The notes beneath the pieces are model-generated. The model was given only the letters and a program-made list of their open reading frames with translations, searched no databases and was not told the origin of the DNA. DNA of 64,000 nucleotides from Mytilus trossulus (taxonomy: Eukaryota), in the NCBI RefSeq assembly GCF_036588685.1, contig NC_086382.1, positions 55,800,001 through 55,864,000 of the forward strand. The letters are read 5' to 3'. The position numbers and the translations under genes are program-made. The number at the start of each line of letters is the position of its first letter. Within the stretch, counting starts at the first letter, position 1. Positions 1 to 64,000 of this stretch are shown piece by piece.

Positions 1-3000
1 TTGTCTGTTTCTTTTTTAAGCCATGTCGTTTGCGGATTATTTCGACTTGGATTTTCCCTTTGGTATATTTTGTCTTCCTTTTTCTCTGACTAATTTTGGC
101 AGAACATTTTTTTAGCTTGCGAATGTCTTTGCCATCATGTATTGTTGACCTTATTTTGCAGGATTTTTTTATAATCTTTATGTGAGTTATGTATTGGACA
201 ATGGTACTTTGTGTCATATTATTTCATTCCTCATTTTTAGTTGTCTTCAAGTTGCTAATTTAAACTTTTCCCTGTTTTTTTTTGTATACTGTTGTTTGTC
301 TTTTTTTACGCTGTGTGTCCTTTGGCTTTAATACTGCAGCGGATACCATTTTGTGTCATCTTAGCAATCCTTTTCTGCTAAAATTGATGATTTCATATGC
401 ATTTGTCTATTCACTTTTATTTGCCAATGTTTAATATTCTGTAAGTAAACTTATGCTATTTTGTGTCCTTCATCTCATGTACTCTTTCCTTTTTGTGACT
501 TGCTTTTAATGTGTTTTAGTACTCTATGATGAATACAATTTTTCGTCACATTCTAACTTGTTTTACTCATATCATTTGCCTAAATAAGTATATATGAAAA
601 AAAAGAATTATGATACCGGATTTACTGTTATTCGTATATCTTATTACAGGTACATGTTAACATGGTATTCACTTATTTAAAAACAAACATTGATTACCTA
701 GTTACATAATTTCAAATGCAATACAATTTTGAACATGTCCAATATACTGTGATTTCGTTGTCACTGCATGTATGTATTATTTACCTTTATCATCTCAAAT
801 CACACCAGGTCGTTTCGCTATTTCATTTTGAATAATCCCGTAATTTGTCATCTTTCATAGCAAAGTCTACTTCCGAACTTTTGTCGTATTTAAAATCAAG
901 CAGTCACCTGTAATTGTCCAAAGTTTTATTCTATGAGGAATAATGTGTAATAAGCGATATATTTTACCTGCCATTATTTATATAATACAGAGAGCAGTAG
1001 CATACTAGTGTGCAAAAGTCAAAAATCGACAGGAAAAAACCCAAATCCGAATAACAAATTAAAACCGAGGGATTTAAACCACACATCTTTTTATATGTTT
1101 ATACTGTATAAACAAATCCACATACAGCAATTCCAATTAACAAATTTCTAGTTTTTGTATAAAAGACTTATTAACAAAGGTATCTTATACTGCAGTTTTC
1201 GAATAATTACACCTGATTTTTTTGGGGGTATGGACACACGTACTCACTAACTAAATAATTTTATGATTTTGAACAGCGTAAACTACTGTTGTCTTTATAA
1301 TGTTTATTATTTTACCCTTTGATTTGGGAATATGAAAAGTCTTTTCTTTTGAAACATAGTTTAAGGGTGCAATTAAAACAAAAAGTTGTGAAATAGAAAA
1401 AAAAGCCGATTTACATATTGCCTTGCTGTATAGGATGCAACCAATATTCCATAGAACTTTTAATGATGCATTCAAGTCATCTATATTTATATAGAAAGTA
1501 TATGTCTGAGCAGACAAACTATCACCAAATCATATCTAACAGGAGGAAATCAAAGCTTGATGCACAAGTAATGTAATAATAGGAGCAAATCAGTTTGATG
1601 TCAGACAGTAATTGGATGTTATCGCATCACTTCATGTTAATCAAAAGTTATACAAAAGATCACAATGTTAACACTAGACTGACAAAGTACGTTCACTGTC
1701 AATATACTCAATGTAAGCTAATATTTTCTTGCTTTTTATCGACGATAAATGATATAAATTGAAGAATAATAAAGGTTTCTAGCGAAACACCATTACTTTA
1801 ATTTAACGAAAACCTAAAATTTACTGTTCATCATTAATCTATGTCAATTTGTTCTTCGCGACAATGTCTTTAATATACACAATGTCTGTAATAAATAAAC
1901 TGCCTTTAATATACACAATGTATCTAATAAACAAACTGTCTCTGATATATACAGAACATATAATTGTCACTTATATACATATATAACGAATTGCAGAAAA
2001 ACAATCTATACAATAAATTAGATTATTAATGTTATTGAATATGTGTGATCTAACAAAATATAAAGTAATTGTGCATCATTAAACCTGTTAAGTACAATGC
2101 ATTCATTTCTTATGAATTTAAATTCATTTTATTTTTTTCAAATGAGGCATGATACATGTAGTTAATATTTTAACAGTTTAACAGTGTTGAGACAAGTGAC
2201 ATCTGAATAAGGTAATCAGCAGCTACAGCATAATTATTTTATCATTCTGCATGAAGCTGTTTCTACATTGGTTGGTGGGTGTAAAAAAAAAATCAATTTA
2301 AAGAATTTGGTAGGGAGTTTGTGTTCTTAAGAAATAAAATATGTCTTACTGTTTATCAATTTTCAACTGAGTATACTCTTTATATCAACTATCTACTATT
2401 TTTCATCAAATTAAAAACGTCACTATAAAATTCCCGTTATATCAGTTTTGTTTGGTGTCGTTTGTGTAACTTTCAAGTTGTGTTTTGTAAAGTTTTGTTA
2501 GCTTTTATGTTTTTCAGTACCATGGCGTTTGCAGTGTATTTTGGGCTTGTGACTGTTAATGTAACTTTGATATGTATCGCCTATCTTCTTTGAGTTTGTA
2601 TATCTTCCGTAGGAACTTTGAATAAGAACCCATTCCTGACTGATCAATGTATTTTTGAAATAGACATCCTTCTAGAACAGTTTGATCCTCATTGGCTTAA
2701 AAATTGTTCTTATTGTTTTTTTATTACAATTGACCAAATCAGTTGTGAAAAGATTGCACGACTATTGTTTTGAGATGAGTTAAAAATGAAACGTATATGA
2801 CATTAAAATGAAGAAATATCAGAGTGACGGATGTATTGATAAAGCTGTGCTTATAATAGACGTCTTAATCACTGCTGACCACTCTTCATTTAAAAAACAT
2901 TTATCATAGAAGTGTCTCCGCAGGAAAGACCTTGTCTATCAACGGTCGCTAAATGTTGATGTTTATCCAGGAAAAGAACGGCAAAAGCTGGTATTTGCAT

Positions 3001-3307
3001 ATTCTACTACATTTATTAGTTCTTTTAGAACAGCAGTTTTATGAACAATATATTCTCTTTAAAAAAAATTTAAACAAACTTCAATGACAAAAGTTTAAAT
3101 AAAAGAATACTATACAACCTCAACTATGACATTTTAATAGAAAATGTTATAGGTTAAGTTGGACTTTACATAAAATTTGATATTCATTAGACAGAAAAAA
3201 CACAGTTAATCATATAGGAAAAATTTCGGATGCAAAGTTGTAATTCCCTGGTTTATTTTCCCTTGTTTACTGCAATGATGGTACAGGACACCACATTTAC
3301 CGGCAAT

Positions 3308-3680
3308 TGATAGTTATAAAGTTACCAGGATTCCAATTTAGTACACCAGACGCGCGTTTCGTCTACATAGGACTCATCAGTGATGTTCGTATCAAAATAG
3401 TTATAAAGCCAAACAAATACACATATGAAGAGCATTGAAAATCCGAACTTCCAAAAAGTTGTGCCAATAAGGCTAAGATAATCTATGCTTGGGATAAGAA
3501 AATCCTTAGTTTTTCGAAATTCAATTTTTTGTAAACTGGAAATTTATAAAAATGACCACATAATTGATATTTCTGTCAACACCGAAGTGCTGACTACTGG
3601 GCTGGTGATACCCTGGAGGACGAAACGTCCACCAGTAGAGGCATCGACCCAGTGGTGTAAATAATTATCAAAGTTACCAG
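3308..3680 (-). mobile_element. Non-LTR retrozyme monomer (~352 nt unit) with terminal direct repeat
   Basis: The motif aagttaccag recurs 352 nt apart (3319-3328, 3671-3680), and the unit contains an intact minimal hammerhead. Confidence 0.8.
3344..3385 (-). ncRNA. Type I minimal hammerhead ribozyme
   Basis: Minus strand CAUCA CUGAUGA GUC CUAUGUA GAC GAAA CGCGCG UC / UGGUG: intact core, stem II GUC/GAC, palindromic stem III, stem I CAUCA/UGGUG. Predicted cleavage is between 3349 and 3348. Confidence 0.85.
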
Positions 3681-6074
3681 TTCAAAAAACTTCATTTTTG
3701 TCCGAAAAAGACGAAGGCAGTAAGAGAAAACAAGTTATCTTATCAGCACAGTAATTAAGTAGATATTTCAGCTGATAGTTATTAAGTTTGATTTGGTCGT
3801 TGATTAAGGTCGTAATGTCTGTTCAGAGCTATAAACTATTTGCCAGTATAATTTTCTGTCTGTATGTTATAGCAATATAACTAAATAAATCAAGGCAATT
3901 TTTACTTTAGATGTTGTAGATATAGATCAATGTTTGCTATAATTTAAAGCAAAGCATACTAGTACTTGATGTATTGTATATTACTTCAACACTTCATTAA
4001 ATCAAATCAGCCGTTGAGATCTTACATAACTTCTTAATGGATATTCATTTAAAAACAAGAACGTTTACTTGTTTCTTTATGTATGCATCTGGAATATTGT
4101 CAAAAGTTTTACGACATCCATGATTTGCTAATTTCTCCTGTTCCTTTGTATGTTTTTCTGGCATATTTTAAAGTTTTTCGACATCCATGTTTTAAATGAT
4201 TCTTATCAGTAACCTGCTACGAAGATGTCCATGGATTTATTGCTTTTAAGGTAGTCACAATCTAATCTTTTCTATCTCAAAACAACAAAATTAATGTAAC
4301 TTATTGTCGTTATTTATAATGCTTTTGGCAACACAACTGCTTCCTCTAATACTAAAGTGCATGAACCATTGAACCTTTTGTATAGAGCATGAAAAGAATA
4401 ACAATTTGATGCACGTTAGAAGTTCCTCACCGATTGTGTTCGTGATTCTATATTTCAGTTTTGTGTACAATTTTGAGGACTATTGTTTGTCTGTTAATCT
4501 CTGTTGACTGTTGATGTGATGTTGGTTCCCTTCACTTTCCTGCTTATAAGGTTGTTCCTTGGTATCTTAAAAAACTCAATTATTGAATTGAAACAAAGCT
4601 ATTTTTTAAGGTCCTATTATCGAATTTTGCAATGGGTATTTCAGTTATAACAAATTTTACAAATTGTCTTTGTGTACTCTTCACGAATTTTAATTCATTT
4701 TATATACATTCAGCACTGCATATAGTTCAATATGCTGATTCCCATGTCAATATATCCAACAGTTATCGAACTTAAAAGCAGGAAACTGCGGCAACAATAT
4801 TTTGTACATTTCAGGGCTAAAACAGCATGGTATCCTGCTTGTATCAATTTCATTCTATATTTTTGAACTAATGACCAAGCATCCGATGAAATAAATAGGT
4901 TTCCTATGGATTAAGTAGCTCTTTAGACTGGCGATTATTTTCATAACTATTTGAATATACAATGTTATGAATACACACCACTGAAAGCCAATAACAAATA
5001 GCACTTGTACTACTGCACTGGCGTGACAAATTAAAAAATCAGACATCGCAATTGATTTTTAATTATGTGAGCTTTGAGCGATAAATAACAACATAATACT
5101 TTCATTTGTAAATAAGTGTTCAGAGTATATGTCTGGAAGTAACTCTTTATTCTCATTGATCATCAAATTAATTTATAAAGAACAAAGGACGAAAAAGCCA
5201 TAGATGTCAATTGAGTTCATTATGTTGTTTAAGATTTAAACTAAAGAATATTTCTTTATTATGTATTTACATTACTGCAAAAAGACAAATAGGTAACATC
5301 AAGTATGAGAAACGTCTTTATTATTTGTGTTTTTGTGTTTCCCCAATTGATCCGTATTTTAACATCAGAATAAAGAAACTGTCCTTTTTATTCAACAGTT
5401 TTTTATACTATGATCTGTCCTTGGAAACCTGATCTTATAATAGTCTCACAACGACACAAATTGCATATTCAAATCGTCATTCCACTATGTTCATCAAACT
5501 TCATGGAATAAATTTTCACAACATTTAAGTTTCTTTCTCTCGTTAAACGTGCTTGTTCTAATTTAACTTTAAGTATAGAATATTCCACACAAACTTTCCA
5601 ATGAAAATTGCATGCTGTCGAAAATAGTTGTTATTTTTTGCCAAATGGAGGACAATGAATTTTAATGACTGCTTACGAGATGTTTTTGGATCTCTATGAC
5701 ATACATTAATCAAAAGCTCGCTGACCACTGTTCGCTCAAACCACAATCTATCAGACAATGTATGTACAGGAAAATGTCTGTGATTATCAGCATTGTATTC
5801 AATTAGTGTCTACAAGATAATTCCAAAGCTGATATTTACATTGTCCGTTTATACTTATTAATGCTTTCAATGAAACATATTTCAGGAATCTTAATTTACT
5901 GTGTAAATAGAATCAGCCATGGTAATTCAACAACACGTATGTTTCTCGACATTTAACATTTGATGTTTTGCTCCATTGTCAATAGTTGGTATAAAAGTCG
6001 TGTCCATTTTTTGATATTTTAGTTATTGTTATCACTTCTTTAAAACAACAAAACAATTCTTCAAACTGAGGGCC

Positions 6075-6175
6075 TTACTGATGAAGACGAAACGTCTGAC
6101 GTACTAAATTATAATCCTGGTACTAAATTATAATGCTGGTACTAAACTGTACTCCTGGTACCTTTGATAACTATT
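6075..6175 (+). repeat. Truncated retrozyme 3' piece with deleted hammerhead and three ~20-nt tandem repeats
   Basis: ctgatgaagacgaaacgtctg, then (gtactaaattataatcctg)-like x3, then gtacctttgataactatt. Confidence 0.65.
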
Positions 6176-7257
6176 CACTTTAATGACATATATATGATGC
6201 AACTTTTGAACATTTGAAACTGTCTTGGTCAAAGCTGTCTCAGCTTATATATTCGGGGAGATGTAGAAATGTAGAGCTATTCGATATTCCTAGTGCCAAA
6301 ACGTTTGATTTTTTTTCTGGTTAAAATGTCCCATTAATGCACTAAAATATCTGTCGCGTCGTATGGACATTATTTGATATATAAGACAATTTTTTACCTC
6401 AAGATTTTTAAAGCCTTTTGTAACACTGCCCATGAGAAAAAACATCAATCGTGTTATTTATACTCGTAAAGGTTAAATTTTATACTCTTTAATAAAACCC
6501 GTTGAGCATATACGTTTGCCCTAAAGATTGAAATGATGGTTCAAACAAAATAACAAGTATAAATTTGTTACTTATGTAGATATGACATTTTTAGAAAAAG
6601 ACATATTTATAAAAAAACAAATTATTGTTGTTATACTATGGATCTCAAAATTGTGCATGGTTGTCAGAAATGCTTTTGACTAGTATTAAGAAAAACTTAA
6701 TACTTGACATTAATTTGATAATGATGACAGTCATGTAGTAATCTATGGTACTAGGATTCCCATCTTGTCTAGACTTGGAATGAAGACCAGCTTAACATGT
6801 TACATGTATATATAGTATACAATGTAGACACTTGTCAACTGTTGACTCCTCATGGCGTTCAGAAATGTTCGAAGGCATGACTACCATTTCAGCACTTGAA
6901 AACATTGATTCCAGAGCTTCTTTGTAAGCATCGATCCCCTATCAACTACATCACGATATGAAAAAAGAACACACTGAACTCTGACGAAAATTCGAAAAGG
7001 ATGTTCCTAATCAATGAAACGCACGCTCCGGAATATCGATACTTGGAGAGATATACTCCATATATACTATTAACCTGAATATAGAACTTGTTATGGTGTA
7101 TAGTTAACTTCACGCTTATCTATGAAAACTGATACACAATTCGAGAACACAATTAAACTTTTCAGCAAGTATCAATGTTACATGTTTGACTACGGATACA
7201 AATAAAAATTATGTAACAGTTGTGATAATTTCATGAATTAATCAATTAATACTTACA

Positions 7258-7605
7258 TCACCTACTTACATATAAGTTAACAGATGTAAATAATTTGTAA
7301 AAGTAAATTAGTAATAAATAAATTTGAAAAGGTACGAAGGATAATTTTTTATTATCAGTAAAAGAAACTACTTTACTTATATCGTAGGTAAAATATTCAG
7401 ATTTTTCATCAAAATCACAGTTCGAGTCTTCTTCACATGTATTATGCAATTGAGTTCTAAACAGTGACATCTCAAACAGAATAAAAGCATTTCTAGTATG
7501 AGTAAAACAACTCATCAAATATACTCGGTTGATATTTTCATACGGGAGACTCGCATTTAGTCCACAAAGAAAAAAGGCCAAATAAAGTAAAACATTGACA
7601 AGCAT
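7258..7605 (-). CDS. Hypothetical 115-aa ORF with hydrophobic N- and C-termini
   Basis: ATG-initiated, with signal-peptide-like MLVNVLLYLAFFLCGLNAS and an acidic Cys-containing middle. No recognisable homology. Confidence 0.2.
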   Translation of the reverse strand: MLVNVLLYLAFFLCGLNASLPYENINRVYLMSCFTHTRNAFILFEMSLFRTQLHNTCEEDSNCDFDEKSEYFTYDISKVVSFTDNKKLSFVPFQIYLLLIYFYKLFTSVNLYVSR

Positions 7606-8257
7606 TTAGGATGAAAAAAAATCCTAGAAGTTTTGCTTTATATGTGGTTTTCCTATCATTTGCAAAACATCCTTAGTATTAAAGTTTAGTAAATAGCTGA
7701 TTCGTTACAAAAACCATATGAAAGACATTTAATTCATTTCACTTAACACAGAAGTTGGCTTTTGAACTTTTTATTATTGATTAAGCAAACAAACGCCACC
7801 TACGCGATTTATATTGAGCAAGTACAAACGATTTTTTTTTTTAATTTCACAGCTAACATTTATATATGATATGTTACTCTAAAATAACAACACGCACATT
7901 TCGATATTCTCTATCGTCATATTCTGGTGAACCTTTCAATATTTGATATCAAAATAATCGGAAACAAGGTGTCTCAGACCAAAAGTGCAATCAATGACAG
8001 GATTACCATTTGATATGCAGAAAGGGAGAAAGTATTTTTTTTGCTGATTTACTATTCATTTTCATCTGTTGCTAGGCTTGCTTATATGTTTGTACGTGAA
8101 AAAATTTCTTCTTTCCCAACAAATGGTATCCAATTCTGTTTAAAATAGCATTGACGTTACAAAAACAATTTTACGTCAACCTGGTGTTCTCGTGTCTTCT
8201 CGGAATTATTACATGACGCTCTTTGTAAGGTCTATGCTACTGATGTTCTAGTGTATC

Positions 8258-8555
8258 TGTGGCCCAGTAGTCAGCATTTCTATGTTGAAATAAACTGTCA
8301 TTGGAATGGTCATAATTATAAATTACAACTTATTGCTTATAACACAATTACTGTTTTGTAAAACTTAGAACCTTCATACCAATGAATATATTACCTTACC
8401 AGTATTTGTTAAATTTTCGTAATTAAGGGTCCTACATGCTCCTCAACTTTTTCTTTCATTCGCTTTTTCGTTCTTATTTATTAGAATGTCATTAATTAGT
8501 CTGTTAAAGACGAAAGGCGTGTCTGGTGTAAAAATGTTAGCCTGAAATCTATATC
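8258..8555 (+). repeat. Degenerate retrozyme copy
   Basis: gcccagtagtcagca...agacgaaaggcgtgtctggtgta is colinear with the reverse complement of 3308-3605; the CUGAUGA core is lost. Confidence 0.6.
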
Positions 8556-11500
8556 GTTTTTTTCTTATTTAGGGGCCAGCTCAGGACCACCTCCGGGGGC
8601 TGGATTCTCATGCTGTATTGAAGACCCATCGTTTGCCTTCGAGTGTTGTCTGGTCTTTGGACGGGTTGTTGTCTCTTTGGCATATTCCCTATTTCCATTA
8701 TCAACTATACTAACAATAACAACTGTTACGTGAAGTAAAATGAACAGTTAGGAATTATCTTATAATTTTTTATAAACTTATAAACAAAATCTTTATCATT
8801 CACTGTTATATACTTACATGTAACTTGTATTTTGCATATTTACTCAAAAGCTTTCAAAAGTAGCTGTGCGTTACTGGTAAAGATAAAAGTAATCAAAAAG
8901 AAAGCAAGGAATTGATTCATTAAAAATTGTTAAAATACCGATTCGATCAATTTCAAGGTAAATATGTTCCTTTTTAAAGATTGTCTTATAAATGTGTTTT
9001 ATGCATAACCTATTGGTTTTACACAGTCGGATTGCCAATAATGCAATCCAAACCATTATCGCTAAAGTTAAGAACGAAACGGAAGTTTATTGAACCCAGA
9101 TTATGGAATTACTTCGCTTTGCCCAATGAGTTCTTTCTTTCTGTACGTTTTCTTTTGTACTCTGGATTTATCGGTTTTGTAACGAAAGTTCATGGAAGGC
9201 TGATTGCCGATTACTCAATCGAAACGAACTTGTGTTTGAAAAGTACATAACACACAAGTTTTGTCATGTTGTCACAAGTTTTAAATGTATACCCGACTAC
9301 AATGTATTTGCCAGTTTTACCTGGTTTTAATTTTATGTATTTTCTGAATGGTCAGATTGCTGAATGATCAAAATACCATTTTAAAGTGTAATGTTTTAAA
9401 CAGGAGGTTAGCAAAATCAATCCCCGCATCCCAAACGTTATGCAATTTATGTGCTTCTTTTTCTTCGTTATCTTTCCATCTATGTTAAAAATGATACTGT
9501 ACACTTTGTATTAATAATTGGGAAACGAATAAGGAAAACAGATATCAACAGCCACACAATGACTAAAAACACGAAAAAAAGTACACCCGAAAGCAAACAA
9601 TGTTTCTACAATGCAACGAAACTACAATATTCGGATGAAAGTCTGTTATTTTTCATAATTTCCAAACTTCACCGTATAATAAGTAACACTACTCCGAAGT
9701 TTAACTGCAACACAGTTATGACATTTTGTAGATATATATTTGAAAAATCCAATTGCACTTTTGCGGAAGATAACTGTCTCATTGTAGTTACTACTTAGAG
9801 GATCTGCAATTGTATTAATAGTATTTTTTGAACCTGTACACAATAACCCTTCAATTCCGCAACATTGTTTTTAAACAACAAAATACCATATTCTCATTAA
9901 GGTTTCTCATTCTCGTACGATTTTCAATTTAGGCTATTCATTCTTCTTCATACAAGAAGCGCTCTGCCTGTTTATAATCCAACGGAAAGGTAAAATTGAT
10001 ACCAATTTAGTGTTGATTTAAGACTTTTCTTGAAATTTAACATAAAACTAATTTACCGAAGCTGAATCATATTCTGCTTGTTTGCAATAAACAGCAATTT
10101 GTTGGCGTCTTAAACAGATTTAATTGGAAATTAAATTGACAAATCGAGAAAATGTTCATTAAAACAACTGAAGTCTGTTAAAAGAATACATACTCATCTA
10201 ATAGACATTTCAATAAATTATATAGAATACTTTTAATTTTGCAAATAAATCTTAGAATGAAAGTCTAAAAATCAATGCATGTATCAAACAAAGAATAGCA
10301 AGGCCAATAATTGACCTTCAACTTATTGTTCCTCTGCATTCCACTCAAATGGCCTGTTAACACATATCTTATATTATTTTTCAGATTAAAGCTTATACTA
10401 TAGGGTCATGTGTCTCTGTACATATCTACGATGATTATATTCTAGACTTGTATAGAAAACGAATAACTACATTTGTTCAAATGGAAATGAAAACCTAATT
10501 TCGAGTTAATCTTATGTAGGACAAAAAGAAACTAGTTAACCTACTACTTATTCCTCACATAACGGTCAGTTAAGGACATGATTATGAAATAATTTCATAT
10601 TTGAATATGAATGCAAAAAGCGAAATAGTCAATTTACATTTAGCAAATGATATCTAACAGCCTCCGGGAAAATTCGAAAAAGATACAATATTTCTATTAC
10701 TGTTTTGGTGAAATGTTTATATCTGCCTTTTTCTGACACATTTCTTTTGAAATTTTACTTGCAGATCGAGACTCTTTAAATGCTTGTTTATTTCAGAAAG
10801 ATTCCCTTGTCTCTGATCTATATGTTTGTGTAACGAGTTGACACAATTTTGTTTTGCTGTTTACCATCAATAGTTTCGCTTTTACTTGAATATGTATCAT
10901 TTAAAACTATATTTTTTAAAGCGTTTTCTTTGTGCTTAAACTGAATCACGAAAGTTGAAACCAATAATTGGAATTGCATAATATTGAAAAAGAAGTTGCA
11001 GTTTGGCGACATGGCGTAATTAGATACATTATTTTTATGAAATCATTAACATTTTGGTCTAGATTAAGAAAGGGTTTGACGAACTTCTAAATTGAACTAG
11101 TTTTCTTTACATCTGTTCTTCTTGTTAGGTCTGTAGTTCTGTCAGATGTTGTTATGACTTATATGACCTTCATTTCTCAATTTCTCAATTAGATCATAGT
11201 AGCATCTGATCTTCATTACTTTAAGTTAAAGCCATCTTCGTTGATTCTTATCAAATTTCACAAATGTTGTTAAGTAATAATGCTATACTGACACACTAAA
11301 GTAAGCTGTCGAAAGTAAGACATTTGTTTCATCGGATTATTTTGAGTAAGTTTTTTTTTAATTGAGCTTATTATTTCAAATGTCTTTAGTGGTTTTTGTT
11401 TTATTGTGTTAGTCGATTAAATAAAGGAAGCACATCGTTGTCAGCTCATAAGAGATGATCAAAACTAACTATTAAGATTTTAGAAATAATAGAAAATAGA

Positions 11501-13959
11501 TTGAACTCTAAAAGGAATGAGACCAATTGTATTAATAAATCCGCTGGTGAAGATATGAATAAATATCTGAAGCGTTCATTACATATTATTTCTTATATAT
11601 AAAGAAATATACAATATGAGGTCAATGTCAGACCAATATCTACTTGTTTAAATGAGGCTGAGAAACTGGGGAAGGGCTAGGTTGCAGTTTAAAGTTGCTC
11701 ATTATTTCATTTGTCGAGGTTTTCTTATTGTTAAATGCCGTTGTGCTACCTATCGTTGTTACATGCTACATCTACGTCATTTGATATCTAGTGAATAATA
11801 ACTAATGCCTCATTGGCAGTCATACCACATCTCCTTATCTTATAGATACAGCACCATACTACATAGTATTGTCTTGCTCAGTTTTTTGCTATTAAATGCC
11901 TTCCGACTTATAAAACAATAATACATGACATGACTTACAAAGTACTAAGTACTAATTTTAATGTTAAAAGGAATAAAATTACAGTGACAACTTAATGAAT
12001 ACACGATTGACTATACTTGACAATGAAGAACTCTCTAAAAGATTTGTTTGATTTTCCAATTGATCTAACACTTAAATTACTATAAGACTTTCAGGAAAAA
12101 CATTTAAGTTGTACACTTTCGGTTATCGAATTGACGATAACAACACATTCATCAACTAGAAAGAACAGTTTTCTATGTATTACTTGATAGTGTCAAAATA
12201 AATGTAATCGTGCTTCATGCATTTTCGTTAACATGAAAATTAAAAAAAAACAAGGTCAATATTTCTTTTCTTTTTTTGAAACATCAGCTATTAAACAACT
12301 GTGATGGAACTAGATTGTGTAGTACATATCACATTCAATGCTGTAGTGTCTTAGATTTTATACACTGTAATAGTGTTACTGATTAATGTTAAATCAGTGA
12401 ATGTTAATTAACAAATTGTTTGTAAAATAAACGGTGTTGTTCTGAATTTGTGATTTTCAACCTCTTGTTCACAATTTTCTGTCCTGTATCAAATGGTTCT
12501 GTCGTTAATAAAGCAGACATGTCTGAGAATATTTTTTTTGAATTGGTAGATACGATTCAATTATACGTTTTAACATCATTAAATGAGTTTAGCTCTTTGA
12601 AATATTCTAATTGATTGTTTTTATGCATTTCAGAACTGCAGTTATTTTTATAGTCCATGGACACAAATAGAACATTCAAAAGATTTAAACATTAGCTTAC
12701 TCTTATTCAAATGCCTCTGCCTTAATAAAAAAACATCACATGAAATTCTAAAACTCATTTCTCAATGTTATCAATCTTTATTTGGAATTGTTTTAACTAA
12801 GTCTCTCTATCCATAAGCATGACCAAAACTGATAAACAAGAGCCTATAGAATGATGCTTTACAAAAATTTACGCTGATGGAGACATTTTGCAAGAACTAT
12901 CTTTCCTGCAATATCGATATAACATTACAAACACGCCATTTTTTGAATCTAGACGTCAAAGTCATTTATTTTTTCACACCTGCTACTGATGAAAAGTGCT
13001 AAGACAATATCTTTTAAAGGTTCATAACAATCTACATTTTTATTTCTAAACGATGTTAAAACTTAATAAAATTACAAAACAACTGAAAAAACTAACTTTA
13101 ACTCTGCTCAATTCAGATTTTCGTTAAGATGGTTGAGTGAATATAATAATGACAATTAGGCTTGAAGGAAACAGAGAATTACTACAGATGATTTTTTTTT
13201 GTTAGATATTTATTCAAAAAAAGATCAAAACTAACAATAATACTGTAAATACCATGAGGTAAAACATAACACATTCTGTGCATTATTTTGAAATATTTTA
13301 CTATAATAATAGAGACCATAATATAATAAAAAATTATATATTATAATTATAAAAACATTATAAGAAATTTGACGAGTGTCACACCAGATAAAACTGAAAA
13401 AAAACGTATATTTACCCAACAATGTTGACTTAGTGTTTCATTTGTTGAAAACTAAGTCATGATTGTAGAAAATGTTCTCTGATTTACAAAATATTGCCAG
13501 GACCATCATCTTTGTTTGTTCATTTCTCCATCAATATCATAATCCTATCACAACTTTATATTCTCTAATCTTTTTATTTCCTGTAAATTGACAACCAGTA
13601 TCCAATACTTGTCAATAGAGATAAACTACTGAATAATCAAACAATAGCATGTTGAAAGAAAACTGAAGCACAGTGATTTAGTTTTTTAAATTGTAGTGTT
13701 CACTGTATTAAAAGCTTAGAACCAAAATACGTAAATTTTATCAAAACTCACAAAATCTATACGAGAGCACAAAAATGAATGCATATTGATTCAACGTACA
13801 AGTAAACAATTTTCATTGTCAAAGTATTCTACAGCATCTCTCCAAATCACAATTGATCATACTGAAGTAACTCGAATCGTGTATGTCAATGAAACACCGA
13901 CAAGTAGTATGTTTTAATACCCTTGTTATGGGTCACGAGATACAGTGCAACGAAATACA

Positions 13960-14530
13960 TTACCGTTTTCTTATTAATTGTAATTATTATAATTGTTATC
14001 TATTAATCATGTGTTTCTTTGTCTAATATGTTCTCCTATTTATTTGTATTGTAGTCCTGTTATATTATGTTGTCATTTCAATGTTATATTTAACATTGCC
14101 ATTAACGTGCAAGGTTTGGATGCCACAAAACCAGGTTCAACCCACCATTTTGTCTCATTAAAATGTCCTGTACCAAGTCAGGAAGATGGCTCTTGTTATA
14201 TTATTGTTCGTTTCTGTGTGTGTTACATTCTAACTCTGCGTCGTTTGTTTTCTCTTATTTTTGAGTGTAAATTCACATTGCGATAAGACGTGTCACGGTA
14301 CTTGTCTATCCAAAAGTCATGTATTTGGTTTTGGGGTTATATTTGTTATTCTCGTGGGATTTTGTCTGATGCCTGGTCCGTTTCTGTGTGTGTTACATTT
14401 CAGTCTTGTGTCGTTGTTCTCCTCTTATATTTAATGCGTTTTCATAGGTTTTAGTTCGTTATCCCGATTTTGTTTTTTGTCCATGTATTTATGAGTTTTG
14501 AACAGCGTTATACTACTGTTGTCTTTATTG
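13960..14530 (+). repeat. Interspersed repeat (SINE-like/non-autonomous)
   Basis: Contains the aaaaccaggttcaacccacc..cctgtaccaagtcagga module also seen at ~19730, 20410, 33430 (-) and 56650. Its 3' tail gaacagcg.tatactactgttg is also seen at ~35960. Confidence 0.55.
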
Positions 14531-15959
14531 CTTAAGTTTTTTAAAACTTTTTTTTCTTTTTTTAAACTTTTGTATTACTTTTATTTTATTTTTGGTTTTA
14601 TCTTGATTTCTACATTTGAACTTATTTATTGATATTTGTTTCACTTGATTGGTGGTCAATCGACGATATCTCATTTATTTTTATCAACTTTTTGCCTCAC
14701 TTTAGTCATAAGCCTTCTAAATCAGAACCACAGTGAAAAAGGAATCATGTTACACAGTAACGATTTATATTAAGTATAACTGTCTATTGTGTTATTAAAG
14801 GTACTCGGAATAAGTATGTCACATGTATTTTAATTCTGGGTTGCAAATCGAAAGAACAAGAGGGGGAACAATTGTAACATCAAGTCCGAATATGGAATAA
14901 ATCAGCCAATCGGTAATGCATTTTATACATAACGAAACTAACGATACACACAGTATAAGGAAAACAAAATTCTACAATATCGAAAAAGTATGTTAGTTAA
15001 TAAGCTATAGGTCAGGAAAACATGGACAAAATGTTACAGCAACAAATCTGTCATCTGTATTAGGATGCCGTAAAGCAATCGTTGCGTAAAAGTAATGAAA
15101 TAATACATACCAACAATGTGATCAGTCAGACCTGTTTGCTTCATTAAATTTTAATCACGAATAAGACAAGGCATCATATTCTAAACTCCAGATGGAAATT
15201 TGTGCTTCATGTGGCTAACAACAAACATAGATGTCAAAGAATGTATAATATTGTGCATTGATGGAATCCTTCATCGAAGATTATTTTACGTTTTCTATAA
15301 TCCATGTCAAAATTGGTGATATATTTAAGACTTAACGTTCTACAGTTGACCTGCAAATCGATTTATTTATATAAATATTGGTTTCATAACAATTATTTCT
15401 TGTTGATTTTAATATTGCTGATAATTTGCTTGCGCTGTCAATATTCTTAAATGCACCAGTTTTTAGATTGATTGAATATCATAGTTTATGCCGTTTTCCA
15501 TATAACAAGTGTTTGCCTATTACCTTTAGGTGTTTTTCCATTTTATAAAACAACAATAAATCACAATGTTTTTCATCAGTAAAACATATCATATAGGTTA
15601 GGTACAAGTCCTATAATTTTTTTGAAATAATTAAGAATCATAATTTAAAACAAAATTAGATAGCAAGTAAACGAATTATTTGTTTGCATGTCTAAGCTCT
15701 ATTTCTAATACTGTTCAATATATGTCTTTGATTGTAGTTAGAAGCTGTAAAACAATCTATAAGATTTCACGAGTTGATGTTTTCTACAATTAAATCAAGA
15801 CGGCATCTGAACTTTCTTATGTGAATTACTGACCATCTTCATTAGAAGATAACCTCATTTAATTTTGCGTGATTTCCAATTAAATACTACATTGACATTT
15901 ACTACTAATATTCAGTATTCGTGGTTTTCTCTGTCGAATAGACATTTAAGGAAAACACA

Positions 15960-16130
15960 CTCATCAAAGATACCAGGCTTATTTTTTATTCAAGAAGTGT
16001 ATTTTGTCTACAAAAGAATCTTAAGTGTGTTCAAATAAAAAGACGTTAAAAGGAAATATTAATTACAAGAAATACTTATACAAATTGGACGAACATTGAG
16101 GACCCAAAATTCCGAAACGTTTCGCCAAAT
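15960..16130 (-). repeat. Degenerate retrozyme fragment
   Basis: atcaaagataccagg...gtctacaaaag...cattgaggacccaaaattcc...gccaaat is similar to 3315-3470. Confidence 0.5.
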
Positions 16131-16750
16131 ATAGTACTGAATGTCCCCCTCTAGTATAGTATATTAACCTCTAGTTCTATATTTTGATCTCTAGTACTCG
16201 TTGTTAATAACATCTATTACAGTACGTTGACTTCTAGTTCTTCATATTGATCACTAGTACTGTAAGTAGGTATCTAGTAATGTATGTGGTTCTTTTGCTG
16301 GGTGTTGTCTTCAAAGACTGTATGTTGCCCTCTTGTCCTTTCTGTTGCCCTCTAAAGATATTTATGGGCCTCATGTACAGTTTTCTACCTCTAGTTCAGT
16401 ATGTGGATTTCTAGTTTTGTTATTTGCCATCTAGTTCTTTACATTGCCCACTTGGGCAGTTTGTGCTTCCAGAACTGTATGTTGTCCTCTAATACGGAAT
16501 GTTTACATCAGGTACTATGTTGCCCTATTGTACTGACTTTTGCCATCTATTACAGTATGTTAACTTCTAGTTCTATATGTTGATATCTAGTTCCACATGC
16601 TATCTTTTGTTTTATATGTAGACATAAGTACTTTACGTTGCCCACTAGATCATTATGTTGACCTCCAGACTGTATATCGACCTCTATTTCTGAATATAGC
16701 TCTTTAGTAATGTATTTTGACCTCTTGCACAATATATTCTCCTCTAAAGA
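16130..16750. repeat. Degenerate ~21 bp minisatellite
   Basis: Recurrent ctctagtactgtatgttgac-like units. Confidence 0.7.
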
Positions 16751-17708
16751 TCGGAGTAAAAAATAAATACAAAAAGCAAACAATGCCACAATCTTATGCG
16801 AGAAAGGTAATAATATGATAGCACATGTCTTGTTTCATGACATCAGGTAAAACATTCGTTAAGGAGTTAAAAAAACAATTTTTAAATAGATATATTTTTT
16901 AAGGTAGAATACGTTTTATAAAAGTAAAGATCAAAATAAAATGTTATCTTTCATGAATAAAAAAAAAACCTGTGATGCAACGTTGTCTGTTGACGAAAGG
17001 CAGTGTGTTTTTATTAAAACCGGGTTGAATTAACTTTTAATATACAAAAACTCAGTTATTCTAATAGTTGATACGTTATGCAAAGTATGTGTGATATGTC
17101 CAGATTCCTTAATAGACACGTATACCATAAATTAGAAAAATAATTAAATAAACAATGACTTTTTTATAGTGGTCACTTGATTATCCAGAGAAATTAAGCT
17201 CGACCCAGAAGTTAAATACATAAAAAGTACTCAAAACATAAATACGAAATTACAAAAGCTCGACTAATAAGATAATCATGATATTATGCTTCTCAATTTT
17301 ACTGACTGCATACTGCGCTCTATATAGTTTTCGTTTATTTTTGTTTTTCCCCCTCTAATGGGGTGTCGTAAGGTGGCATACCAATTTACGTATATTCTGC
17401 CTCTTTTCTTGAACATTATACTAATGCAATAAAAACAGCGCTTCAGTAGTCCATATTCCATTTGAATAAATCCATTTAACTTATTTTGTTAGAAACAGAA
17501 ACTAGCAGAATGTGTGTGTTAAACCAGTAAAAATAGTTAAACCATTATGGTGACGTCAGCCTATTTATTTACCGTGGATCCTTCTTCTAGAATCAACGCG
17601 TCCTTAATTCGTCGCTGAAATGGACTCAAGATTTTATATTCTTTTGTTTCATTTGTGTGCCTAATTACATTAAGGTTGAATTGTCTACATTATCACAATA
17701 GTTTAAGT

Positions 17709-17811
17709 TATAGATACAATGGATAAGCGTTGATTCATGATAAACAAACCACTCGCCCTGCGGGCTCATGGTTTCTTTTTCAAGAATCAACGCTTATCTA
17801 ATGTATCTATA
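17709..17811. repeat. ~100 bp imperfect palindrome
   Basis: tatagatacaatggataagcgttgattc...gaatcaacgcttatctaatgtatctata around a GC-rich centre (gccctgcgggc). Confidence 0.8.
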
Positions 17812-18121
17812 TCACATAATTGTTCGTAGTTGTGACTAGTCACGTCACAAAGATTTCAATAAAACCATCATATAATTGATTAATCACTTCATGAAAAGGT
17901 ATTTGTATCTGTTACGTAATAAGTATGACAATGTACCGAGTGTCTCTTCAAATTATTCAACATCCTTTGAAGCAGCACATTAAGTTTGAGCATTTGGTTG
18001 ATGTAACAGTTATTCCACTTAACGGAGAATACTTTAAAATGACACTTTACTGGGAAAAGTATATTCCATTGAGTTGTTGAATAATCATTTCAAATTTGTT
18101 GTTTTGTGACATAGAAAACAT

Positions 18122-18812
18122 TTTACAGACGAATTAAGTCACATGGTACCCCGTGTTAATGAAGACAGATGGAATAAAACGCGAACCATGATGTACAAAC
18201 CCAGAAAAAAAATTGACAAAATACAGTAGCTAATTGTTTACGTTTTTTTGGCGGAGATTTCATAATCTTGACATTTGTAATCTTGATCCTTAACAAATAA
18301 AAAGCAAATATTGATATTCTAAGGGTTGTGAAATCTGCATTATTTATTAACGCGAGAAATACATAAAAAAAAAATGGAAGTTGTTGTGTCCATTTAAATT
18401 TCCGTATATCGAAAAATGCAGGGCAAGTTTTAGGAGAAAATGACCATTAGACCAATGTATTCAACTAGGTATATTTACAGACGAATTAAGTCACATGGTA
18501 CCCTGTGTCTATGAAGGCAGATAGAATAAAACGCGAACCGTCATGTACACACCGAGTAAAATGTTGACAAAATACATTAGCTCATTGTTTACGGTTGGGT
18601 TTTTTTGTGTTTGTAATCTTGACTTTTCTAATCGTAATCCCTCATCAAGTAAAAAGCTAATATTGCTATCATAAGAATAGTAAAATCTGGATGATTTATA
18701 AACGCGAGAAATAGATATAAAAGTGGAAATAGTTTTGTCCATTTCCGTATATCGAGAAATGAAGGGCAAGTTTTAGGAGAAAAATAACTACTAGACAAAT
18801 GTTATTCAACTA
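18122..18812. repeat. Diverged tandem duplication, ~350 bp unit
   Basis: tttacagacgaattaagtcacatggtaccc at 18122 and 18474; both units end gggcaagttttaggagaaaa...ttcaacta. Confidence 0.85.
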
Positions 18813-21428
18813 TGAATATTGTGATATTTTTTATATAATACATATATCTTATACTTTTGTGGCTCTTAAGATATTGGAAATCGTCTACATTCTTGCAGAC
18901 TTGCTATATTTTACACATCAAGTGCAGTGAACGCAAAAAAAGTAAGTCCCTAGGTATATTTTTGTGTTAAGTACGATGAATTAATGAAATTGCTTGGAAA
19001 GACACTTATAAGCTTAATAAAAGTACATGCATGCTACTTTTATTTATACTATTGTCTCGCCTTTTTTGAATTGATTTGTGGCGCAAATAAAATGCCAGCT
19101 GAACAAAATGTCAGACACTGTTATGAGGTTTAACCATTATTAAGTTTTGCAGTAGACGTGCAGATAAAGTAATTGCATACAGCTAACAACCAGTTGTATC
19201 ATCCTGTACTTCTATCACGAGGCACATTTAAATCTTGTTCTGCTAAACATTATAGCATACCTTGTGCATTGTTGAAGTATTTACAGTATATTTATTTGTT
19301 TATATCAATGCCATATCAAGGCTCTTCTTCGTGAATAGTTGTTTCATTGGCAACCAGTTCACATCTTCTTTTTTAACAATGAGAAAAAGTCCTCCTACAA
19401 GCACATACTACTATAAAGTATAAGGGTTATAACTAATTGCTCGTATGCTCTCGACTACTTATGTTAACTTCTTCTCTGTGCGTGTGTAATATAAATCCTT
19501 ACTGGAGGTTTTTGTTTTTACCCTAAATATTTACTTATTCGATTATTCAAATGTAAAAAATAAACAAAATAATAATGTTTCCAACTTTCTAAAAGAGGCA
19601 TGCAGTAGTTCGGGTTATTTATTTTAGTGTTTGCCTTGATCTCATCTTTATCAAAGGCCCTAGATGTATTTATGCAACTTTGATACATTCACATAAAGTT
19701 AAATTCATATCATACGACCTGGTAGCTATAAACCTCGGTTAAATCCAGGATGTTTAACATTAGACAGTTCTTGTACCAATTCAGGAATATGACAGTTGTT
19801 ATTTTTTTTTTATTTGGATATTTGATTAGAGACTTTCCGTTCCGAATTTTCATCTGAGTTCAATATTTTTTTGATTTTAATTTTTCTCTTGAATGACGAT
19901 ATTATCATAAGGATATTTGTATTGTGCTTTACGTTGAGTTTATAATTTATCTATTCGTCTCATAAACTTTATTTATTGACAAGGAAATAGGTAGAAATGG
20001 CATTGTTTTATTTTCAATATTCATTTGTATCAACGAGATCGTGTAAATTTTCACAGTATCATTGATAAATCATAATACTATAGTGAAGAATGCCTATAAA
20101 CAAATTTCATCATTAACAAAAGTAATTCCAAAAGAGAAGATGTTTCTTGAGCTGTAAATTGATCTTTTGTTTATGATCTTTCCAATACATTTTTGTCGTC
20201 CTTAATCAAATTTGTTAGTTATGTTCTTGTTTTGTCTGACATATGTTATATATTGTGTTATATTATTGGATATCAATGTTCTTCCTTATTAATACAATGC
20301 TTATCAAGTATTCCCTTAACATTGATACATTTACAATATTTAAAAAAAAAAATCATAAAAGCGTTCATTTATTCATCGTTGTCTTTATAATAGAGTATAC
20401 ACGACTGTCATACAAGTGAGAGGTTTAGGGAGCAATAAAACCAGGTTTAATCCACTATTTTCTACAAGATAAAACCTTTACAAATTCATATATGAGAGTT
20501 TTGTCATTTCGTTTGATGTTTATGAGCTCCTGATTTTGCAATTTGTTTAGAGATTTTCCGAGGTCAGTATTTTTATGATTTAACTTTTAACACCCTTGCT
20601 CACAAACACAACTATCTTTTATTGGCACAAAAGTGACTTTTGAAAGAAAAAACGTTAAACTAGAATGTAAAAATTAATTCCATTAAGGCTGTCTTGTATA
20701 TATTCACTCCTATGATTTATTCAGTTGATTGAAATGTATTTGCTGAAATATGTTATGGTTCGGATTTTGTAAATGACATATGTCTAACTGTTAAATTGGA
20801 ACTGAAGGGATACTGCAGATTATTGATAATGTTTATCAAAGTAGTTTTGGAAAGTATTCGTTTCAATTTGTTTGATTTGGATTTGTTGTTTTAAAAATTA
20901 ATTTCGTCTCTCCATATTAAAAAAGGACTTGGATGACCAGACAGACTCTTTTAAATTTCGACCCCAGGTTATTGACTCTACAAAATCTATTGATGTGTTC
21001 CAAATGCAATACGTTTTAACGTGCATTTTTTACGTCTTCATAGCGATGAATAGAAATTGTACATATTTAAAATCATCTAGACTTCTTAGGTTGAGCTTTT
21101 TGAAAAATTGGAAATTTTACACATTTACTATGTCCTGTAACGAACACTAAAAAATACTAACAAAGCAATTCCCTTTCCAATGTGCAAAGATATGACAAAG
21201 TTGATGTTTGCTGCGTACATGTAAACATTATTGTCAGTTTTGTTATGTGTTTTTCTATTTTTATCTTACACGGTTAATTAAGAACATCGTTTCAGTGTAT
21301 GAGTTGTAAAGAAAGTGCTGTGGATGCGCTTAAAGAGACAATACAGAAACTGACCTAGTTTTTCGTCCGACATCTTGGGATGACCTTGAATGCAGTTGCG
21401 GTCATCAGCTTTGCCCCAGTGATGGCTT

Positions 21429-21960
21429 TGTTTGAATATGTTTGTTAGCTTGTTGGTCATGAATGTGTGTCTCTAATATTTAATTAACTGTGCATTTGTA
21501 TTCAGATATTGCAGATCAAATTTATTTGTTCATTGTGTAATCATACGTTTTTTGATTGAGTTAAGTCTGCCAATTGATATTTTATCGTGTGTTTTTCTAT
21601 GTTGTGATGTTATGCTATTGTTTCAGAAAAAGGGAGAAGGTTTGGATCCATTAAAACGTTTAATCCCGCTGCAAATGTTTGAACCTGTCCTAAGTCAGGA
21701 ATCTGATGTACAGTAGTTGTCGTTTGTTTATGTAATATATACGTGTTTCTCGTTTTGTTTATATAGATTAGACCGTTGCTTTTCCCGTTTGAATGGTTTT
21801 ACACTAGTAATTTTGGGGCCCTTTATAGCTTGTTATTCGGTGTGAGCCAAGGCTCCGTGTTGAAGGCCGTACTTTAACCTATAATGGTTGACTTTTTAAA
21901 TTGTTACTTGGATGGAGAGTTGTCTCATTGGCACTCACACCACATTTTCCTATATCTATT
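21429..21960 (+). mobile_element. 5'-truncated copy of the same Naiad 3' end, inverted relative to the full element
   Basis: Near-identical reverse complement of 23873-24421 by visual alignment; both copies end ...gcactcacaccacat(c/t)ttcctatatctatt. Confidence 0.9.
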
Positions 21961-23133
21961 ATTTGCGGTTAGTTTTATTTCCAATAGGCGACTTTTTTAT
22001 TTTGTTATGTTTTTCAAATGCACTTAATTTCTTCAACGTCAGTTCATAAAGGTCATACAATTGTGTCGACACAATTTCTTTGAAGTTTTGTCTAATTGAC
22101 ATATACCTCTGGACTATAATTTATGTCAATTGAACAAATAATGATAGGGTTGGTGTAAATCATTCTCCGATTGTAGACGACAGAGTTGTGTTTAGAAGCA
22201 ATGAATGTCAGAAAATTTGAATTACTGCTTCATTAGACGTGTCTAGCTCTCATATAAACAAGCTTAACTTAATTTCATTATTTTTTTTCTATTCATTGTA
22301 AAGGTTTAGGAAGGGATTTTAATGTCTCTACAGAAAATGTATATAACTGTTTATGATTTCAAGAGTTCTTGCTGAAATAATTGTTCAATTCGTTTGCAAT
22401 ATCATTGTTTATACTTGTTTATAGTAAACACTAATATGTTTTAACGATTTTCCTTTATTTTCTTACACTTATTTGCATTTAATAGATACTAAAAGTATGT
22501 ATAATGTTTATGGCACTAAAATGGTGAAAAGATGTAGCTATATGGCGCCTATCTTCAAAAAATGGTTACAATTATTTTTTTTAATGCGCTACTATTCAAT
22601 GAACACTAAAACAAGTTAAAAACAATAATGAAGATAGTCGTTATCCAACACGTCAGTACCGATTTCTGAAAATAGCAGATAAACATTTAGAAATAGCACT
22701 TTAAGTGTTGGAATGTGGTAGTTTCAAAACATTTCCTTGAGAAATAAAATAATCTGTAGCACTTTAATGATAAGTTTAGTCGTTTGAATAAATTTACTTT
22801 ACAAATAAGGAGATTTGATTGCCAACGAGACAATTTTCAAGCAGAGTTTAAACTACACTGTTCTTAATTGACAATTTTTTTTCAAAGCAACTTCTAGTAA
22901 AACATTTTCATATTCATATTCATGAAAAGTTTATCGAATACTTATATTTTTTTTGAACTAGCAAAAACAACTTAAGTTTTCTCTGTTTTTATTATTTAAC
23001 AAAAATGATAGAACCACTTCAATCAGTCAAAACTTATTTTATTCATATGAGACCGATTTGGTTTCTTGAGAATAAAATATTTATAAAAGAACAATTTTTA
23101 GAAAGATTTGATATCAATTATGTCACCACTTAC

Positions 23134-23202
23134 AGTCCGGATCCCCAGGAGCAGTAACGTCCCAATGTTGTAAAACTGAAAACTACGCTTTACAATTTTC
23201 AT
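23134..23202 (-). CDS. Candidate first coding exon, signal-peptide-like (MKIVKRSFQFYNIGTLLLLGIRT)
   Basis: ATG at 23202, 23 codons, then a consensus GTAAGT donor. No downstream exon was identified. Confidence 0.2.
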
Positions 23203-24695
23203 GCGTCGTCTCTTATATATTAACAGATTAAATTTCTTATGTATATTAATTGAATTATTTTGCATAAAAAATAAGCTAAATGTTATCATACACTAAGTAC
23301 TATGTCAATTTTCTTCATAAAAATAGTTTTTAATATAGTTGTACTTGTTATATCTTACATAAAGTACAACTTTTCCCTAAAACAGATAGAAAGTGTAAAG
23401 CCTGAGATAAGTAACGGTCAATTAGCTTCTGGAGTGAAATATAGGTATTAATATTCAAGTTTAGGTTGTTATGCAATTTAAGGTAGATTCATGGTATACC
23501 GCCATCTTGCATTGTATAATCACAATACAAAATCGGTCTAGTTATTTGCCTCAATCTGCAAATTTGGAGACATATTTGCTATTCAATGGTTAGACTGTTT
23601 TTCTATTTAAAGAAAACTTGTTAATTAATCGTATTATACATAATATTTTAACAAATATAATCTGTTTTGGTTTTAAAATAAAAAATTTTCAAATGAGCCA
23701 TTTACGGTGAAATAACTCTTTTAGTACAACATTTATACTGGGCTAATAGGGATTTTTTTTATTTTTACTTGTAGCAAGAAAACAAGTTCCTACTATGTTT
23801 GACCTTAAGTCATATAGCAGCAACCAAATATTTATATCTTACAAGTTATTCTGTTGGCGATAAAATCATCTGAATAGATATAGGAAGATGTGGTGTGAGT
23901 GCCAATGAGACAACTCTCCATCCAAATAACAATTTAAAAATTAAACCATTATAGGTTAAAGTACGGCCTTCAACACGGAGCCTTGGCTCACACCGAACAA
24001 CAAGCTATAAAGGGCCCCAAAATTACTAGTGTAAAACCATTCAAACGGGAAAACCAACGGTCTAATCTATATAAACAAAACGAGAAACGAGAAACACGTA
24101 TATATTACATAAACAAACGACAACTACTGTACATCAGATTCCTGACTTAGGACAGGTGCAAACATTTGCAGCGGGATTAAACGTTTTAATGGGCCCAAAC
24201 CTTCTCCCTTTTTCTGAAACAATAGCATAACATCACAACATATAAAAACATATAAAAACATACGATAAAATATCAATTACCAGACTTAACTCAATCAAAA
24301 AACGTATGATTACACAAAGAACGAATAAATTTGATCTGCGATATCTGAATACAAATGCACAGTTAATTAAATATTAGAGACAAACAGTCATGACCAAAAG
24401 GCTATCAAACAAATTCAAACACACTGAGAAATATTTAACCAATCAATGTTCACTTTAGAAAAAAAACGTTTTTTTATAATCTTGAAGTTTATACAAATGT
24501 TGTAAGAATAAGTGAAAAATTGAAGATATTACAAATAATCAAAGCTGGTATACAGCCAAGATCCATATAAATAAAAAATGACAAAAAAGCAGTATAAACA
24601 GTATCAACAGGTCGAATTAACAAGAAAATACGATTTGAGAGTACTCGCAGTTACTGACAGCTAGTTAAAAGCCAAAACCAATTAATAGTAAAAAA

Positions 24696-24779
24696 TCATG
24701 CATCAGAGACTAAAATCGACTAAAACACATCACAGGGATTTAGTATTTTAACGTCATTAATAGTCAAAGAAGACATGAC
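24696..24779 (-). promoter_or_regulatory. Eukaryotic SECIS element (form 2-like) in the retroelement 3'UTR
   Basis: Minus strand reads GACUA UUA AUGAC GUUAAAAUAC UAAAUCCCUGUGAU GUGUUUUAGU CGAU UU UAGUC. Helix I is GACUA/UAGUC, the core is UGAC/CGAU (tandem G.A/A.G), helix II is 10 fully paired bp (WC/GU), followed by an apical A run and an AUC/GAU mini-stem. Confidence 0.88.
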
Positions 24780-24900
24780 TAGTGCAATGCCAAAAATAAA
24801 TGTATCGACAGGTAGTAGTATAGTGAAGAGCGACTTCTATAGAAATAAAAGTTAACGTGGCTGTGTCCCCTATACATCTCGTCTCAAAAGATAATGAAAT

Positions 24901-27900
24901 TTAGTTATGTTTTAATTTGCTAATGACAAAATCAATATTAGTGCCAATGTGAACTATATTCAGAGATCTAATTACAATATTGGTACGATAACCCTTACTT
25001 ATAAGTTTGTTTAAAGGTTCGATGAGTTTACAAGGATCACATAGTGATTTCCTCGCTTTAAGTACAATATTACCATAAAATTTAGGATGAGAAATACCAT
25101 TTTTAATAAGCTTTCTACAGGTATAGCCAAATTTACTAATCAAATCTTTGTATCTATGAAAGAATTTAGTAAAAGTTTTAAGTAATTTATGGTATCGAAA
25201 TCCCTGACACAACAATTTACCAGTGATGCATTGATTACGTTCGTTAAAATCTATGACATCAGAACACACACGGGCAAACCGAACGAGTTGCGATATATAA
25301 ACACCGTATGATGGAGCTAAAGGCACATCGCCGTCTAAAAAAGGAAAATTAACAATAGGAAATGAAAAATCGTCTCTTTTGTCGTAAATTTTAGTGTGAA
25401 GTTTCCCGTTTGAAATTGAAATGTCTAAATCTAGAAAAGGACAACTGCTGCTGTTTATGTTAGATTTAGTTAAAGTAAGTTCGTTTGGGTAAATTTCTGA
25501 AGTATATTTAGAGAACTCTGGATTATTCAACGAAAAACTATCATCCAGATAACGGTAGGTATTTTTGAATGTATCAACCAAATGTAACAATGATGGGTCT
25601 TTACTGAGTTTGGTCATAAACTGAAATTCATAGCAATATAGAAATAAATCTGCTATTAAAGGGGCACAGTTGGTGCCCATAGGAATACCTACTACCTGAC
25701 GATACACTTTATCGCCGAAACGTACATAAATGTTATCAAGCAGAAAGTTTAAAGCTTCAATCATATCCTCACATTTCCAGTAAGTGTATCTAGCATACTT
25801 TCCTTTTTCGTTACAGAAAAAGGCCTTAAACGAGTTACAGCAAATAAAATTACAATGAGATTTTTCGAAAGACCATTTTATCAAATACAAAAACTTTTTC
25901 TTTATAAGATTGTGTGGAAGTGTAGTGTACAGAGTAGAAAAATCATAACTGTCAACAGAATTGTAAGGACCATTGAAAGCATGTATTTTATCTAAAACCT
26001 CTAAAGAATTTTTAACACTCCAAAAATAATTAATACCATTATTTTCATAAGCTTTATTACAAAAGTTAATAACCAGTTCTTTGATAGTAGTAAGGGAGGT
26101 GGTTAGAAGCACTGATAGATTAGTAGTAGAACACTTACTCGAAGCGGAGATGAAACGGAATTTAAATGGTTTTTTGTGTAATTTCGGTAACCAGTACATG
26201 GTAGGGACTTTCAAATGTTCGGAAGATGCTTTAAACTGGGCAGTGGCAGTGGTATGCTTGTTAACGATTTGACTCTCTGTGGTGCGCACTGACCTGAATG
26301 TAGAGGAATTTATTATTTCGTTTTGAAGAACTGTCGTGTAGTATATGCGTCACACCACCACTACATTATTTGCTGCCTTGTCTGCCGGTACGAACACAAA
26401 CCGCTCTGCGAGTACCTTGAGTTTGTTTTTTATTCTAGAAATGGGTATATCATGGTTCCTATTATTAATTTCAGAATTGTTTTCTAAATGAGATATTCGA
26501 ATATCAACAGTATTCATAATTTTATTCAAATAACTGTCTAAAGATTTTTTATCGAATTTTTCACGTTTGCACCAATTTTTACAATAGGCAGACAGAGCGT
26601 CTTTAATGACCTGACGACACTGTTTCCAATCTATTGTAGACGGAGGACGGTATTTCGGTCCTTTCTTTAGAAAAGTTATGACTTCACGGTCATCGACTAT
26701 GTTGAGGTCTCCTGTGATAACATGACCATAGGGAACATATTTAAAACTAGATGTTTCGCAATCTCAAGTGGAAGGAACATTATTTTCTATATTGACGTCT
26801 GTTGTAATTGACGTATAATTGAAAATCAAATGTCTGCTCGGTTTTTTATAAGAATACGAAATAATGGGTTGTTCTATATTATCAAAATATGGAGGTATTA
26901 AGCTATAGACAGAAGAGTCATTGAATATGCTAGACAAATTAATAAAATCAATACCTCTATTTATATATTTTAATTTGAGAAAATGTCGTTTACGATTTTC
27001 AGGTTTATCAATAATAGGAAAAAGCCTGTGATGACAAAAGGCTGTAATAATACGGGTGTATCCATAAAATGGGCTAAAAAAAGAAATTTTATCACAATCA
27101 AGAAAAATAGCATATAATTTACTTATAGGTATCTGACCCAGTTTGCATAATACTTGATGTCTGCCATTATTCTTTATTATAGATAACAGATCAGCAAGTG
27201 TATAATTTATACGATGTTTAATACGTTGATTGCGGTTCTTGCGTTTACCATGAGACCTATTATTTCTAAGTCGTTTATCAACAATATTAATGACATCGAT
27301 ATGAGTTTTAGATATGTTCCCCTGCCCTAATATTTTATCATTTAGACCGAGAGGATAAGCTGTTTGAAGTCTTTTTATCCAAAACAATTCGCGAACTTCG
27401 CGTGATTTTTCAAATTGCTTGTGTGATTCTCCTGGTTGTTTTTGAACGGTTTCGAGCGGTTGGAATTTTATATATTTCAGAATATGATTATGCTTATCTA
27501 AATGCTGATATACTAAACTTTTGAATTTTTTGGGTCTACGAAAGCGGTACAGATGTTCTTGATTTCTTCTGAAATACTCTCGTCCCGTCTGTCCCACATA
27601 TTGAATACCACACTTAGGTTGGGTTCAAGTTACCACATATATTAGGTTTTGAGTTTTTCAGGTAATATCACAGGAAAAGGAAAGCGAAAAGGTTCTCCCG
27701 TTCACTGTTGACCTTATAGTATTTTGAGAAGTTAATCTAAAACAAGTTAGTCATTTTTTGGCATTGCACGGGAAAATTTGTGGATATCCACGTGCATTTT
27801 TGTTAAATAATCTGGCTGTAGTGGCATTACCAATACGTTTATTTATGCACGTAGATAACCTAGAAGTTGTGTTGTTGATAATATTTTTTGTCTTCTGTAT

Positions 27901-27966
27901 TACACAGATTATAATTGTAAGTTTTCAAGAGGAAAAAAAGGCCACTGTCAAAAAGGAATGAATCAT
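24901..27966 (-). CDS. GIY-YIG endonuclease/reverse transcriptase protein (~1020 aa) with 5-6 in-frame UGA codons, predicted selenoprotein
   Basis: Hand translation joins track ORFs 26764-27597 and 24901-26289 in the same frame. The only interruptions are TGA at 27751-53, 27658-60, 27625-27, 26764-66 and 26350-52, plus 27925-27 if the nearest upstream in-frame ATG (27966) is used. The frame ends at TAA 24901-03. The start codon is uncertain. Confidence 0.88.
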
Positions 27967-28859
27967 GACAAAAATGAATGAATCATGACAAAAATTTATG
28001 CAATATTTCGTATTATACTATATATGATGTGTCCCCGTCGAAAATGGATTATAAATCTGATGAAGATGACAACAAACACATTTAAAATAGAGAGACTATT
28101 GATAAAAGATTCATTTACTGATAGAAACAAGCTATACAAATTATTGGAATTACTTTTGTTAATGATAAGATTTATTTGGCGCCCTTTTATAATTCAGATG
28201 TTATAACATATTATTCACAAAATGAAAGAATTACACGATACTATTGACACAAATGAATATTCTGCATTATGGGAACCCCTGATATTGTTTAGAATAATTA
28301 ATTGATGATAAATTAAACCACTATGTAGCCAAAATATTTTTTTGTCTTTCTTCGCTTATGCTTGACCTCACGGTGATATAAAAAATGACACCCTGTAAAG
28401 TCTCCAGGTTAAATAATATTTTTTTGATTTTGCAATTTCAGACATTAAATAATTTCCTTATCATGGTAAAAAGTACATTCTCCTCTCAAATAAAAGACTT
28501 ACTTTGCTAACTCAAGTTACTTTATATAACATTAATTACAGCAAATGCACCATGTATGTGTGGCATTGAAAGTGTAAAATTACGACCATTAGCTTAGAGT
28601 GCGAGTTTATCGAATTATTTTTTTTTATGTTCCCAGACATATTAAAACGAAAACCGATCTATTACAAACTTTGCTTTTAGAGAAAGATATTTCACGTAAA
28701 AATACACATAGCATGTTTCATGAAATATTACTAGATGTCATTTAACTCATGTTGACTACATTGAAAATATAATAACTACGTTGTAATCCCGACACATTCT
28801 TGTGGTCCTATTTTTCACATACTGAAATATTTCTATTGTTATTTTCTTTTTCGCCAATA

Positions 28860-29270
28860 CTTGGGACAGCGGTTAGGACATCCTAGCTAAGATCATCCTC
28901 AACTAGCTTCGATGTGCATGCTGAGAAATGTTGTAAGTCGGTCCTAATTTATCATAATGTATGTCCTAAGAATGTCTTATAGGACCGATCTTAATAGGAC
29001 AGTTTCGATAACATAAACATCTAAAAATGTTATTATGTAACAAAAATATTTTCTTTTAAATGAGAAAAAAAATCCTTTATTTACTTGCACATTTCTTTAT
29101 AATTTAGGCATTAATCTTAATGCCTGCAAACATTTTTCATTATTTAAGCTTAAATCCTAGGATTTAAGACTAATGCCTAACATCATTTAGGCAATAGACT
29201 TACTGCCTAAGCGTTAGCTTATTGCCTAGGATTTAAGCTTAATGCCTAATTTCACTTATTGCCGCTAACA
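28860..29270. repeat. Low-complexity arrays of short inverted motifs (taggac/gtccta; taggcattaa/ttaatgccta), likely MITE remnants
   Basis: Repeated motifs visible in both orientations. Confidence 0.45.
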
Positions 29271-30737
29271 TATATACCGGTATTTATATATCTTTACTTC
29301 TACATTTTCTTTTTCAGATGTGTGATGATATAAGAAAAGTGTGTTGAAAGAATTTCCCTCTTTTCCAACATTGACTTGTGCACTAGGATTTAAACATTCC
29401 TCTGTAAGGTAGGTCGAAATTATTTTTTATGTCTTAATGTAATCCTTTTAAATAATAATATTCGTGTATCCTATTGCTGTCTCATTGGAAATCATATTAA
29501 TGATTAAAGGTATAGTAGCCCTTGTACATGAGACAAATCAAAACTAAGAGAATATCAGGAACTGCAAAAAGAGTTGCGTCCACATGATAAGTGTTTGATT
29601 ATATATAAGTCTGCATTATCCTCCAGGCGATTCATCACTCAGTTTAAATGTCACAAGTGTCGACTATTCTTGCATCTCAGTTCGAAGACTGCGAACACAT
29701 GTTGGGAATGTATTTCGGCACAGTTACTGCTTTAAACGGCATCAAGGTAGAATGATTGTAGAAATATTCGTACATATATAAATTTAGCTGCGGCGCCGTA
29801 GCTCTTAGGTCCTTATGTTAATTTTCTACTTTTTCAGGACCATAGAGCTACGGATTTTTCCTATTTCAAAACGTTCGACATTGCGACCTAGGTTCAGGTG
29901 GCACTTATTTCTCAACAATTTATTGTTTATAATCAGTGCAAAGCTTTTCAATATATACAGTTCGTTTCGTTATATTTTTATCAAGAAATGACGTACCTAA
30001 ATAAATAGATAATGTTTTAATAGGATACTAATTTAATCTTGTAATTTTTTGACACTTATCAATTCACGGAGTCAAACTTCATGGCAGAGTGCAAAAACAG
30101 TCGATATACGCCAAAGAGACTCTATATTCATTTCTTAAGACAATGACACTACCCCAAAAGATATCGGTATATCATATATGATTTAAAACTGGCTGATTGG
30201 AAGTGAAACAAGCCAAGTAAAGAAAACACGTACATTCTTGGTTACTCGTTTCCTTTATTGAAGTTTGGTTGTCAGATTCCTAGAATCATTGCATGAAAGT
30301 ACTTTATTATCACTGGTAATTCGATGTGATTAAAAATAATGAAAGTTCGCTTGAAGTTAATTCAATACCAGATAAATGGACTGTGTTACTTCCTATACAA
30401 CTCACTAGTAAAGATAAATCACAAAGGCTTACATAATTTATTTTGTATCAGGAATGTTTTTATTTTATCAAATCTGACGACTTGTTGCTTTTATTGGAGA
30501 CTGAAACATTGCTTGTCTAACATATTGGTTTTAAAGTAACTGGACTTTTCCAATCGCCATTATGTATAGGACGAAAGTTATCATGTGTCTGTGCTTGATA
30601 TGTTTGTCATACTTTCGACAAGTCTCGTATAGTCCATCGCATATTCATACTGGTTCTGCAGTTGAACGTGTCAAGTACGGATAACCGGACCTCGAAAATT
30701 ACTTGACAGTGCCAGAGACCACACCATAAATCATATA

Positions 30738-30947
30738 CTGTTCATTCATTATTATTCTTTGGAGTCCAGTGTTCGTGGGTTTCGTGGGTACAGGTGAACC
30801 ACGAGGTCAAATATTCAATGTATTACAAAATTTCTGTAAGCTTTGTATGCAGAGATTAGCAAACCCACGAAATCAAATATCCACAAAAATTCGGGTCATC
30901 CCCAATCCACGAAAAATTGATACCCACGAAAATAAATGAATCCACAG
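30738..30947. mobile_element. TA-flanked MITE (Tc1/mariner-like)
   Basis: ta|ctgttcattcatttatt ... aataaatgaatccacag|ta, with internal ttcgtgg/ccacgaa repeats. Confidence 0.7.
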
Positions 30948-32240
30948 TAACTGTTTTTGTCATGTGCTTAGTCGTGAATTTAAGTCGTAGATATATCCAT
31001 GAAAATGACAGGTTTTTTTTGTCTAAAATATTATTCATATTGACTACACTTTCTTACTTCTTTGGTTGTATCCTAACATGATGTTGGGACCATCTTCAAT
31101 ATTGAACCTTCATATAAACTATGCCGATTGTCTCTCTATGTAGAATTAATACCTATACGCAATCTATTAAAGACACACTATCAATATAATATAACAATGT
31201 TAAATTTTATTGTTTTTACAAAAAAATAGATTCCTAATAGTTTAAAGCAGTGACATGGTGTACTAATGTATGCATGGGGAAAAACATATGGAATTGACAC
31301 AACCCCTTAATCGCGACGTAAATGCTGATTTTTGCAATTCGTGCTCTCGCAATTTGCAGTTGTTTCTTCGAGGGAGTCCAAAAGCAAACTTATCTCATTC
31401 GTCATTTCAATGCTACAGTAGAGCTTTCATCTCAGAACAAAAGCGTACATTTAATGTTGCCTCAGAGTGTCTTTTCTTACATAAAGTAAATGACTTTAGA
31501 GTTATGTTGAATAATCTCTAAAAAATGATAGGTCAATTTAAACTGACAAATTCAAATGTTAGACTTTATCAACAAACAGAACGAAAATCAAACCACTATT
31601 ATGTTCCGGACTTGGTACAATAATTTTTTGGAGTGAAATTCTGAGTTAAACCTGGTTTTACAGCTATGTAATCCCCCACTTATATAAAAGAGGGACGAAA
31701 GATACCAAAGGGATAGTCAAACTCATTTATCTAAAATAATCTGACAATGCCGGGGCTAAATATGCAAGAGACAAACAGACAAACAATAGTACACATGACA
31801 AAACATAGAAAACTAAAGAATAAACAACGCGAACCCCATATATAACAGTCGTGCATACTCATTGACAAATTAGGTGAGTAATTCCAACAGACATAATACG
31901 TGACAATAATTTGTATTCAGCAGACAAAACTGTATAAAAACACTTCGCAGACATACAACACAAAGAATAACAATTGCAAACAACCAAACAGATAAATCTA
32001 GTAATGACGCCAACAATGTTTTTAAAGATATCATGTTGTTCAATATTGACATTATCTATTCTAGGAACGCATTTGCTAATTTTGGCGGTAAGAAATTGTT
32101 GTTAAAGAGTTTGTTTTATGAATACTCGAAACCAAATTTTCGTGTATATCATTAAACAAGAAAAAGGATATTTTAAGGATGTTTACTAAATAAAATATAT
32201 CTGCATATCATATTTTTTTAAATTGTCTCAAGACTTTGAA

Positions 32241-32605
32241 GGTGCAAGAAAATTGGTACCGTTAATTTCAAACTACCACTGGGTCGATGCCTCTGCTGAT
32301 GGACTATTAGTCTCCGAGGGTATGACCAGCCCAGTAGCCAGTACATGAAAATGCGGATTTTTTGTGTTATTAAAAATTGCTGTTACAAAATATAAGAAAT
32401 TATTATAAATTAAGGAATGTATCTCCCTCATGCAAAACTCTTATTCCTTTCACGGATTCGGTTATACGTTTTGGACCTTTAAGATTATAGCTCTTCATCT
32501 TTTGTATAAACTTCGGACTTCAAATATTTGGCCACGAGCATCACTGAAGAGACATGTGTTGTCGAAATGCCCATCTGTTGCAAGAAAATTGGTACCGTTT
32601 ATTTT
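32241..32605 (+). mobile_element. Retrozyme monomer of a second subfamily (~336 nt unit)
   Basis: Direct repeat tgcaagaaaattggtaccgtt at both ends, a hammerhead at 32538-32581, and a structured domain shared with the 3308-3680 copy. Confidence 0.78.
32538..32581 (+). ncRNA. Type I minimal hammerhead ribozyme, slightly degenerate
   Basis: GCAUCA CUGAAGA GAC AUGUGUU GUC GAAA UGCCCA UC / UGUUGC: core CUGANGA and GAAA intact, one stem I mismatch, non-palindromic loop III. Confidence 0.72.
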
Positions 32606-35004
32606 GTTAAGGATGGTGGAATTTCTAATTTAATTAAGCATAATATTTACGTTCTTGTTAAATCAATCATACGTGGAAAGAATCGGTGTTCTTTTAAAAA
32701 TTTATCAAGGGGTTTAAGAGCTGTAAGTTATCCAAAATATGATGTGTGTGTTGTTTGCGTACTGAAAAGTTGTCTTTACCAGTTGTGGTTTAATTTCAAA
32801 TATGACCACCATATCCTTTTCTACCAATAAATGAAATGCTTGAAAAAGTATGGATAAAACAGTCTGAATTTTGATTTTGAAATGTGATTAAACGCTTAAA
32901 AACATTAACGGGTTCTAACACAGAATGAATGTGGTCAGAGAAATTGAAAAGATTAAATTTACTTGAGACCTTCTTCGACTTCTTTTTTTATATCAACTTC
33001 TGCGCACAATTTGAGTGTGTATGTTTTTTTCTCGTTCAGCAATTTGATTTACAAAAGTCGTTAACAGCAAGCACTATCGTGAAGTGGCTTTTAATCAGAA
33101 CCGATTCACTGAATATTGCCTAGCATGTACAACATATAAAGCAAGAAAAACATAAATAATTCAAAATAACTCGTTTGAGATGATGAGGTATTTCTTTAAG
33201 TGTTACAATTACTGTAGGTGAGTGCATCATGATAATTTATAACTTGGTGATAGTGTAATTAAAATTTAGAGCTTAGTATACTATTTATGTGTCTGTTTTA
33301 ACCATTAAATCTTCAAATCAATCATTCATTTGTTTCTGAAGAAAAATCAAATAACAAAACTACCGAAATCCGAAGAATATGCAAAAACTGAAATGGCAGC
33401 AACAAGTGATGAAAAAAACATCAAACGAATGGACAACAATTGTCATATTTCTGACTTGGTACAGGCATTCTCAAATGTAGACAATGGTGGATTGAACCTG
33501 GTTTTATAGCGCTGAACATCTCACTTGTATGACAGTCACATCAAAATCACTTTTTTGATGCGTTTAATAAAAAACAGACATAATAGGTAAAATTAAAAGG
33601 AACAAATCTTGATTGCTGAACTTAAGATTGGTGGTTGGTCATCGGCCTATTGAAGTACTGGGGCTCAATAAGTATATATGTGAGGACAGACAGTTTGTTG
33701 AAATATCGATCCAATCGATTCAAGAAATATGCAGGCGATGAAAACGTTCACTACTTTTAGGATATTAACCGAATATAGTGCGATATGTTTGCCTATTCAA
33801 GATATCGCTAGAAGCTTAGTCTGATGACGGATTACCGATAACGGATTCAGAACCTCCTGCTTCTTAAAAGGGTTAAATACTTCAGTGCCCATTTGATGTC
33901 GTTGATTTCGAAGCGCTCTGACCAGTTTTGGTCAATTCAGGTAAAGCTATAATAAAGTCGTATACTTTTGTTTTTCATGTATCGTTCAAAGGTTTTTGAT
34001 GTAATAGAATAATTATACTGTGCAACGATGATTATACACATTATTGGTACTTCAGGATTGTACATAATGTATACTTCATTTGTAAATGGTTAAAATATGT
34101 TATGTATTGTGAAATTGGAATGGGGTGTATGGAAGAGGAAAATGTATGTCGTGGTATTGATAATGGTTTAAGTAGAAAGTGTAAGTGGTTCAATGGCTAA
34201 TCAATCTCATACTACTTTGTAAAATTCTTTATAAAGTATGATAACAATGCATAAAAGCTAGCTAAAACTTTTGATAACTCATTTGCTTATTATAAAAAAA
34301 GTAGTGCAAATTGTGTTTCCCACGTAATCAACACGACGTAAAAATCATGCTACAACTGTCATGTTTTAGTATTATCACAGATCCAGAAGACCCATAAATT
34401 TTACATTAGAAACAAGTTAAATATATTTTGAAGAGATAATATACATTTTCACTTCTTCTGCACTGATAAACATATTCCAGTTAATTATACTCAATCATGA
34501 TTTTAACACCGCAGCAAGTTTTGTTCAGAATGTTCGATTAGTGTGCTTGGGAGATTGCAAGAATCTTAAATCGATAGTTTTACATGGTCTTTATATTATA
34601 ATAAAAAAATGTTAATGTCACATCTGGATATGTGTTTGAAAGCTATTTGCACGCATGTCCATTAATTAAATCACAACTTGTAACCAGATAGAGCTATGTC
34701 ATGCCACTTGCGTGACTACATTCTGAACAGGCCTTGCTTAAACGTCTTTGTCAGATTCTCAACAGGCTACTTCCGCATTGTATTACAAAGGAATCAGTTC
34801 CTATGCTGAACTTTATATAGAAATAATCTTCTGAATCAATACGTACATGAAAGAAAAGTACTTGTCAAATTTAAATGGTGTGCCTCCCCTAACGTTGCTG
34901 TAAGAGATTATAAGAAAATAGATTAATTGTTCTAAAATGTATTTAGAATAGGATCTGTTTAAATATGTTGTAAGGAACGTGCATTTTTATCCGTTGCAAC
35001 TAAT

Positions 35005-35422
35005 CTGTATTTTTGTCTATCTGATGAGTTAAGCCTTTTTCTACTGATTTTTATAGTTCGTTCTTATGTTGGACTGTTAAACAACTGTCCCAGGTTAATG
35101 GGAGGGTTGAGATCCCGCTAACATGTTTCAACCCGCCACATTATTAATGTATGTGTCTGTTCCAAGTCAGGAGCCTTTAATTCAGTGTTTGTCGTTTGTT
35201 TTTGTGTTACATATTTGTTTTTCGTTCATTTTTTTTACATAAATTAGGTCGTTAATTTTTTCGTTTGAATTGTTTTACATTGTCTTATCCGGGCCTTTTA
35301 TAGCTGACTGTGTGGTATCGGCTTTGAAGGCAGAACGGTGATCTATAGTTGTTAATGTCTGTGTCATTTTGGTCTTTGGTGGATAGTTGTCACATTGGCA
35401 ATCATACCTCATCTTTTTTTAA
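35005..35422 (+). repeat. Diverged relative of the Naiad 3' terminal region
   Basis: Colinear with 21545-21955 (gagttaag, ccgc, aagtcagga, gtcgtttgtt, gcctttatagct, gaaggc, gttgtc.cattggca..cat). Confidence 0.7.
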
Positions 35423-37122
35423 CATTTACGAAAACTATAAAATAACTGCAAAAGTTCTACTGTCTGTAAAACATTTGTAAGTAGTAACGTAACATTTGTA
35501 CTTGAGTATTTTGCACATGCATATGTCGCTTGATATGGTATCCAAGACCAATCGTTAAAGTTATTCTACTACTTAATAGTTATGACTGAAAAAAAATCTA
35601 CTATATTGTGATGGTTGATCCAAACCTAGAATGTTTTACCAGTTGACACACTTGATGACACTCTTTTTAGAGGAGTTCATATATTTGCGTTTATCTTTAA
35701 TATCATATACTATTTTGAAATACCGGATTTTGTTTATAGATATGTTTTTGACCAAATACAACTTCTTATAGCTACATACAAATACGACGCAACAGAAGTA
35801 CCGGAATATTGTGCAGGAATATTGCAATTGTTATCATAAAGTCCGTTTATATTGTTTTCGTTACAGTCCAGTGTTTATGTTGTTCCGCTGTTTTCCTCTT
35901 TATAGTTTTTTGTCGTCGTCTTTTATCCGGATTTGGTTTTTTCGTTATTGAATTATGACTTTTGAACAGCGGTAAAATACTGTTACCTTGATCAAATCTC
36001 TTGAATCTATAAGATAATAATCAGGAAAAAATGCCACAATCGCAAAATAAAAATCAAAATTGTGCGTCGACTGGTTAAGCTGTACATGGTACATGCAGTA
36101 TATGCATTGCTTATCCTCACTTTGGAAATATTGTTACAATCGGGAAACTAACAGGTCAGACGACGTCTAAAGGGTAAGGAACACAAAGACATGTCACTTA
36201 TGAGTTAAAACACAGACACATGTTATCGGTCATTTAATCGTGTTGGTAACAAAAAACTGACCTAGAGTATTTATTCAAACTAAAGAAAAGGTAATACATG
36301 AAGTGTCCTGCAAAGAAAACTCAAATGGTTTGTCATACATATTTGAAAATAAAGACTTCCCTCGAAAGAATGATAATATGAAGGGTACCAAATTTTTGGC
36401 ACCAGATGTTGAAAAAAATGTCTCTTCAGTGATGTTCGAGACCTCTATATATCGAAAGTTTATAAAATATATAGAGCTTACAATAAAATGTGACAGAAAA
36501 AAGAAACAAAAAATTGTTGTATTTGAAAAAAGAAATTATCAAAATAAACTGTGTGTTACATGTATATAAAAAGAGGGCACATACAATACATAATTGAAAG
36601 ACAATTCAAAGATTAAGTTCCAATAGCTGTTCTTAAGTTCATCATTGACAAAACGTGTATGTTGTTTTAAAGGGTACACCAATAAATTTTATACTAGCAC
36701 ATATTATATCATACTATTAGTGACTTGCGTATAGGTGTTGATCTTGATTCAAATAAACGATTTTTGTCGTAAATATGCACCACCAATCTACATTAAGGAA
36801 TAATCTGAGGCAAAAACAATACTTGACGTGTAATAAATAGAACGATACATATAAATCAAGTTTTAGATAGACTGGTTATTGGATCTTCTTGCTTCATTTA
36901 ATGTTAATCAAAAATTATACAACACATCACATAGTTACCATAAGATTTACAAATCTGTTTGGATTGATAAGTCTATAATAACATGATATGAAACAGATTT
37001 ATTTGACTGACAATCTAGAATCGAATCAGTTGTTTTTCTAATTTCAATAACTGTTTTGTTAATGTTTTTTTTACTCACATTTTTATCGATAACTCTATTA
37101 AAGTCGGTTTTACTTCATATTC

Positions 37123-37267
37123 AACAAGAATATTTCTATAGAACATGGATTCTCACTCGCACTATCATTTTCTATATTCAGTAACGCTTGAAATTGGGGT
37201 AAAAACTATATTGTTGCATTAAAGTTAGAAAGATCGTATCATCGAGAATATGAATACTTAGTTTTAA
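37123..37267 (+). mobile_element. 5' half of a Helentron/HINE-like repeat split by nested insertions
   Basis: aacaagaat...cactcgcactatcattttctat...gcattaaagttagaaagatc...gttttaa appears to continue at 49051 (gttgattggac...). The family is recognised from memory of bivalve repeats. Confidence 0.55.
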
Positions 37268-38048
37268 GGTCAAGGAACAGTAAATGGGCTATGTCGCAGA
37301 TTTTGCAAAAAAATTGCATACAACCTTTGCTCGTTGAACTACAACTGAAAATCGAAAAAATAATACATTTATCTCTTTTATTATCTGAAAAATTGCAGAT
37401 TGATTTCTTTTAATATGGGTGAATATTTGTATAGAAAGCACATAAAATCGGCGAAAAACCTTCTGAAATTTGTCTTAAAATCGCCAAATCTCTAATTCTA
37501 CTCCATAGATTTTCTTAAAAAACTATATATTGTTGACACATAAATTTCTGTTTTAATGATATAAAATAATCATAGGGTCACCGACTTCGTTTTTTGTCTA
37601 GTAACCAATTTGTTACCTTGTTGGTAGTGAAAAACGTCCAATATCAACGTTTTACGGCCTGCGACGTTTTGTTGGATTTTTTAACAAAGAACGCAACTTT
37701 GAATGATGTGTACCGTAAAAACGAAGTCGGTGACCCTATCTTTATTTTACACACATCATTATAACGGAAATTTATGTATCAACAACAAATAGTTTTTTAA
37801 GAAAAATCTATGGAGTAGAATAAGAGATTTTGCGATTTTAAGACAAATTTTAGAAGGGTTTTCGCCAATTTTATGTGCTTTCTATACAAATGTTCACCCA
37901 TTTTGTAAGAATTCAATCAGTAATATTTCAAATGATAATTGAGATAAATGCATTATCATTTCGATTTTTAGTTGAAGTTCATCGAGCCAGAGTTGTATGC
38001 CAAATTTTACTGAAATCTGCGACATAGCCCATTTACTGTAACTTGACC
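37268..38048. mobile_element. Foldback MITE with ~330 bp inverted arms and TTAA target site (Kolobok-like)
   Basis: ttaa|ggtcaaggaacagtaaatgggctatgtcgcagattt ... aaatctgcgacatagcccatttactgtaacttgacc|tta. The arms pair inward to gggtcaccgacttcgttttt / aaaaacgaagtcggtgaccc. The superfamily call is inferred from TTAA plus GG termini. Confidence 0.85.
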
Positions 38049-39714
38049 TTACACAGGGAAAAGTGCCACGCGTGTTTTACGTATATTTTACATATGTTAA
38101 ACATGTGTTTGGTAACGCATGGGAAACATCTTTTTCCTACCACACATGTAAAACGCATGTTTTAAACATGCGTTATTCATGCGTTTTACGCATGAATAAT
38201 ACATGTTATGTAAAACACATGTTAAAAACATGCGTTTTACGCATGAATAATACATGTTATGTAAAACACATGTTAAAAACATGCGTTATTCGTGCGTTTT
38301 ACACATGAAAAATATATGTAATGTTAAACGCATGTTTCAAAACCATGCGTTAAGCATGTGTTGTAAGAAACATGTGTATAATATGCGTTTTAAATGATGC
38401 GTATAACATGTGTGAAACAAACATGCGTATAATGCATATATTTCAAATCATCCATAAAACCTTTGTCAAGTTAGCTAGTTCACATTCCATATGTTCCACA
38501 AAACCAAGACGACTTCTGTTTACTTTTGAAGGCTGTTCCCTAGACATAATTGCTTTAATCAGTTTAATTTGGACTCTGTTTGGTAGTAGTCCAATTGGCA
38601 GCATACAACATCTTTTTATGTTTATTTTGACCACAAATCTCCTTTCAACAAGCAACATCAGTATCATATTACAGACAAGACTTCACTTTTCATTAGCTCT
38701 GTTTGAATACACCAATAAACAAAAGAAATGTCTGTAACACGATTTTCATGTTTCTAAAACCTTTATCAAGTACATTTGACACTAAGATGTTTGAAAAGAC
38801 AATGATATGAAATATTTGATGGAATAAAAACCTACAATCTTTGGTCTCTGTAGTTTCATTGGCAGTAATACCACAACTCTTTTATACAGAGGTCAAAATT
38901 ATCTTAAAAAAATTTTGTGGAATGTTGTACATGTATTTGACAATTTTTGTTAAAATGTTACTCATGGTTAAACTAAAACGTACACATTTGTTGGCTTATG
39001 CATATAATACATGTAATATGAAAAGGAAAACCCAAAAAGTGTATTAATGGTTCCTTTAGCATCAATTTAAATACAATTTTGAAGTTGTGTCCCTTGCATG
39101 TTAAATGATCTGAGACTGTATAATTGTTTTTAAACATATTAAATGAAAAAGTCAATAAATCTGCTTAAGAATATATTTATATTTTTTCTCTCTGTTGTCT
39201 ATTTGTTGCAGAATATAAATTTGAAAAAAACTTGGATTTTGATTTCACTCTACTTTTATTTACAGCATTCTCAAAACGTTACAATCAACTTTTTTTTGTT
39301 TTTGTTGTTGACATAATAACATTATCAATTGAATGTTCTTTCTTCTAAATGTCACTCTCCTTGATGTTGTCTTTATCTGAAAAGAAAACAATAATATTCA
39401 TAATCATACATTTAAACTTAATTTGATTTATTCCCATATACTGTAAGTTGTTAGTTTTAAACATACTTGTAATGAAATAACCTCAGTGACTTAAAACATG
39501 CTTTTCTGTCTCATTTTTGTCTCTTGTGGAGAGTTGTCTCATTGGCAGTAATACCACATCTACTTTTTTTATATTTTTCTCCTTTTGATATAACATATTT
39601 GAATAAAACTGGAAAGTATTTTATAAATATAAATATTTGTTTTGCTATCAGTAAATTAAAACCAAACTAAATATTATTGTTATACACATATGTATGTTTA
39701 CCAGTTTTACAAAC

Positions 39715-39960
39715 TGTTGATACCTATATTTTGGCATTGTACAAGATCATGTTCTTATCCTATGACTAATGGCGGTATATTCACTAAATCCATTAGATGT
39801 GTACTGATTGATATTTAAGTCTCAGACACATGATTTTTGGTTTTACATTTGGCATGAGTTTTGCTTATTTTAAATTCTTCTTCAATGGTCTCTGGTAATG
39901 CTGGTGGAGAGTAATGACTCATTGGCAGTTGGCAATCATACCACATCTTCTTATTTTTAT
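39715..39960 (+). mobile_element. Decayed Naiad-related 3'UTR fragment including a SECIS relic
   Basis: 39715-39840 aligns by eye with the reverse complement of 24690-24812 (tg.tgatac..ttttggcattg..catgt..gacta..ctaaatcc..gatgtg..gat..agtctc.ga..catgattttt). The shared 3' tail ttggcaatcataccacatcttc follows. Confidence 0.7.
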
Positions 39961-40475
39961 ATTAAAAAATTGAAGCTAAAAATTGGGCACAATGAATATT
40001 TGTAATAAAAACAATCTATTGCAATACAAAACGTAACCACAACTGATCTTTTTACTTACAAAATCGAACAGTTTTTAAAGTGTTACTACCATAAGATGTT
40101 AGTTGAAACTTTTCATTCATTCATTTATAGGTATTAAATACCCATGAAACTTTTAACAACTGCAATGTGTTAGGAAAAGCAAGGATTGCAAGGATTAAAA
40201 CATTTTTTTTTAAATCTCTCTCCAAATATTACATAATTATAAATATAAATTTAAACACAAACCTACTTTTTTGGCCTACAGAAGTCCATTCTATGAAAAT
40301 ATCCTTTGGTTATGTATGCTTGGCTTTCCAGAAACTCCTGTAACATAAATATGAAATAAAATGAAGTTTTGGATACATTCTTTATAAGATGTCATTTTTT
40401 ATTAATTATGAACATGGTAAAGGTACAAATAGTTTCAATTCACTCTCAATGAGAGTGTTTTTCAATAAAGGGTTA

Positions 40476-40734
40476 CAGCTAATTTCCTAATGCATGAAGT
40501 GCAAAATGTTGGTTAGCTTGCTTGCTTTGTTTGTATATTGTGCAAACATATTAGGATAACACCCAATTGAATTCAAATATAATATATACCATGTATACAG
40601 GTTAAAATATGCCTATACATAATTTGTTTAAAGATGTCAATCTTATTCACAAAGCTTGTATAAACAATTATACAAACAAAATAAGCAAGCAAGCCAACAA
40701 AAGTTTTACTTTGCAAGCAGAAGGAAATCAGCTG
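40476..40734. mobile_element. TA-flanked MITE (Tc1/mariner-like)
   Basis: ta|cagctaatttcct...ttagcttgcttgctttgtttgtata pairs with tatacaaacaaaataagcaagcaagccaa...aggaaatcagctg|ta. Confidence 0.7.
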
Positions 40735-40747
40735 TAATACATGCCAT

Positions 40748-40930
40748 TTTCTCGTTTGAATTGTTTTACATTGTCTTATCAGTGTTTGGCCTTTTCTAGC
40801 TGACTATGCAGTATGGGCTTTGATCATTGTTGAAGGCCGTACAGTTACCTATAGTTGTAAATGTCTGAGTTATTTTGGTCTTTTGTGGATAGTTGTTTCA
40901 TTGGCAATCATACCACATCTTCTTTTTTAT
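40748..40930 (+). repeat. Short repeat sharing the Naiad-type 3' tail
   Basis: Matches 35260-35420. Further tails occur at ~11730-11845, 39510-39575, 42810-42920 (-) and 43850-43945. Confidence 0.65.
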
Positions 40931-41734
40931 ATGCCGTTCATCATGTTCCTTCCTGTTAGACATCTCTAAATAAAACACTGATTCACTATAAATAGTTGGT
41001 TTATCAAAATGTCAGTTAGTCCATTTTCATTATTTTGTTTTTTAAATTAAATATGCTTAATTAATTTCACAAGATTTTAAAGAAAATTAGTGGGGAATGT
41101 CTCCATGGGACACAGATGAAGCCCCCTCTTGCATGTGCTCTAAATGCTTTGTTTTCAGAGATATACTTTTTTTGTAAGCCAAAATCTATATTTTACCCCA
41201 ATGTTCAATTTTCCATACAAGGTTGGTTAAATAACAATAGCTGTATTTTGACCTAATGGTCAATTTTCCATAAGGTTCAAAATACCATATATGGGCCATC
41301 TTGCAATTGTACGAGTTTTTTTTTTTTGCTGTGTATTTACTAATGTTGATTCATTGATATATACCCCTTATAATTTATCAGTTGTTTCTCTACTGCATTT
41401 TATCCTTTTTTATAAATTCTCCTTACTATTTGGAACAGCAGTGAATCCCAAACTCTGTCTCACTAACAAATCTCAGATAAAAAGCAGTTCAGAAAGAAAG
41501 AACTTTCAAGAGGTTTTAGTTGAATGTTTAGTAGAAAAGTTCAAATTTCTGTTTGGTCAGACAAACACTTAAACAGTTTGGCACAGACTGTCAGCTGATT
41601 GTAACAGCAAAGTAACCTTAATATTTTTATAGTAATAAGTTTCAGCATAAATAATGTATTGAAAGCAAGTTGTCTTACAAAGTTCATATTCAATACAGTA
41701 AGTCTCGCAAAGAGCAAAAAAACGAAAGGCCACA

Positions 41735-42540
41735 TATTGTTTTTAAAACAATTTCACCTCATGTCAGATTTGCTCTAAATGCTTTGGTTTTTGAGTTATA
41801 AGCCAAAAACTGCATTTTACCCCTATGTTCTATTCTTAGCCATGGTGGCCATCTTGGTTAGTTGGCCAGGTCAAGGGACACATTTTTAAACTAGATACCC
41901 CAATGATGATTGTGGCCAAATTTGGATTAATTTTGCCAAGTAGTTTCAGAAGAGAAGATTTTTGTAAAAGATATAAACTCAGATTTACGAAAAATGGTTA
42001 AAAATTGACTAAGAAGGGCAATAACTCCTAAAGGGGTCAACTGACCATTTAGGTCATGTTGACTTAATTGTGAACCTTACTTTGCTGAACATTATTGCTT
42101 CTTACAGTTTATCTCTATCTGTAATAATATTCAAGATAATAACCAAAAACAGCAAAATTTCCTTAAAATTACCAATTCAGGGGCAGCAACATAACAACAG
42201 GTTGTTTGATTCATCTGGAAATTTCAGGACAAACAGATCTTAACCTGGTTACAATTTTACCCCATGTCAGATTTGCTCTAAATGCTTTGGTTTTTGAGTT
42301 ATAAGCCAAGAACTGCATTTATGTTCTATGTTCTATTTTTAGCCATGGCAGCCATCTTGGTTAATTGGCCAGGTCACCGGACACATTTTTAAACTAGATA
42401 CCCCAATGATGATTGTGGCCAAGTTAGGTTTAATTTGGCTCAGTAGTTTCAGAGGAGAAGATTTTTGTTAAAGTTAACAATGACGGACGCAAAGTGATGG
42501 GAAAAGCTCACTTGGCCCTTCGTGCCAGGTGAGCTAAAAA
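41735..42540 (+). mobile_element. Helentron/HINE-like non-autonomous repeat with internal ~500 bp-period duplication
   Basis: The block catgtcagatttgctctaaatgctttgg...gaagatttttgt occurs at ~41760 and ~42263. The 3' end has gacggacg and the hairpin agctcacttggc-ccttcgt-gccaggtgagct followed by aaaaa. Confidence 0.7.
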
Positions 42541-42924
42541 TCTTGCACCATACAAAAAATATACTTACAATTGCTGAATTTTACTTGAAACATTTATCAG
42601 GCGTCTTCCCTTGCCATTTTCTTCACCATTTGTGGAATTTTTTAAACATCCATGTACATGTACATTCCTGCATGATATAGGGTAGGTCAAATTTGATAAC
42701 TAGCCTAAAGGATAAAAAGAAATCCATTTCATAAAAATCTTACAGAAACTATTTTCATATTAATTTACAATTACAGTGTTCATGTGAAAGCCAAAATGAA
42801 GTTCATAGATATAAGAAGATGCGGTATGAGTGCCAATGAGATTACTCTTCATCCAAGTCACAATTTATAAAACAAGTAAAAGTAAACCATTAAAGGTCAA
42901 AGTACAGTCTTCAACATAGAGCTT

Positions 42925-43460
42925 TTTATAAATTTATAAAATCTGGTAACTCAAAAACCCAATATCTACAAATATAAAAATTGTAAGGGATCTCATGTCA
43001 GAAGAAATAAACAATTCACCAAATTTTTTGCAAGAAAAAGAAAACATTCTTGGGTTATTGACCGAAAACTGGAAAATCAACCTTTTTTATGGATATAAAA
43101 CCTAGTAACTCAGAAACGTAAAATGTAAAATTTATAAAAATTGAAAAGGAGTTCATGTCAACAGATATTAAAAAAAAATCACCAAAATTTCTTGCAAGTA
43201 GGAGAAAACATTTTTGAGTTATTGACTAAAAACTGAAGAATCATCCTTTTTTGATGAACAACCCTGCTACTCAGAAACTTAAAATATAAAATTTATAAAA
43301 ATTGAAAGGGAGCTCATGTCAAATTCACCAAAGTTTTATGCAAAATGGTTATATTAAAGCATTTATGAATTCATGTCCAACATGTTGACCATGGACAGAC
43401 AGACAACGGTATACCATAATACATACATGTATGTACTCCCATAAATGGGTGTATAAAAAG
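42925..43460 (+). repeat. HINE-like repeat with ~160 bp tandem units
   Basis: Three units of aactca(g/a)aaac...aaaattgaaa..ga..tcatgtca..ttcaccaaa, then gacagacagac and an A-rich end. Confidence 0.55.
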
Positions 43461-46400
43461 AAGAAACAAGAAAAACTTATGAACTTAGTAACTACATCAA
43501 CAAACAAAAACAAACAAAAACTACTAAACATCAGATTCCTGACTAAGGACAGGTGACACACAACTGCAGGGGTTTTAAATGTTTAAATGGTATCAAACTT
43601 GTACCCTTATCTGAAACAATAGTGGCAATTGTAAACTAAAGTTAACACAAGGAAACAAAAATTGATCATCATCCAATGTAATCCTGATAGATGGACCAAC
43701 AGTGCCTTAAATTCTTAATGCCTACATAAGGCAGTCTGCATAAAGTCTCAGTGGCAAATATTTCAGATATCAGTATAAACAATTCATGTCAATCAAATAA
43801 TTAAACTAAGAAGTGTATTTTATACTGAACTCACTATATTGGTTGAGGGAATATGTTGATGGCAGTACGGTGACCTATAATTGTTAATGTTTGTGTCATT
43901 TTGGTCTTTTGTGGATAGTTGTAATCATACCACATCTTCTTTTTCATACATATTTTGAACAGGTGTACAAATATTTTATATATTAAAACAAACCTTAGTA
44001 TAATGATAAAAACTGATTGTATCAAGTGCTACAATATTATATATTATTGCAGTGAGGTTAAAATCTCTGGCATTTATTGATTATCCACAAATACTTATCC
44101 GAGAATTTTTTTTCTCTATCATATACATGTATGTTATGATATTTTTCTAAGATCATCCATTAGAACTTGCAGTTGTCCTATAAAAATAGGAGATGTGATA
44201 TGATTGCCAATGACAAAACATTCAAGCAGATATGATTGGCTGCATTTGAACATCTCATTTATTATGGAGTCGAAGCTGCTTGATTTATTGTTTTTAGTGG
44301 TTGACAGGGGCTTGTTTAGTAGGCCAGACCAGCTTTTACTGTCAATAGCGATCGCTAACCTACATTTTTTGTAAATGTATATATTGTTTTTTTTACATAG
44401 GATAACGAATGCCATTGACAGTAAAAGCTTGTCTGACCCACCTGTGAGGGTTTAACTGCTTCTTTAATCTCTTTTTATACGATATATTTTGAGTGGTACA
44501 TGTATAATGCTATTGTGTCGTTATTGCCAATTCTTTTTTTCTTGGTGGTCCTTGGAAAATCTACTGGTCCTCACTATCAAGTCTATTAATAAATACTAAA
44601 ATTGTGTCAGTCCTATGCAACATCTTGGTGGTTAAATCCTGAGGACTGACACTTTTCGCAAACTCTGATTATACATTTCAATGGTTATAAACAGATAAAA
44701 GAGGGACGAAAGATACCAGAGTCATAAATCGAAAAATAAACTGACAACTTCATGACTAAAAATGAAAAGGACAAACCAATAGTTCACACGACACAACATA
44801 GGAAACTAAAGAATAAACAACACGAACCCCTCTTTTTTGGAAAAAAGTTTGTTTCCAGGTTTTGAAAATATTTGTTTTGGACCCTGAGAAAAAAAAATGT
44901 TTGTTTCACCCTCAGCTGCCACTATATGTAATGCTAAAATTGAAAGAAAAAAATTGTTTTCGGTTTGTCGCTAAAAAAATAGATTGTTCTTCGCCGAAAG
45001 GCAGAGACGTATTATATGTCTCTGCCGAACGGCCCGAAGGCGAAAAAAAAAGTTTGCACAGAAAAAACAACATAGCCCCCCCCCCCCCCCCCCCCAGCCC
45101 CCCCCCCCCCGAAAATCAAATGGTTGCTGAATACAGAATGCTGCCTAAGTTCGTGCATGTCTTTATAATTAAAACTGGATGAATCACAGAAGATTGATTC
45201 GGGTGAAGCTCTACTGTGATAATCATATTCAAGTGAGGTATATTTGCCGTTATTGTTGATAGGATTTCAAACTCCTATAGGATAGTCCTGTGGATAAATA
45301 AATCAGTTTTGGAAATGGCAAAATATCCTTTATGAAATGTTAATCAAATAAAATATTAAAGTTGAATTCTTACCCATCTTGTCTTTAGTGTCCTAGATTG
45401 AAGATATCCTACATTGTCCTAGCTGCATCTCATTTCTTCCATAAAATTTGCTTTCACGAATCATTCTGTATTCACGAATCTTAGTCTCACGAATCATGAT
45501 GTCAATATCATTGTCGTCTGTCTGAACGCTCGTTTCCGGGTGAACCGTACGGGCTAATATTAAACCAAAGACGAAACATTTAAGATTCCATTTAAACGGC
45601 ATTAAATGATTGAAATCTATCCGAAGATTTATAAGTCATTAAAACAAGTAAACATGATTAATAATTGTATGTAACCGATTGGACCTTAAAAAACTATATG
45701 AATGTGGATTCCGTAATTTCCTCGGAATCTCCATGCCAGTGTAATGGTATTTCCCGCGGTTATTTTTGTACAATAAAATACGGTATAACTACAATTTTGC
45801 AAAGACTCAATCAGTGTAAGTATATCGATACTGTGAATCAATTAACATGAAAAATTGTAATTTCTAATTAATTTTACTGGACACATAATGATATTAAACA
45901 CACGGGCACCTGGTCAATTCGTCACCTTAGTTAAGCCCATTTAAGTCAAATCGGCACCTTTTTTCAGGAAATTTCTGCAATTGATTTTTTAACTGCCACC
46001 TTATATTAAAAACGGTTTTCATCTTTTATATGCAAGAAGTTTTTGGAACTCTTCTCTACTGCTGTATATAGTAATACAGACGAGGAAAAAAAGAAGAGAA
46101 AACACTTAAATTTTATCACAGATTTTTTTTTTGAATAATCTGCCTTTCCTGATTTTCCTGATCTTTTCAGTGGCAGATCCATAACTTTTTCTGACTGACC
46201 TAACGGGGGCCCGCTCCAGTCATGCTCCAATGATTCCCTATATAATCAACAAAATTTTCCCCACAAAGGGGGGGGGGTAAATGTATAATGGTAGATGGAG
46301 ATCCAGCACTGTATATAAATAGAGCACCTAGATTCTACATGTAAAAATATGGTTTCTTTTTCAAAGGAGGTTTAAGGATCAGTTCAATTATATTAGATAG

Positions 46401-47561
46401 TTTATAAAACAATTATGGGAGTCTTCAATAGTTCACTTGCAAAACTGTAACATAATAGTAATTTTGGATGTGGACGTAACCACTGTGGGTTACCCGAATT
46501 AAAAAGGGGTGGATTTGACTTTTTATGCCATATTGACTATCAAAGGTGCCCATTTGACCAGGTGCCAAACATGGCAAAATGACCAGAATTCAGACACAGT
46601 GTTAAAAAAATTAAGATGTATACAATTTTTTGTTGAAATGCACACTACACTGGCAGCTTTTAAGCTACATTAGATTGTAACTTGAGTTATATTTCTTGTA
46701 AGTAATTATACATGTGTTAAAAATTATACCGTTTTGAATGATGATATTGAAAATAAGGAGATCAATGTAGTATGATTGCCTATGAGATTACTATCTACTA
46801 ATGTCCATATGAACTGGATTTAAGCATCTATATAGGACACCTTAATACCTTTAACAATAAACAAAGCTCATACTGTCAGCTACAAAAAATGTATAACAGG
46901 CCATCAAGGCTTAATGACATGACACAATGTTAAATGATTTGCCAAGGTAAATCAAAAATGGCAGACTGCATCCAACAACAACTAAATTTCATCTGGACTT
47001 GGAACAGGCATAAATAGAATGTACGTGTACTGGGACTGTTGTGTAACAGCACAAAAGAGGAACAAAGTGGTGAAATCGTTTAGAAATTGTTTTGATTCAT
47101 TGAATTGGAACAAAGCTAAAAAAAACATCTAACATGAAGACAAACAATCAAAACTTAATAGTACTTTCAGTTACTAGTATTGAAAGCTCATTAAAAGCTA
47201 AAAAAAACTCAAACATTAATATATAAACCATTTTTTCCCATACACATATACATGTATATATATGTATAGATGTAATTATCAGAGCAATTTGTTTTACAAT
47301 TTTTGTTTAACATTTTTCATTATCTAATAAACTGATATATTTTTTATTAAAGTTTCCAAGCAAGTCAATACATGCAATAACAAAAAAAATTTGGGACAAG
47401 ACAATGTTTAAAAAACGTGACCAAAGAAAAGAAAAGAAAATGTACTTGTAATCGACACTGGAGAAAAATGGACTCTTCAGGTAAGAAGTTTTATTCTGCA
47501 ATGACTTTTGTTTAATAGTTTATCTGTTTTTGAATAAAAGAATGTGTAAAGTATATTTTAG

Positions 47562-47685
47562 TGGGACAGCATCCCAACAAACAATAAATCAGAAGAGATA
47601 TCAAGTGGTAAATATTTTGCTTACTGAATCAGACAAAGTTAATACCAAATGTGCCATGCTATAAATTATCCTTCATCTGAAGAAG
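47562..47685 (+). pseudogene. Candidate decayed exon inside the CACAG transposon
   Basis: tttag|TGGGAC...GAAGAAG|gtatga. Upstream donor cag|gtaaga at 47481 and downstream acceptor tttacag| at 48221; the frames contain stops. Confidence 0.35.
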
Positions 47686-49050
47686 GTATGAATATACATA
47701 TATGCAACCGGAATTTTACAGAAAAAAAATCTGTCCTTTATTATGTCTATATATGCTAGCTGCAAATTTTTCACTGCATTTGCATAACTAGTTAGGTTAG
47801 TACTTTTTCATCTTTTTAAAATTTTGTCTTGCAAAACAACACATTGCAGGGATAAAGTAAATGCATCAAGTTTTCATTTTATCCATTTTTTTGCATGTTT
47901 ACACATTCTTTTTCCCATACAATGTTTTGGTGAAGTTAAATAATAGTAGTTAGTACACATGTTGCCACTTGGAAATATAAATGATATGAAAAATACTATT
48001 GTGAGCTCTCTCAAGCCTAGCTTTAGAAAACTGCATTTGTTACTTATTTCAAGAATATATACCTGTTGATTTTGCACATTTTTTTCATAAGAATGTTCAT
48101 TATATTTTTGCCTTTCATGAACCTTTAACTTTCAGTTACATTCAGTTCTTGTGAAATTTGACATCTCTTATACAAACATCACAAATGTCTTTTTACTTAA
48201 TCATCTTTTTTATGTTTACAGAAGAAATTGTCACATGGAAATGTCTTGGGCAGATTAAAAAGAAGAAGTAACTGTGCCAGGAAGCAGTTCCAGTCATTTG
48301 CAGCAACAGGACTGTGATGAATAGAACTTTTATATGAATTGAATCAAAATATAGAATTTAACAAACTTGTGTCAGATGATATACTCTTATGATGCTATTG
48401 AAGGACATCAATGATGAGAAAGAAGTAAAGGAAAAGACAATAAATGACAGCATATCAAATATCACAATGTATATTAAGTCAGTTAATACATTGTTTCAAC
48501 TTCATACTTTACAGCATTTCATTTTAACCATGTGTGAATTTTGTCTATTCAAGCTTAACCAAATACTTTAAAATTAAGATATTAAATATTTTAGGCAGAC
48601 ATGTTTTTGTATTTTTTCATTTATTTTTCAAACTTTCAAGTTATTACATTATTCAGTGGCGGATCCAGCCAAAAGCCCATTTTTCAAAGGGGTTTTCCAA
48701 CCAAGGATAAAGGAGGAATTCTAATCGTGTCTTTCATTTTTAAATTGTTAATTTCCACAATAAAGATAAAACATATAAGCCAAAGATAAAAAAATCAGTC
48801 ATAAAAAAAATATAATTTTGAAATTCATGTAAAACGCATGTAAAACATGTATTTTACATGAGTTTGTATTAACATGTGTTTTACACATGTGAAGTATTTC
48901 ATGCGTTTTGTAACGCATATTTAATATATGTTTTTGCACGCCTATTATACGCATGTTGTAAAAAACATGCATTAAACGCACAAAAAAGATACGTTTTACA
49001 CACGTTTTCTTTAACATGCGTGAAACATGCGTGGCACTTTTTGCTGTGTA

Positions 49051-49200
49051 AGTTGATTGGACCTTAACTTCATTAAAAACTACTTTGACCAAAATTTTAA
49101 CCTGAGGCGGGACAAACAAAAGAACGGACTAACGGACGAACAGACAGACGCACAGACCAGAAAATATACTGCCCCTCTTCTATCATATGTGGGGCATAAC
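49051..49200 (+). mobile_element. 3' half of the Helentron/HINE-like repeat
   Basis: Microsatellite-like gacg/gaca tract followed by a terminal hairpin tgcccc...ggggca and an A-rich end. Confidence 0.6.
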
Positions 49201-49714
49201 AATATTTATTGATATAATTTTAGCTTATATTTCTTATGTTAAAATTTCATTTTGAAATTTCAACATTCGCATATTTCAGGGCTTGTATGTTAATACCAAA
49301 TATTTGAAATAATGGTTTGATGTTTAAAAATAACTTTTCATGCAATGATGATTGGTTAATAATACAAGTCATCACTCTAAATGTTTACGACCAACCGCAT
49401 GATTTAGTGATTGTACATGAATCTTTAAAAAATGTTTTTAGAGCAATCAGGATTATACTTTGGTCCGAAATGTGATAATTTCTACGTCATAAGAGTGGCA
49501 CTCGAATAATAACACTACATCGGGCAGAGGGTTCAAAGTTTATAAATTTCAGAACCAAGATTTATAAAGATATACATTTTTTGCGTTCAACATTGTTTAC
49601 ATTATTCTCCAAACAATTACTTTTAGTGTATTCCTAAACATAACTTAATCAAGAGTTGTTTGACATTTATGAAATATCTATTTCACAGATAATGACGGAT
49701 ATGTTTTAATATGA

Positions 49715-50120
49715 AATCATCCCTTCGTAAATTTTACGGACGCCATCGCCAATTGGTTGACCAATATTGAATAACCGTTTCGCAAATGATATCGGATATG
49801 TTCCTTACGTTGTAACTTCAATCCCCTTCCCTTTCATGAATGTGAAATACTACCGAATTAGACTACTTACCGGATTTGTTATCATATAAGCCACACGACG
49901 GGTGCCCCATATGGAGCAGGATCTGCCTATCCTTCCGGAGCACATCAGATCACCCCTAGTGTTCAGTGGGGTTCGTGTTGTTTATTCTTTAGTTTTCGAT
50001 ATTGTGTCATGTGTACTATTGTTTGTCTGTTTGTCTTTTTCATTTTTTGCCATGGCGTTGTCAGTTTGTTTTAGATTTATGAGTTTGTCTGTTCCTTTGG
50101 TATCTTTCGTCCCTCTTTTA
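49715..50120 (+). mobile_element. Shorter 3' fragment of the same second PLE family
   Basis: Colinear with 55110-55460 and ending ggtatctttcgtccctctttt. Related tails occur at 1-80, 31686-31840 (-) and 44697-44830 (-). Confidence 0.7.
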
Positions 50121-53100
50121 AATTCTCATTACCTCAATCTCCGCATTAGAAATGATACCAAATTAATGCATAAATAAGAAATATGACGACTACCAAAAGA
50201 GGATCAGGATTAACCACATTAAAACACTTACGACAATCGCGACTTTTTTGTTTGTTAGCCTTAAGTTTTATATGATGTGTTATTTTTATTTTTTATAATT
50301 GTTTTTGCAAAAAAAGTGTCAGTTTGTATTTAATAAATGTGTTGGAATAAATATATGTCTTTTTTCAGAATTTCTTACATATCAGCAGTAAAATTACTAA
50401 AGTGATTTGCAGTAGCTGTAAGTATTTTATTATATGTATAATTTTCTATCACATATCTTGATAAATTTGCAATAACATATACAAGTGTTGATGTCCTTGA
50501 TTGCACTGACATAATTTTTACCTTTTTATTGATGCATTTGAAAGTTACTCAACAATGCATAATTTATTGATTAAGATCTCCACTGTTTGTTTATTTATGA
50601 TTTCAAATGTATGGTGTCCATTGTCAGTGAGATATAGAATAAATTTCATGAATGTATTTTTTGTGCAACAAAATCAATACTTTATTTTTTGTATTATTTT
50701 GTGGTAAACTTTGCCAGGTGAAGCACGCCGCTGAGTGCGAGACTATTCTAACTGCATTGGATAAACACTGGTGTCCGTCGATTGTTATCTGCTCTTTGAT
50801 CGTTTGTTGTCTCTTTGACACATTTCTAATTTTCTTCATAAATGTTTTATTCCTCTACCAATGTACTCTACGTTTTTCCATTTAAAGTAACACCTACAAA
50901 TGAAATGAATTTATTTCATTTTATCTTTTAGGTAAGGGAATAAAAAATGTGACATTTAACGAACATTATATGTCACTAATGACAAATCAATAATGGAAAC
51001 AAGTTGAGTAAAATATGTGTATGTATTTGTATACATTTGGGAGATGTCGTCTAACTTAATGAATAGATAGTAATGTATTGCTCTGGTTAGGGACTTGAAG
51101 TGAATTTGTAAGACAGTGGTTTCATATGGGAATTCTTTTAACTGAAGATCTATGGATAGGTCTTTAATATTCAATCTTCAATATATGTTCTTTCTATGTT
51201 TCACTTAATAGTTGTTTCGTATGAAATAATAATGGTATCATTGGCATGAAATTGTGGTATGAATGAGTGCAACGGTCAATCAGTTTCCAGATGTTTTCAT
51301 TTATTTCTTTATTTATTTATTTTTATTTCAAATTCGAACGAAAACATACACATGATATATTTTTATAAAAAAAGCTTAAACTATTATCGTGTAGAAAAAC
51401 AATTTTTGACACATATCTGAAAAGGTAGTCGTGTTAAGTACCTATGTGAAAATATTTAGATACTTATGATGTAATCAGCAACCTGGTCATATAGTTTCGG
51501 TCAAGCTTTTGCCATATGACATGTTATTCAGCAGGAATAATGATCAATTACAGCGGCTAATCCCCTACTACACATTACGAAGTAAATGTCCATCATAAGT
51601 TTTAATGTTGCAATCCAGAGAATATAATATAGTAATAAACATGAATAAAGCAATGACAATTTAAAGAAACACTTTAGTTTTCAATTTTCCTCTCAATTGT
51701 AAGTTACTAATTCTGATTTGTACAGGTTATATTTGGAAATTCCACAGAAACAATGAAACCATTACTTCTGTTATCAAATAGACATTATGTTTGCCATGAA
51801 ACAACTTGTGATTATTTGACATATTTTTTTTCAGAAAAATTAAAACAAATTGTGTGTTTACCTCAAAAACATAATCAATCATTTATTTTGAGATTTAGTA
51901 ACATGACTAATATTAGAAGTTACACAAAGTCAATCTGGAAAAAAGGTTAAGATTAATTTGATATTTACACAACATTGTTTTCTCATCTGTTAGCCTTGAA
52001 AAAAATCCTTACACTTAAGAGTAGCACATTTCAACGAGTGAAAAATTAATTGAACATTTGTTTAAAAAAAAAAACGCTTTAAAATTTTCATTTTAATCAA
52101 AACTCTAAATGCTGCCAATGGATTATCCTCGTTTTCATTTTTTATAAAAAGAATACATTAGACTAGAATGAGAAATAAAATTCATTTTACACAATAAATC
52201 AATTTAAAAAATATATATATATGAATAAGTCATCATGATGCATGTGGTAACTTGTACTAGTGTCTTTTTTTTTTTTCTACATATATTTAAGAGTTACACA
52301 TCTTCTGTTTTAACAAAGTAATCATTGATAAAAATGTCAACATAACAATCTAACAATCATATACTAGAATATGCATCAACACTACAATAGTTAGAACCTT
52401 TTTGGCCTAGTTTTAATTTAAAAGGTCAACATACAAAGTGATTTGTGGGTTAATATACATGATATATTTTCAATGTACATTTGATTTTAATTTAAATTGA
52501 TTTTTTAACATACTACGACAAAAAGTATTAAATTCTTTACATGAGTGTTTAAAATAATTAAAATCTTTTTGTAGACAGAGTAAGGGATATTAATATAAAC
52601 ATATGCTCAGGGATTTTCCAGTAGCTCAAATTAATTTGTTGACATTAAACATTGTTGCGGCAAAAATTAGTCATTTAATTTTATTATAAATATTTAAAAT
52701 CATTAATGTATCATTCAGAGACATCATAAAATGGCATGATAAAAAGTTCGAAAAATGAAAATGTAAAACTATTCATTTAGGAGGCGTTATAGCTTGGACT
52801 CGAATTTATTATTTTGTGGAAGAGCTACATTGTAACTTTCCCTGTTTGATTAAGTTTAGATAGAATATTAATAGTCATGTCATAGTAAACGTTGTTTTGC
52901 AGCTGGACGCGAGTATGTGTTGATTCTAACAACCGATTACTGACTACTTGATTTAATTGTTATAACTTGTAAAATAATAATCTATACAAAATTGTTACGA
53001 CAAAAAATCATAGAATTATATTATACACTCAGGACCAAGATGTCTAAAGCAACACGAACCACACATTTGATGTATTATTTAAACTAAAAAAAATACTGGT

Positions 53101-54939
53101 AAATTTTAAAGCCAGGGAAAAATCTTGTTTCCATATCTGGATTTGATTGGTTATGCAATCTAAATTAATATGTAAGAAGAGATAGAAATATTGCTAATTA
53201 GACGGCTCTCTTCCATACACATGGATTAAGTCCTAGCCCTGTTCAGCTAATAGTATTGATGACCATACGTTGAAAAATAACTCCGGACAGGATTTATGAC
53301 TGTTACGACCGGCCTAAAACTGAATTTAAGTTTCAATATTAAGAATACTTGGTCCTAGAACTATTTTATAACTGCTGAAAGAAATGATGAAATGGTAGGT
53401 CCAATAATGAGGTTAACTCTGGACGAAGTTCAGTTTGCAAAACCAAACCCTATACACATTTCGCCTGTGACCATGTCTGCTTTTGAATTTAGGAATTGAT
53501 CTGGACTATTTTGTTAGCACCAGACCTGTTCTAGTTATGTTTTACATTCTCTTCGTCTGCCCTAAGATATATTTTACATGATTCATGAGGATGGTAAATT
53601 TTGATCTGATCAATTTTATCTGCCCACAAATAATGGTGCGGTAAAGCTGATTTGTCCTCAGGTCTAGTCTGATCTTCAGAAGCTTTAAAAACCAGATGAA
53701 CAATGAATTGTTATAGTCTGATTTGGATACAATTAACTTGCAGGTATGCTTTACTTTTTAGGGTTAACGTGTAGAATTAACTTGTGTAAAGGAACAGGAC
53801 TGTACCCATCTGTAGAGGAAATAACGTTAAACCATTTTTGTAATAGACTGAAATTCTGATCAGAGTGTATCTTAATTGTTGACAAGATCATATCGTCATG
53901 ACCAACAGAAAGATTTTAGTCATAAACATTGGAAAATAATTATTTGTTGTTACAATTGGTATTGACGCAAAAATGTAACAGATTTTACTTTGATCCTGAC
54001 ATCTAAACACATGCCATCCCTTATCGAGCCGACAATTTTGGCAAAGAGATCTCATCCGGTAGTTTCTTTCTAATGAAAAAAATAGTCATTAGATATGTAG
54101 TCATTCATAATCAATCTCTTTTTAGTTCTCGGGTCAAGGCCCGCACATTCAATTTCATTTCATTATTTTAAGAATTGTATAACTGTTACAACTTCAAGAT
54201 TGTATGGGTTAATACCTGTTCATGTTAATTGTTGTCTTCAAAAACTTCATCAGTTGAAAAATGTGTTCGCAGTTATGCCAGTGTTGGCAAATAGATTGGA
54301 TTATCGACAGTCGTAGTGACTTAATATGCCCCGTAATATAATAAAACAAACCCTTTAATGTCACAATATTGATCCTAGTAAAAGTGCTTTCCCATTCACT
54401 TGTATCTAACTATCACGTAACTGCACATTGTTACTGAAAGAAATACTAGATGACTTCAAATCATGCAACATAACTTTTAAAACTAGAAACTTTTACAGCA
54501 AAGCACTTACGTATCATTGGAACAAAAAAGGGAATCACTCAAAGTTAAATAATTAAACATTAGATGTAATGTGTCTTTGCATGATGCTTATTTCTGTATC
54601 AAAAGCTGAAGTGAACAAAATTAAAATCACAAAAAAACTGAACTCAAAGGAAAATCAAATCGGAAAGTCCCTAATCTTATGGCAAAATCAAATGACAAAG
54701 TATAATAGAAAATGTGTCAAAAAGCAGAACAGAACAGAATGAACAAAGTAAAATTGGTGTGAAAGACCTAAAAGAGAGTTGAAAAACACCAAAGGAATAT
54801 TCAAACTCATTTTAAAATAAAAAAACAAATAACACCTCCGTGGCTGAAAAAGCAGGCAAACAAAAGTCCACCAAACACAACATAGAAAATGAAAGGCTAA
54901 GCAAAACGGACCTCACAAAAAATGGGATTTATTTCGAAG

Positions 54940-55470
54940 CTGAAATATTTACCAATTGTGAACTTTCAATTTCAAAGTGGCAACATTCCAGCACCAACTG
55001 CATACAGGATATACATCTCCTAATTGATTCGATTTTTCCCGTATTTGGGTTTCCTATCATGATAGAGGGTTAAGGCTGACAAGGAAGCTATTGAACCAAG
55101 AGTTCTAAAAGTTGAAATCATCCATTCGTAAATTTGACGAACGCCATTACGAGTTGGTTGACCGTTATGGAATAACCGTTTCACAAATTATAAAAGATAT
55201 GTTCCTTACGTCGTAAATAAAAACCCATTTCCTTTTCATTTATGTGACCTACCGAATTAGACTATTTCCCGGATTTGTTATCACATAAGCAACACGACGG
55301 GTGCCACATGGTGAGCAGGATCTGCTTACCCTTCCAGAGCAACTGATATCACCACCGTTTTTTAGTGGGGTTTGTGTTGCTTATTTTTTTATGTTCTATG
55401 CTGTGTCATGTGTATTATGGTTTGTCTGTTTGTCTTGTTCATTTTTAGTCATGGTGTTGTCGGTATCCGT
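54940..55470 (+). mobile_element. Decayed 3' end of a second PLE family (RT C-terminus plus 3'UTR)
   Basis: Broken frames give PIVNF, GNIPAPTAYRIYIS, DRGLRLTRKLLNQEF and LKSSIRKFDERHYELVDRYGITVSQ, homologous to FPIVNFPFL..P.APSYGVYISQL of the intact element. Confidence 0.75.
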
Positions 55471-56927
55471 AGTGTCAGTTGTATTTATTCATCTTACTTA
55501 GTTTTCGTCTGATGTTATTAAAATGTTCATACGATTTATTCAAATGTACTATTCTTTATAAAATGTTTCTAGTTCCAATATTTGATGCCGTGTTAATTGT
55601 TCTATCTGTAGAGATAACAAGCCGGAAGTCTTTTCCAAAATCGCACCACTTATTCGATCGTATAATACTATGGACTGACTTCGAGTACGTCTAAAATACC
55701 TTATTTAACGGAAACAAAAATAAAGTAAAAATGCTTCCTCGCCACCGTTACAAATAAATAAGTATGCATTGCAAAAACAGTGCACTTGGTTGTTTAAATT
55801 GTTTTTAACATAAGAATAAGTGATATTTGAAATAATCAGTAAAGAAATCTAAATGGTGTTTTTATGTTTTCACTTTGTAATGGAATAAAGTTTATTTTAG
55901 AAATCATTGATGTGGGGTTAATTAACACTGTTACTATCACCGCTTGGCCCCTTTTAATCAATATTGTACATTGAACGATCGAGAGGGATATACTATCGAC
56001 ATACAGAACAAACATGTGTAAAAATCAGTTTAAATTGAAGCCCTATAAATAGTATCTACTCTAGCATGACTTATTTGTCAATTCTTTCGAAAAAAAACTC
56101 TTTAACTGAAGATTGAAATAAACAAATAATTTCCCCATAGGCGACAATGGTAGCCTTTTTCAAGATACCATCTTTAGAAAGTTGATTTTTTTAACGAAAG
56201 CCTGCTAGATTCAAGAGATAAGTTATTAGGACAGTATTTTGTGGTCCAAAAAATATAGGTTCGCGTTGCTTTTCTTAGCGTATTTTGTACTTATTTCCCA
56301 TGCCTATCAATTTTGCCCTAAAAAATACGTGTCTTGACATAGTGTTGAAAAGTTTTCTCAGTGCCTTTAGGGCTACTGAAAAATTTGTATTTTGTCTTTT
56401 GTATAAAGCAGAGTGCACGAAGTCTCTAATAATAGAAAAATAACTGGAGCACATATCGACCAATCAGGATTAGCCATACTCTTAATTCTGAATACCATGT
56501 TATGCTCATAAAATGGCTGCGCCAATAAAATCTAATGGTGTACTGTAACCTATAGGCGAATAGTTGCTGTTCCCGTAAATTTACACAAACAGTATCAAAA
56601 CTGACGTAAAATACAAAGACAAACTTGTAATGCTTTACACTAGCTAGCAATCGAACCAGGTTTAATCCAATATTTTCTACATAAAAATGCTTCCTCAAAT
56701 TTAGAAATATGACATTTGTTGTCTGATATTTTTTTTGGCTTTAAATTTTCCATTTTGGTAGGGACTTTCCGTTCATATCCTATCATGTCCATTCAGCGTC
56801 GGTTGAAAAATTGAAGCATGTTCAAAACTTCAAATGGACCCCCAACAGTTGAGGTTGATTTTATCAAGTCTTATTGACTCCCTCTTTTTTGCCACCAGAG
56901 TTCGGGATATTGTTTTTTCTGTAAATT

Positions 56928-57075
56928 TAAGGAATGACTGTAATACTTTTTTCTGTTTATGAAGAAATAACATGATAAATGTGGTTCACACTGAATAACC
57001 CATGGGTTATTTAAAATGTGCACCACATTTTTCATGTTATTTCAAAAAGGCAGAAAAAAAGACAGTCATTTCTTA
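56928..57075. repeat. ~150 bp imperfect palindrome
   Basis: aggaatgactgt..ttttttctg..gaaataacatga..atgtggt.cac..aataacccatgggttatt..gtgcaccacat..tcatgttatttc..cagaaaaaaa..acagtcatttct. Confidence 0.8.
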
Positions 57076-59024
57076 TGATTTGATTCTTAAATCCATTTTA
57101 AATTAGAATAAATCATGAGAAAAACGTTGATGACATCACGGTCACATGACAAACTTATGTCTATGTGTTGACAAACAAAACGATGTCAATCAATCAGAGG
57201 ACGCTTTACATCCAAAATTAAATTATATTTCTTTACCCCTCTGTGTTTCTTAAACATGTTAAATGGTTATGAAAACATTGATATGAAAAAAAACTTGTAG
57301 TAAAGGAAAGCAATACTGTGATGTTGTTTTTTATTATAACGCTGGTTTTAACGACGTAAAATCTTGAATGAGCTAATGAAATCTTAGGACTTTTTATTTA
57401 TAAAACTAAAAGACGCTAATGGCTACGGCTGCTTAAGTTTTTAATAGAATAATTTGAGCATTTATGGCTTTTGATTTTCTTTTATTAAAAAGTAATCACT
57501 AAAAAAAAAATTAATAAACAGATTTTTTAACAGTCTTTTTACAGTGATATTTCTATTGAATTTCCATGACGATATTGTTTTAAGAATATTTAATGTAAGT
57601 TGATCCTAATACCCGTTGCAAATTGATATTCTTTTTATGATTTTCAGTGTTCTCTACTTTTGATTTTTTTTCATTTTTCTGTGAGATTTCATGATATCGT
57701 GTCACTTGTTTTAATTTGATTTTGTTGTACGTTGAATCAGAACATTTGGAACGTGCTATGTTTAAATGATAATGATTCCCTGGTGGTTCTGTCCGTTCAT
57801 TTTTATTTCGAAATATAAAATCTATTTACTAATGTTATAATTTTGGTTTAGTTTAAACATATCTATTTATAGTGGATTAAGAAACAAGTTTTGCAACTTA
57901 TATAAACCTCTTTCCACTTTGCGGGTGCGAGTGTTGCCTCGTAATGGCATTAGCCTGCTCTTTTGTCGAAATCTATGAGGGTGTCTTTAATGTGCAAGAG
58001 ATAAGGCTCTCTCTCAACACGGGTCAGCCATTAATCGTATTTTTATAATATCAAAAAATTCTCGGTTCTATTGTGTTTTTACAATTTCCCAATATTTTTT
58101 TTTATTCACCGCCATAGTTCATAGTTACAATTAAATGCACAAGACATGTACATAATACGAATATAATGTTCTTTATAAATCTAATTTCTTTTATTCCATA
58201 ATTTATTGTTTATGTCGATGATCCTTAGAAATAAATACAAATTGATATTTAAAAATAAGGGTTAACCAGGCATTAATATATGAACCATTGAGAAGCCGCT
58301 GACTTCTCTTTAGTATACATGCTTAAAACGGATTGAAAACGTGTATAATCACTGATAGTGCAAAACAAATTGTGAAAAGTTAGCTTAAACATCTACCATT
58401 CCAACAAATATAAACGTATTTAATCGTACAGATATAGTGGTTTTTGCTATGAAACTTCATATAAGTTTAATCATTTTGTTAGAAGAAACTGTATACCCTT
58501 CTGGTTTAATTAGCCTCAGGTGTTAAATCTTTAATTTAGCGTCTCTGTTTGTTTTTATTTCGACTTTTCTCCTGTTTGGTTTCTCTCAAATCATGTTGTT
58601 TTGTATCTCTATGACCTTTATTTATTTTTGCTGGCTGTTGTGTTGTCCTCTCTTTTCAAACAATGTTTCAATTCACAGCAGCTAGTGAAAACGCAGTTTT
58701 ACAGATTATTTGAATTTGTTTTGTTCATAACAGGTATCGTATTTGTATTAAGTTCTAGTTGGTTGGAATTCACCGGTGAAGCAGTGATGCTGAATTAATC
58801 AAACTAGTCTTAACAATATTAAACTGTACAACATGCTGTATTATACATAGTATTTAAATTCGTAAACCTTTATTCTTCTTAAAGATATATCTCTGTAACA
58901 CAGTTGTATAATAAAGTATCATAAAACAAGTAAAGGACCAAAATATCGTAGCTTAAACTATGCAACGTCATGATAGTGCTTTAGTTTTTTTTGTTTTACT
59001 TATCTAAAAACTGAAAACATCTTC

Positions 59025-59175
59025 TAGGATAAAAGGCCAATAATTTTGTACGACAGATAGGTGTTTCGTCTACAAAAATTGTTATCAATTTACATCGAAA
59101 TTAAAAGCAATATAAGGCATTATCATGTACCAAGGATAAGAGAATTGAGGTTGAGGACCCAACATTGCAAAAACT
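59025..59175 (-). repeat. Degenerate retrozyme fragment
   Basis: gtacgacagataggtgtttcgtctacaaaa...ttgaggaccc is similar to 3340-3455. Confidence 0.45.
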
Positions 59176-59530
59176 ATCTTAATGACTTTGTGTCATTTTA
59201 TATCATATTGGGTTGGTTTTTTTCTTGCATATCAAGAATTTCTTGCATTTTAACATTTTTAACCTTAGAAAAAGACTATATACTGAAAATTTAGGTATGT
59301 TTATATAATATTTAAAGACAAAATGCATAAATAAAATACATTAGCCTGTGAGTTTTATTCTTCGAATCATTTTTAAAGTCATTTCGGAGGGTTCGTAGCT
59401 GACTAGGCCGTTTGAGTTTTGCTACCTGTTGAAGGCGGTACGATGAACTTTAGTTTTTAACTTTTATGGGTTTGGTTGTATGTCAAGCAGAGGGTGTTAA
59501 GATTATAGACTTCGAGATTGGAGTATTATA

Positions 59531-60500
59531 GTATTAATGTATGGACTTTTTCATATTGGCCCTGTTACATGCCCGAGGTGTTAATAATGGCCAAGCATGG
59601 TTGTAATGGCCCTGAGGTAACGCCGAGAGCCATAACAACTGTCCGAGGCCATTATTAATATCAAGGGCATGTTAATCAAGGGTCAATATGAAAAAGTCCA
59701 TATATTGATACTTGTATTAACCAACTATAAATTAAAGGCAACTTCATTCAAGAACAGTCTTCGATATCGGATCCAAAATTATACAGCTATCCACAAACTA
59801 CAACAAGACCAATACAGAAAAGCCCGTTTCATAACATTTTTATTAAATGGTTTTAATTCCTCGATCAAACAAAGAGTAAGAAACTTACCGTGAAGAAGAT
59901 ACAGAAATTTCATAGCTGAAATTCAACAAGTTTCGCATTCAATTTCGTATGGAATTTTGGTCAACATTGTGACTGTCAGGTGTAATTTCTGATTTCTCAT
60001 CCAAGTACTTAATTTTATGCTATTGAAATTCATTTCATGTAGCAAATAAAAAGTAGCTGGGAAGAATAAATCAGATAGTTTAACTATTCTAAATCTTGCA
60101 TTCTGAGGATTGAACAACGGAAATGAAACAGTGATAATAACCGAAAGTCGTACTCGTAAAAGGCTGTGAAATATTTCCGTTTCAATTCGTTACAAAACAA
60201 TGTCAATGAACATCATTTAAACTTGTTTTTATGATATTAAGTTGGTTTTTTTTAAATTAAAAAAATGTCACACTTATTTAAAGAAATAAACCACATTTTG
60301 ATTTAATCGATGTCCCGTTACATCTGTTCATAATGCATGACTGTGATTTCGTAATGCACGGGTGTGATGTCGTAATGCTTGACTGAGATTTCGTAATGAC
60401 TGGCTGTAGCAATTTCTCCGTTCATAATGACCAGATGTCGAAATTTTCCTTTTATAAAGCATGGGCATTTCTATACATATTGTAGTAAGTTGGTTAATAA
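59531..60500. mobile_element. Hairpin-headed element: ~180 bp palindrome followed by a segment bounded by attaaccaact / agttggttaat
   Basis: tatggactttttcatattg...caatatgaaaaagtccata palindrome at 59531-59712; short inverted repeat at ~59716 and ~60489. Confidence 0.6.
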
Positions 60501-63500
60501 TTAACTATAATCTCATAAATAGATTGTTTAGTTCGTGAAACTATAAGTTACAAGGAATAATATTATTGGATGTAACACATTACGGAATTGTGCAATATAC
60601 TTAACAGTATTAACAATTTTAACACCATTTAAGATTATGTCACCTAAAATTATCTTTTGACAACTATCTAAAACTAGTTAATAGGACGATCATTCTATCT
60701 TTAATGTTAAATTTCGGCTCTGATAATTTCAGTATAGTTTTTCACATTTGTCATTCATCATTTTGTATTACTAATACTAAGTGTATCCCAAAGGACAACT
60801 GCTGTTTCGTTTGTATTTATGCAACTATTTGCCTATCTCAAAGCAGGAGAACTTTGATTAAATATAACACAAATTAATTGTTTGTCAGTGTCGTTCATCC
60901 TTCTATGTATGTCACAGTGTTTTTGTTAGTAAGCACATCAGTGATCTATTGAACGACTTACATGACTCGTTATCTGTCACACAACATACTTTATTGGAGA
61001 AACTGAGAATTTGTAAAAAGAATGTCTTATTTGTTAAAACAGAAAGATCAATTTGTTTAAGAACAAATTAGTCTTAATTAGACACAGTGTCAATAATTTG
61101 TGTTAATGGGGTAGGGTACACTATTGAACAGACCCCTGGGCCGTCATATTGGTTTATTGGTGATTTTTTTCTTATTGTATCAATACAGGCATTGATCAGA
61201 ATCCTTTGAATACAGATCTTCTAAACTCCTACTATAAAGAGTTTTATTGCCTTTATTGTATCAAGTTGGAGGAATTAAATCTTAGACTTACACAGGATCT
61301 TAATCGGAATTCTTTAATGCAATTGATTAGTCTTTTAAACTTACAATTACTAGACATCATTTACGTTACAAAGTGGGAACATTCATGGTTTCAAGGTAAG
61401 TTGTTGAATTGTTTAATTGTTTAAATTTCAAGTAAAGTCCAAATTGATAATAATAATTGCGTTGGAATTATTAACGACTAGATATATAATATGTAAGTTC
61501 CTATACTATATCCAGATCCATTTTTTTTACTATTCAATCATGTCGATATATTAATTTGATTTGAAATTCTTTAGAGAAGTACACGATGCGTATTTTTAAT
61601 ATATAGGACAAAATCTGACATCTCTCTATACACTTCTGGAATGTTTTGTTCAGTGATTTCATAAATCCTGCTTGACAGTTTACTAGGAGAAGTATATAAC
61701 ATTAATATTGATTCCGACAGTAAACCGTTTTTTTTTCTTTTAAGGACCAGACATAACACTTGAATTAGCGCCTATTGTCCGCTCAACGAGTTTTTCGGAT
61801 TTAAAAACGTTAAATTTCTGACATTATGTATTTCTGTAATGAATAAGGTAGATCCAAATGGAAATGTAACTAATTTAAAGGAATCGAATTGTAATTTGTC
61901 AGAAAAAATGATTTACAAAATTTGATTAGATTTGTTTTTTAACTGGAGAATATTTCTGATGGGTCCTCATTTCGGAGATTAGCAGGTTGACTTGTCAGTG
62001 AAAAGAAAGTATAATTTTTCTTATGTTATCCCCCTAATATTTCAGTATTTTTGCTTTTTGTTTGCGCTCCTCCATGTACTGGTATATAGCAGTATCCCGT
62101 CTATGATTCAATAATCAACAATAGTATTAATATCTTTATAAATACATTGATATATTTACAGCTTAACGTATCAGTAAATGAATGTTGATTGGTGTTTTTT
62201 TGTTATACACGGAGGATTGAAATAAGCTTTACAGATTTAAGTTAAGACTTCGTATACTGTATTTGCAAAATCTTTTCTATCTCTACAGGCAAAAGGGTAT
62301 GCATGTAAAGCCCTTTCAAGAACCTTCTTTATATCCTATCTCACATTAAAATGATTCATGACAAACAATTGTCACTTTTTATTCTACAATAATTGGAACA
62401 GGATTTCCTGGCTTGTCTAAATTTGGAATTAATGACGGTAAAAGTCAGGGGATATTCATTAGATTGATAATCATTGAAAATCACACGGATATAAAATTTT
62501 ATTCAAATGTTTGAATCTTTATGCTCGCTTGTTTGGGAATTCATGAAAATAGGTCAAATAAAAACCTACCATTATCAACTTTTTGTAAAGTATAGTTATT
62601 TCATTGAAAATATAAATATATTGCACGGCTTATTTCTGCACGTTCTACACCTTTCCTTCTTATACCACACATTGTTCGATTAAATGCACAACATAAATGA
62701 AGAGTATATTATTTTTTTATATTTTTACTTATTTTTATGAGATAACAAATAAAACCGTTGATATTTTCTATGTTTGATTCCGTCTTTTTATGTTACGAGA
62801 TCATTCGACTTGCATACGATGATCGCCTTTTTGAGCTTTTTACAAACGTGTTTTATTGTAATATGGTTAATTGTTAAATGTTGTATCGATGTTCTTTTTT
62901 AGATCAAGAGTTCAACATGTTTTTTTTTATATTGAAAATCTGTCAGGATTCATTTTGCACATGGTTTATATATTGCCAATTATGCAATATAAATGTTCAT
63001 CAAACTCAAAGTGTCTGATCAGCCATGGGTATTTTCTAGGTTTTTATTCGATTTTGCCTCATAAAAAAATCCATTTTATGTACTCTTGTTTCTTCAACAT
63101 TGATACAAAAAGCCTTTAGTTTTTCTTGATGTATACAGACAAGTTTATCTACCGGTTCATTTATCGGAAACTCTCGGATGGTTTATAAATTACCCTTAGT
63201 TACTGATTCCGTTACTCTTTGTGATAACATGGATATTTAATTTTCCTCTATATTGCCATTATCATGGGTGTATATTTTTTGACTCATGATTTTAAATGCC
63301 CGTCTGTTATTTTTCGCCACTCTTTTGCATAATTGAAGTTTTAATTAACCTAAACGGATATCTTGTTTCCTTTTTTTTTTAACAATTTAGTCTCACACAT
63401 GCAGCAAAAATTATTGCTATTTAATATGTTGAAGCTATAATTACTGTTATTGTATTTTTCTTGTCAGAGTTTATACAAAGTTCTAATCAATTTCTTCCAG

Positions 63501-64000
63501 AAGAAAAATATTGACATAATTGTAATTACTGTTTATTTTTGTTGTAATAGTATTGAGATTCCACTTATTTTATTGTTGGAATTATAGAAATCCTTTAAAT
63601 TACGTTTTCTTCTTCCACGCCTTATACAAAACCAATCTATTGTATAGTTTTTTTTTTGGTTCTTGTGTCTCAAAAAGCTTATATTTACATTTGGAAACTT
63701 CGTTTAACCTTTTTACGTGAATTTGTGTATGAGCAAAAACTTATATGTTTACCATCCAAATATTGATGTCATAGTCATTTTCCTTTAAAAGAATGCACGC
63801 AATAAAACGCGTACACAGATATAACTCTTTTTCTGATTCTCGTGTACCAAATGCAGGAAATGACAGGAACAGCAATGACAACAAAGTTCAATATAGACCT
63901 GGTTCCTGCAGAGAATATATTTGGGAATCTAACTCTGTAGTTTAACATTTATTAGTTAAACATTTAACTAAAATGAAGTTCTTTACGTGACTAGTTGATT

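Follow-up and report, generated by a model that had tools for sequence, protein, structure and literature searches.

Selenoprotein-encoding Naiads with SECIS elements were published in 2021 from clams and spiders, when Craig et al. (PMC8557442) described four of these Penelope-like elements with three or four UGAs each. Their SECIS elements were reported as grade A type I structures located 1-21 bp past the stop codon. It was predicted there that more Sec-Naiads had been overlooked in bivalves, and SECIS donation by truncated copies was already proposed; in the parts of that account drawn on here, no selenoprotein mark is attached to the Mytilus Naiads. A literature search, with subscription papers outside its scope, returned only PMC8557442 on Sec-Naiads. 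Here we describe a Naiad and its 3'UTR hairpin in a 64-kb stretch of DNA from the mussel Mytilus trossulus (the window, to which all positions refer). By the sequence features tested, the element is a Naiad that encodes a selenoprotein and brings a SECIS of its own. We put at about 90% the probability that the SECIS-shaped hairpin recruits the host Sec machinery and that full-length copies read five UGAs as selenocysteine, yielding one 1001-residue endonuclease-RT. Judged by the sequence comparisons below, the new aspects are the Mytilus host, the five putative Sec sites including one in CxC, and covariation within one genome that also holds Cys-coding controls.

The window contains a 5'-truncated copy of Naiad family A, 4016 nt long, at 23874..27889 (-). 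Its ends are those of the match to other copies in the genome, which extends from 27889 to about 23874, with 99.2% identity to the full-length copy L117. In full copies, at least 260 nt lie upstream of these 4016 nt. The ORF (24901..27889, -), open only if TGA encodes a residue, specifies an N-terminal GIY-YIG endonuclease, a KR-rich block, CxC, GxKY, DKA and the RT, and it ends at a TAA stop (24901..24903, -). With TGA read as U, a single frame of 1038 codons runs from 28017 to 24901 (-). In other copies an ATG located 17 nt upstream of the 27889 junction opens a protein of 1001 aa. The window copy is without these first 17 nt of the ORF, including the ATG, and its first in-frame Met is found far downstream, at 26517. 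With its start codon lost to 5' truncation, the window copy is probably not translated. Considering that both the ATG and the 5'UTR are missing, the SECIS of this copy is likely a passenger. A sixth TGA at 27927-27925 was rejected as a recoded site, being outside the element, in the flank upstream of 27889. It is noted that an out-of-frame, ATG-initiated ORF of 26 codons (27827-27747, -) in family A copies shares sequence with the 5' part of the main ORF and stops shortly after its first UGA. A separate, inverted family A 3'-end fragment without SECIS lies at 21429..21965 (+, 94%), and short palindromic direct and inverted repeats occupy 29099-29258, upstream of the element.

A Pfam scan of the ORF protein returned 0 families, and 259 relatives of the protein were found. 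The GIY-YIG domain with the CX2-5CxxC and CCHH motifs ahead of the RT was recognized from motifs aligned to homologs, several of which carry PF01541. The KR-rich block, CxC, GxKF/Y and DKA are all present when matched against the Naiad description in PMC8557442. Further Naiad traits, a body of 3.4-4.4 kb, a ladder of 5' truncations and a high copy number, were also observed, and no hammerhead ribozyme was found in 22000-32000, the lack of a canonical hammerhead being a Naiad trait. A type I hammerhead ribozyme unrelated to the Naiad element is present elsewhere in the window (3343-3386, -; 38.9 bits against an Rfam cut-off of 34). The clam elements Naiad_Scon and Naiad_Mmer resemble the mussel element in having an N-terminal GIY-YIG, CxC, DKA, an RT and a SECIS in the 3'UTR, and, as described in PMC8557442, in placing UGAs on the Cys ahead of GIY-YIG, the first Cys of CCHH and DKA+8. 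By eye, both clam proteins also share the endonuclease word VNGRTF and the longer UxxPxC spacing, the published clam sequences being outside our trees. They differ from the Mytilus element in host and in number of UGAs, three or four in the published account compared to five here. Among the spider elements, Naiad_Sdum is alike in having Sec at the second Cys of the CX2-5CxxC finger, and both Naiad_Sdum and Naiad_Smim have Sec before GIY-YIG and at DKA+8, together with a type I SECIS. The spider elements, likened here by description and not by alignment, are of independent origin with a reduced IFD according to PMC8557442.

The five in-frame TGAs were placed in an alignment with 32 homologs. 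TGA 1 (27751..27753, -) is at the second Cys of the CX2-5CxxC finger, TGA 2 (27658..27660, -) at the Cys ahead of the GIY-YIG motif, and TGA 3 (27625..27627, -) at the first Cys of CCHH; at each of these positions 30 of 30 homologs have Cys (2 gapped) and the sister family B has TGA. TGA 4 (26764..26766, -), at the first Cys of the Naiad CxC, corresponds to Cys in 32/32 homologs and to TGT in family B. TGA 5 (26350..26352, -) is at DKA+8, eight residues past DKA, where Cys is found in 31/32 homologs and Trp in 1/32. A UGA in CxC is absent from the list of sites in PMC8557442, and one in the CX2-5CxxC finger is listed there for spiders only. In alignments of genome copies, which are overlapping and taken from best-match loci, the TGA is kept in 38/40, 40/40, 40/40, 51/51 and 55/56 cases, respectively. 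Exact matches in the genome at the DKA+8 site comprise 183 with TGA versus 1 with TGC, the latter being a gapped 93% fragment, so that nothing points to a Cys-coding master copy of family A. The family B ORF encodes 1002 aa, with four TGAs at family A sites. The two families share 63% amino-acid identity, with pN 0.24 and pS 0.74 (synonymous sites saturated), which indicates purifying selection on the frame across the UGAs.

The hairpin with its lower stems spans 24696..24778 (-), as defined by the sequence itself, Rfam SECIS_1 and the predicted fold. The 5' core AUGAC (24757-24753), of which AUGA is also present in family B, faces the 3' core CGAU (24718-24715) in tandem G.A pairs. On top of these sits a C.C, where U.U is commoner; the family B core is UGAU. 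Helix II (span 24719..24752), identified from the sequence, the fold and covariation, is formed by the 5' arm GUUAAAAUAC (24752-24743) and the 3' arm GUGUUUUAGU (24728-24719), which pair at 10/10 positions with 3 G-U, 6 A-U and 1 C-G. The 14-nt apical loop contains AAA at 24741-24739, 12 nt after AUGA and preceded by U24742. Below the core are helix I, GACUA (24765-24761) with UAGUC (24712-24708), and an outer stem, UCAUG (24778-24774) with CAUGA (24700-24696), all on the minus strand. The AUGA begins 144 nt 3' of the TAA (24903-24901, -), and the hairpin starts about 122 nt past the stop, compared to the 1-21 bp reported for the published elements, from which the CGAU core also differs. The original prediction had placed this structure, base by base, on the sense strand with the 144-nt spacing, and every one of these details can be read from the sequence; its placement in the retroelement's own 3'UTR is likewise borne out.

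For the 104-nt region, the fold energy is -22.6 kcal/mol with a z of -3.49, a stability reached by 0/200 shuffles. In both the MFE and the centroid structures the apical loop stays open. The AUC/GAU mini-stem that had been proposed within this loop is able to pair, but it is absent from both structures, aligns poorly to the SECIS_1 model and would consume the third A. Between a type I and a type II apical form of the family A hairpin, the latter having an extra mini-stem, the modelled folds favour the open loop.

Rfam SECIS_1 (RF00031) aligns to the hairpin over all 64 positions (24708-24765, -) with 28.4 bits and an E of 0.031, the best of 6 matches in a 10-kb scan. The covariance-model check suggested for the hairpin thus gave a full-length match whose score is lower than the gathering score of 35 bits. 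In a scan of the whole window with Rfam, the hairpin was absent among the 8 matches at E up to 5. Compared to RF00031, the hairpin has the AUGA/GA core, the 10-bp helix II, AAA 12 nt above the core, the internal loop and helix I; it is unlike the family in its score and in having C where G or U precedes the 3' GA. The published SECIS core is UGAN/KGAW (Mariotti 2013, PMC3753652), and the C of CGAU occupies the K position, in contrast to UGAU in family B. According to the part of the work of Clery 2007 (PMC1874613) used here, SBP2 needs a non-Watson-Crick pair above the G.A tandem. The C.C of family A is still non-Watson-Crick, and the next pair, G.U, is of the purine-pyrimidine kind described as favourable in the same paper. 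The essentials of a SECIS have been given as the tandem G.A pairs and the AAA motif (PMC2761289). The hairpin shows a 5' RUGAN and a 3' GA (24717-24716) able to form that tandem, a fixed-length helix II with apical AA, and a position in a sense-strand 3'UTR downstream of in-frame UGAs at Cys-homologous sites. The description as a canonical SECIS was slightly overstated: the AUGA/GA core, the complete helix II and the AAA agree with it, while CGAU, the sub-cut-off Rfam score and the mini-stem do not. In our reading of the sequence, CGAU weakens 'canonical' but not 'SECIS-like', and the identification as a eukaryotic-type SECIS in the 3'UTR of the retroelement is supported.

The sub-threshold covariance-model score could also be taken to mean that the hairpin arose by chance in a UTR rich in AU and that the TGAs are ordinary nonsense mutations. 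In a SECISearch-like pattern scan of our own design, which counts helix pairs out of 10, the 10/10 pattern appeared in 0/1000 dinucleotide shuffles of the 1027-nt 3'UTR (at least 8/10 in 12/1000), and across both strands of the 64 kb the hairpin site was the sole match at 10/10. Nonsense mutations would also have to be reconciled with TGAs that are nearly invariant across family A copies (38/40 to 55/56) and with four TGAs common to a family of only 63% identity. A chance origin is contradicted by the TGAs and the homologous SECIS held in common with family B, and we regard it as the least credible of the explanations considered.

A genome search with RF00031 gave 4 matches over the cut-off among 130 scored of 42490 candidates, and all 4 belong to Naiad family B. 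The family B SECIS begins 61 nt past the stop and scores 40.2-42.9 bits in these 4 variant copies and 32.3-32.8 bits in 5 loci. It is homologous to that of family A, with 72% identity over 65 nt of the 5' side and both helix II arms aligned gap-free, and the two families agree in their AUGA, AAA and GA motifs and in how these are spaced. In helix II, 3/10 pairs are changed on both sides and 4/10 on one side. Of the helix II cells, 96.7% are paired, with 2 unpaired, compared to 30-48% in slid registers. The set consists of two families in 6 non-independent rows, and 188/500 shuffles reach the two-sided pair count; within those bounds helix II covaries between both TGA families, covariation being one of the checks proposed. 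One helix II pair is an A.G mismatch in the common form of family B. A decayed relic of a diverged Naiad 3'UTR in the window (39708-39838, +; 74% to family A) spans the SECIS region, with an AUGG core and UGAU on the 3' side; it was rejected as a covariation row for being too decayed. Aside from the SECIS, the best-kept 3'UTR segment is a 43-nt block at 24140-24182 (-), 84% identical between families A and B. It is a candidate cis element for retrotransposition by its conservation, and no common fold of the block was evident in the two families.

The core and helix of family A fold at -6.8 kcal/mol, against -11.6 kcal/mol in family B, so helix II is weak. The CGAU core, the 3 G-U pairs and the Rfam score below that of family B could mean that the hairpin of family A is a SECIS that has weakened or is in decay, and that family A relies for its mobilisation mostly on the protein of family B or another Naiad, acting in trans. 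Such decay sits poorly with a family A frame that is under purifying selection through all UGAs (codons 52-381: pN 0.28, pS 0.70), with the many family A copies that are about 99% alike and have long open frames, and with a fifth TGA in family A that is absent from family B. We consider decay of the SECIS very unlikely. The lower mismatch of the SECIS than of the CDS in family A copies (0.15% vs 0.51%) was set aside as evidence, the loci having been chosen by similarity to the SECIS region.

Two Cys-coding Naiad families, C and D, are found in the same genome. The matched ORF of family C is Cys-coding and without in-frame UGA. Its N-terminus is near-identical by eye to that of Naiad_Mgal, which, like Naiad_Mcor, is a Cys-coding Mytilus Naiad; this likeness agrees with a Mytilus host. 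Rfam gave no SECIS_1 match in 3/3 family C loci at E up to 10, and no SECIS pattern was found within 1097 nt past the stop in families C (1 locus) and D (2 loci). Fragments of family D 3' ends also occur in the window at 49712-50121 and 54949-55464 (+), with 85-91% identity. Families A and B, with UGA and SECIS, form one clade separate from family C, which has neither, and from family D (SH-aLRT 100) in trees that are quick searches on a subset of the 120 relatives listed; in the first tree P0010 and P0044 were mis-cut, and the second left out 5/32 chosen proteins (P0004, P0006, P0009, P0033 and P0044). That the hairpin corroborates the UGA pattern, as first proposed, is upheld by its presence in both TGA families, by its not being found in the Cys families C and D, and by the covariation of helix II.

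Trp is found at DKA+8 in 7 of the 120 relatives listed (P0004, P0008, P0009, P0012, P0014, P0015 and P0067), and all seven fall within the clade of families A and B in the first quick tree; to judge from their sequences, they may mark further hidden Sec-Naiads. These Trp residues, known from protein alone, would also suit a reading of UGA by a non-Sec route, such as a near-cognate Cys or Trp tRNA or RNA editing, with another job for the hairpin, for example in RT recognition. They are explained equally well by gene callers translating TGA as Trp, and such a route would leave aside that the TGAs occur only on conserved Cys sites and that the AUGA, AAA and GA motifs with their spacing are maintained between families while the hairpin is not found in the Cys families. 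Moreover, five leaky read-throughs in succession would yield almost no product. We judge a non-Sec route to be even less probable than decay of the SECIS.

Selenocysteine recoding is the reading we prefer, and components of the host machinery were identified in the genome: tRNA-Sec with anticodon UCA at 2 loci, and SepSecS as six exon matches in one cluster. Tandem arrays whose ~890-900 nt units each contain a weak match to tRNA were also observed (G000:C10:63843916-64492367), and one locus near these arrays contains tRNA-Ser and tRNA-Cys. By analogy with established SECIS biology, a full-length RNA would be translated from the ATG, the tandem G.A pairs would form a kink-turn bound by SBP2, and eEFSec would deliver Sec-tRNA at the five UGAs. 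Sec would then replace Cys at putative metal-binding motifs and at the DKA+8 site, and a single endonuclease-RT would be made. Transposition would depend on UGA recoding because all of the RT lies behind UGAs.

The 43-nt SECIS sequence from core to core has 483 exact copies in the 1.3 Gb genome, compared to 0 for the reversed control. SECIS matches outnumber DKA matches, which suggests some hundreds of truncated copies with the SECIS and without the UGAs. A metagenome scan gave 5 loci, consisting of 3 near-identical family A copies, 1 short fragment and 1 Cys-coding Naiad whose UTR is limited to 35 nt, and no further SECIS variants were found among them. In a search across sequencing runs, no RNA holder was on record. 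In the unstranded RNA runs X22-X24, depth is ~1-8-fold over the SECIS and the RT end with almost none over the endonuclease, and the reads pile on the last 350 nt, with loose ends that indicate short copies inside other transcripts. With coverage this sparse along the ORF, above all in its endonuclease part, and with unstranded reads that gather at the 3' end, a full-length element transcript is not supported. One contig of run X1, which may be DNA, covers the RT, the stop and the SECIS. In the RNA reads over 14001-34000, the element had no spliced host gene around it, so that local SECIS donation to a host gene is unsupported. In run X19, about 20 sense small-RNA reads of 30 nt with a 5' U cover the SECIS 3' arm (24694-24723, -). 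This run has further 30-nt piles on the two strands of the 3'UTR; all of these small RNAs are piRNA-like and may be copies of few molecules.

With this finding, the hosts of selenoprotein-encoding transposons come to include a mussel in addition to clams and spiders, as the authors of PMC8557442 predicted. To annotation tools, Sec-Naiad ORFs look damaged, and selenoproteome surveys can be confounded by the fact that the SECIS_1 matches with the highest scores in this genome are transposon-borne (4/4 over the cut-off among the 130 scored). On a broader and more doubtful view, Sec recoding might have had a single origin, in a Naiad lineage of bivalves common to clams and mussels, and might still be spreading to further sites (CxC in family A), making retrotransposition dependent on selenium and SBP2, with several hundred truncated copies scattering intact, ORF-less SECIS, some of which may convert host UGA stops to Sec or compete for SBP2. 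If true, the dependence on selenium and SBP2 would be a nutrient gate on a transposon. With two Sec and two Cys Naiad families in one genome, the mussel provides a natural side-by-side set on why a transposon uses Sec.

Follow-up and report, generated by a model that had tools for sequence, protein, structure and literature searches.

A truncated young Naiad retrotransposon of Mytilus trossulus with five in-frame UGA codons, likely read as selenocysteine at invariant cysteine positions

The window analyzed here, a stretch of 64,000 nt of Mytilus trossulus DNA (NC_086382.1, positions 55,800,001 to 55,864,000), carries a copy, truncated at its 5' end, of a Penelope-like retrotransposon of the Naiad type; the young family to which it belongs is called family A here. 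We consider it probable that the five in-frame UGA codons of this truncated young Naiad encode selenocysteine (Sec) through a single SECIS element in the 3' UTR, that they occupy invariant cysteines with a likely role in metal ligation, and that their placement ahead of the reverse transcriptase (RT) core is a by-product of this choice of sites and not a selenium switch. Standard annotation would call such Sec Naiads broken. The element and its parts are as follows:

23873..27889, minus strand: family A Naiad copy, 5'-truncated (BLASTN of 30 genomic copies, boundaries in common, junctions)
24901..27888, minus strand: frame that encodes EN-RT, from residue 7 to residue 1001 of the family protein, ending in TAA 24903-24901, start codon lost
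27337..27768, minus strand: GIY-YIG endonuclease and two Cys-rich motifs (about aa 47-190), with conserved Y90, Y103, G105, R114, H118, H135, H141, E173 and N189
26350..26853, minus strand: domain aligning with the telomerase RNA-binding domain (about aa 352-519), with CxC, invariant H395 and the DKA hairpin
24904..26349, minus strand: RT fingers, palm and thumb (482 aa); its 16 Cys codons are TGY throughout, and no Cys is conserved at 90% or more
23873..24900, minus strand: 3' UTR; the same stretch makes upstream pseudo-LTRs in other copies (e.g. L004, L010, L013, L014, L026 and L028)
27925..27927, minus strand: in-frame TGA in the host flank, outside the element by the copy boundaries, probably the sixth Sec of the preliminary description

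A DNA search of the genome with the element of the window returned at least 40 scored matches with identities of 97-100%, and 30 of these were used for the comparison of copies. Their alignment set the element ends at 27889 and 23873. The full-length family A element measures about 4.45 kb and the copy in the window 4017 nt, with about 435 nt extra at the 5' end of full copies. In 26/30 family A loci a start codon lies about 18 nt above the truncation point, and the window copy has no ATG. In addition, nine of its residues deviate from the commonest codon among copies, one of them adjoining the catalytic YLDD. Therefore, the window copy is probably inactive. When UGA is read as sense, 9/29 other family A copies are open to the end, and the family protein has 1001 aa with U52, U83, U94, U381 and U519. 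The minus-strand frame that runs from the host flank to the TAA contains six TGA, five of them inside the element. An earlier count of five to six Sec insertions was thus right for five; the sixth TGA (27927) and an upstream ATG (27966) were rejected because both lie in the host flank, beyond the truncation point 27889.

Several features identify the element as a Naiad. There is one ORF, in which a GIY-YIG domain at the N-terminus is followed by a telomerase-like RT, and translation and conservation revealed all the motifs CX2-5CxxC, CCHH, KR block, CxC, GxKY and DKA. Copies show 5' truncation and partial tandems (pseudo-LTRs), and the length of about 4.45 kb is at the upper edge of the body of about 3.4-4.4 kb. 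PF01541 is present in many homologs of the family A protein; a Pfam scan of the window protein matched no family, and a PDB sequence search gave no match. Hammerhead ribozymes had no Rfam match in window positions 23000-30000 (E up to 5) or in loci L004 and L102 (E up to 3).

The five UGA codons are distributed as follows:

27751..27753, minus strand: U52, second Cys of CX4CxxC; Cys in 70/70 aligned homologs, TGA in 28/30 copies
27658..27660, minus strand: U83, Cys ahead of the GIY-YIG motif; Cys in 74/74, Sec too in clam and spider Naiads
27625..27627, minus strand: U94, first Cys of CCHH; Cys in 77/77, Sec too in clam Naiads
26764..26766, minus strand: U381, first Cys of CxC; Cys in 81/81, Cys in family B, U in 11/23 Sec clusters
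26350..26352, minus strand: U519, Cys eight residues past DKA; Cys in 80/81

All five in-frame UGAs (5/5) align to conserved cysteines, as in eukaryotic selenoproteins. The codons are fixed across the family, with TGA in 30/30 copies at four sites and in 28/30 at 27753, where two copies have TTA. Genome-wide, the family A site 519 carries 183 TGA, 1 TGG and 1 TGC, as counted with exact 24-nt tags in at least 185 copies. From these data we infer that the five UGAs are decoded as Sec and that full-length copies make one EN-RT selenoprotein of 1001 aa; production of the full-length protein would likely need five Sec insertions. The preliminary description had placed three UGAs in the Cys-rich/GIY-YIG region and one in the CxC motif, in agreement with our positions 27753, 27660, 27627 and 26766. 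Its statement that all Sec precede the RT core holds here for the catalytic core, but the last two lie inside the region that aligns with the telomerase RNA-binding domain. It also described an RT part of 462 aa with all Cys as TGY; the 16 cysteines are indeed all TGY, but the length after the last UGA is 482 aa. One intact copy (L020) has a private TGT to TGA change at C956, which gives a sixth UGA near the C-terminus.

One candidate for the decoding signal was found:

24708..24765, minus strand: SECIS, about 135 nt past the stop codon; Rfam SECIS_1 28.4 bits (gathering score 35), E 0.022

This SECIS, read from 24765 to 24708, is the only descriptor match in the 4017-nt element, where 0.02 are expected per shuffled UTR. 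The earlier report of one SECIS only was confirmed, as the descriptor detected no second SECIS in the 4017-nt element. The Rfam SECIS scores of 28.4 and 32.8 are both under the gathering score of 35, and one Rfam scan missed the family A SECIS in locus L115. The SECIS tracks the UGAs in the genome, where it was found in 10/10 loci of family A, 26/27 of family B (the second Sec family, described below) and 0/15 of Cys families, loci including duplicates. Among metagenome loci it was found in 13/21 with UGA versus 0/18 without. The host genome has two tRNA-Sec genes. Stimulatory stems after the UGA were absent at the nine UGAs examined (z from -0.04 to +0.81). As far as the parts of two publications drawn on here go (PMC5727441, PMC8704476), Sec insertion in mammals is inefficient at a first UGA and can respond to selenium, is more efficient or processive in vitro past a first UGA, and one SECIS is able to serve any in-frame UGA.

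RNA reads from four runs, of an organism that is perhaps not the species of the window, were aligned to copy L010. Depth was 0-2 over the endonuclease part, the 5' half was barely covered, and high depth was confined to the final few hundred bases at the 3' end. No GT-AG joint was among those listed for the reads, and one 70-nt non-canonical skip was seen in the thumb. Three runs gave heavy unstranded coverage of the last 370 nt (L010:605-975), with flanks that were unlike each other, and the SECIS stretch was far less covered; this coverage represents short 3' ends carried by host transcripts. One run contained small RNAs of about 30 nt, piRNA-sized, from both strands of the L010 3' UTR (e.g. 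134-163 and 497-526). Silencing is a more ordinary brake on the element than selenium.

The location of the UGAs was compared with cysteine conservation in an alignment of 81 of the 120 homologs listed, those of 840-1150 aa; the homolog search scored aa 40-560 and may favor N-terminal likeness and conservation. All five UGAs are on columns with at least 99% Cys in these 81 homologs. Nine Cys columns are conserved at 90% or more (65 or more of the 81 homologs aligned), and every one is at or before 519, while the 16 cysteines after 519 are at most 80% conserved. C20 was counted as variable, being 96% Cys in an alignment of 23 sequences alone and Arg in family B. Conservation is not poor in the RT part, where 50 columns, all of residues other than Cys, exceed 90%. 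The raw positional split of Sec among Cys/Sec codons, 5/17 before versus 0/16 after, gives p=0.044, and Sec is found on 5/9 invariant versus 0/24 other cysteines (p=0.0005). Among non-invariant cysteines the figures are 0/8 before and 0/16 after, so no positional effect is left once conservation is counted. The N-terminal bias of Sec thus follows from the fact that invariant cysteines all lie at or before 519, and it is the location of these cysteines, not a switch, that likely accounts for UGAs standing ahead of the RT core. The earlier proposal that this position forms a selenium gate is not supported, since position tracks the invariant cysteines and relatives carry UGA inside RT. Moreover, any UGA before the C-terminus gates the full-length protein, so that position alone is uninformative on gating.

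The genome harbors a second Sec Naiad, family B (L093-L109), which is 62% identical to family A and has its own SECIS, four UGAs and Cys in CxC. The two families are saturated at synonymous sites (pS 0.70-0.89), and between them each segment delimited by UGAs is under purifying selection (dN 0.24-0.42 versus saturated dS). TGA is shared at 4/5 sites, versus a neutral retention of 16/47 for four-fold A (p=0.049) and 3/19 for Ile ATA (p=0.003). Because Cys lineages lie between A and B, the UGA that both have at 519 may have been retained, or gained in parallel. Marine metagenomes gave 80 loci, 79 of them usable (L219 has no usable frame), in 60 clusters at 85% identity, and 26/60 clusters have U at an invariant site. 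Across the Sec clusters U was counted in 0/9 at aa 47, 3/9 at 52, 0/9 at 55, 7/11 at 83, 10/11 at 94, 0/11 at 99, 11/23 at 381, 0/23 at 383 and 23/25 at 519. Three invariant cysteines never became Sec, and others often did. That all Sec precede RT is no rule of the clade: UGAs after 519 occur in the thumb in L160 and L162 (contigs 99.7% identical), just ahead of the first RT motif in L164 and L207 (95.8% identical), on single contigs in L157 and L182, and in the published Naiad_Scon. Single-contig UGAs at non-invariant positions before 519 were seen in L153, L155, L204 and L226 and represent Sec or decay. Three marine metagenome contigs (L151, L152 and L165) are 99-100% identical to the family A protein and probably derive from host DNA that the samples contained.

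Where proteins in databases have W at Sec columns, UGA has been read in two ways: other members of the same clusters terminate at 380 or 518, or begin at 521. In P0013, which belongs to an all-Cys group, the W at 519 was taken for a probable single mutation. In an RT tree of 24 sequences, made without the metagenome clusters, Sec-bearing proteins form one clade with 100/100 support, which includes the all-Cys P0146. The position of P0146 inside this clade has no resolution, and Cys-519 lineages nest among U-519 ones. Tree and states together imply three or more changes of state at 519 within the subclade of A and B. Repeated U/C exchange at 381 and 519, together with the all-Cys member of the Sec clade, suggests that any benefit of Sec is modest.

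The AlphaFold model of the family A protein has a pLDDT of 87.7, and its structural matches are telomerases (best) and other polymerases. TERT alignments (VIA) start at aa 350-357 in most rows, with Z of 14-19, while most other RTs start near 510-550. U381 and U519 therefore fall inside the part that matches the telomerase RNA-binding domain. In a fold search with the isolated aa 296-545, the best Z was 5.5 and TERT was at rank 10. Covariation by mutual information was noisy, and its 381-519 signal stems from shared Sec states. The alignment of 81 homologs contains 12 invariant candidate ligands, the nine Cys/Sec and H135, H141 and H395; H118 was set aside as catalytic, after the part of PMC8557442 drawn on here. 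These residues could make up three four-ligand sites, C47/U52/C55/U83, U94/C99/H135/H141 and U381/C383/H395/U519. Three putative metal sites are likely on this basis, the grouping being derived from ligand count and co-occurrence, and U519 would likely be the fourth ligand of the predicted CxC-His site. The metal is most likely zinc, with an iron-sulfur cluster possible at the third site. By eye, a Cys after DK is present in 7/7 visible Chlamys sequences and in 0/4 of Hydra and 0/2 of Physarum Pp. Since Chlamys is a group with CxC, this fits the Cys belonging with CxC; Hydra is described without CxC in the portion of PMC8557442 used, in which the authors also call the Zn-finger label tentative and find CxC weakly like iron-binding CDGSH fingers. 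The previous remark that UxxC and UxC lie in putative Zn-binding rather than oxidoreductase motifs agrees with our results, as the Cys-rich motifs resemble metal sites and not a thioredoxin-type active site. Sec is a metal ligand in prokaryotic formate dehydrogenases and NiFeSe hydrogenases. No report of a natural Sec-zinc site was found in the literature searched, most subscription journals being outside its coverage.

At particular ligand positions Sec may be retained for a benefit that it brings, for instance as a fully ionised selenolate that binds metal, while UGA elsewhere would cost yield and be purged. On these grounds we tentatively propose, as a reading that is plausible and still short of probable, that a widespread marine retrotransposon clade encodes Sec to bind metal in a structural role, at selected positions of three sites; one of these sites would connect CxC with the DKA hairpin of a telomerase-like RNA-binding domain. 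If true, a eukaryote would have zinc sites with Sec as a natural ligand, which evolve by repeated Cys/Sec exchange, and one genome would contain active Sec and Cys versions together; a mild selenium dependence of transposition would come along.

The preliminary description interpreted the UGAs as a possible adaptive selenium gate, in which stacked pre-RT UGAs hold back the full-length protein, make transposition dependent on selenium supply and, where insertion fails, let out a product with the endonuclease alone. Five insertions would depend on one SECIS with no stimulatory stem after the UGAs, and independent insertion at 50% each would leave 3% full-length protein; some SECIS elements respond about two-fold to selenium, according to the sections of PMC5727441 drawn on here, and across the clade most UGAs lie at or before 519. 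As a test of the throttle, copy number was estimated for both Sec families and two Cys families by exact-match 24-nt tags at the 519-homologous site, giving lower bounds. Family A has at least 185 tagged copies, family B at least 631 and the two all-Cys families at least 198 and at least 239. The tags recovered 20/21, 25/29, 8/9 and 8/9 of the sampled loci of A, B and the two Cys families, respectively, and mean within-family identity is 99.4, 99.2, 94.8 and 98.8%; one Cys family is thus more diverged (94.8%), and copy number has many causes. Family A, with five Sec, has fewer tagged copies than the four-Sec family B, as a gate would have it. B is the most numerous of the four families counted, with TGA at the 519 site in 99 of the first 100 matches listed. 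In this genome, Sec families equal Cys families in number of copies and in youth, and the claim that stacked Sec throttles activity finds no sign of a strong brake in these counts. Some throttling and selenium dependence are expected as a side effect, without visible limit on amplification. Furthermore, a Cys variant at 519 occurs in 1/185 copies, is decayed and 93% identical, and has not spread. UGA position is accounted for by the invariant cysteines, and UGAs beyond 519 in the relatives listed above also speak against a gate. A read-through switch would call for a conserved leaky stop at a domain boundary, but 381 is Cys in family B and in 12/23 Sec clusters, and 519 is Cys in 2/25. The endonuclease-only product, which had been predicted from a stop at 26764, would need three Sec successes and then a failure at this very site, where about half of the Sec clusters have Cys. 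If insertion past a first UGA is more processive, as described in vitro in the parts of PMC5727441 and PMC8704476 consulted, failure would mainly yield a 51-aa peptide and not an endonuclease. With a selenium switch, if true, genome change would be tied to a trace element from the environment; the genomic evidence leans against it, and we regard the gate as unlikely.

Redox-active Sec in U-x-x-C, U-x4-C and U-x-C pairs might instead, under oxidative stress, protect the endonuclease and the RNA-binding domain or switch them reversibly, whether or not metal is released. Eukaryotic selenoproteins known so far are mostly redox enzymes, and in each close pair Sec comes first and the partner stays Cys (55, 99 and 383 are never U). 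However, invariant His and lone Cys complete the four-ligand sets, the structural matches of the model are polymerases, telomerases included, and all-Cys families of the same genome amplify equally well, which makes this explanation improbable. Near-neutral exchange, in which a SECIS was captured and Cys and Sec codons then swapped by drift without benefit, would account for the split of 11 U to 12 C at 381, for the repeated changes of state at 519 in the A and B subclade and for P0146 within the Sec clade. Drift does not explain why three invariant sites and nearly all variable cysteines are never UGA while 94 and 519 are nearly always so, or why spider Naiads, of separate origin in the text of PMC8557442 available, also use 83 and 519; it is very unlikely. 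The thin RNA coverage of the 5' half leaves some room for true stops, or for removal of the UGAs by splicing or editing, but the TGAs are fixed at conserved cysteines, every segment is under purifying selection, the SECIS occurs in UGA families only and 9/29 other copies are open to the end with UGA read; we give this alternative hardly any weight.

Four selenoprotein Naiads were published in 2021, each with three or four UGAs at conserved cysteines (Craig et al. 2021, PMC8557442). In the sections of that paper drawn on here, all four have Sec at the equivalents of 83 and 519, Naiad_Scon has one UGA in RT6, and none of the mussel Naiad families is listed with UGA. The clam Naiad_Scon and Naiad_Mmer, as presented in those sections, resemble family A in the N-terminal GIY-YIG domain, CxC, DKA and a SECIS in the 3' UTR, as well as in Sec before GIY-YIG, at the first CCHH Cys and eight residues after DKA, with flanking motifs that are close by eye. 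They have three or four Sec, whereas family A has five, the extra ones at 52 and in CxC; their SECIS is 1-21 nt past the stop and that of family A about 135 nt; and the UGA in RT6 of Naiad_Scon has no counterpart in family A. An origin independent of the clam Naiads, which had been suggested for testing, looks unlikely, given the three Sec sites and flanking motifs in common by eye. The spider Naiad_Sdum and Naiad_Smim share Sec at the 83 and 519 equivalents with family A, and Naiad_Sdum also at 52. In what the paper presents of them, spider Naiads differ in having Sec at the first Cys of CX2-5CxxC (47, U in none of 9 clusters here) and in keeping Cys at 94, and spider Sec Naiads are given a separate origin (PMC8557442). 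All-Cys Naiads of the mussel genome (L073/L087, Naiad_Mgal-like by eye, and the L075 family) have the same domain order, nine Cys and similar youth and tag counts, but have no UGA, no SECIS in the 15 loci and a position outside the Sec clade. Like family A, selenoprotein P has several UGAs decoded on one mRNA, from the parts of PMC5727441 and PMC8704476 used. Vertebrate SELENOP has two SECIS and coding stems, whereas family A has one SECIS and no stem after its UGAs. The Sec residues of SELENOP serve transport and are not at conserved motif positions. Telomerase reverse transcriptase is the best structural match to family A over about aa 350-950, at about 10-14% identity, and to our knowledge has no N-terminal GIY-YIG domain and no Sec.

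New in this work are two Sec families in a mussel genome, Sec in CxC and 26 Sec-bearing marine metagenome clusters. Sec at CxC (U381) is not among the sites reported in the 2021 sections referred to above (PMC8557442). No report testing Naiad Sec or describing mussel Sec Naiads was found in the literature searched, with most subscription journals outside coverage. The map of invariant cysteines that do and do not become Sec makes the use of Sec versus Cys outside redox catalysis testable, and Sec and Cys families within one genome constitute a natural control.

Some features of the leaders and flanks were also observed. The 5' leader of full family A copies (L004:1175-1441), mostly missing from the window, contains an 88-aa uORF with a hydrophobic N-terminus, which overlaps, in a different frame, with the main ATG. 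Of 23 family A copies examined, 13 have this uORF at full length and seven have it cut by a 2-nt deletion; the family B leader has no such uORF. Several upstream ATGs in the leaders of A and B suggest that initiation itself is limiting. The first 40 nt of these otherwise unrelated leaders (L004, about 980-1020; L102) contain motifs of about 35 nt that resemble each other and may represent a promoter or RNA element. Outside the element, window positions 29100-29260 hold an imperfect inverted repeat with weak microRNA-family matches, probably a small repeat. On genome contig C10, tandem arrays of a tRNA-like unit with a spacing of about 890-900 nt were found at 63843916-63855579 and 64461689-64492367.

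What the first reader, a model, noticed from the sequence alone, without database searches (positions are those of the whole stretch)
24901..27966. Retrotransposon ORF hidden by five UGA codons at cysteine positions: a multi-selenocysteine EN-RT protein
Seen: over ~950 codons from 27753 to the TAA at 24901 there is no frameshift and no TAA/TAG, but five TGA. Contexts are PCNAKK-U-LTC (27751), CDIT-U-KTQNLIY (27658), IYVVT-U-TQPKCGIQYVG (27625), PST-U-DC (26764) and DKAANNVVVV-U-RIYY (26350). Established: PLE endonucleases have Cys at the C..C.., C...N(V/L)IY and IY...C..C..Y(V/I)G positions, and Naiads have a CxC linker. From my recollection of Naiad proteins, a Cys also follows DKA.NN. Inference: random decay in AT-rich DNA would mostly give TAA stops and indels, so these are programmed Sec codons and the element is intact rather than dead. 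From memory, Sec-encoding Naiads have been reported in spiders and clams (Craig et al. 2021). The class is therefore not unprecedented, but this family, host and Sec pattern may be undescribed, and ordinary annotation would miss it.
Basis: partly seen in the sequence, partly recalled or inferred. Interest (0 to 1): 0.95.

Follow-up and report, generated by a model that had tools for sequence, protein, structure and literature searches.

The report
Five-selenocysteine Naiad retrotransposon, truncated copy
This is a slightly 5'-truncated, dead copy of a young, abundant Naiad-type Penelope-like retrotransposon whose endonuclease/reverse-transcriptase gene must have five UGA codons read as selenocysteine. 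Elements of this kind were first described in 2021; this family has more such codons than any reported, one of them at a new site.

Summary
On the minus strand, window 27889-24904 is one open frame with exactly five in-frame TGA codons, no TAA or TAG, no frameshift, and a TAA at 24901.

All five TGAs sit opposite invariant cysteines of Naiad homologues. They are fixed in 28 of 30 genomic copies (97.5-99.5% identical).

A sister family in the same genome (63% amino-acid identity) shares four of them and has TGT at the fifth. Between the two families synonymous sites are saturated and non-synonymous change is low (dN/dS about 0.15 or less), including the 482 codons after the last TGA.

A SECIS hairpin lies 136 nt after the TAA. 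Related SECIS elements occur in TGA-bearing relatives only and show strong covariation. The host has tRNA-Sec and SepSecS.

So the selenocysteine reading is well supported by computation, but not biochemically.

Two corrections:
- The window copy is not intact. It lacks about 436 nt of 5' end, including the ATG.
- The class is known (Craig et al. 2021; three or four UGAs).

New here are five UGAs, one in the CxC linker, and repeated Cys/Sec switching within one clade. The scan had already found related copies elsewhere in this genome (s1-820507, s1-820123).

The parts
23873..27889 (-). 5'-truncated copy (4017 bp) of Naiad family 'A'. Full copies are about 4.45 kb.
   Evidence: Homology to 29 other genomic copies starts at 27889 and ends at 23873/4. 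The other copies share about 436 nt more at the 5' end.
24901..27889 (-). EN-RT open frame, codons 7-1001 of the family's 1001-codon ORF, plus the TAA. The ATG is missing.
27751..27753 (-). TGA U1 (codon 52). Second Cys of the CX4-U-xx-C zinc-finger-like motif.
   Evidence: Cys in 10 of 10 full-length homologues that cover the site. TGA in 29/30 copies. TGA in 17/20 copies of sister family B.
27658..27660 (-). TGA U2 (codon 83). The Cys just before the GIY-YIG motif.
   Evidence: Cys in 11/11 homologues. TGA in 30/30 family A and 20/20 family B copies.
27625..27627 (-). TGA U3 (codon 94). First Cys of the CCHH motif inside the GIY-YIG core.
   Evidence: Cys in 11/11 homologues. TGA in 29/30 family A and 20/20 family B copies.
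26764..26766 (-). TGA U4 (codon 381). First Cys of the CxC linker motif, a Sec site not reported before.
   Evidence: Cys in 11/11 homologues. TGA in 30/30 family A copies and TGT in 20/20 family B copies. 57 of 150 database cluster representatives end exactly before this codon.
26350..26352 (-). TGA U5 (codon 519). The Cys eight residues after DKA.
   Evidence: Cys in 11/11 homologues. TGA in 30/30 family A and 20/20 family B copies. 70 of 120 RT-piece hits start just after it.
27307..27768 (-). N-terminal GIY-YIG endonuclease domain with its two Cys-rich motifs (approximate bounds).
   Evidence: Motifs read. The AlphaFold model of a Cys-type homologue matches the I-TevI catalytic domain (target TM 0.81-0.83, rmsd 2.0 A).
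25117..26382 (-). Reverse transcriptase, from DKA through the core motifs (DFSTLY, GIPMG, YLDD) (approximate bounds).
   Evidence: 3397 RT homologues at E<=1e-20.
24708..24765 (-). SECIS element (AUGA ... AAA ... GA), starting 136 nt after the TAA.
   Evidence: Rfam SECIS_1, 28.4 bits, E 0.015, below the gathering score of 35. Fold z-score -4.2. 52.3 bits with clade model R1. Covariation.
23873..24900 (-). 3' UTR (1028 nt).

Best explanation
Window 27889-23873 (minus strand) is a dead-on-arrival, 5'-truncated insertion of a very young, high-copy Naiad-clade Penelope-like retroelement.

The family's single 1001-codon ORF encodes an N-terminal GIY-YIG endonuclease, a KR-rich/CxC linker and a reverse transcriptase. 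It contains five UGA codons (52, 83, 94, 381, 519) at invariant cysteine positions of the Cys-rich, presumably metal-binding motifs.

In transcripts of full-length copies these UGAs are recoded to selenocysteine by the host machinery. That machinery comprises tRNA-Sec, SepSecS and, by inference, SBP2 and eEFSec. It is recruited by a single SECIS hairpin in the element's own 3' UTR, about 1.6 to 3.0 kb downstream of the UGAs.

Shown here: the codon positions, their fixation, purifying selection across and beyond them, SECIS structure and covariation, the co-occurrence of TGA with SECIS, and the host genes. Inferred: actual Sec insertion, and that the Sec residues act as metal ligands.
For: (1) Five TGAs lie opposite Cys in every one of 10-11 full-length homologues of 27-35% identity.

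(2) All five are TGA in 28/30 genomic copies. The exceptions are TTA and TCA, never TGY or TGG. 8/30 copies have an ATG-to-TAA frame of 1001 codons with exactly five TGA, and one more is open over 998 codons.

(3) Sister family B in the same genome (63% aa identity) has TGA at U1, U2, U3 and U5 and TGT at U4. Between A and B, pS is 0.72-0.80 (saturated) and pN is 0.21-0.27 in every inter-TGA segment. This includes the 482 codons after the last TGA; dN/dS is about 0.11-0.14 where it can be computed.

(4) In 80 independent metagenome contigs the five columns hold only TGA, TGT or TGC, apart from a few doubtful alignments at U4 and single ones at U2 and U5. There are 46 TGAs in these 5 columns against 18 in the other 996, none at the other Cys columns, and no TAA or TAG at the five sites.

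(5) All TGA-bearing loci form one clade on an RT tree built without those columns (SH-aLRT 99).

(6) Rfam SECIS_1 hits occur in 9 of 20 TGA-bearing loci, all on the coding strand just after the ORF, against 0 of 19 Cys-only loci. With clade model R1, 13 of 18 further clade loci hit against 0 of 25.

(7) The SECIS consensus has 19 pairs, 14 with compensatory changes and 91% of cells paired. 0/500 shuffles reach this, and slid controls are far lower. AUGA, AAA and GA are invariant.

(8) The host has two tRNA-SeC(TCA) genes and a multi-exon SepSecS gene.

(9) The same phenomenon is published for four Naiad families (PMC8557442).
Against: There is no direct evidence of Sec insertion.

Family A's own SECIS scores below Rfam's gathering cut-off (28.4 vs 35 bits), and its 3' core reads CGA rather than the commoner UGA.

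Five successive UGA recodings with a single SECIS would be inefficient by what is known of most selenoprotein mRNAs. Selenoprotein P uses two SECIS elements.

RNA evidence is thin. Depth over the ORF was about 1x or less in the one raw RNA-seq run sampled, and it was not strand-resolved.

U1 is TTA in 3/20 family B copies, so that site may be dispensable.
Confidence: 0.88

Rival explanations
1. The TGAs are genuine stops. Family A is a non-autonomous or dead lineage copied in trans by the machinery of another Naiad family, and the open frame is just recent inheritance.
For: Copies are only 0.3-2.5% diverged, so an open frame within the family alone proves little. Cys-type and other Naiad families exist.
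Against: The frame has stayed open and under strong purifying selection across the whole A/B divergence, with synonymous sites saturated, while four TGAs are shared. TGA alternates only with TGT/TGC at these columns across a whole clade. The SECIS co-occurs with TGA and covaries.
Confidence: 0.04
2. The UGAs are read through, but not as selenocysteine. Either near-cognate tRNAs (Cys, Trp, Arg) insert another residue, or the host uses a variant code in which UGA is a sense codon.
For: Position at Cys columns alone cannot separate Sec from UGA=Cys. Some database gene calls translate these TGAs as W under an alternative code table.
Against: TGA never appears at the other 29 Cys columns, which argues against a general UGA=Cys code. 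A structurally conserved, covarying SECIS accompanies TGA-bearing lineages only. The host keeps tRNA-Sec and SepSecS. The host is an animal with multi-exon genes, for which no nuclear UGA reassignment is known (established knowledge).
Confidence: 0.05
3. The TGAs are an assembly or sequencing artefact in this window.
For: None found.
Against: The same codons are present in 29 other loci on 13 contigs, in contigs of independent public runs from several studies, and in metagenome contigs L055/L056.
Confidence: 0.01

Closest known systems
[quoted passage not shown] 2021, PMC8557442)
   Same: Same architecture: N-terminal GIY-YIG EN, CxC linker, DKA-type RT, pLTR/5'-truncation habit, and the element's own SECIS in the 3' UTR. 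UGA at the Cys before GIY-YIG, at the first Cys of CCHH, and at the Cys 8 residues after DKA. These are U2, U3 and U5 here.
   Different: Those families have three or four UGAs; this one has five. It adds UGA at the second Cys of CX2-5CxxC, reported only in a spider family. It also adds UGA at the first Cys of the CxC linker, which has not been reported. The SECIS starts 136 nt after the stop, not 1-21 nt. I could not compare sequences directly because the paper's supplement is not held.
Naiad_Sdum and Naiad_Smim, Stegodyphus spiders (same paper)
   Same: Multi-Sec Naiads. Naiad_Sdum has UGA at the first and second Cys of CX2-5CxxC. Both have UGA at the pre-GIY-YIG Cys and at DKA+8.
   Different: Here the first Cys of that finger is a normal Cys codon, and the CCHH and CxC sites are UGA. 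Chelicerate Naiads lack the IFD insertion. This family has an 85-residue gap between RT motifs A and B, which suggests the IFD is present. The host here is marine and probably a bivalve.
Family B, the four-UGA Naiad family of the same genome (loci L035-L054)
   Same: 63% amino-acid identity and a colinear 1002-codon ORF. TGA at U1, U2, U3 and U5, with a SECIS in the 3' UTR. Likewise young and abundant, and often in tandem arrays with a period of about 4016 bp.
   Different: TGT instead of TGA at the CxC site. The SECIS lies 52 nt after the stop and has different helix sequences. The UTRs are otherwise unalignable.
Selenoprotein P, the classic multi-Sec protein
   Same: Several UGA codons are decoded as Sec in one mRNA. 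Bivalve SelP is very Sec-rich, as cited in PMC8557442.
   Different: This is a host gene, not a mobile element. It uses two SECIS elements and clusters most Sec residues in a C-terminal tail (established knowledge). Here one SECIS was found, and the Sec sites are spread over 467 codons at conserved Cys positions.

Membership tests
Naiad clade of Penelope-like elements (Craig et al. 2021) | GIY-YIG endonuclease placed N-terminal to the RT in a single ORF | tested here: met
   The motif order in the ORF is CX4UxxC, then U-x5-IY...YVG, R..EH, E..W and LGLND, and then DKA...YLDD. The model of a Cys-type homologue's N-terminal half matches I-TevI. Pfam itself found nothing.
Naiad clade of Penelope-like elements (Craig et al. 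2021) | CX2-5CxxC zinc-finger-like motif upstream of GIY-YIG, and a CCHH motif inside the core | tested here: met
   The Cys/U columns are conserved in all homologues. The His positions of CCHH were not examined individually.
Naiad clade of Penelope-like elements (Craig et al. 2021) | CxC linker motif between EN and RT | tested here: met
   U381-D-C383 aligns to C-x-C in 11/11 homologues. Both are invariant columns, C346 and C348, in alignment A3.
Naiad clade of Penelope-like elements (Craig et al. 2021) | DKA (not DKG) motif at the start of the RT | tested here: met
   PADKAANN is present in the ORF, and DKA is present in all aligned homologues.
Naiad clade of Penelope-like elements (Craig et al. 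2021) | IFD-like insertion (about 20 aa) between RT3(A) and RT4(B), absent in chelicerate Naiads | tested here: inconclusive
   The distance between motifs A and B is 85 residues. No canonical PLE was aligned here for comparison.
Naiad clade of Penelope-like elements (Craig et al. 2021) | No canonical hammerhead ribozyme in the element | tested here: met
   No Hammerhead hit in the window copy at E<=10 or in full-length copy L003 at E<=1. The same kind of search did find a hammerhead elsewhere in the window.
Naiad clade of Penelope-like elements (Craig et al. 2021) | PLE insertion habit: frequent 5' truncation and partial tandems (pseudo-LTRs) | tested here: met
   Start points are graded (query positions 78, 140, 156, 198, 209 ... 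554). At least 9 of 30 loci have an upstream partial copy ending about 436 nt before the full copy.
Naiad clade of Penelope-like elements (Craig et al. 2021) | Phylogenetic placement with named Naiad reference sequences | not testable with these tools
   The paper's protein supplement is not held. The databases searched carry no names for these proteins.
Eukaryotic selenoprotein gene | In-frame UGA aligned with Cys (or Sec) in homologues | tested here: met
Eukaryotic selenoprotein gene | SECIS element in the 3' UTR on the coding strand | tested here: met
   Family A scores 28.4 bits, below Rfam's cut-off. One relative passes at 38.8 bits. The clade-wide structure has 14 compensatory pairs and invariant AUGA, AAA and GA. 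SECISearch3 was not available.
Eukaryotic selenoprotein gene | Coding constraint continues downstream of the UGA | tested here: met
   pN 0.21 against pS 0.80 in the 482 codons after the last UGA.
Eukaryotic selenoprotein gene | Host possesses the Sec machinery | tested here: met
   tRNA-SeC(TCA) in two copies and SepSecS exons on C4. SBP2, eEFSec, PSTK and SPS2 were not searched.
Eukaryotic selenoprotein gene | Selenocysteine actually incorporated | not testable with these tools
   This needs 75Se labelling, mass spectrometry or ribosome profiling.

The most novel reading that the evidence does not exclude
A single bivalve-associated Naiad lineage captured a SECIS once. Since then it has flipped metal-ligand Cys codons to Sec and back many times. 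On the RT tree there are at least 13 switches over the five sites, six of them at the CxC site. Family A is the end point, with all five sites Sec.

Because every UGA lies upstream of the RT core, production of active enzyme, and hence transposition, would be gated by the host's selenium supply and Sec-decoding capacity. The many dispersed SECIS-bearing copies would also be raw material for new host selenoprotein genes.
Probability: 0.25. Interest if true: 0.75.

Novelty: new member of a known kind. Interest (0 to 1): 0.5.

Why it matters
Selenoprotein-coding transposons are known from only four families in one paper.

This genome adds two very active families. It shows that the trait defines a whole, widespread marine clade, with an independently checkable SECIS and a clean TGA/TGY alternation at five sites. 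It raises the number of Sec codons in a transposon protein to five and adds the CxC linker as a Sec site.

Practically, standard gene callers cut these ORFs at each TGA. 57 of 150 database representatives end at U4, and 70 of 120 start just after U5. Annotation of bivalve repeats and selenoproteomes is therefore systematically affected.

The family is also a natural system for studying processive multi-UGA recoding with a single SECIS.

Tried and rejected
- Pfam on the four stop-free pieces gave no family, so domain calls rest on motifs, homologues and a fold match.
DNA for database proteins therefore came from the search for related loci instead.
Family B's full copy and UTR were read from two overlapping loci of one tandem.
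- The paper's supplement is not held, so there was no direct comparison with Naiad_Scon, Mmer, Sdum or Smim.
- A 64-kb Rfam scan lost the SECIS hit that the 4.8-kb scan found. I attribute this to filters and E-value scaling, not to absence.
- RNA reads show depth of about 1x or less over the ORF and very high depth on the last 400 nt. They do not establish a full-length transcript or its strand, so I do not count them as support.
- The AlphaFold model could not be used to measure Cys-Cys distances because no coordinates are exposed. The idea that the five Sec positions form shared metal sites therefore remains an inference.
- A second SECIS in the 3' UTR, as in SelP, was sought with model R1 and not found. 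R1 also found nothing at window 39715-39960, where another first-stage note proposes an orphan SECIS.
- The host species was not identified because names are coded. About 14 large contigs, 1.3 Gb, about 31% GC and marine or mollusc-associated runs suggest a bivalve, possibly a mussel. This is inference only.
- Within-family substitution counts (23 non-synonymous to 18 synonymous among shared changes, and 192 to 85 among private ones with stop-creating changes counted as non-synonymous) point the right way but are too few to lean on.
Full report
**1. The observation**

Translating window:24901-27966 on the minus strand gives one frame. It has TGA at 27751-3, 27658-60, 27625-7, 26764-6 and 26350-2, and TAA at 24901-3. 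There is no TAA, TAG or frameshift between them. The frame has 21 TGT, 8 TGC and 5 such TGA codons.

A further TGA at 27925-7 is not part of the element, because homology to all other copies begins at 27889.

**2. What the stretch is**

The genome (1.3 Gb, 541 contigs) holds very many copies. The first look found 5229 candidates; of the 40 scored, the near-full-length matches are 97.5-99.5% identical.

Compared with 29 other loci, the window copy spans 27889-23873, or 4017 bp. That is 2986 nt of ORF, the stop codon and a 1028-nt 3' UTR.

Other copies share about 436 nt more at the 5' end. They often follow a partial upstream copy, which is the pseudo-LTR arrangement typical of Penelope-like elements. 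In those copies the ORF starts at an ATG 17 nt upstream of the window copy's break point (MILRNG|KNIINN...). It runs 1001 codons.

In 8 of 30 loci the frame is open from ATG to TAA over the full 1001 codons with exactly five TGA. One more (L022) is open over 998 codons.

The window copy therefore lacks its start codon and 5' UTR. It differs from the majority state at 18 positions, 9 of them non-synonymous. It is a dead-on-arrival, 5'-truncated insertion of a live or very recently live family.

**3. Domain content**

Pfam finds nothing in the stop-free pieces. The motifs match the Naiad clade as described in PMC8557442:
- CX4-U-xx-C
- U-x5-IY...U-x4-C-x3-YVG
- R..EH, E..W and LGLND
- a KR-rich block
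- U-x-C
- DKA
- the RT motifs through YLDD

An AlphaFold model of the N-terminal 526 residues of a Cys-type relative (L079; mean pLDDT 85) matches the I-TevI GIY-YIG catalytic domain (target TM 0.81-0.83, rmsd 2.0 A).

**4. Do the TGAs sit at cysteines?**

I translated a natural full-length copy with X at each TGA (X at 52, 83, 94, 381, 519). I aligned it to 11 full-length homologues from the 1.84-billion-protein library (27-35% identity). Every homologue that covers a site has Cys there.

Database gene calls are cut at these codons:
- 57 of 150 cluster representatives end exactly before codon 381, and 13 start just after codon 94. Several show W at the sites, which is TGA read under an alternative code table.
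- 70 of 120 RT-piece hits start just after codon 519.

**5. Are they fixed, and is the frame under selection?**

All five are TGA in 28 of 30 copies. The two exceptions are TTA and TCA, never TGY or TGG.

Within one young family this alone says little. The stronger test is a second family.

Family B is also very abundant in this genome. It is 63% identical in protein and colinear over 1002 codons. It has TGA at U1 (17/20 copies), U2, U3 and U5 (20/20), and TGT at U4 (20/20).

Between A and B synonymous sites are saturated (pS 0.72-0.80), while pN is 0.21-0.27 in every inter-TGA segment. That includes the 482 codons after the last TGA. Where dS can be computed, dN/dS is 0.11-0.14. The whole frame, on both sides of shared TGAs, has therefore been translated throughout the divergence of the two families.

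**6. Relatives outside this genome**

A metagenome scan returned 80 contigs at 28-99% identity.

At the five columns the codons are TGA, TGT or TGC only, apart from a few doubtful alignments at U4 and single ones at U2 and U5. Over about 52,700 aligned codons there are 46 TGAs in these five columns and none at any other Cys column. The other 996 columns hold 18 TGA, 25 TAA and 7 TAG, scattered in visibly decayed copies.

On an RT tree built without these columns, all TGA-bearing loci form one clade (28 rows, SH-aLRT 99). Inside it the patterns are mosaic (UUUUU, UUUCU, CUUUU, CUUCU, CCUCU and others). The minimum numbers of changes are 1, 2, 1, 6 and 3 for U1 to U5. This was a quick tree with several open forks, so the counts are rough.

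**7. The SECIS**

Rfam's SECIS_1 model hits window 24765-24708 on the coding strand. The hit starts 136 nt after the TAA, at 28.4 bits and E 0.015, which is below the gathering score of 35. The hairpin folds with z = -4.2.

Family B has one 52 nt after its stop (32.3 bits). The two UTRs are otherwise essentially unalignable.

In equal amounts of sequence, SECIS_1 hit 9 of 20 TGA-bearing contigs, always on the coding strand just after the ORF. One hit is above the gathering score (38.8 bits). It hit 0 of 19 Cys-only contigs. Hypergeometric p is about 8e-4 (my arithmetic).

Nine of these SECIS elements align to a consensus of 19 pairs:
- 14 pairs have compensatory double changes, and 91% of cells are paired.
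- 0 of 500 shuffles reach the observed values, and slid controls show 39-55% pairing.
- AUGA, the apical AAA and the 3' GA are invariant.

A model built from them (R1) found 13 more SECIS elements in 18 other clade contigs. Three of the four misses have 238 nt or less downstream of the RT match. It found none in 25 Cys-only contigs, and exactly one in the window.

In the host genome all 150 scored candidates matched at 64-79 bits on all large contigs.

Within family A the SECIS is the least variable part of the UTR: 4 differences in 1624 positions, against 70 in 3780 just upstream.

**8. Host machinery**

The host has two tRNA-SeC genes with anticodon TCA. It also has a multi-exon SepSecS gene.

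**9. Expression**

Public runs from 12 studies hold the element, several of them labelled RNA.

In the one raw RNA-seq run sampled, depth over the ORF is about 1x or less and not informative on strand. The last 400 nt are covered hundreds to thousands of times more. Contigs from other runs keep all five TGAs. I do not count this as evidence of translation.

**10. Mechanism proposed**

A full-length transcript carries one ORF. At codons 52, 83, 94, 381 and 519 the SECIS-bound complex delivers Sec-tRNA, so that the Cys-rich motifs of the endonuclease, the CxC linker and the DKA region contain Sec. Failure at any UGA yields a product without the RT.

Shown: steps 4-8 above. Inferred: actual insertion, its efficiency, and a ligand or redox role for the Sec residues.

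**11. Comparison with what is known**

In the library searched, Craig et al. 2021 is the only paper on such elements. It reports four families with three or four UGAs. The sites are the pre-GIY-YIG Cys and DKA+8 in all four, the first or first and second Cys of CX2-5CxxC in spiders, and the first Cys of CCHH in clams. The SECIS lies 1-21 nt after the stop.

Family A differs in four ways:
- It combines the clam and spider patterns.
- It adds the CxC site.
- It has five UGAs.
- Its SECIS lies further from the stop.

It is a new member of a known kind, not a new kind. Two earlier reports of this scan reached the same reading on other copies in this genome. I tested the claims independently here.

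**12. Limits**

Majority states were used only to count differences.
A bivalve, possibly a mussel, is my inference from genome size, about 14 large contigs, GC content and the labels of the runs.

Noticed in passing
window 3343-3386 (-): Type I hammerhead ribozyme, 38.9 bits, above Rfam's gathering score of 34. It is unrelated to the Naiad copy, which has none.
   Followed up: no
window 21429-21960: A 549-nt 3'-terminal fragment of the same family A (93% identical), in the opposite orientation, 1.9 kb beyond the element's 3' end. Shorter 69-80% matches to the 3' tail lie at 35146-35415, 40747-40922, 42805-42925 and 43504-43622.
   Followed up: partly
window 23873-24274: The last ~400 nt of the element are vastly over-represented in public runs. 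Summed contig depth is 84067 there, against 42 over the RT and 5-8 over the 5' part in run X1. This is far more than ordinary 5' truncation explains. The tail may be shared with other families or with a short non-autonomous element.
   Followed up: no
window 23906-23935, 24106-24135, 24331-24360 (+); 23942-23972, 24694-24727 (-): In a size-fractionated small-RNA run, reads with sharp ends about 30 nt apart pile up on both strands of the 3' UTR. One pile lies inside the SECIS. The size is piRNA-like.
   Followed up: no
L066:2560 and L069:1901: Two related metagenome contigs share an extra in-frame TGA opposite Asp 921 of family A. It may be a sixth, non-Cys Sec site, like the non-Cys UGA reported for Naiad_Scon.
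   Followed up: no
G000 C10:63.84-63.86 Mb and 64.46-64.49 Mb: About 50 tandem units of 891-900 bp each hold a tRNA-like gene scoring 45.9 bits on the tRNA-Sec model. A nearby singleton (L033) is called tRNA-Cys(GCA) with a tRNA-Ser(GCT) by ARAGORN. The arrays themselves were not examined.
   Followed up: partly
G000, e.g. C8:27.109-27.114 Mb, C13:47.964-47.972 Mb, C10:32.729-32.738 Mb, C14:74.289-74.298 Mb: Family B copies often sit in head-to-tail arrays of two or three units with a period of about 4016-4020 bp.
   Followed up: partly
window 38146-38308 and 56925-57078: Hairpin-rich repeats give sub-threshold hits to unrelated RNA families (RsaF, tsr1, MIR2646) on both strands. They are probably palindromic repeats, not those RNAs.
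   Followed up: no
P0241, P0266: Naiad RT fragments are filed in public databases as proteins of 'Candidatus Thiodiazotropha' MAGs. These bacteria are, to my knowledge, lucinid-clam symbionts, so the fragments are most likely host DNA binned into the bacterial genomes.
   Followed up: no
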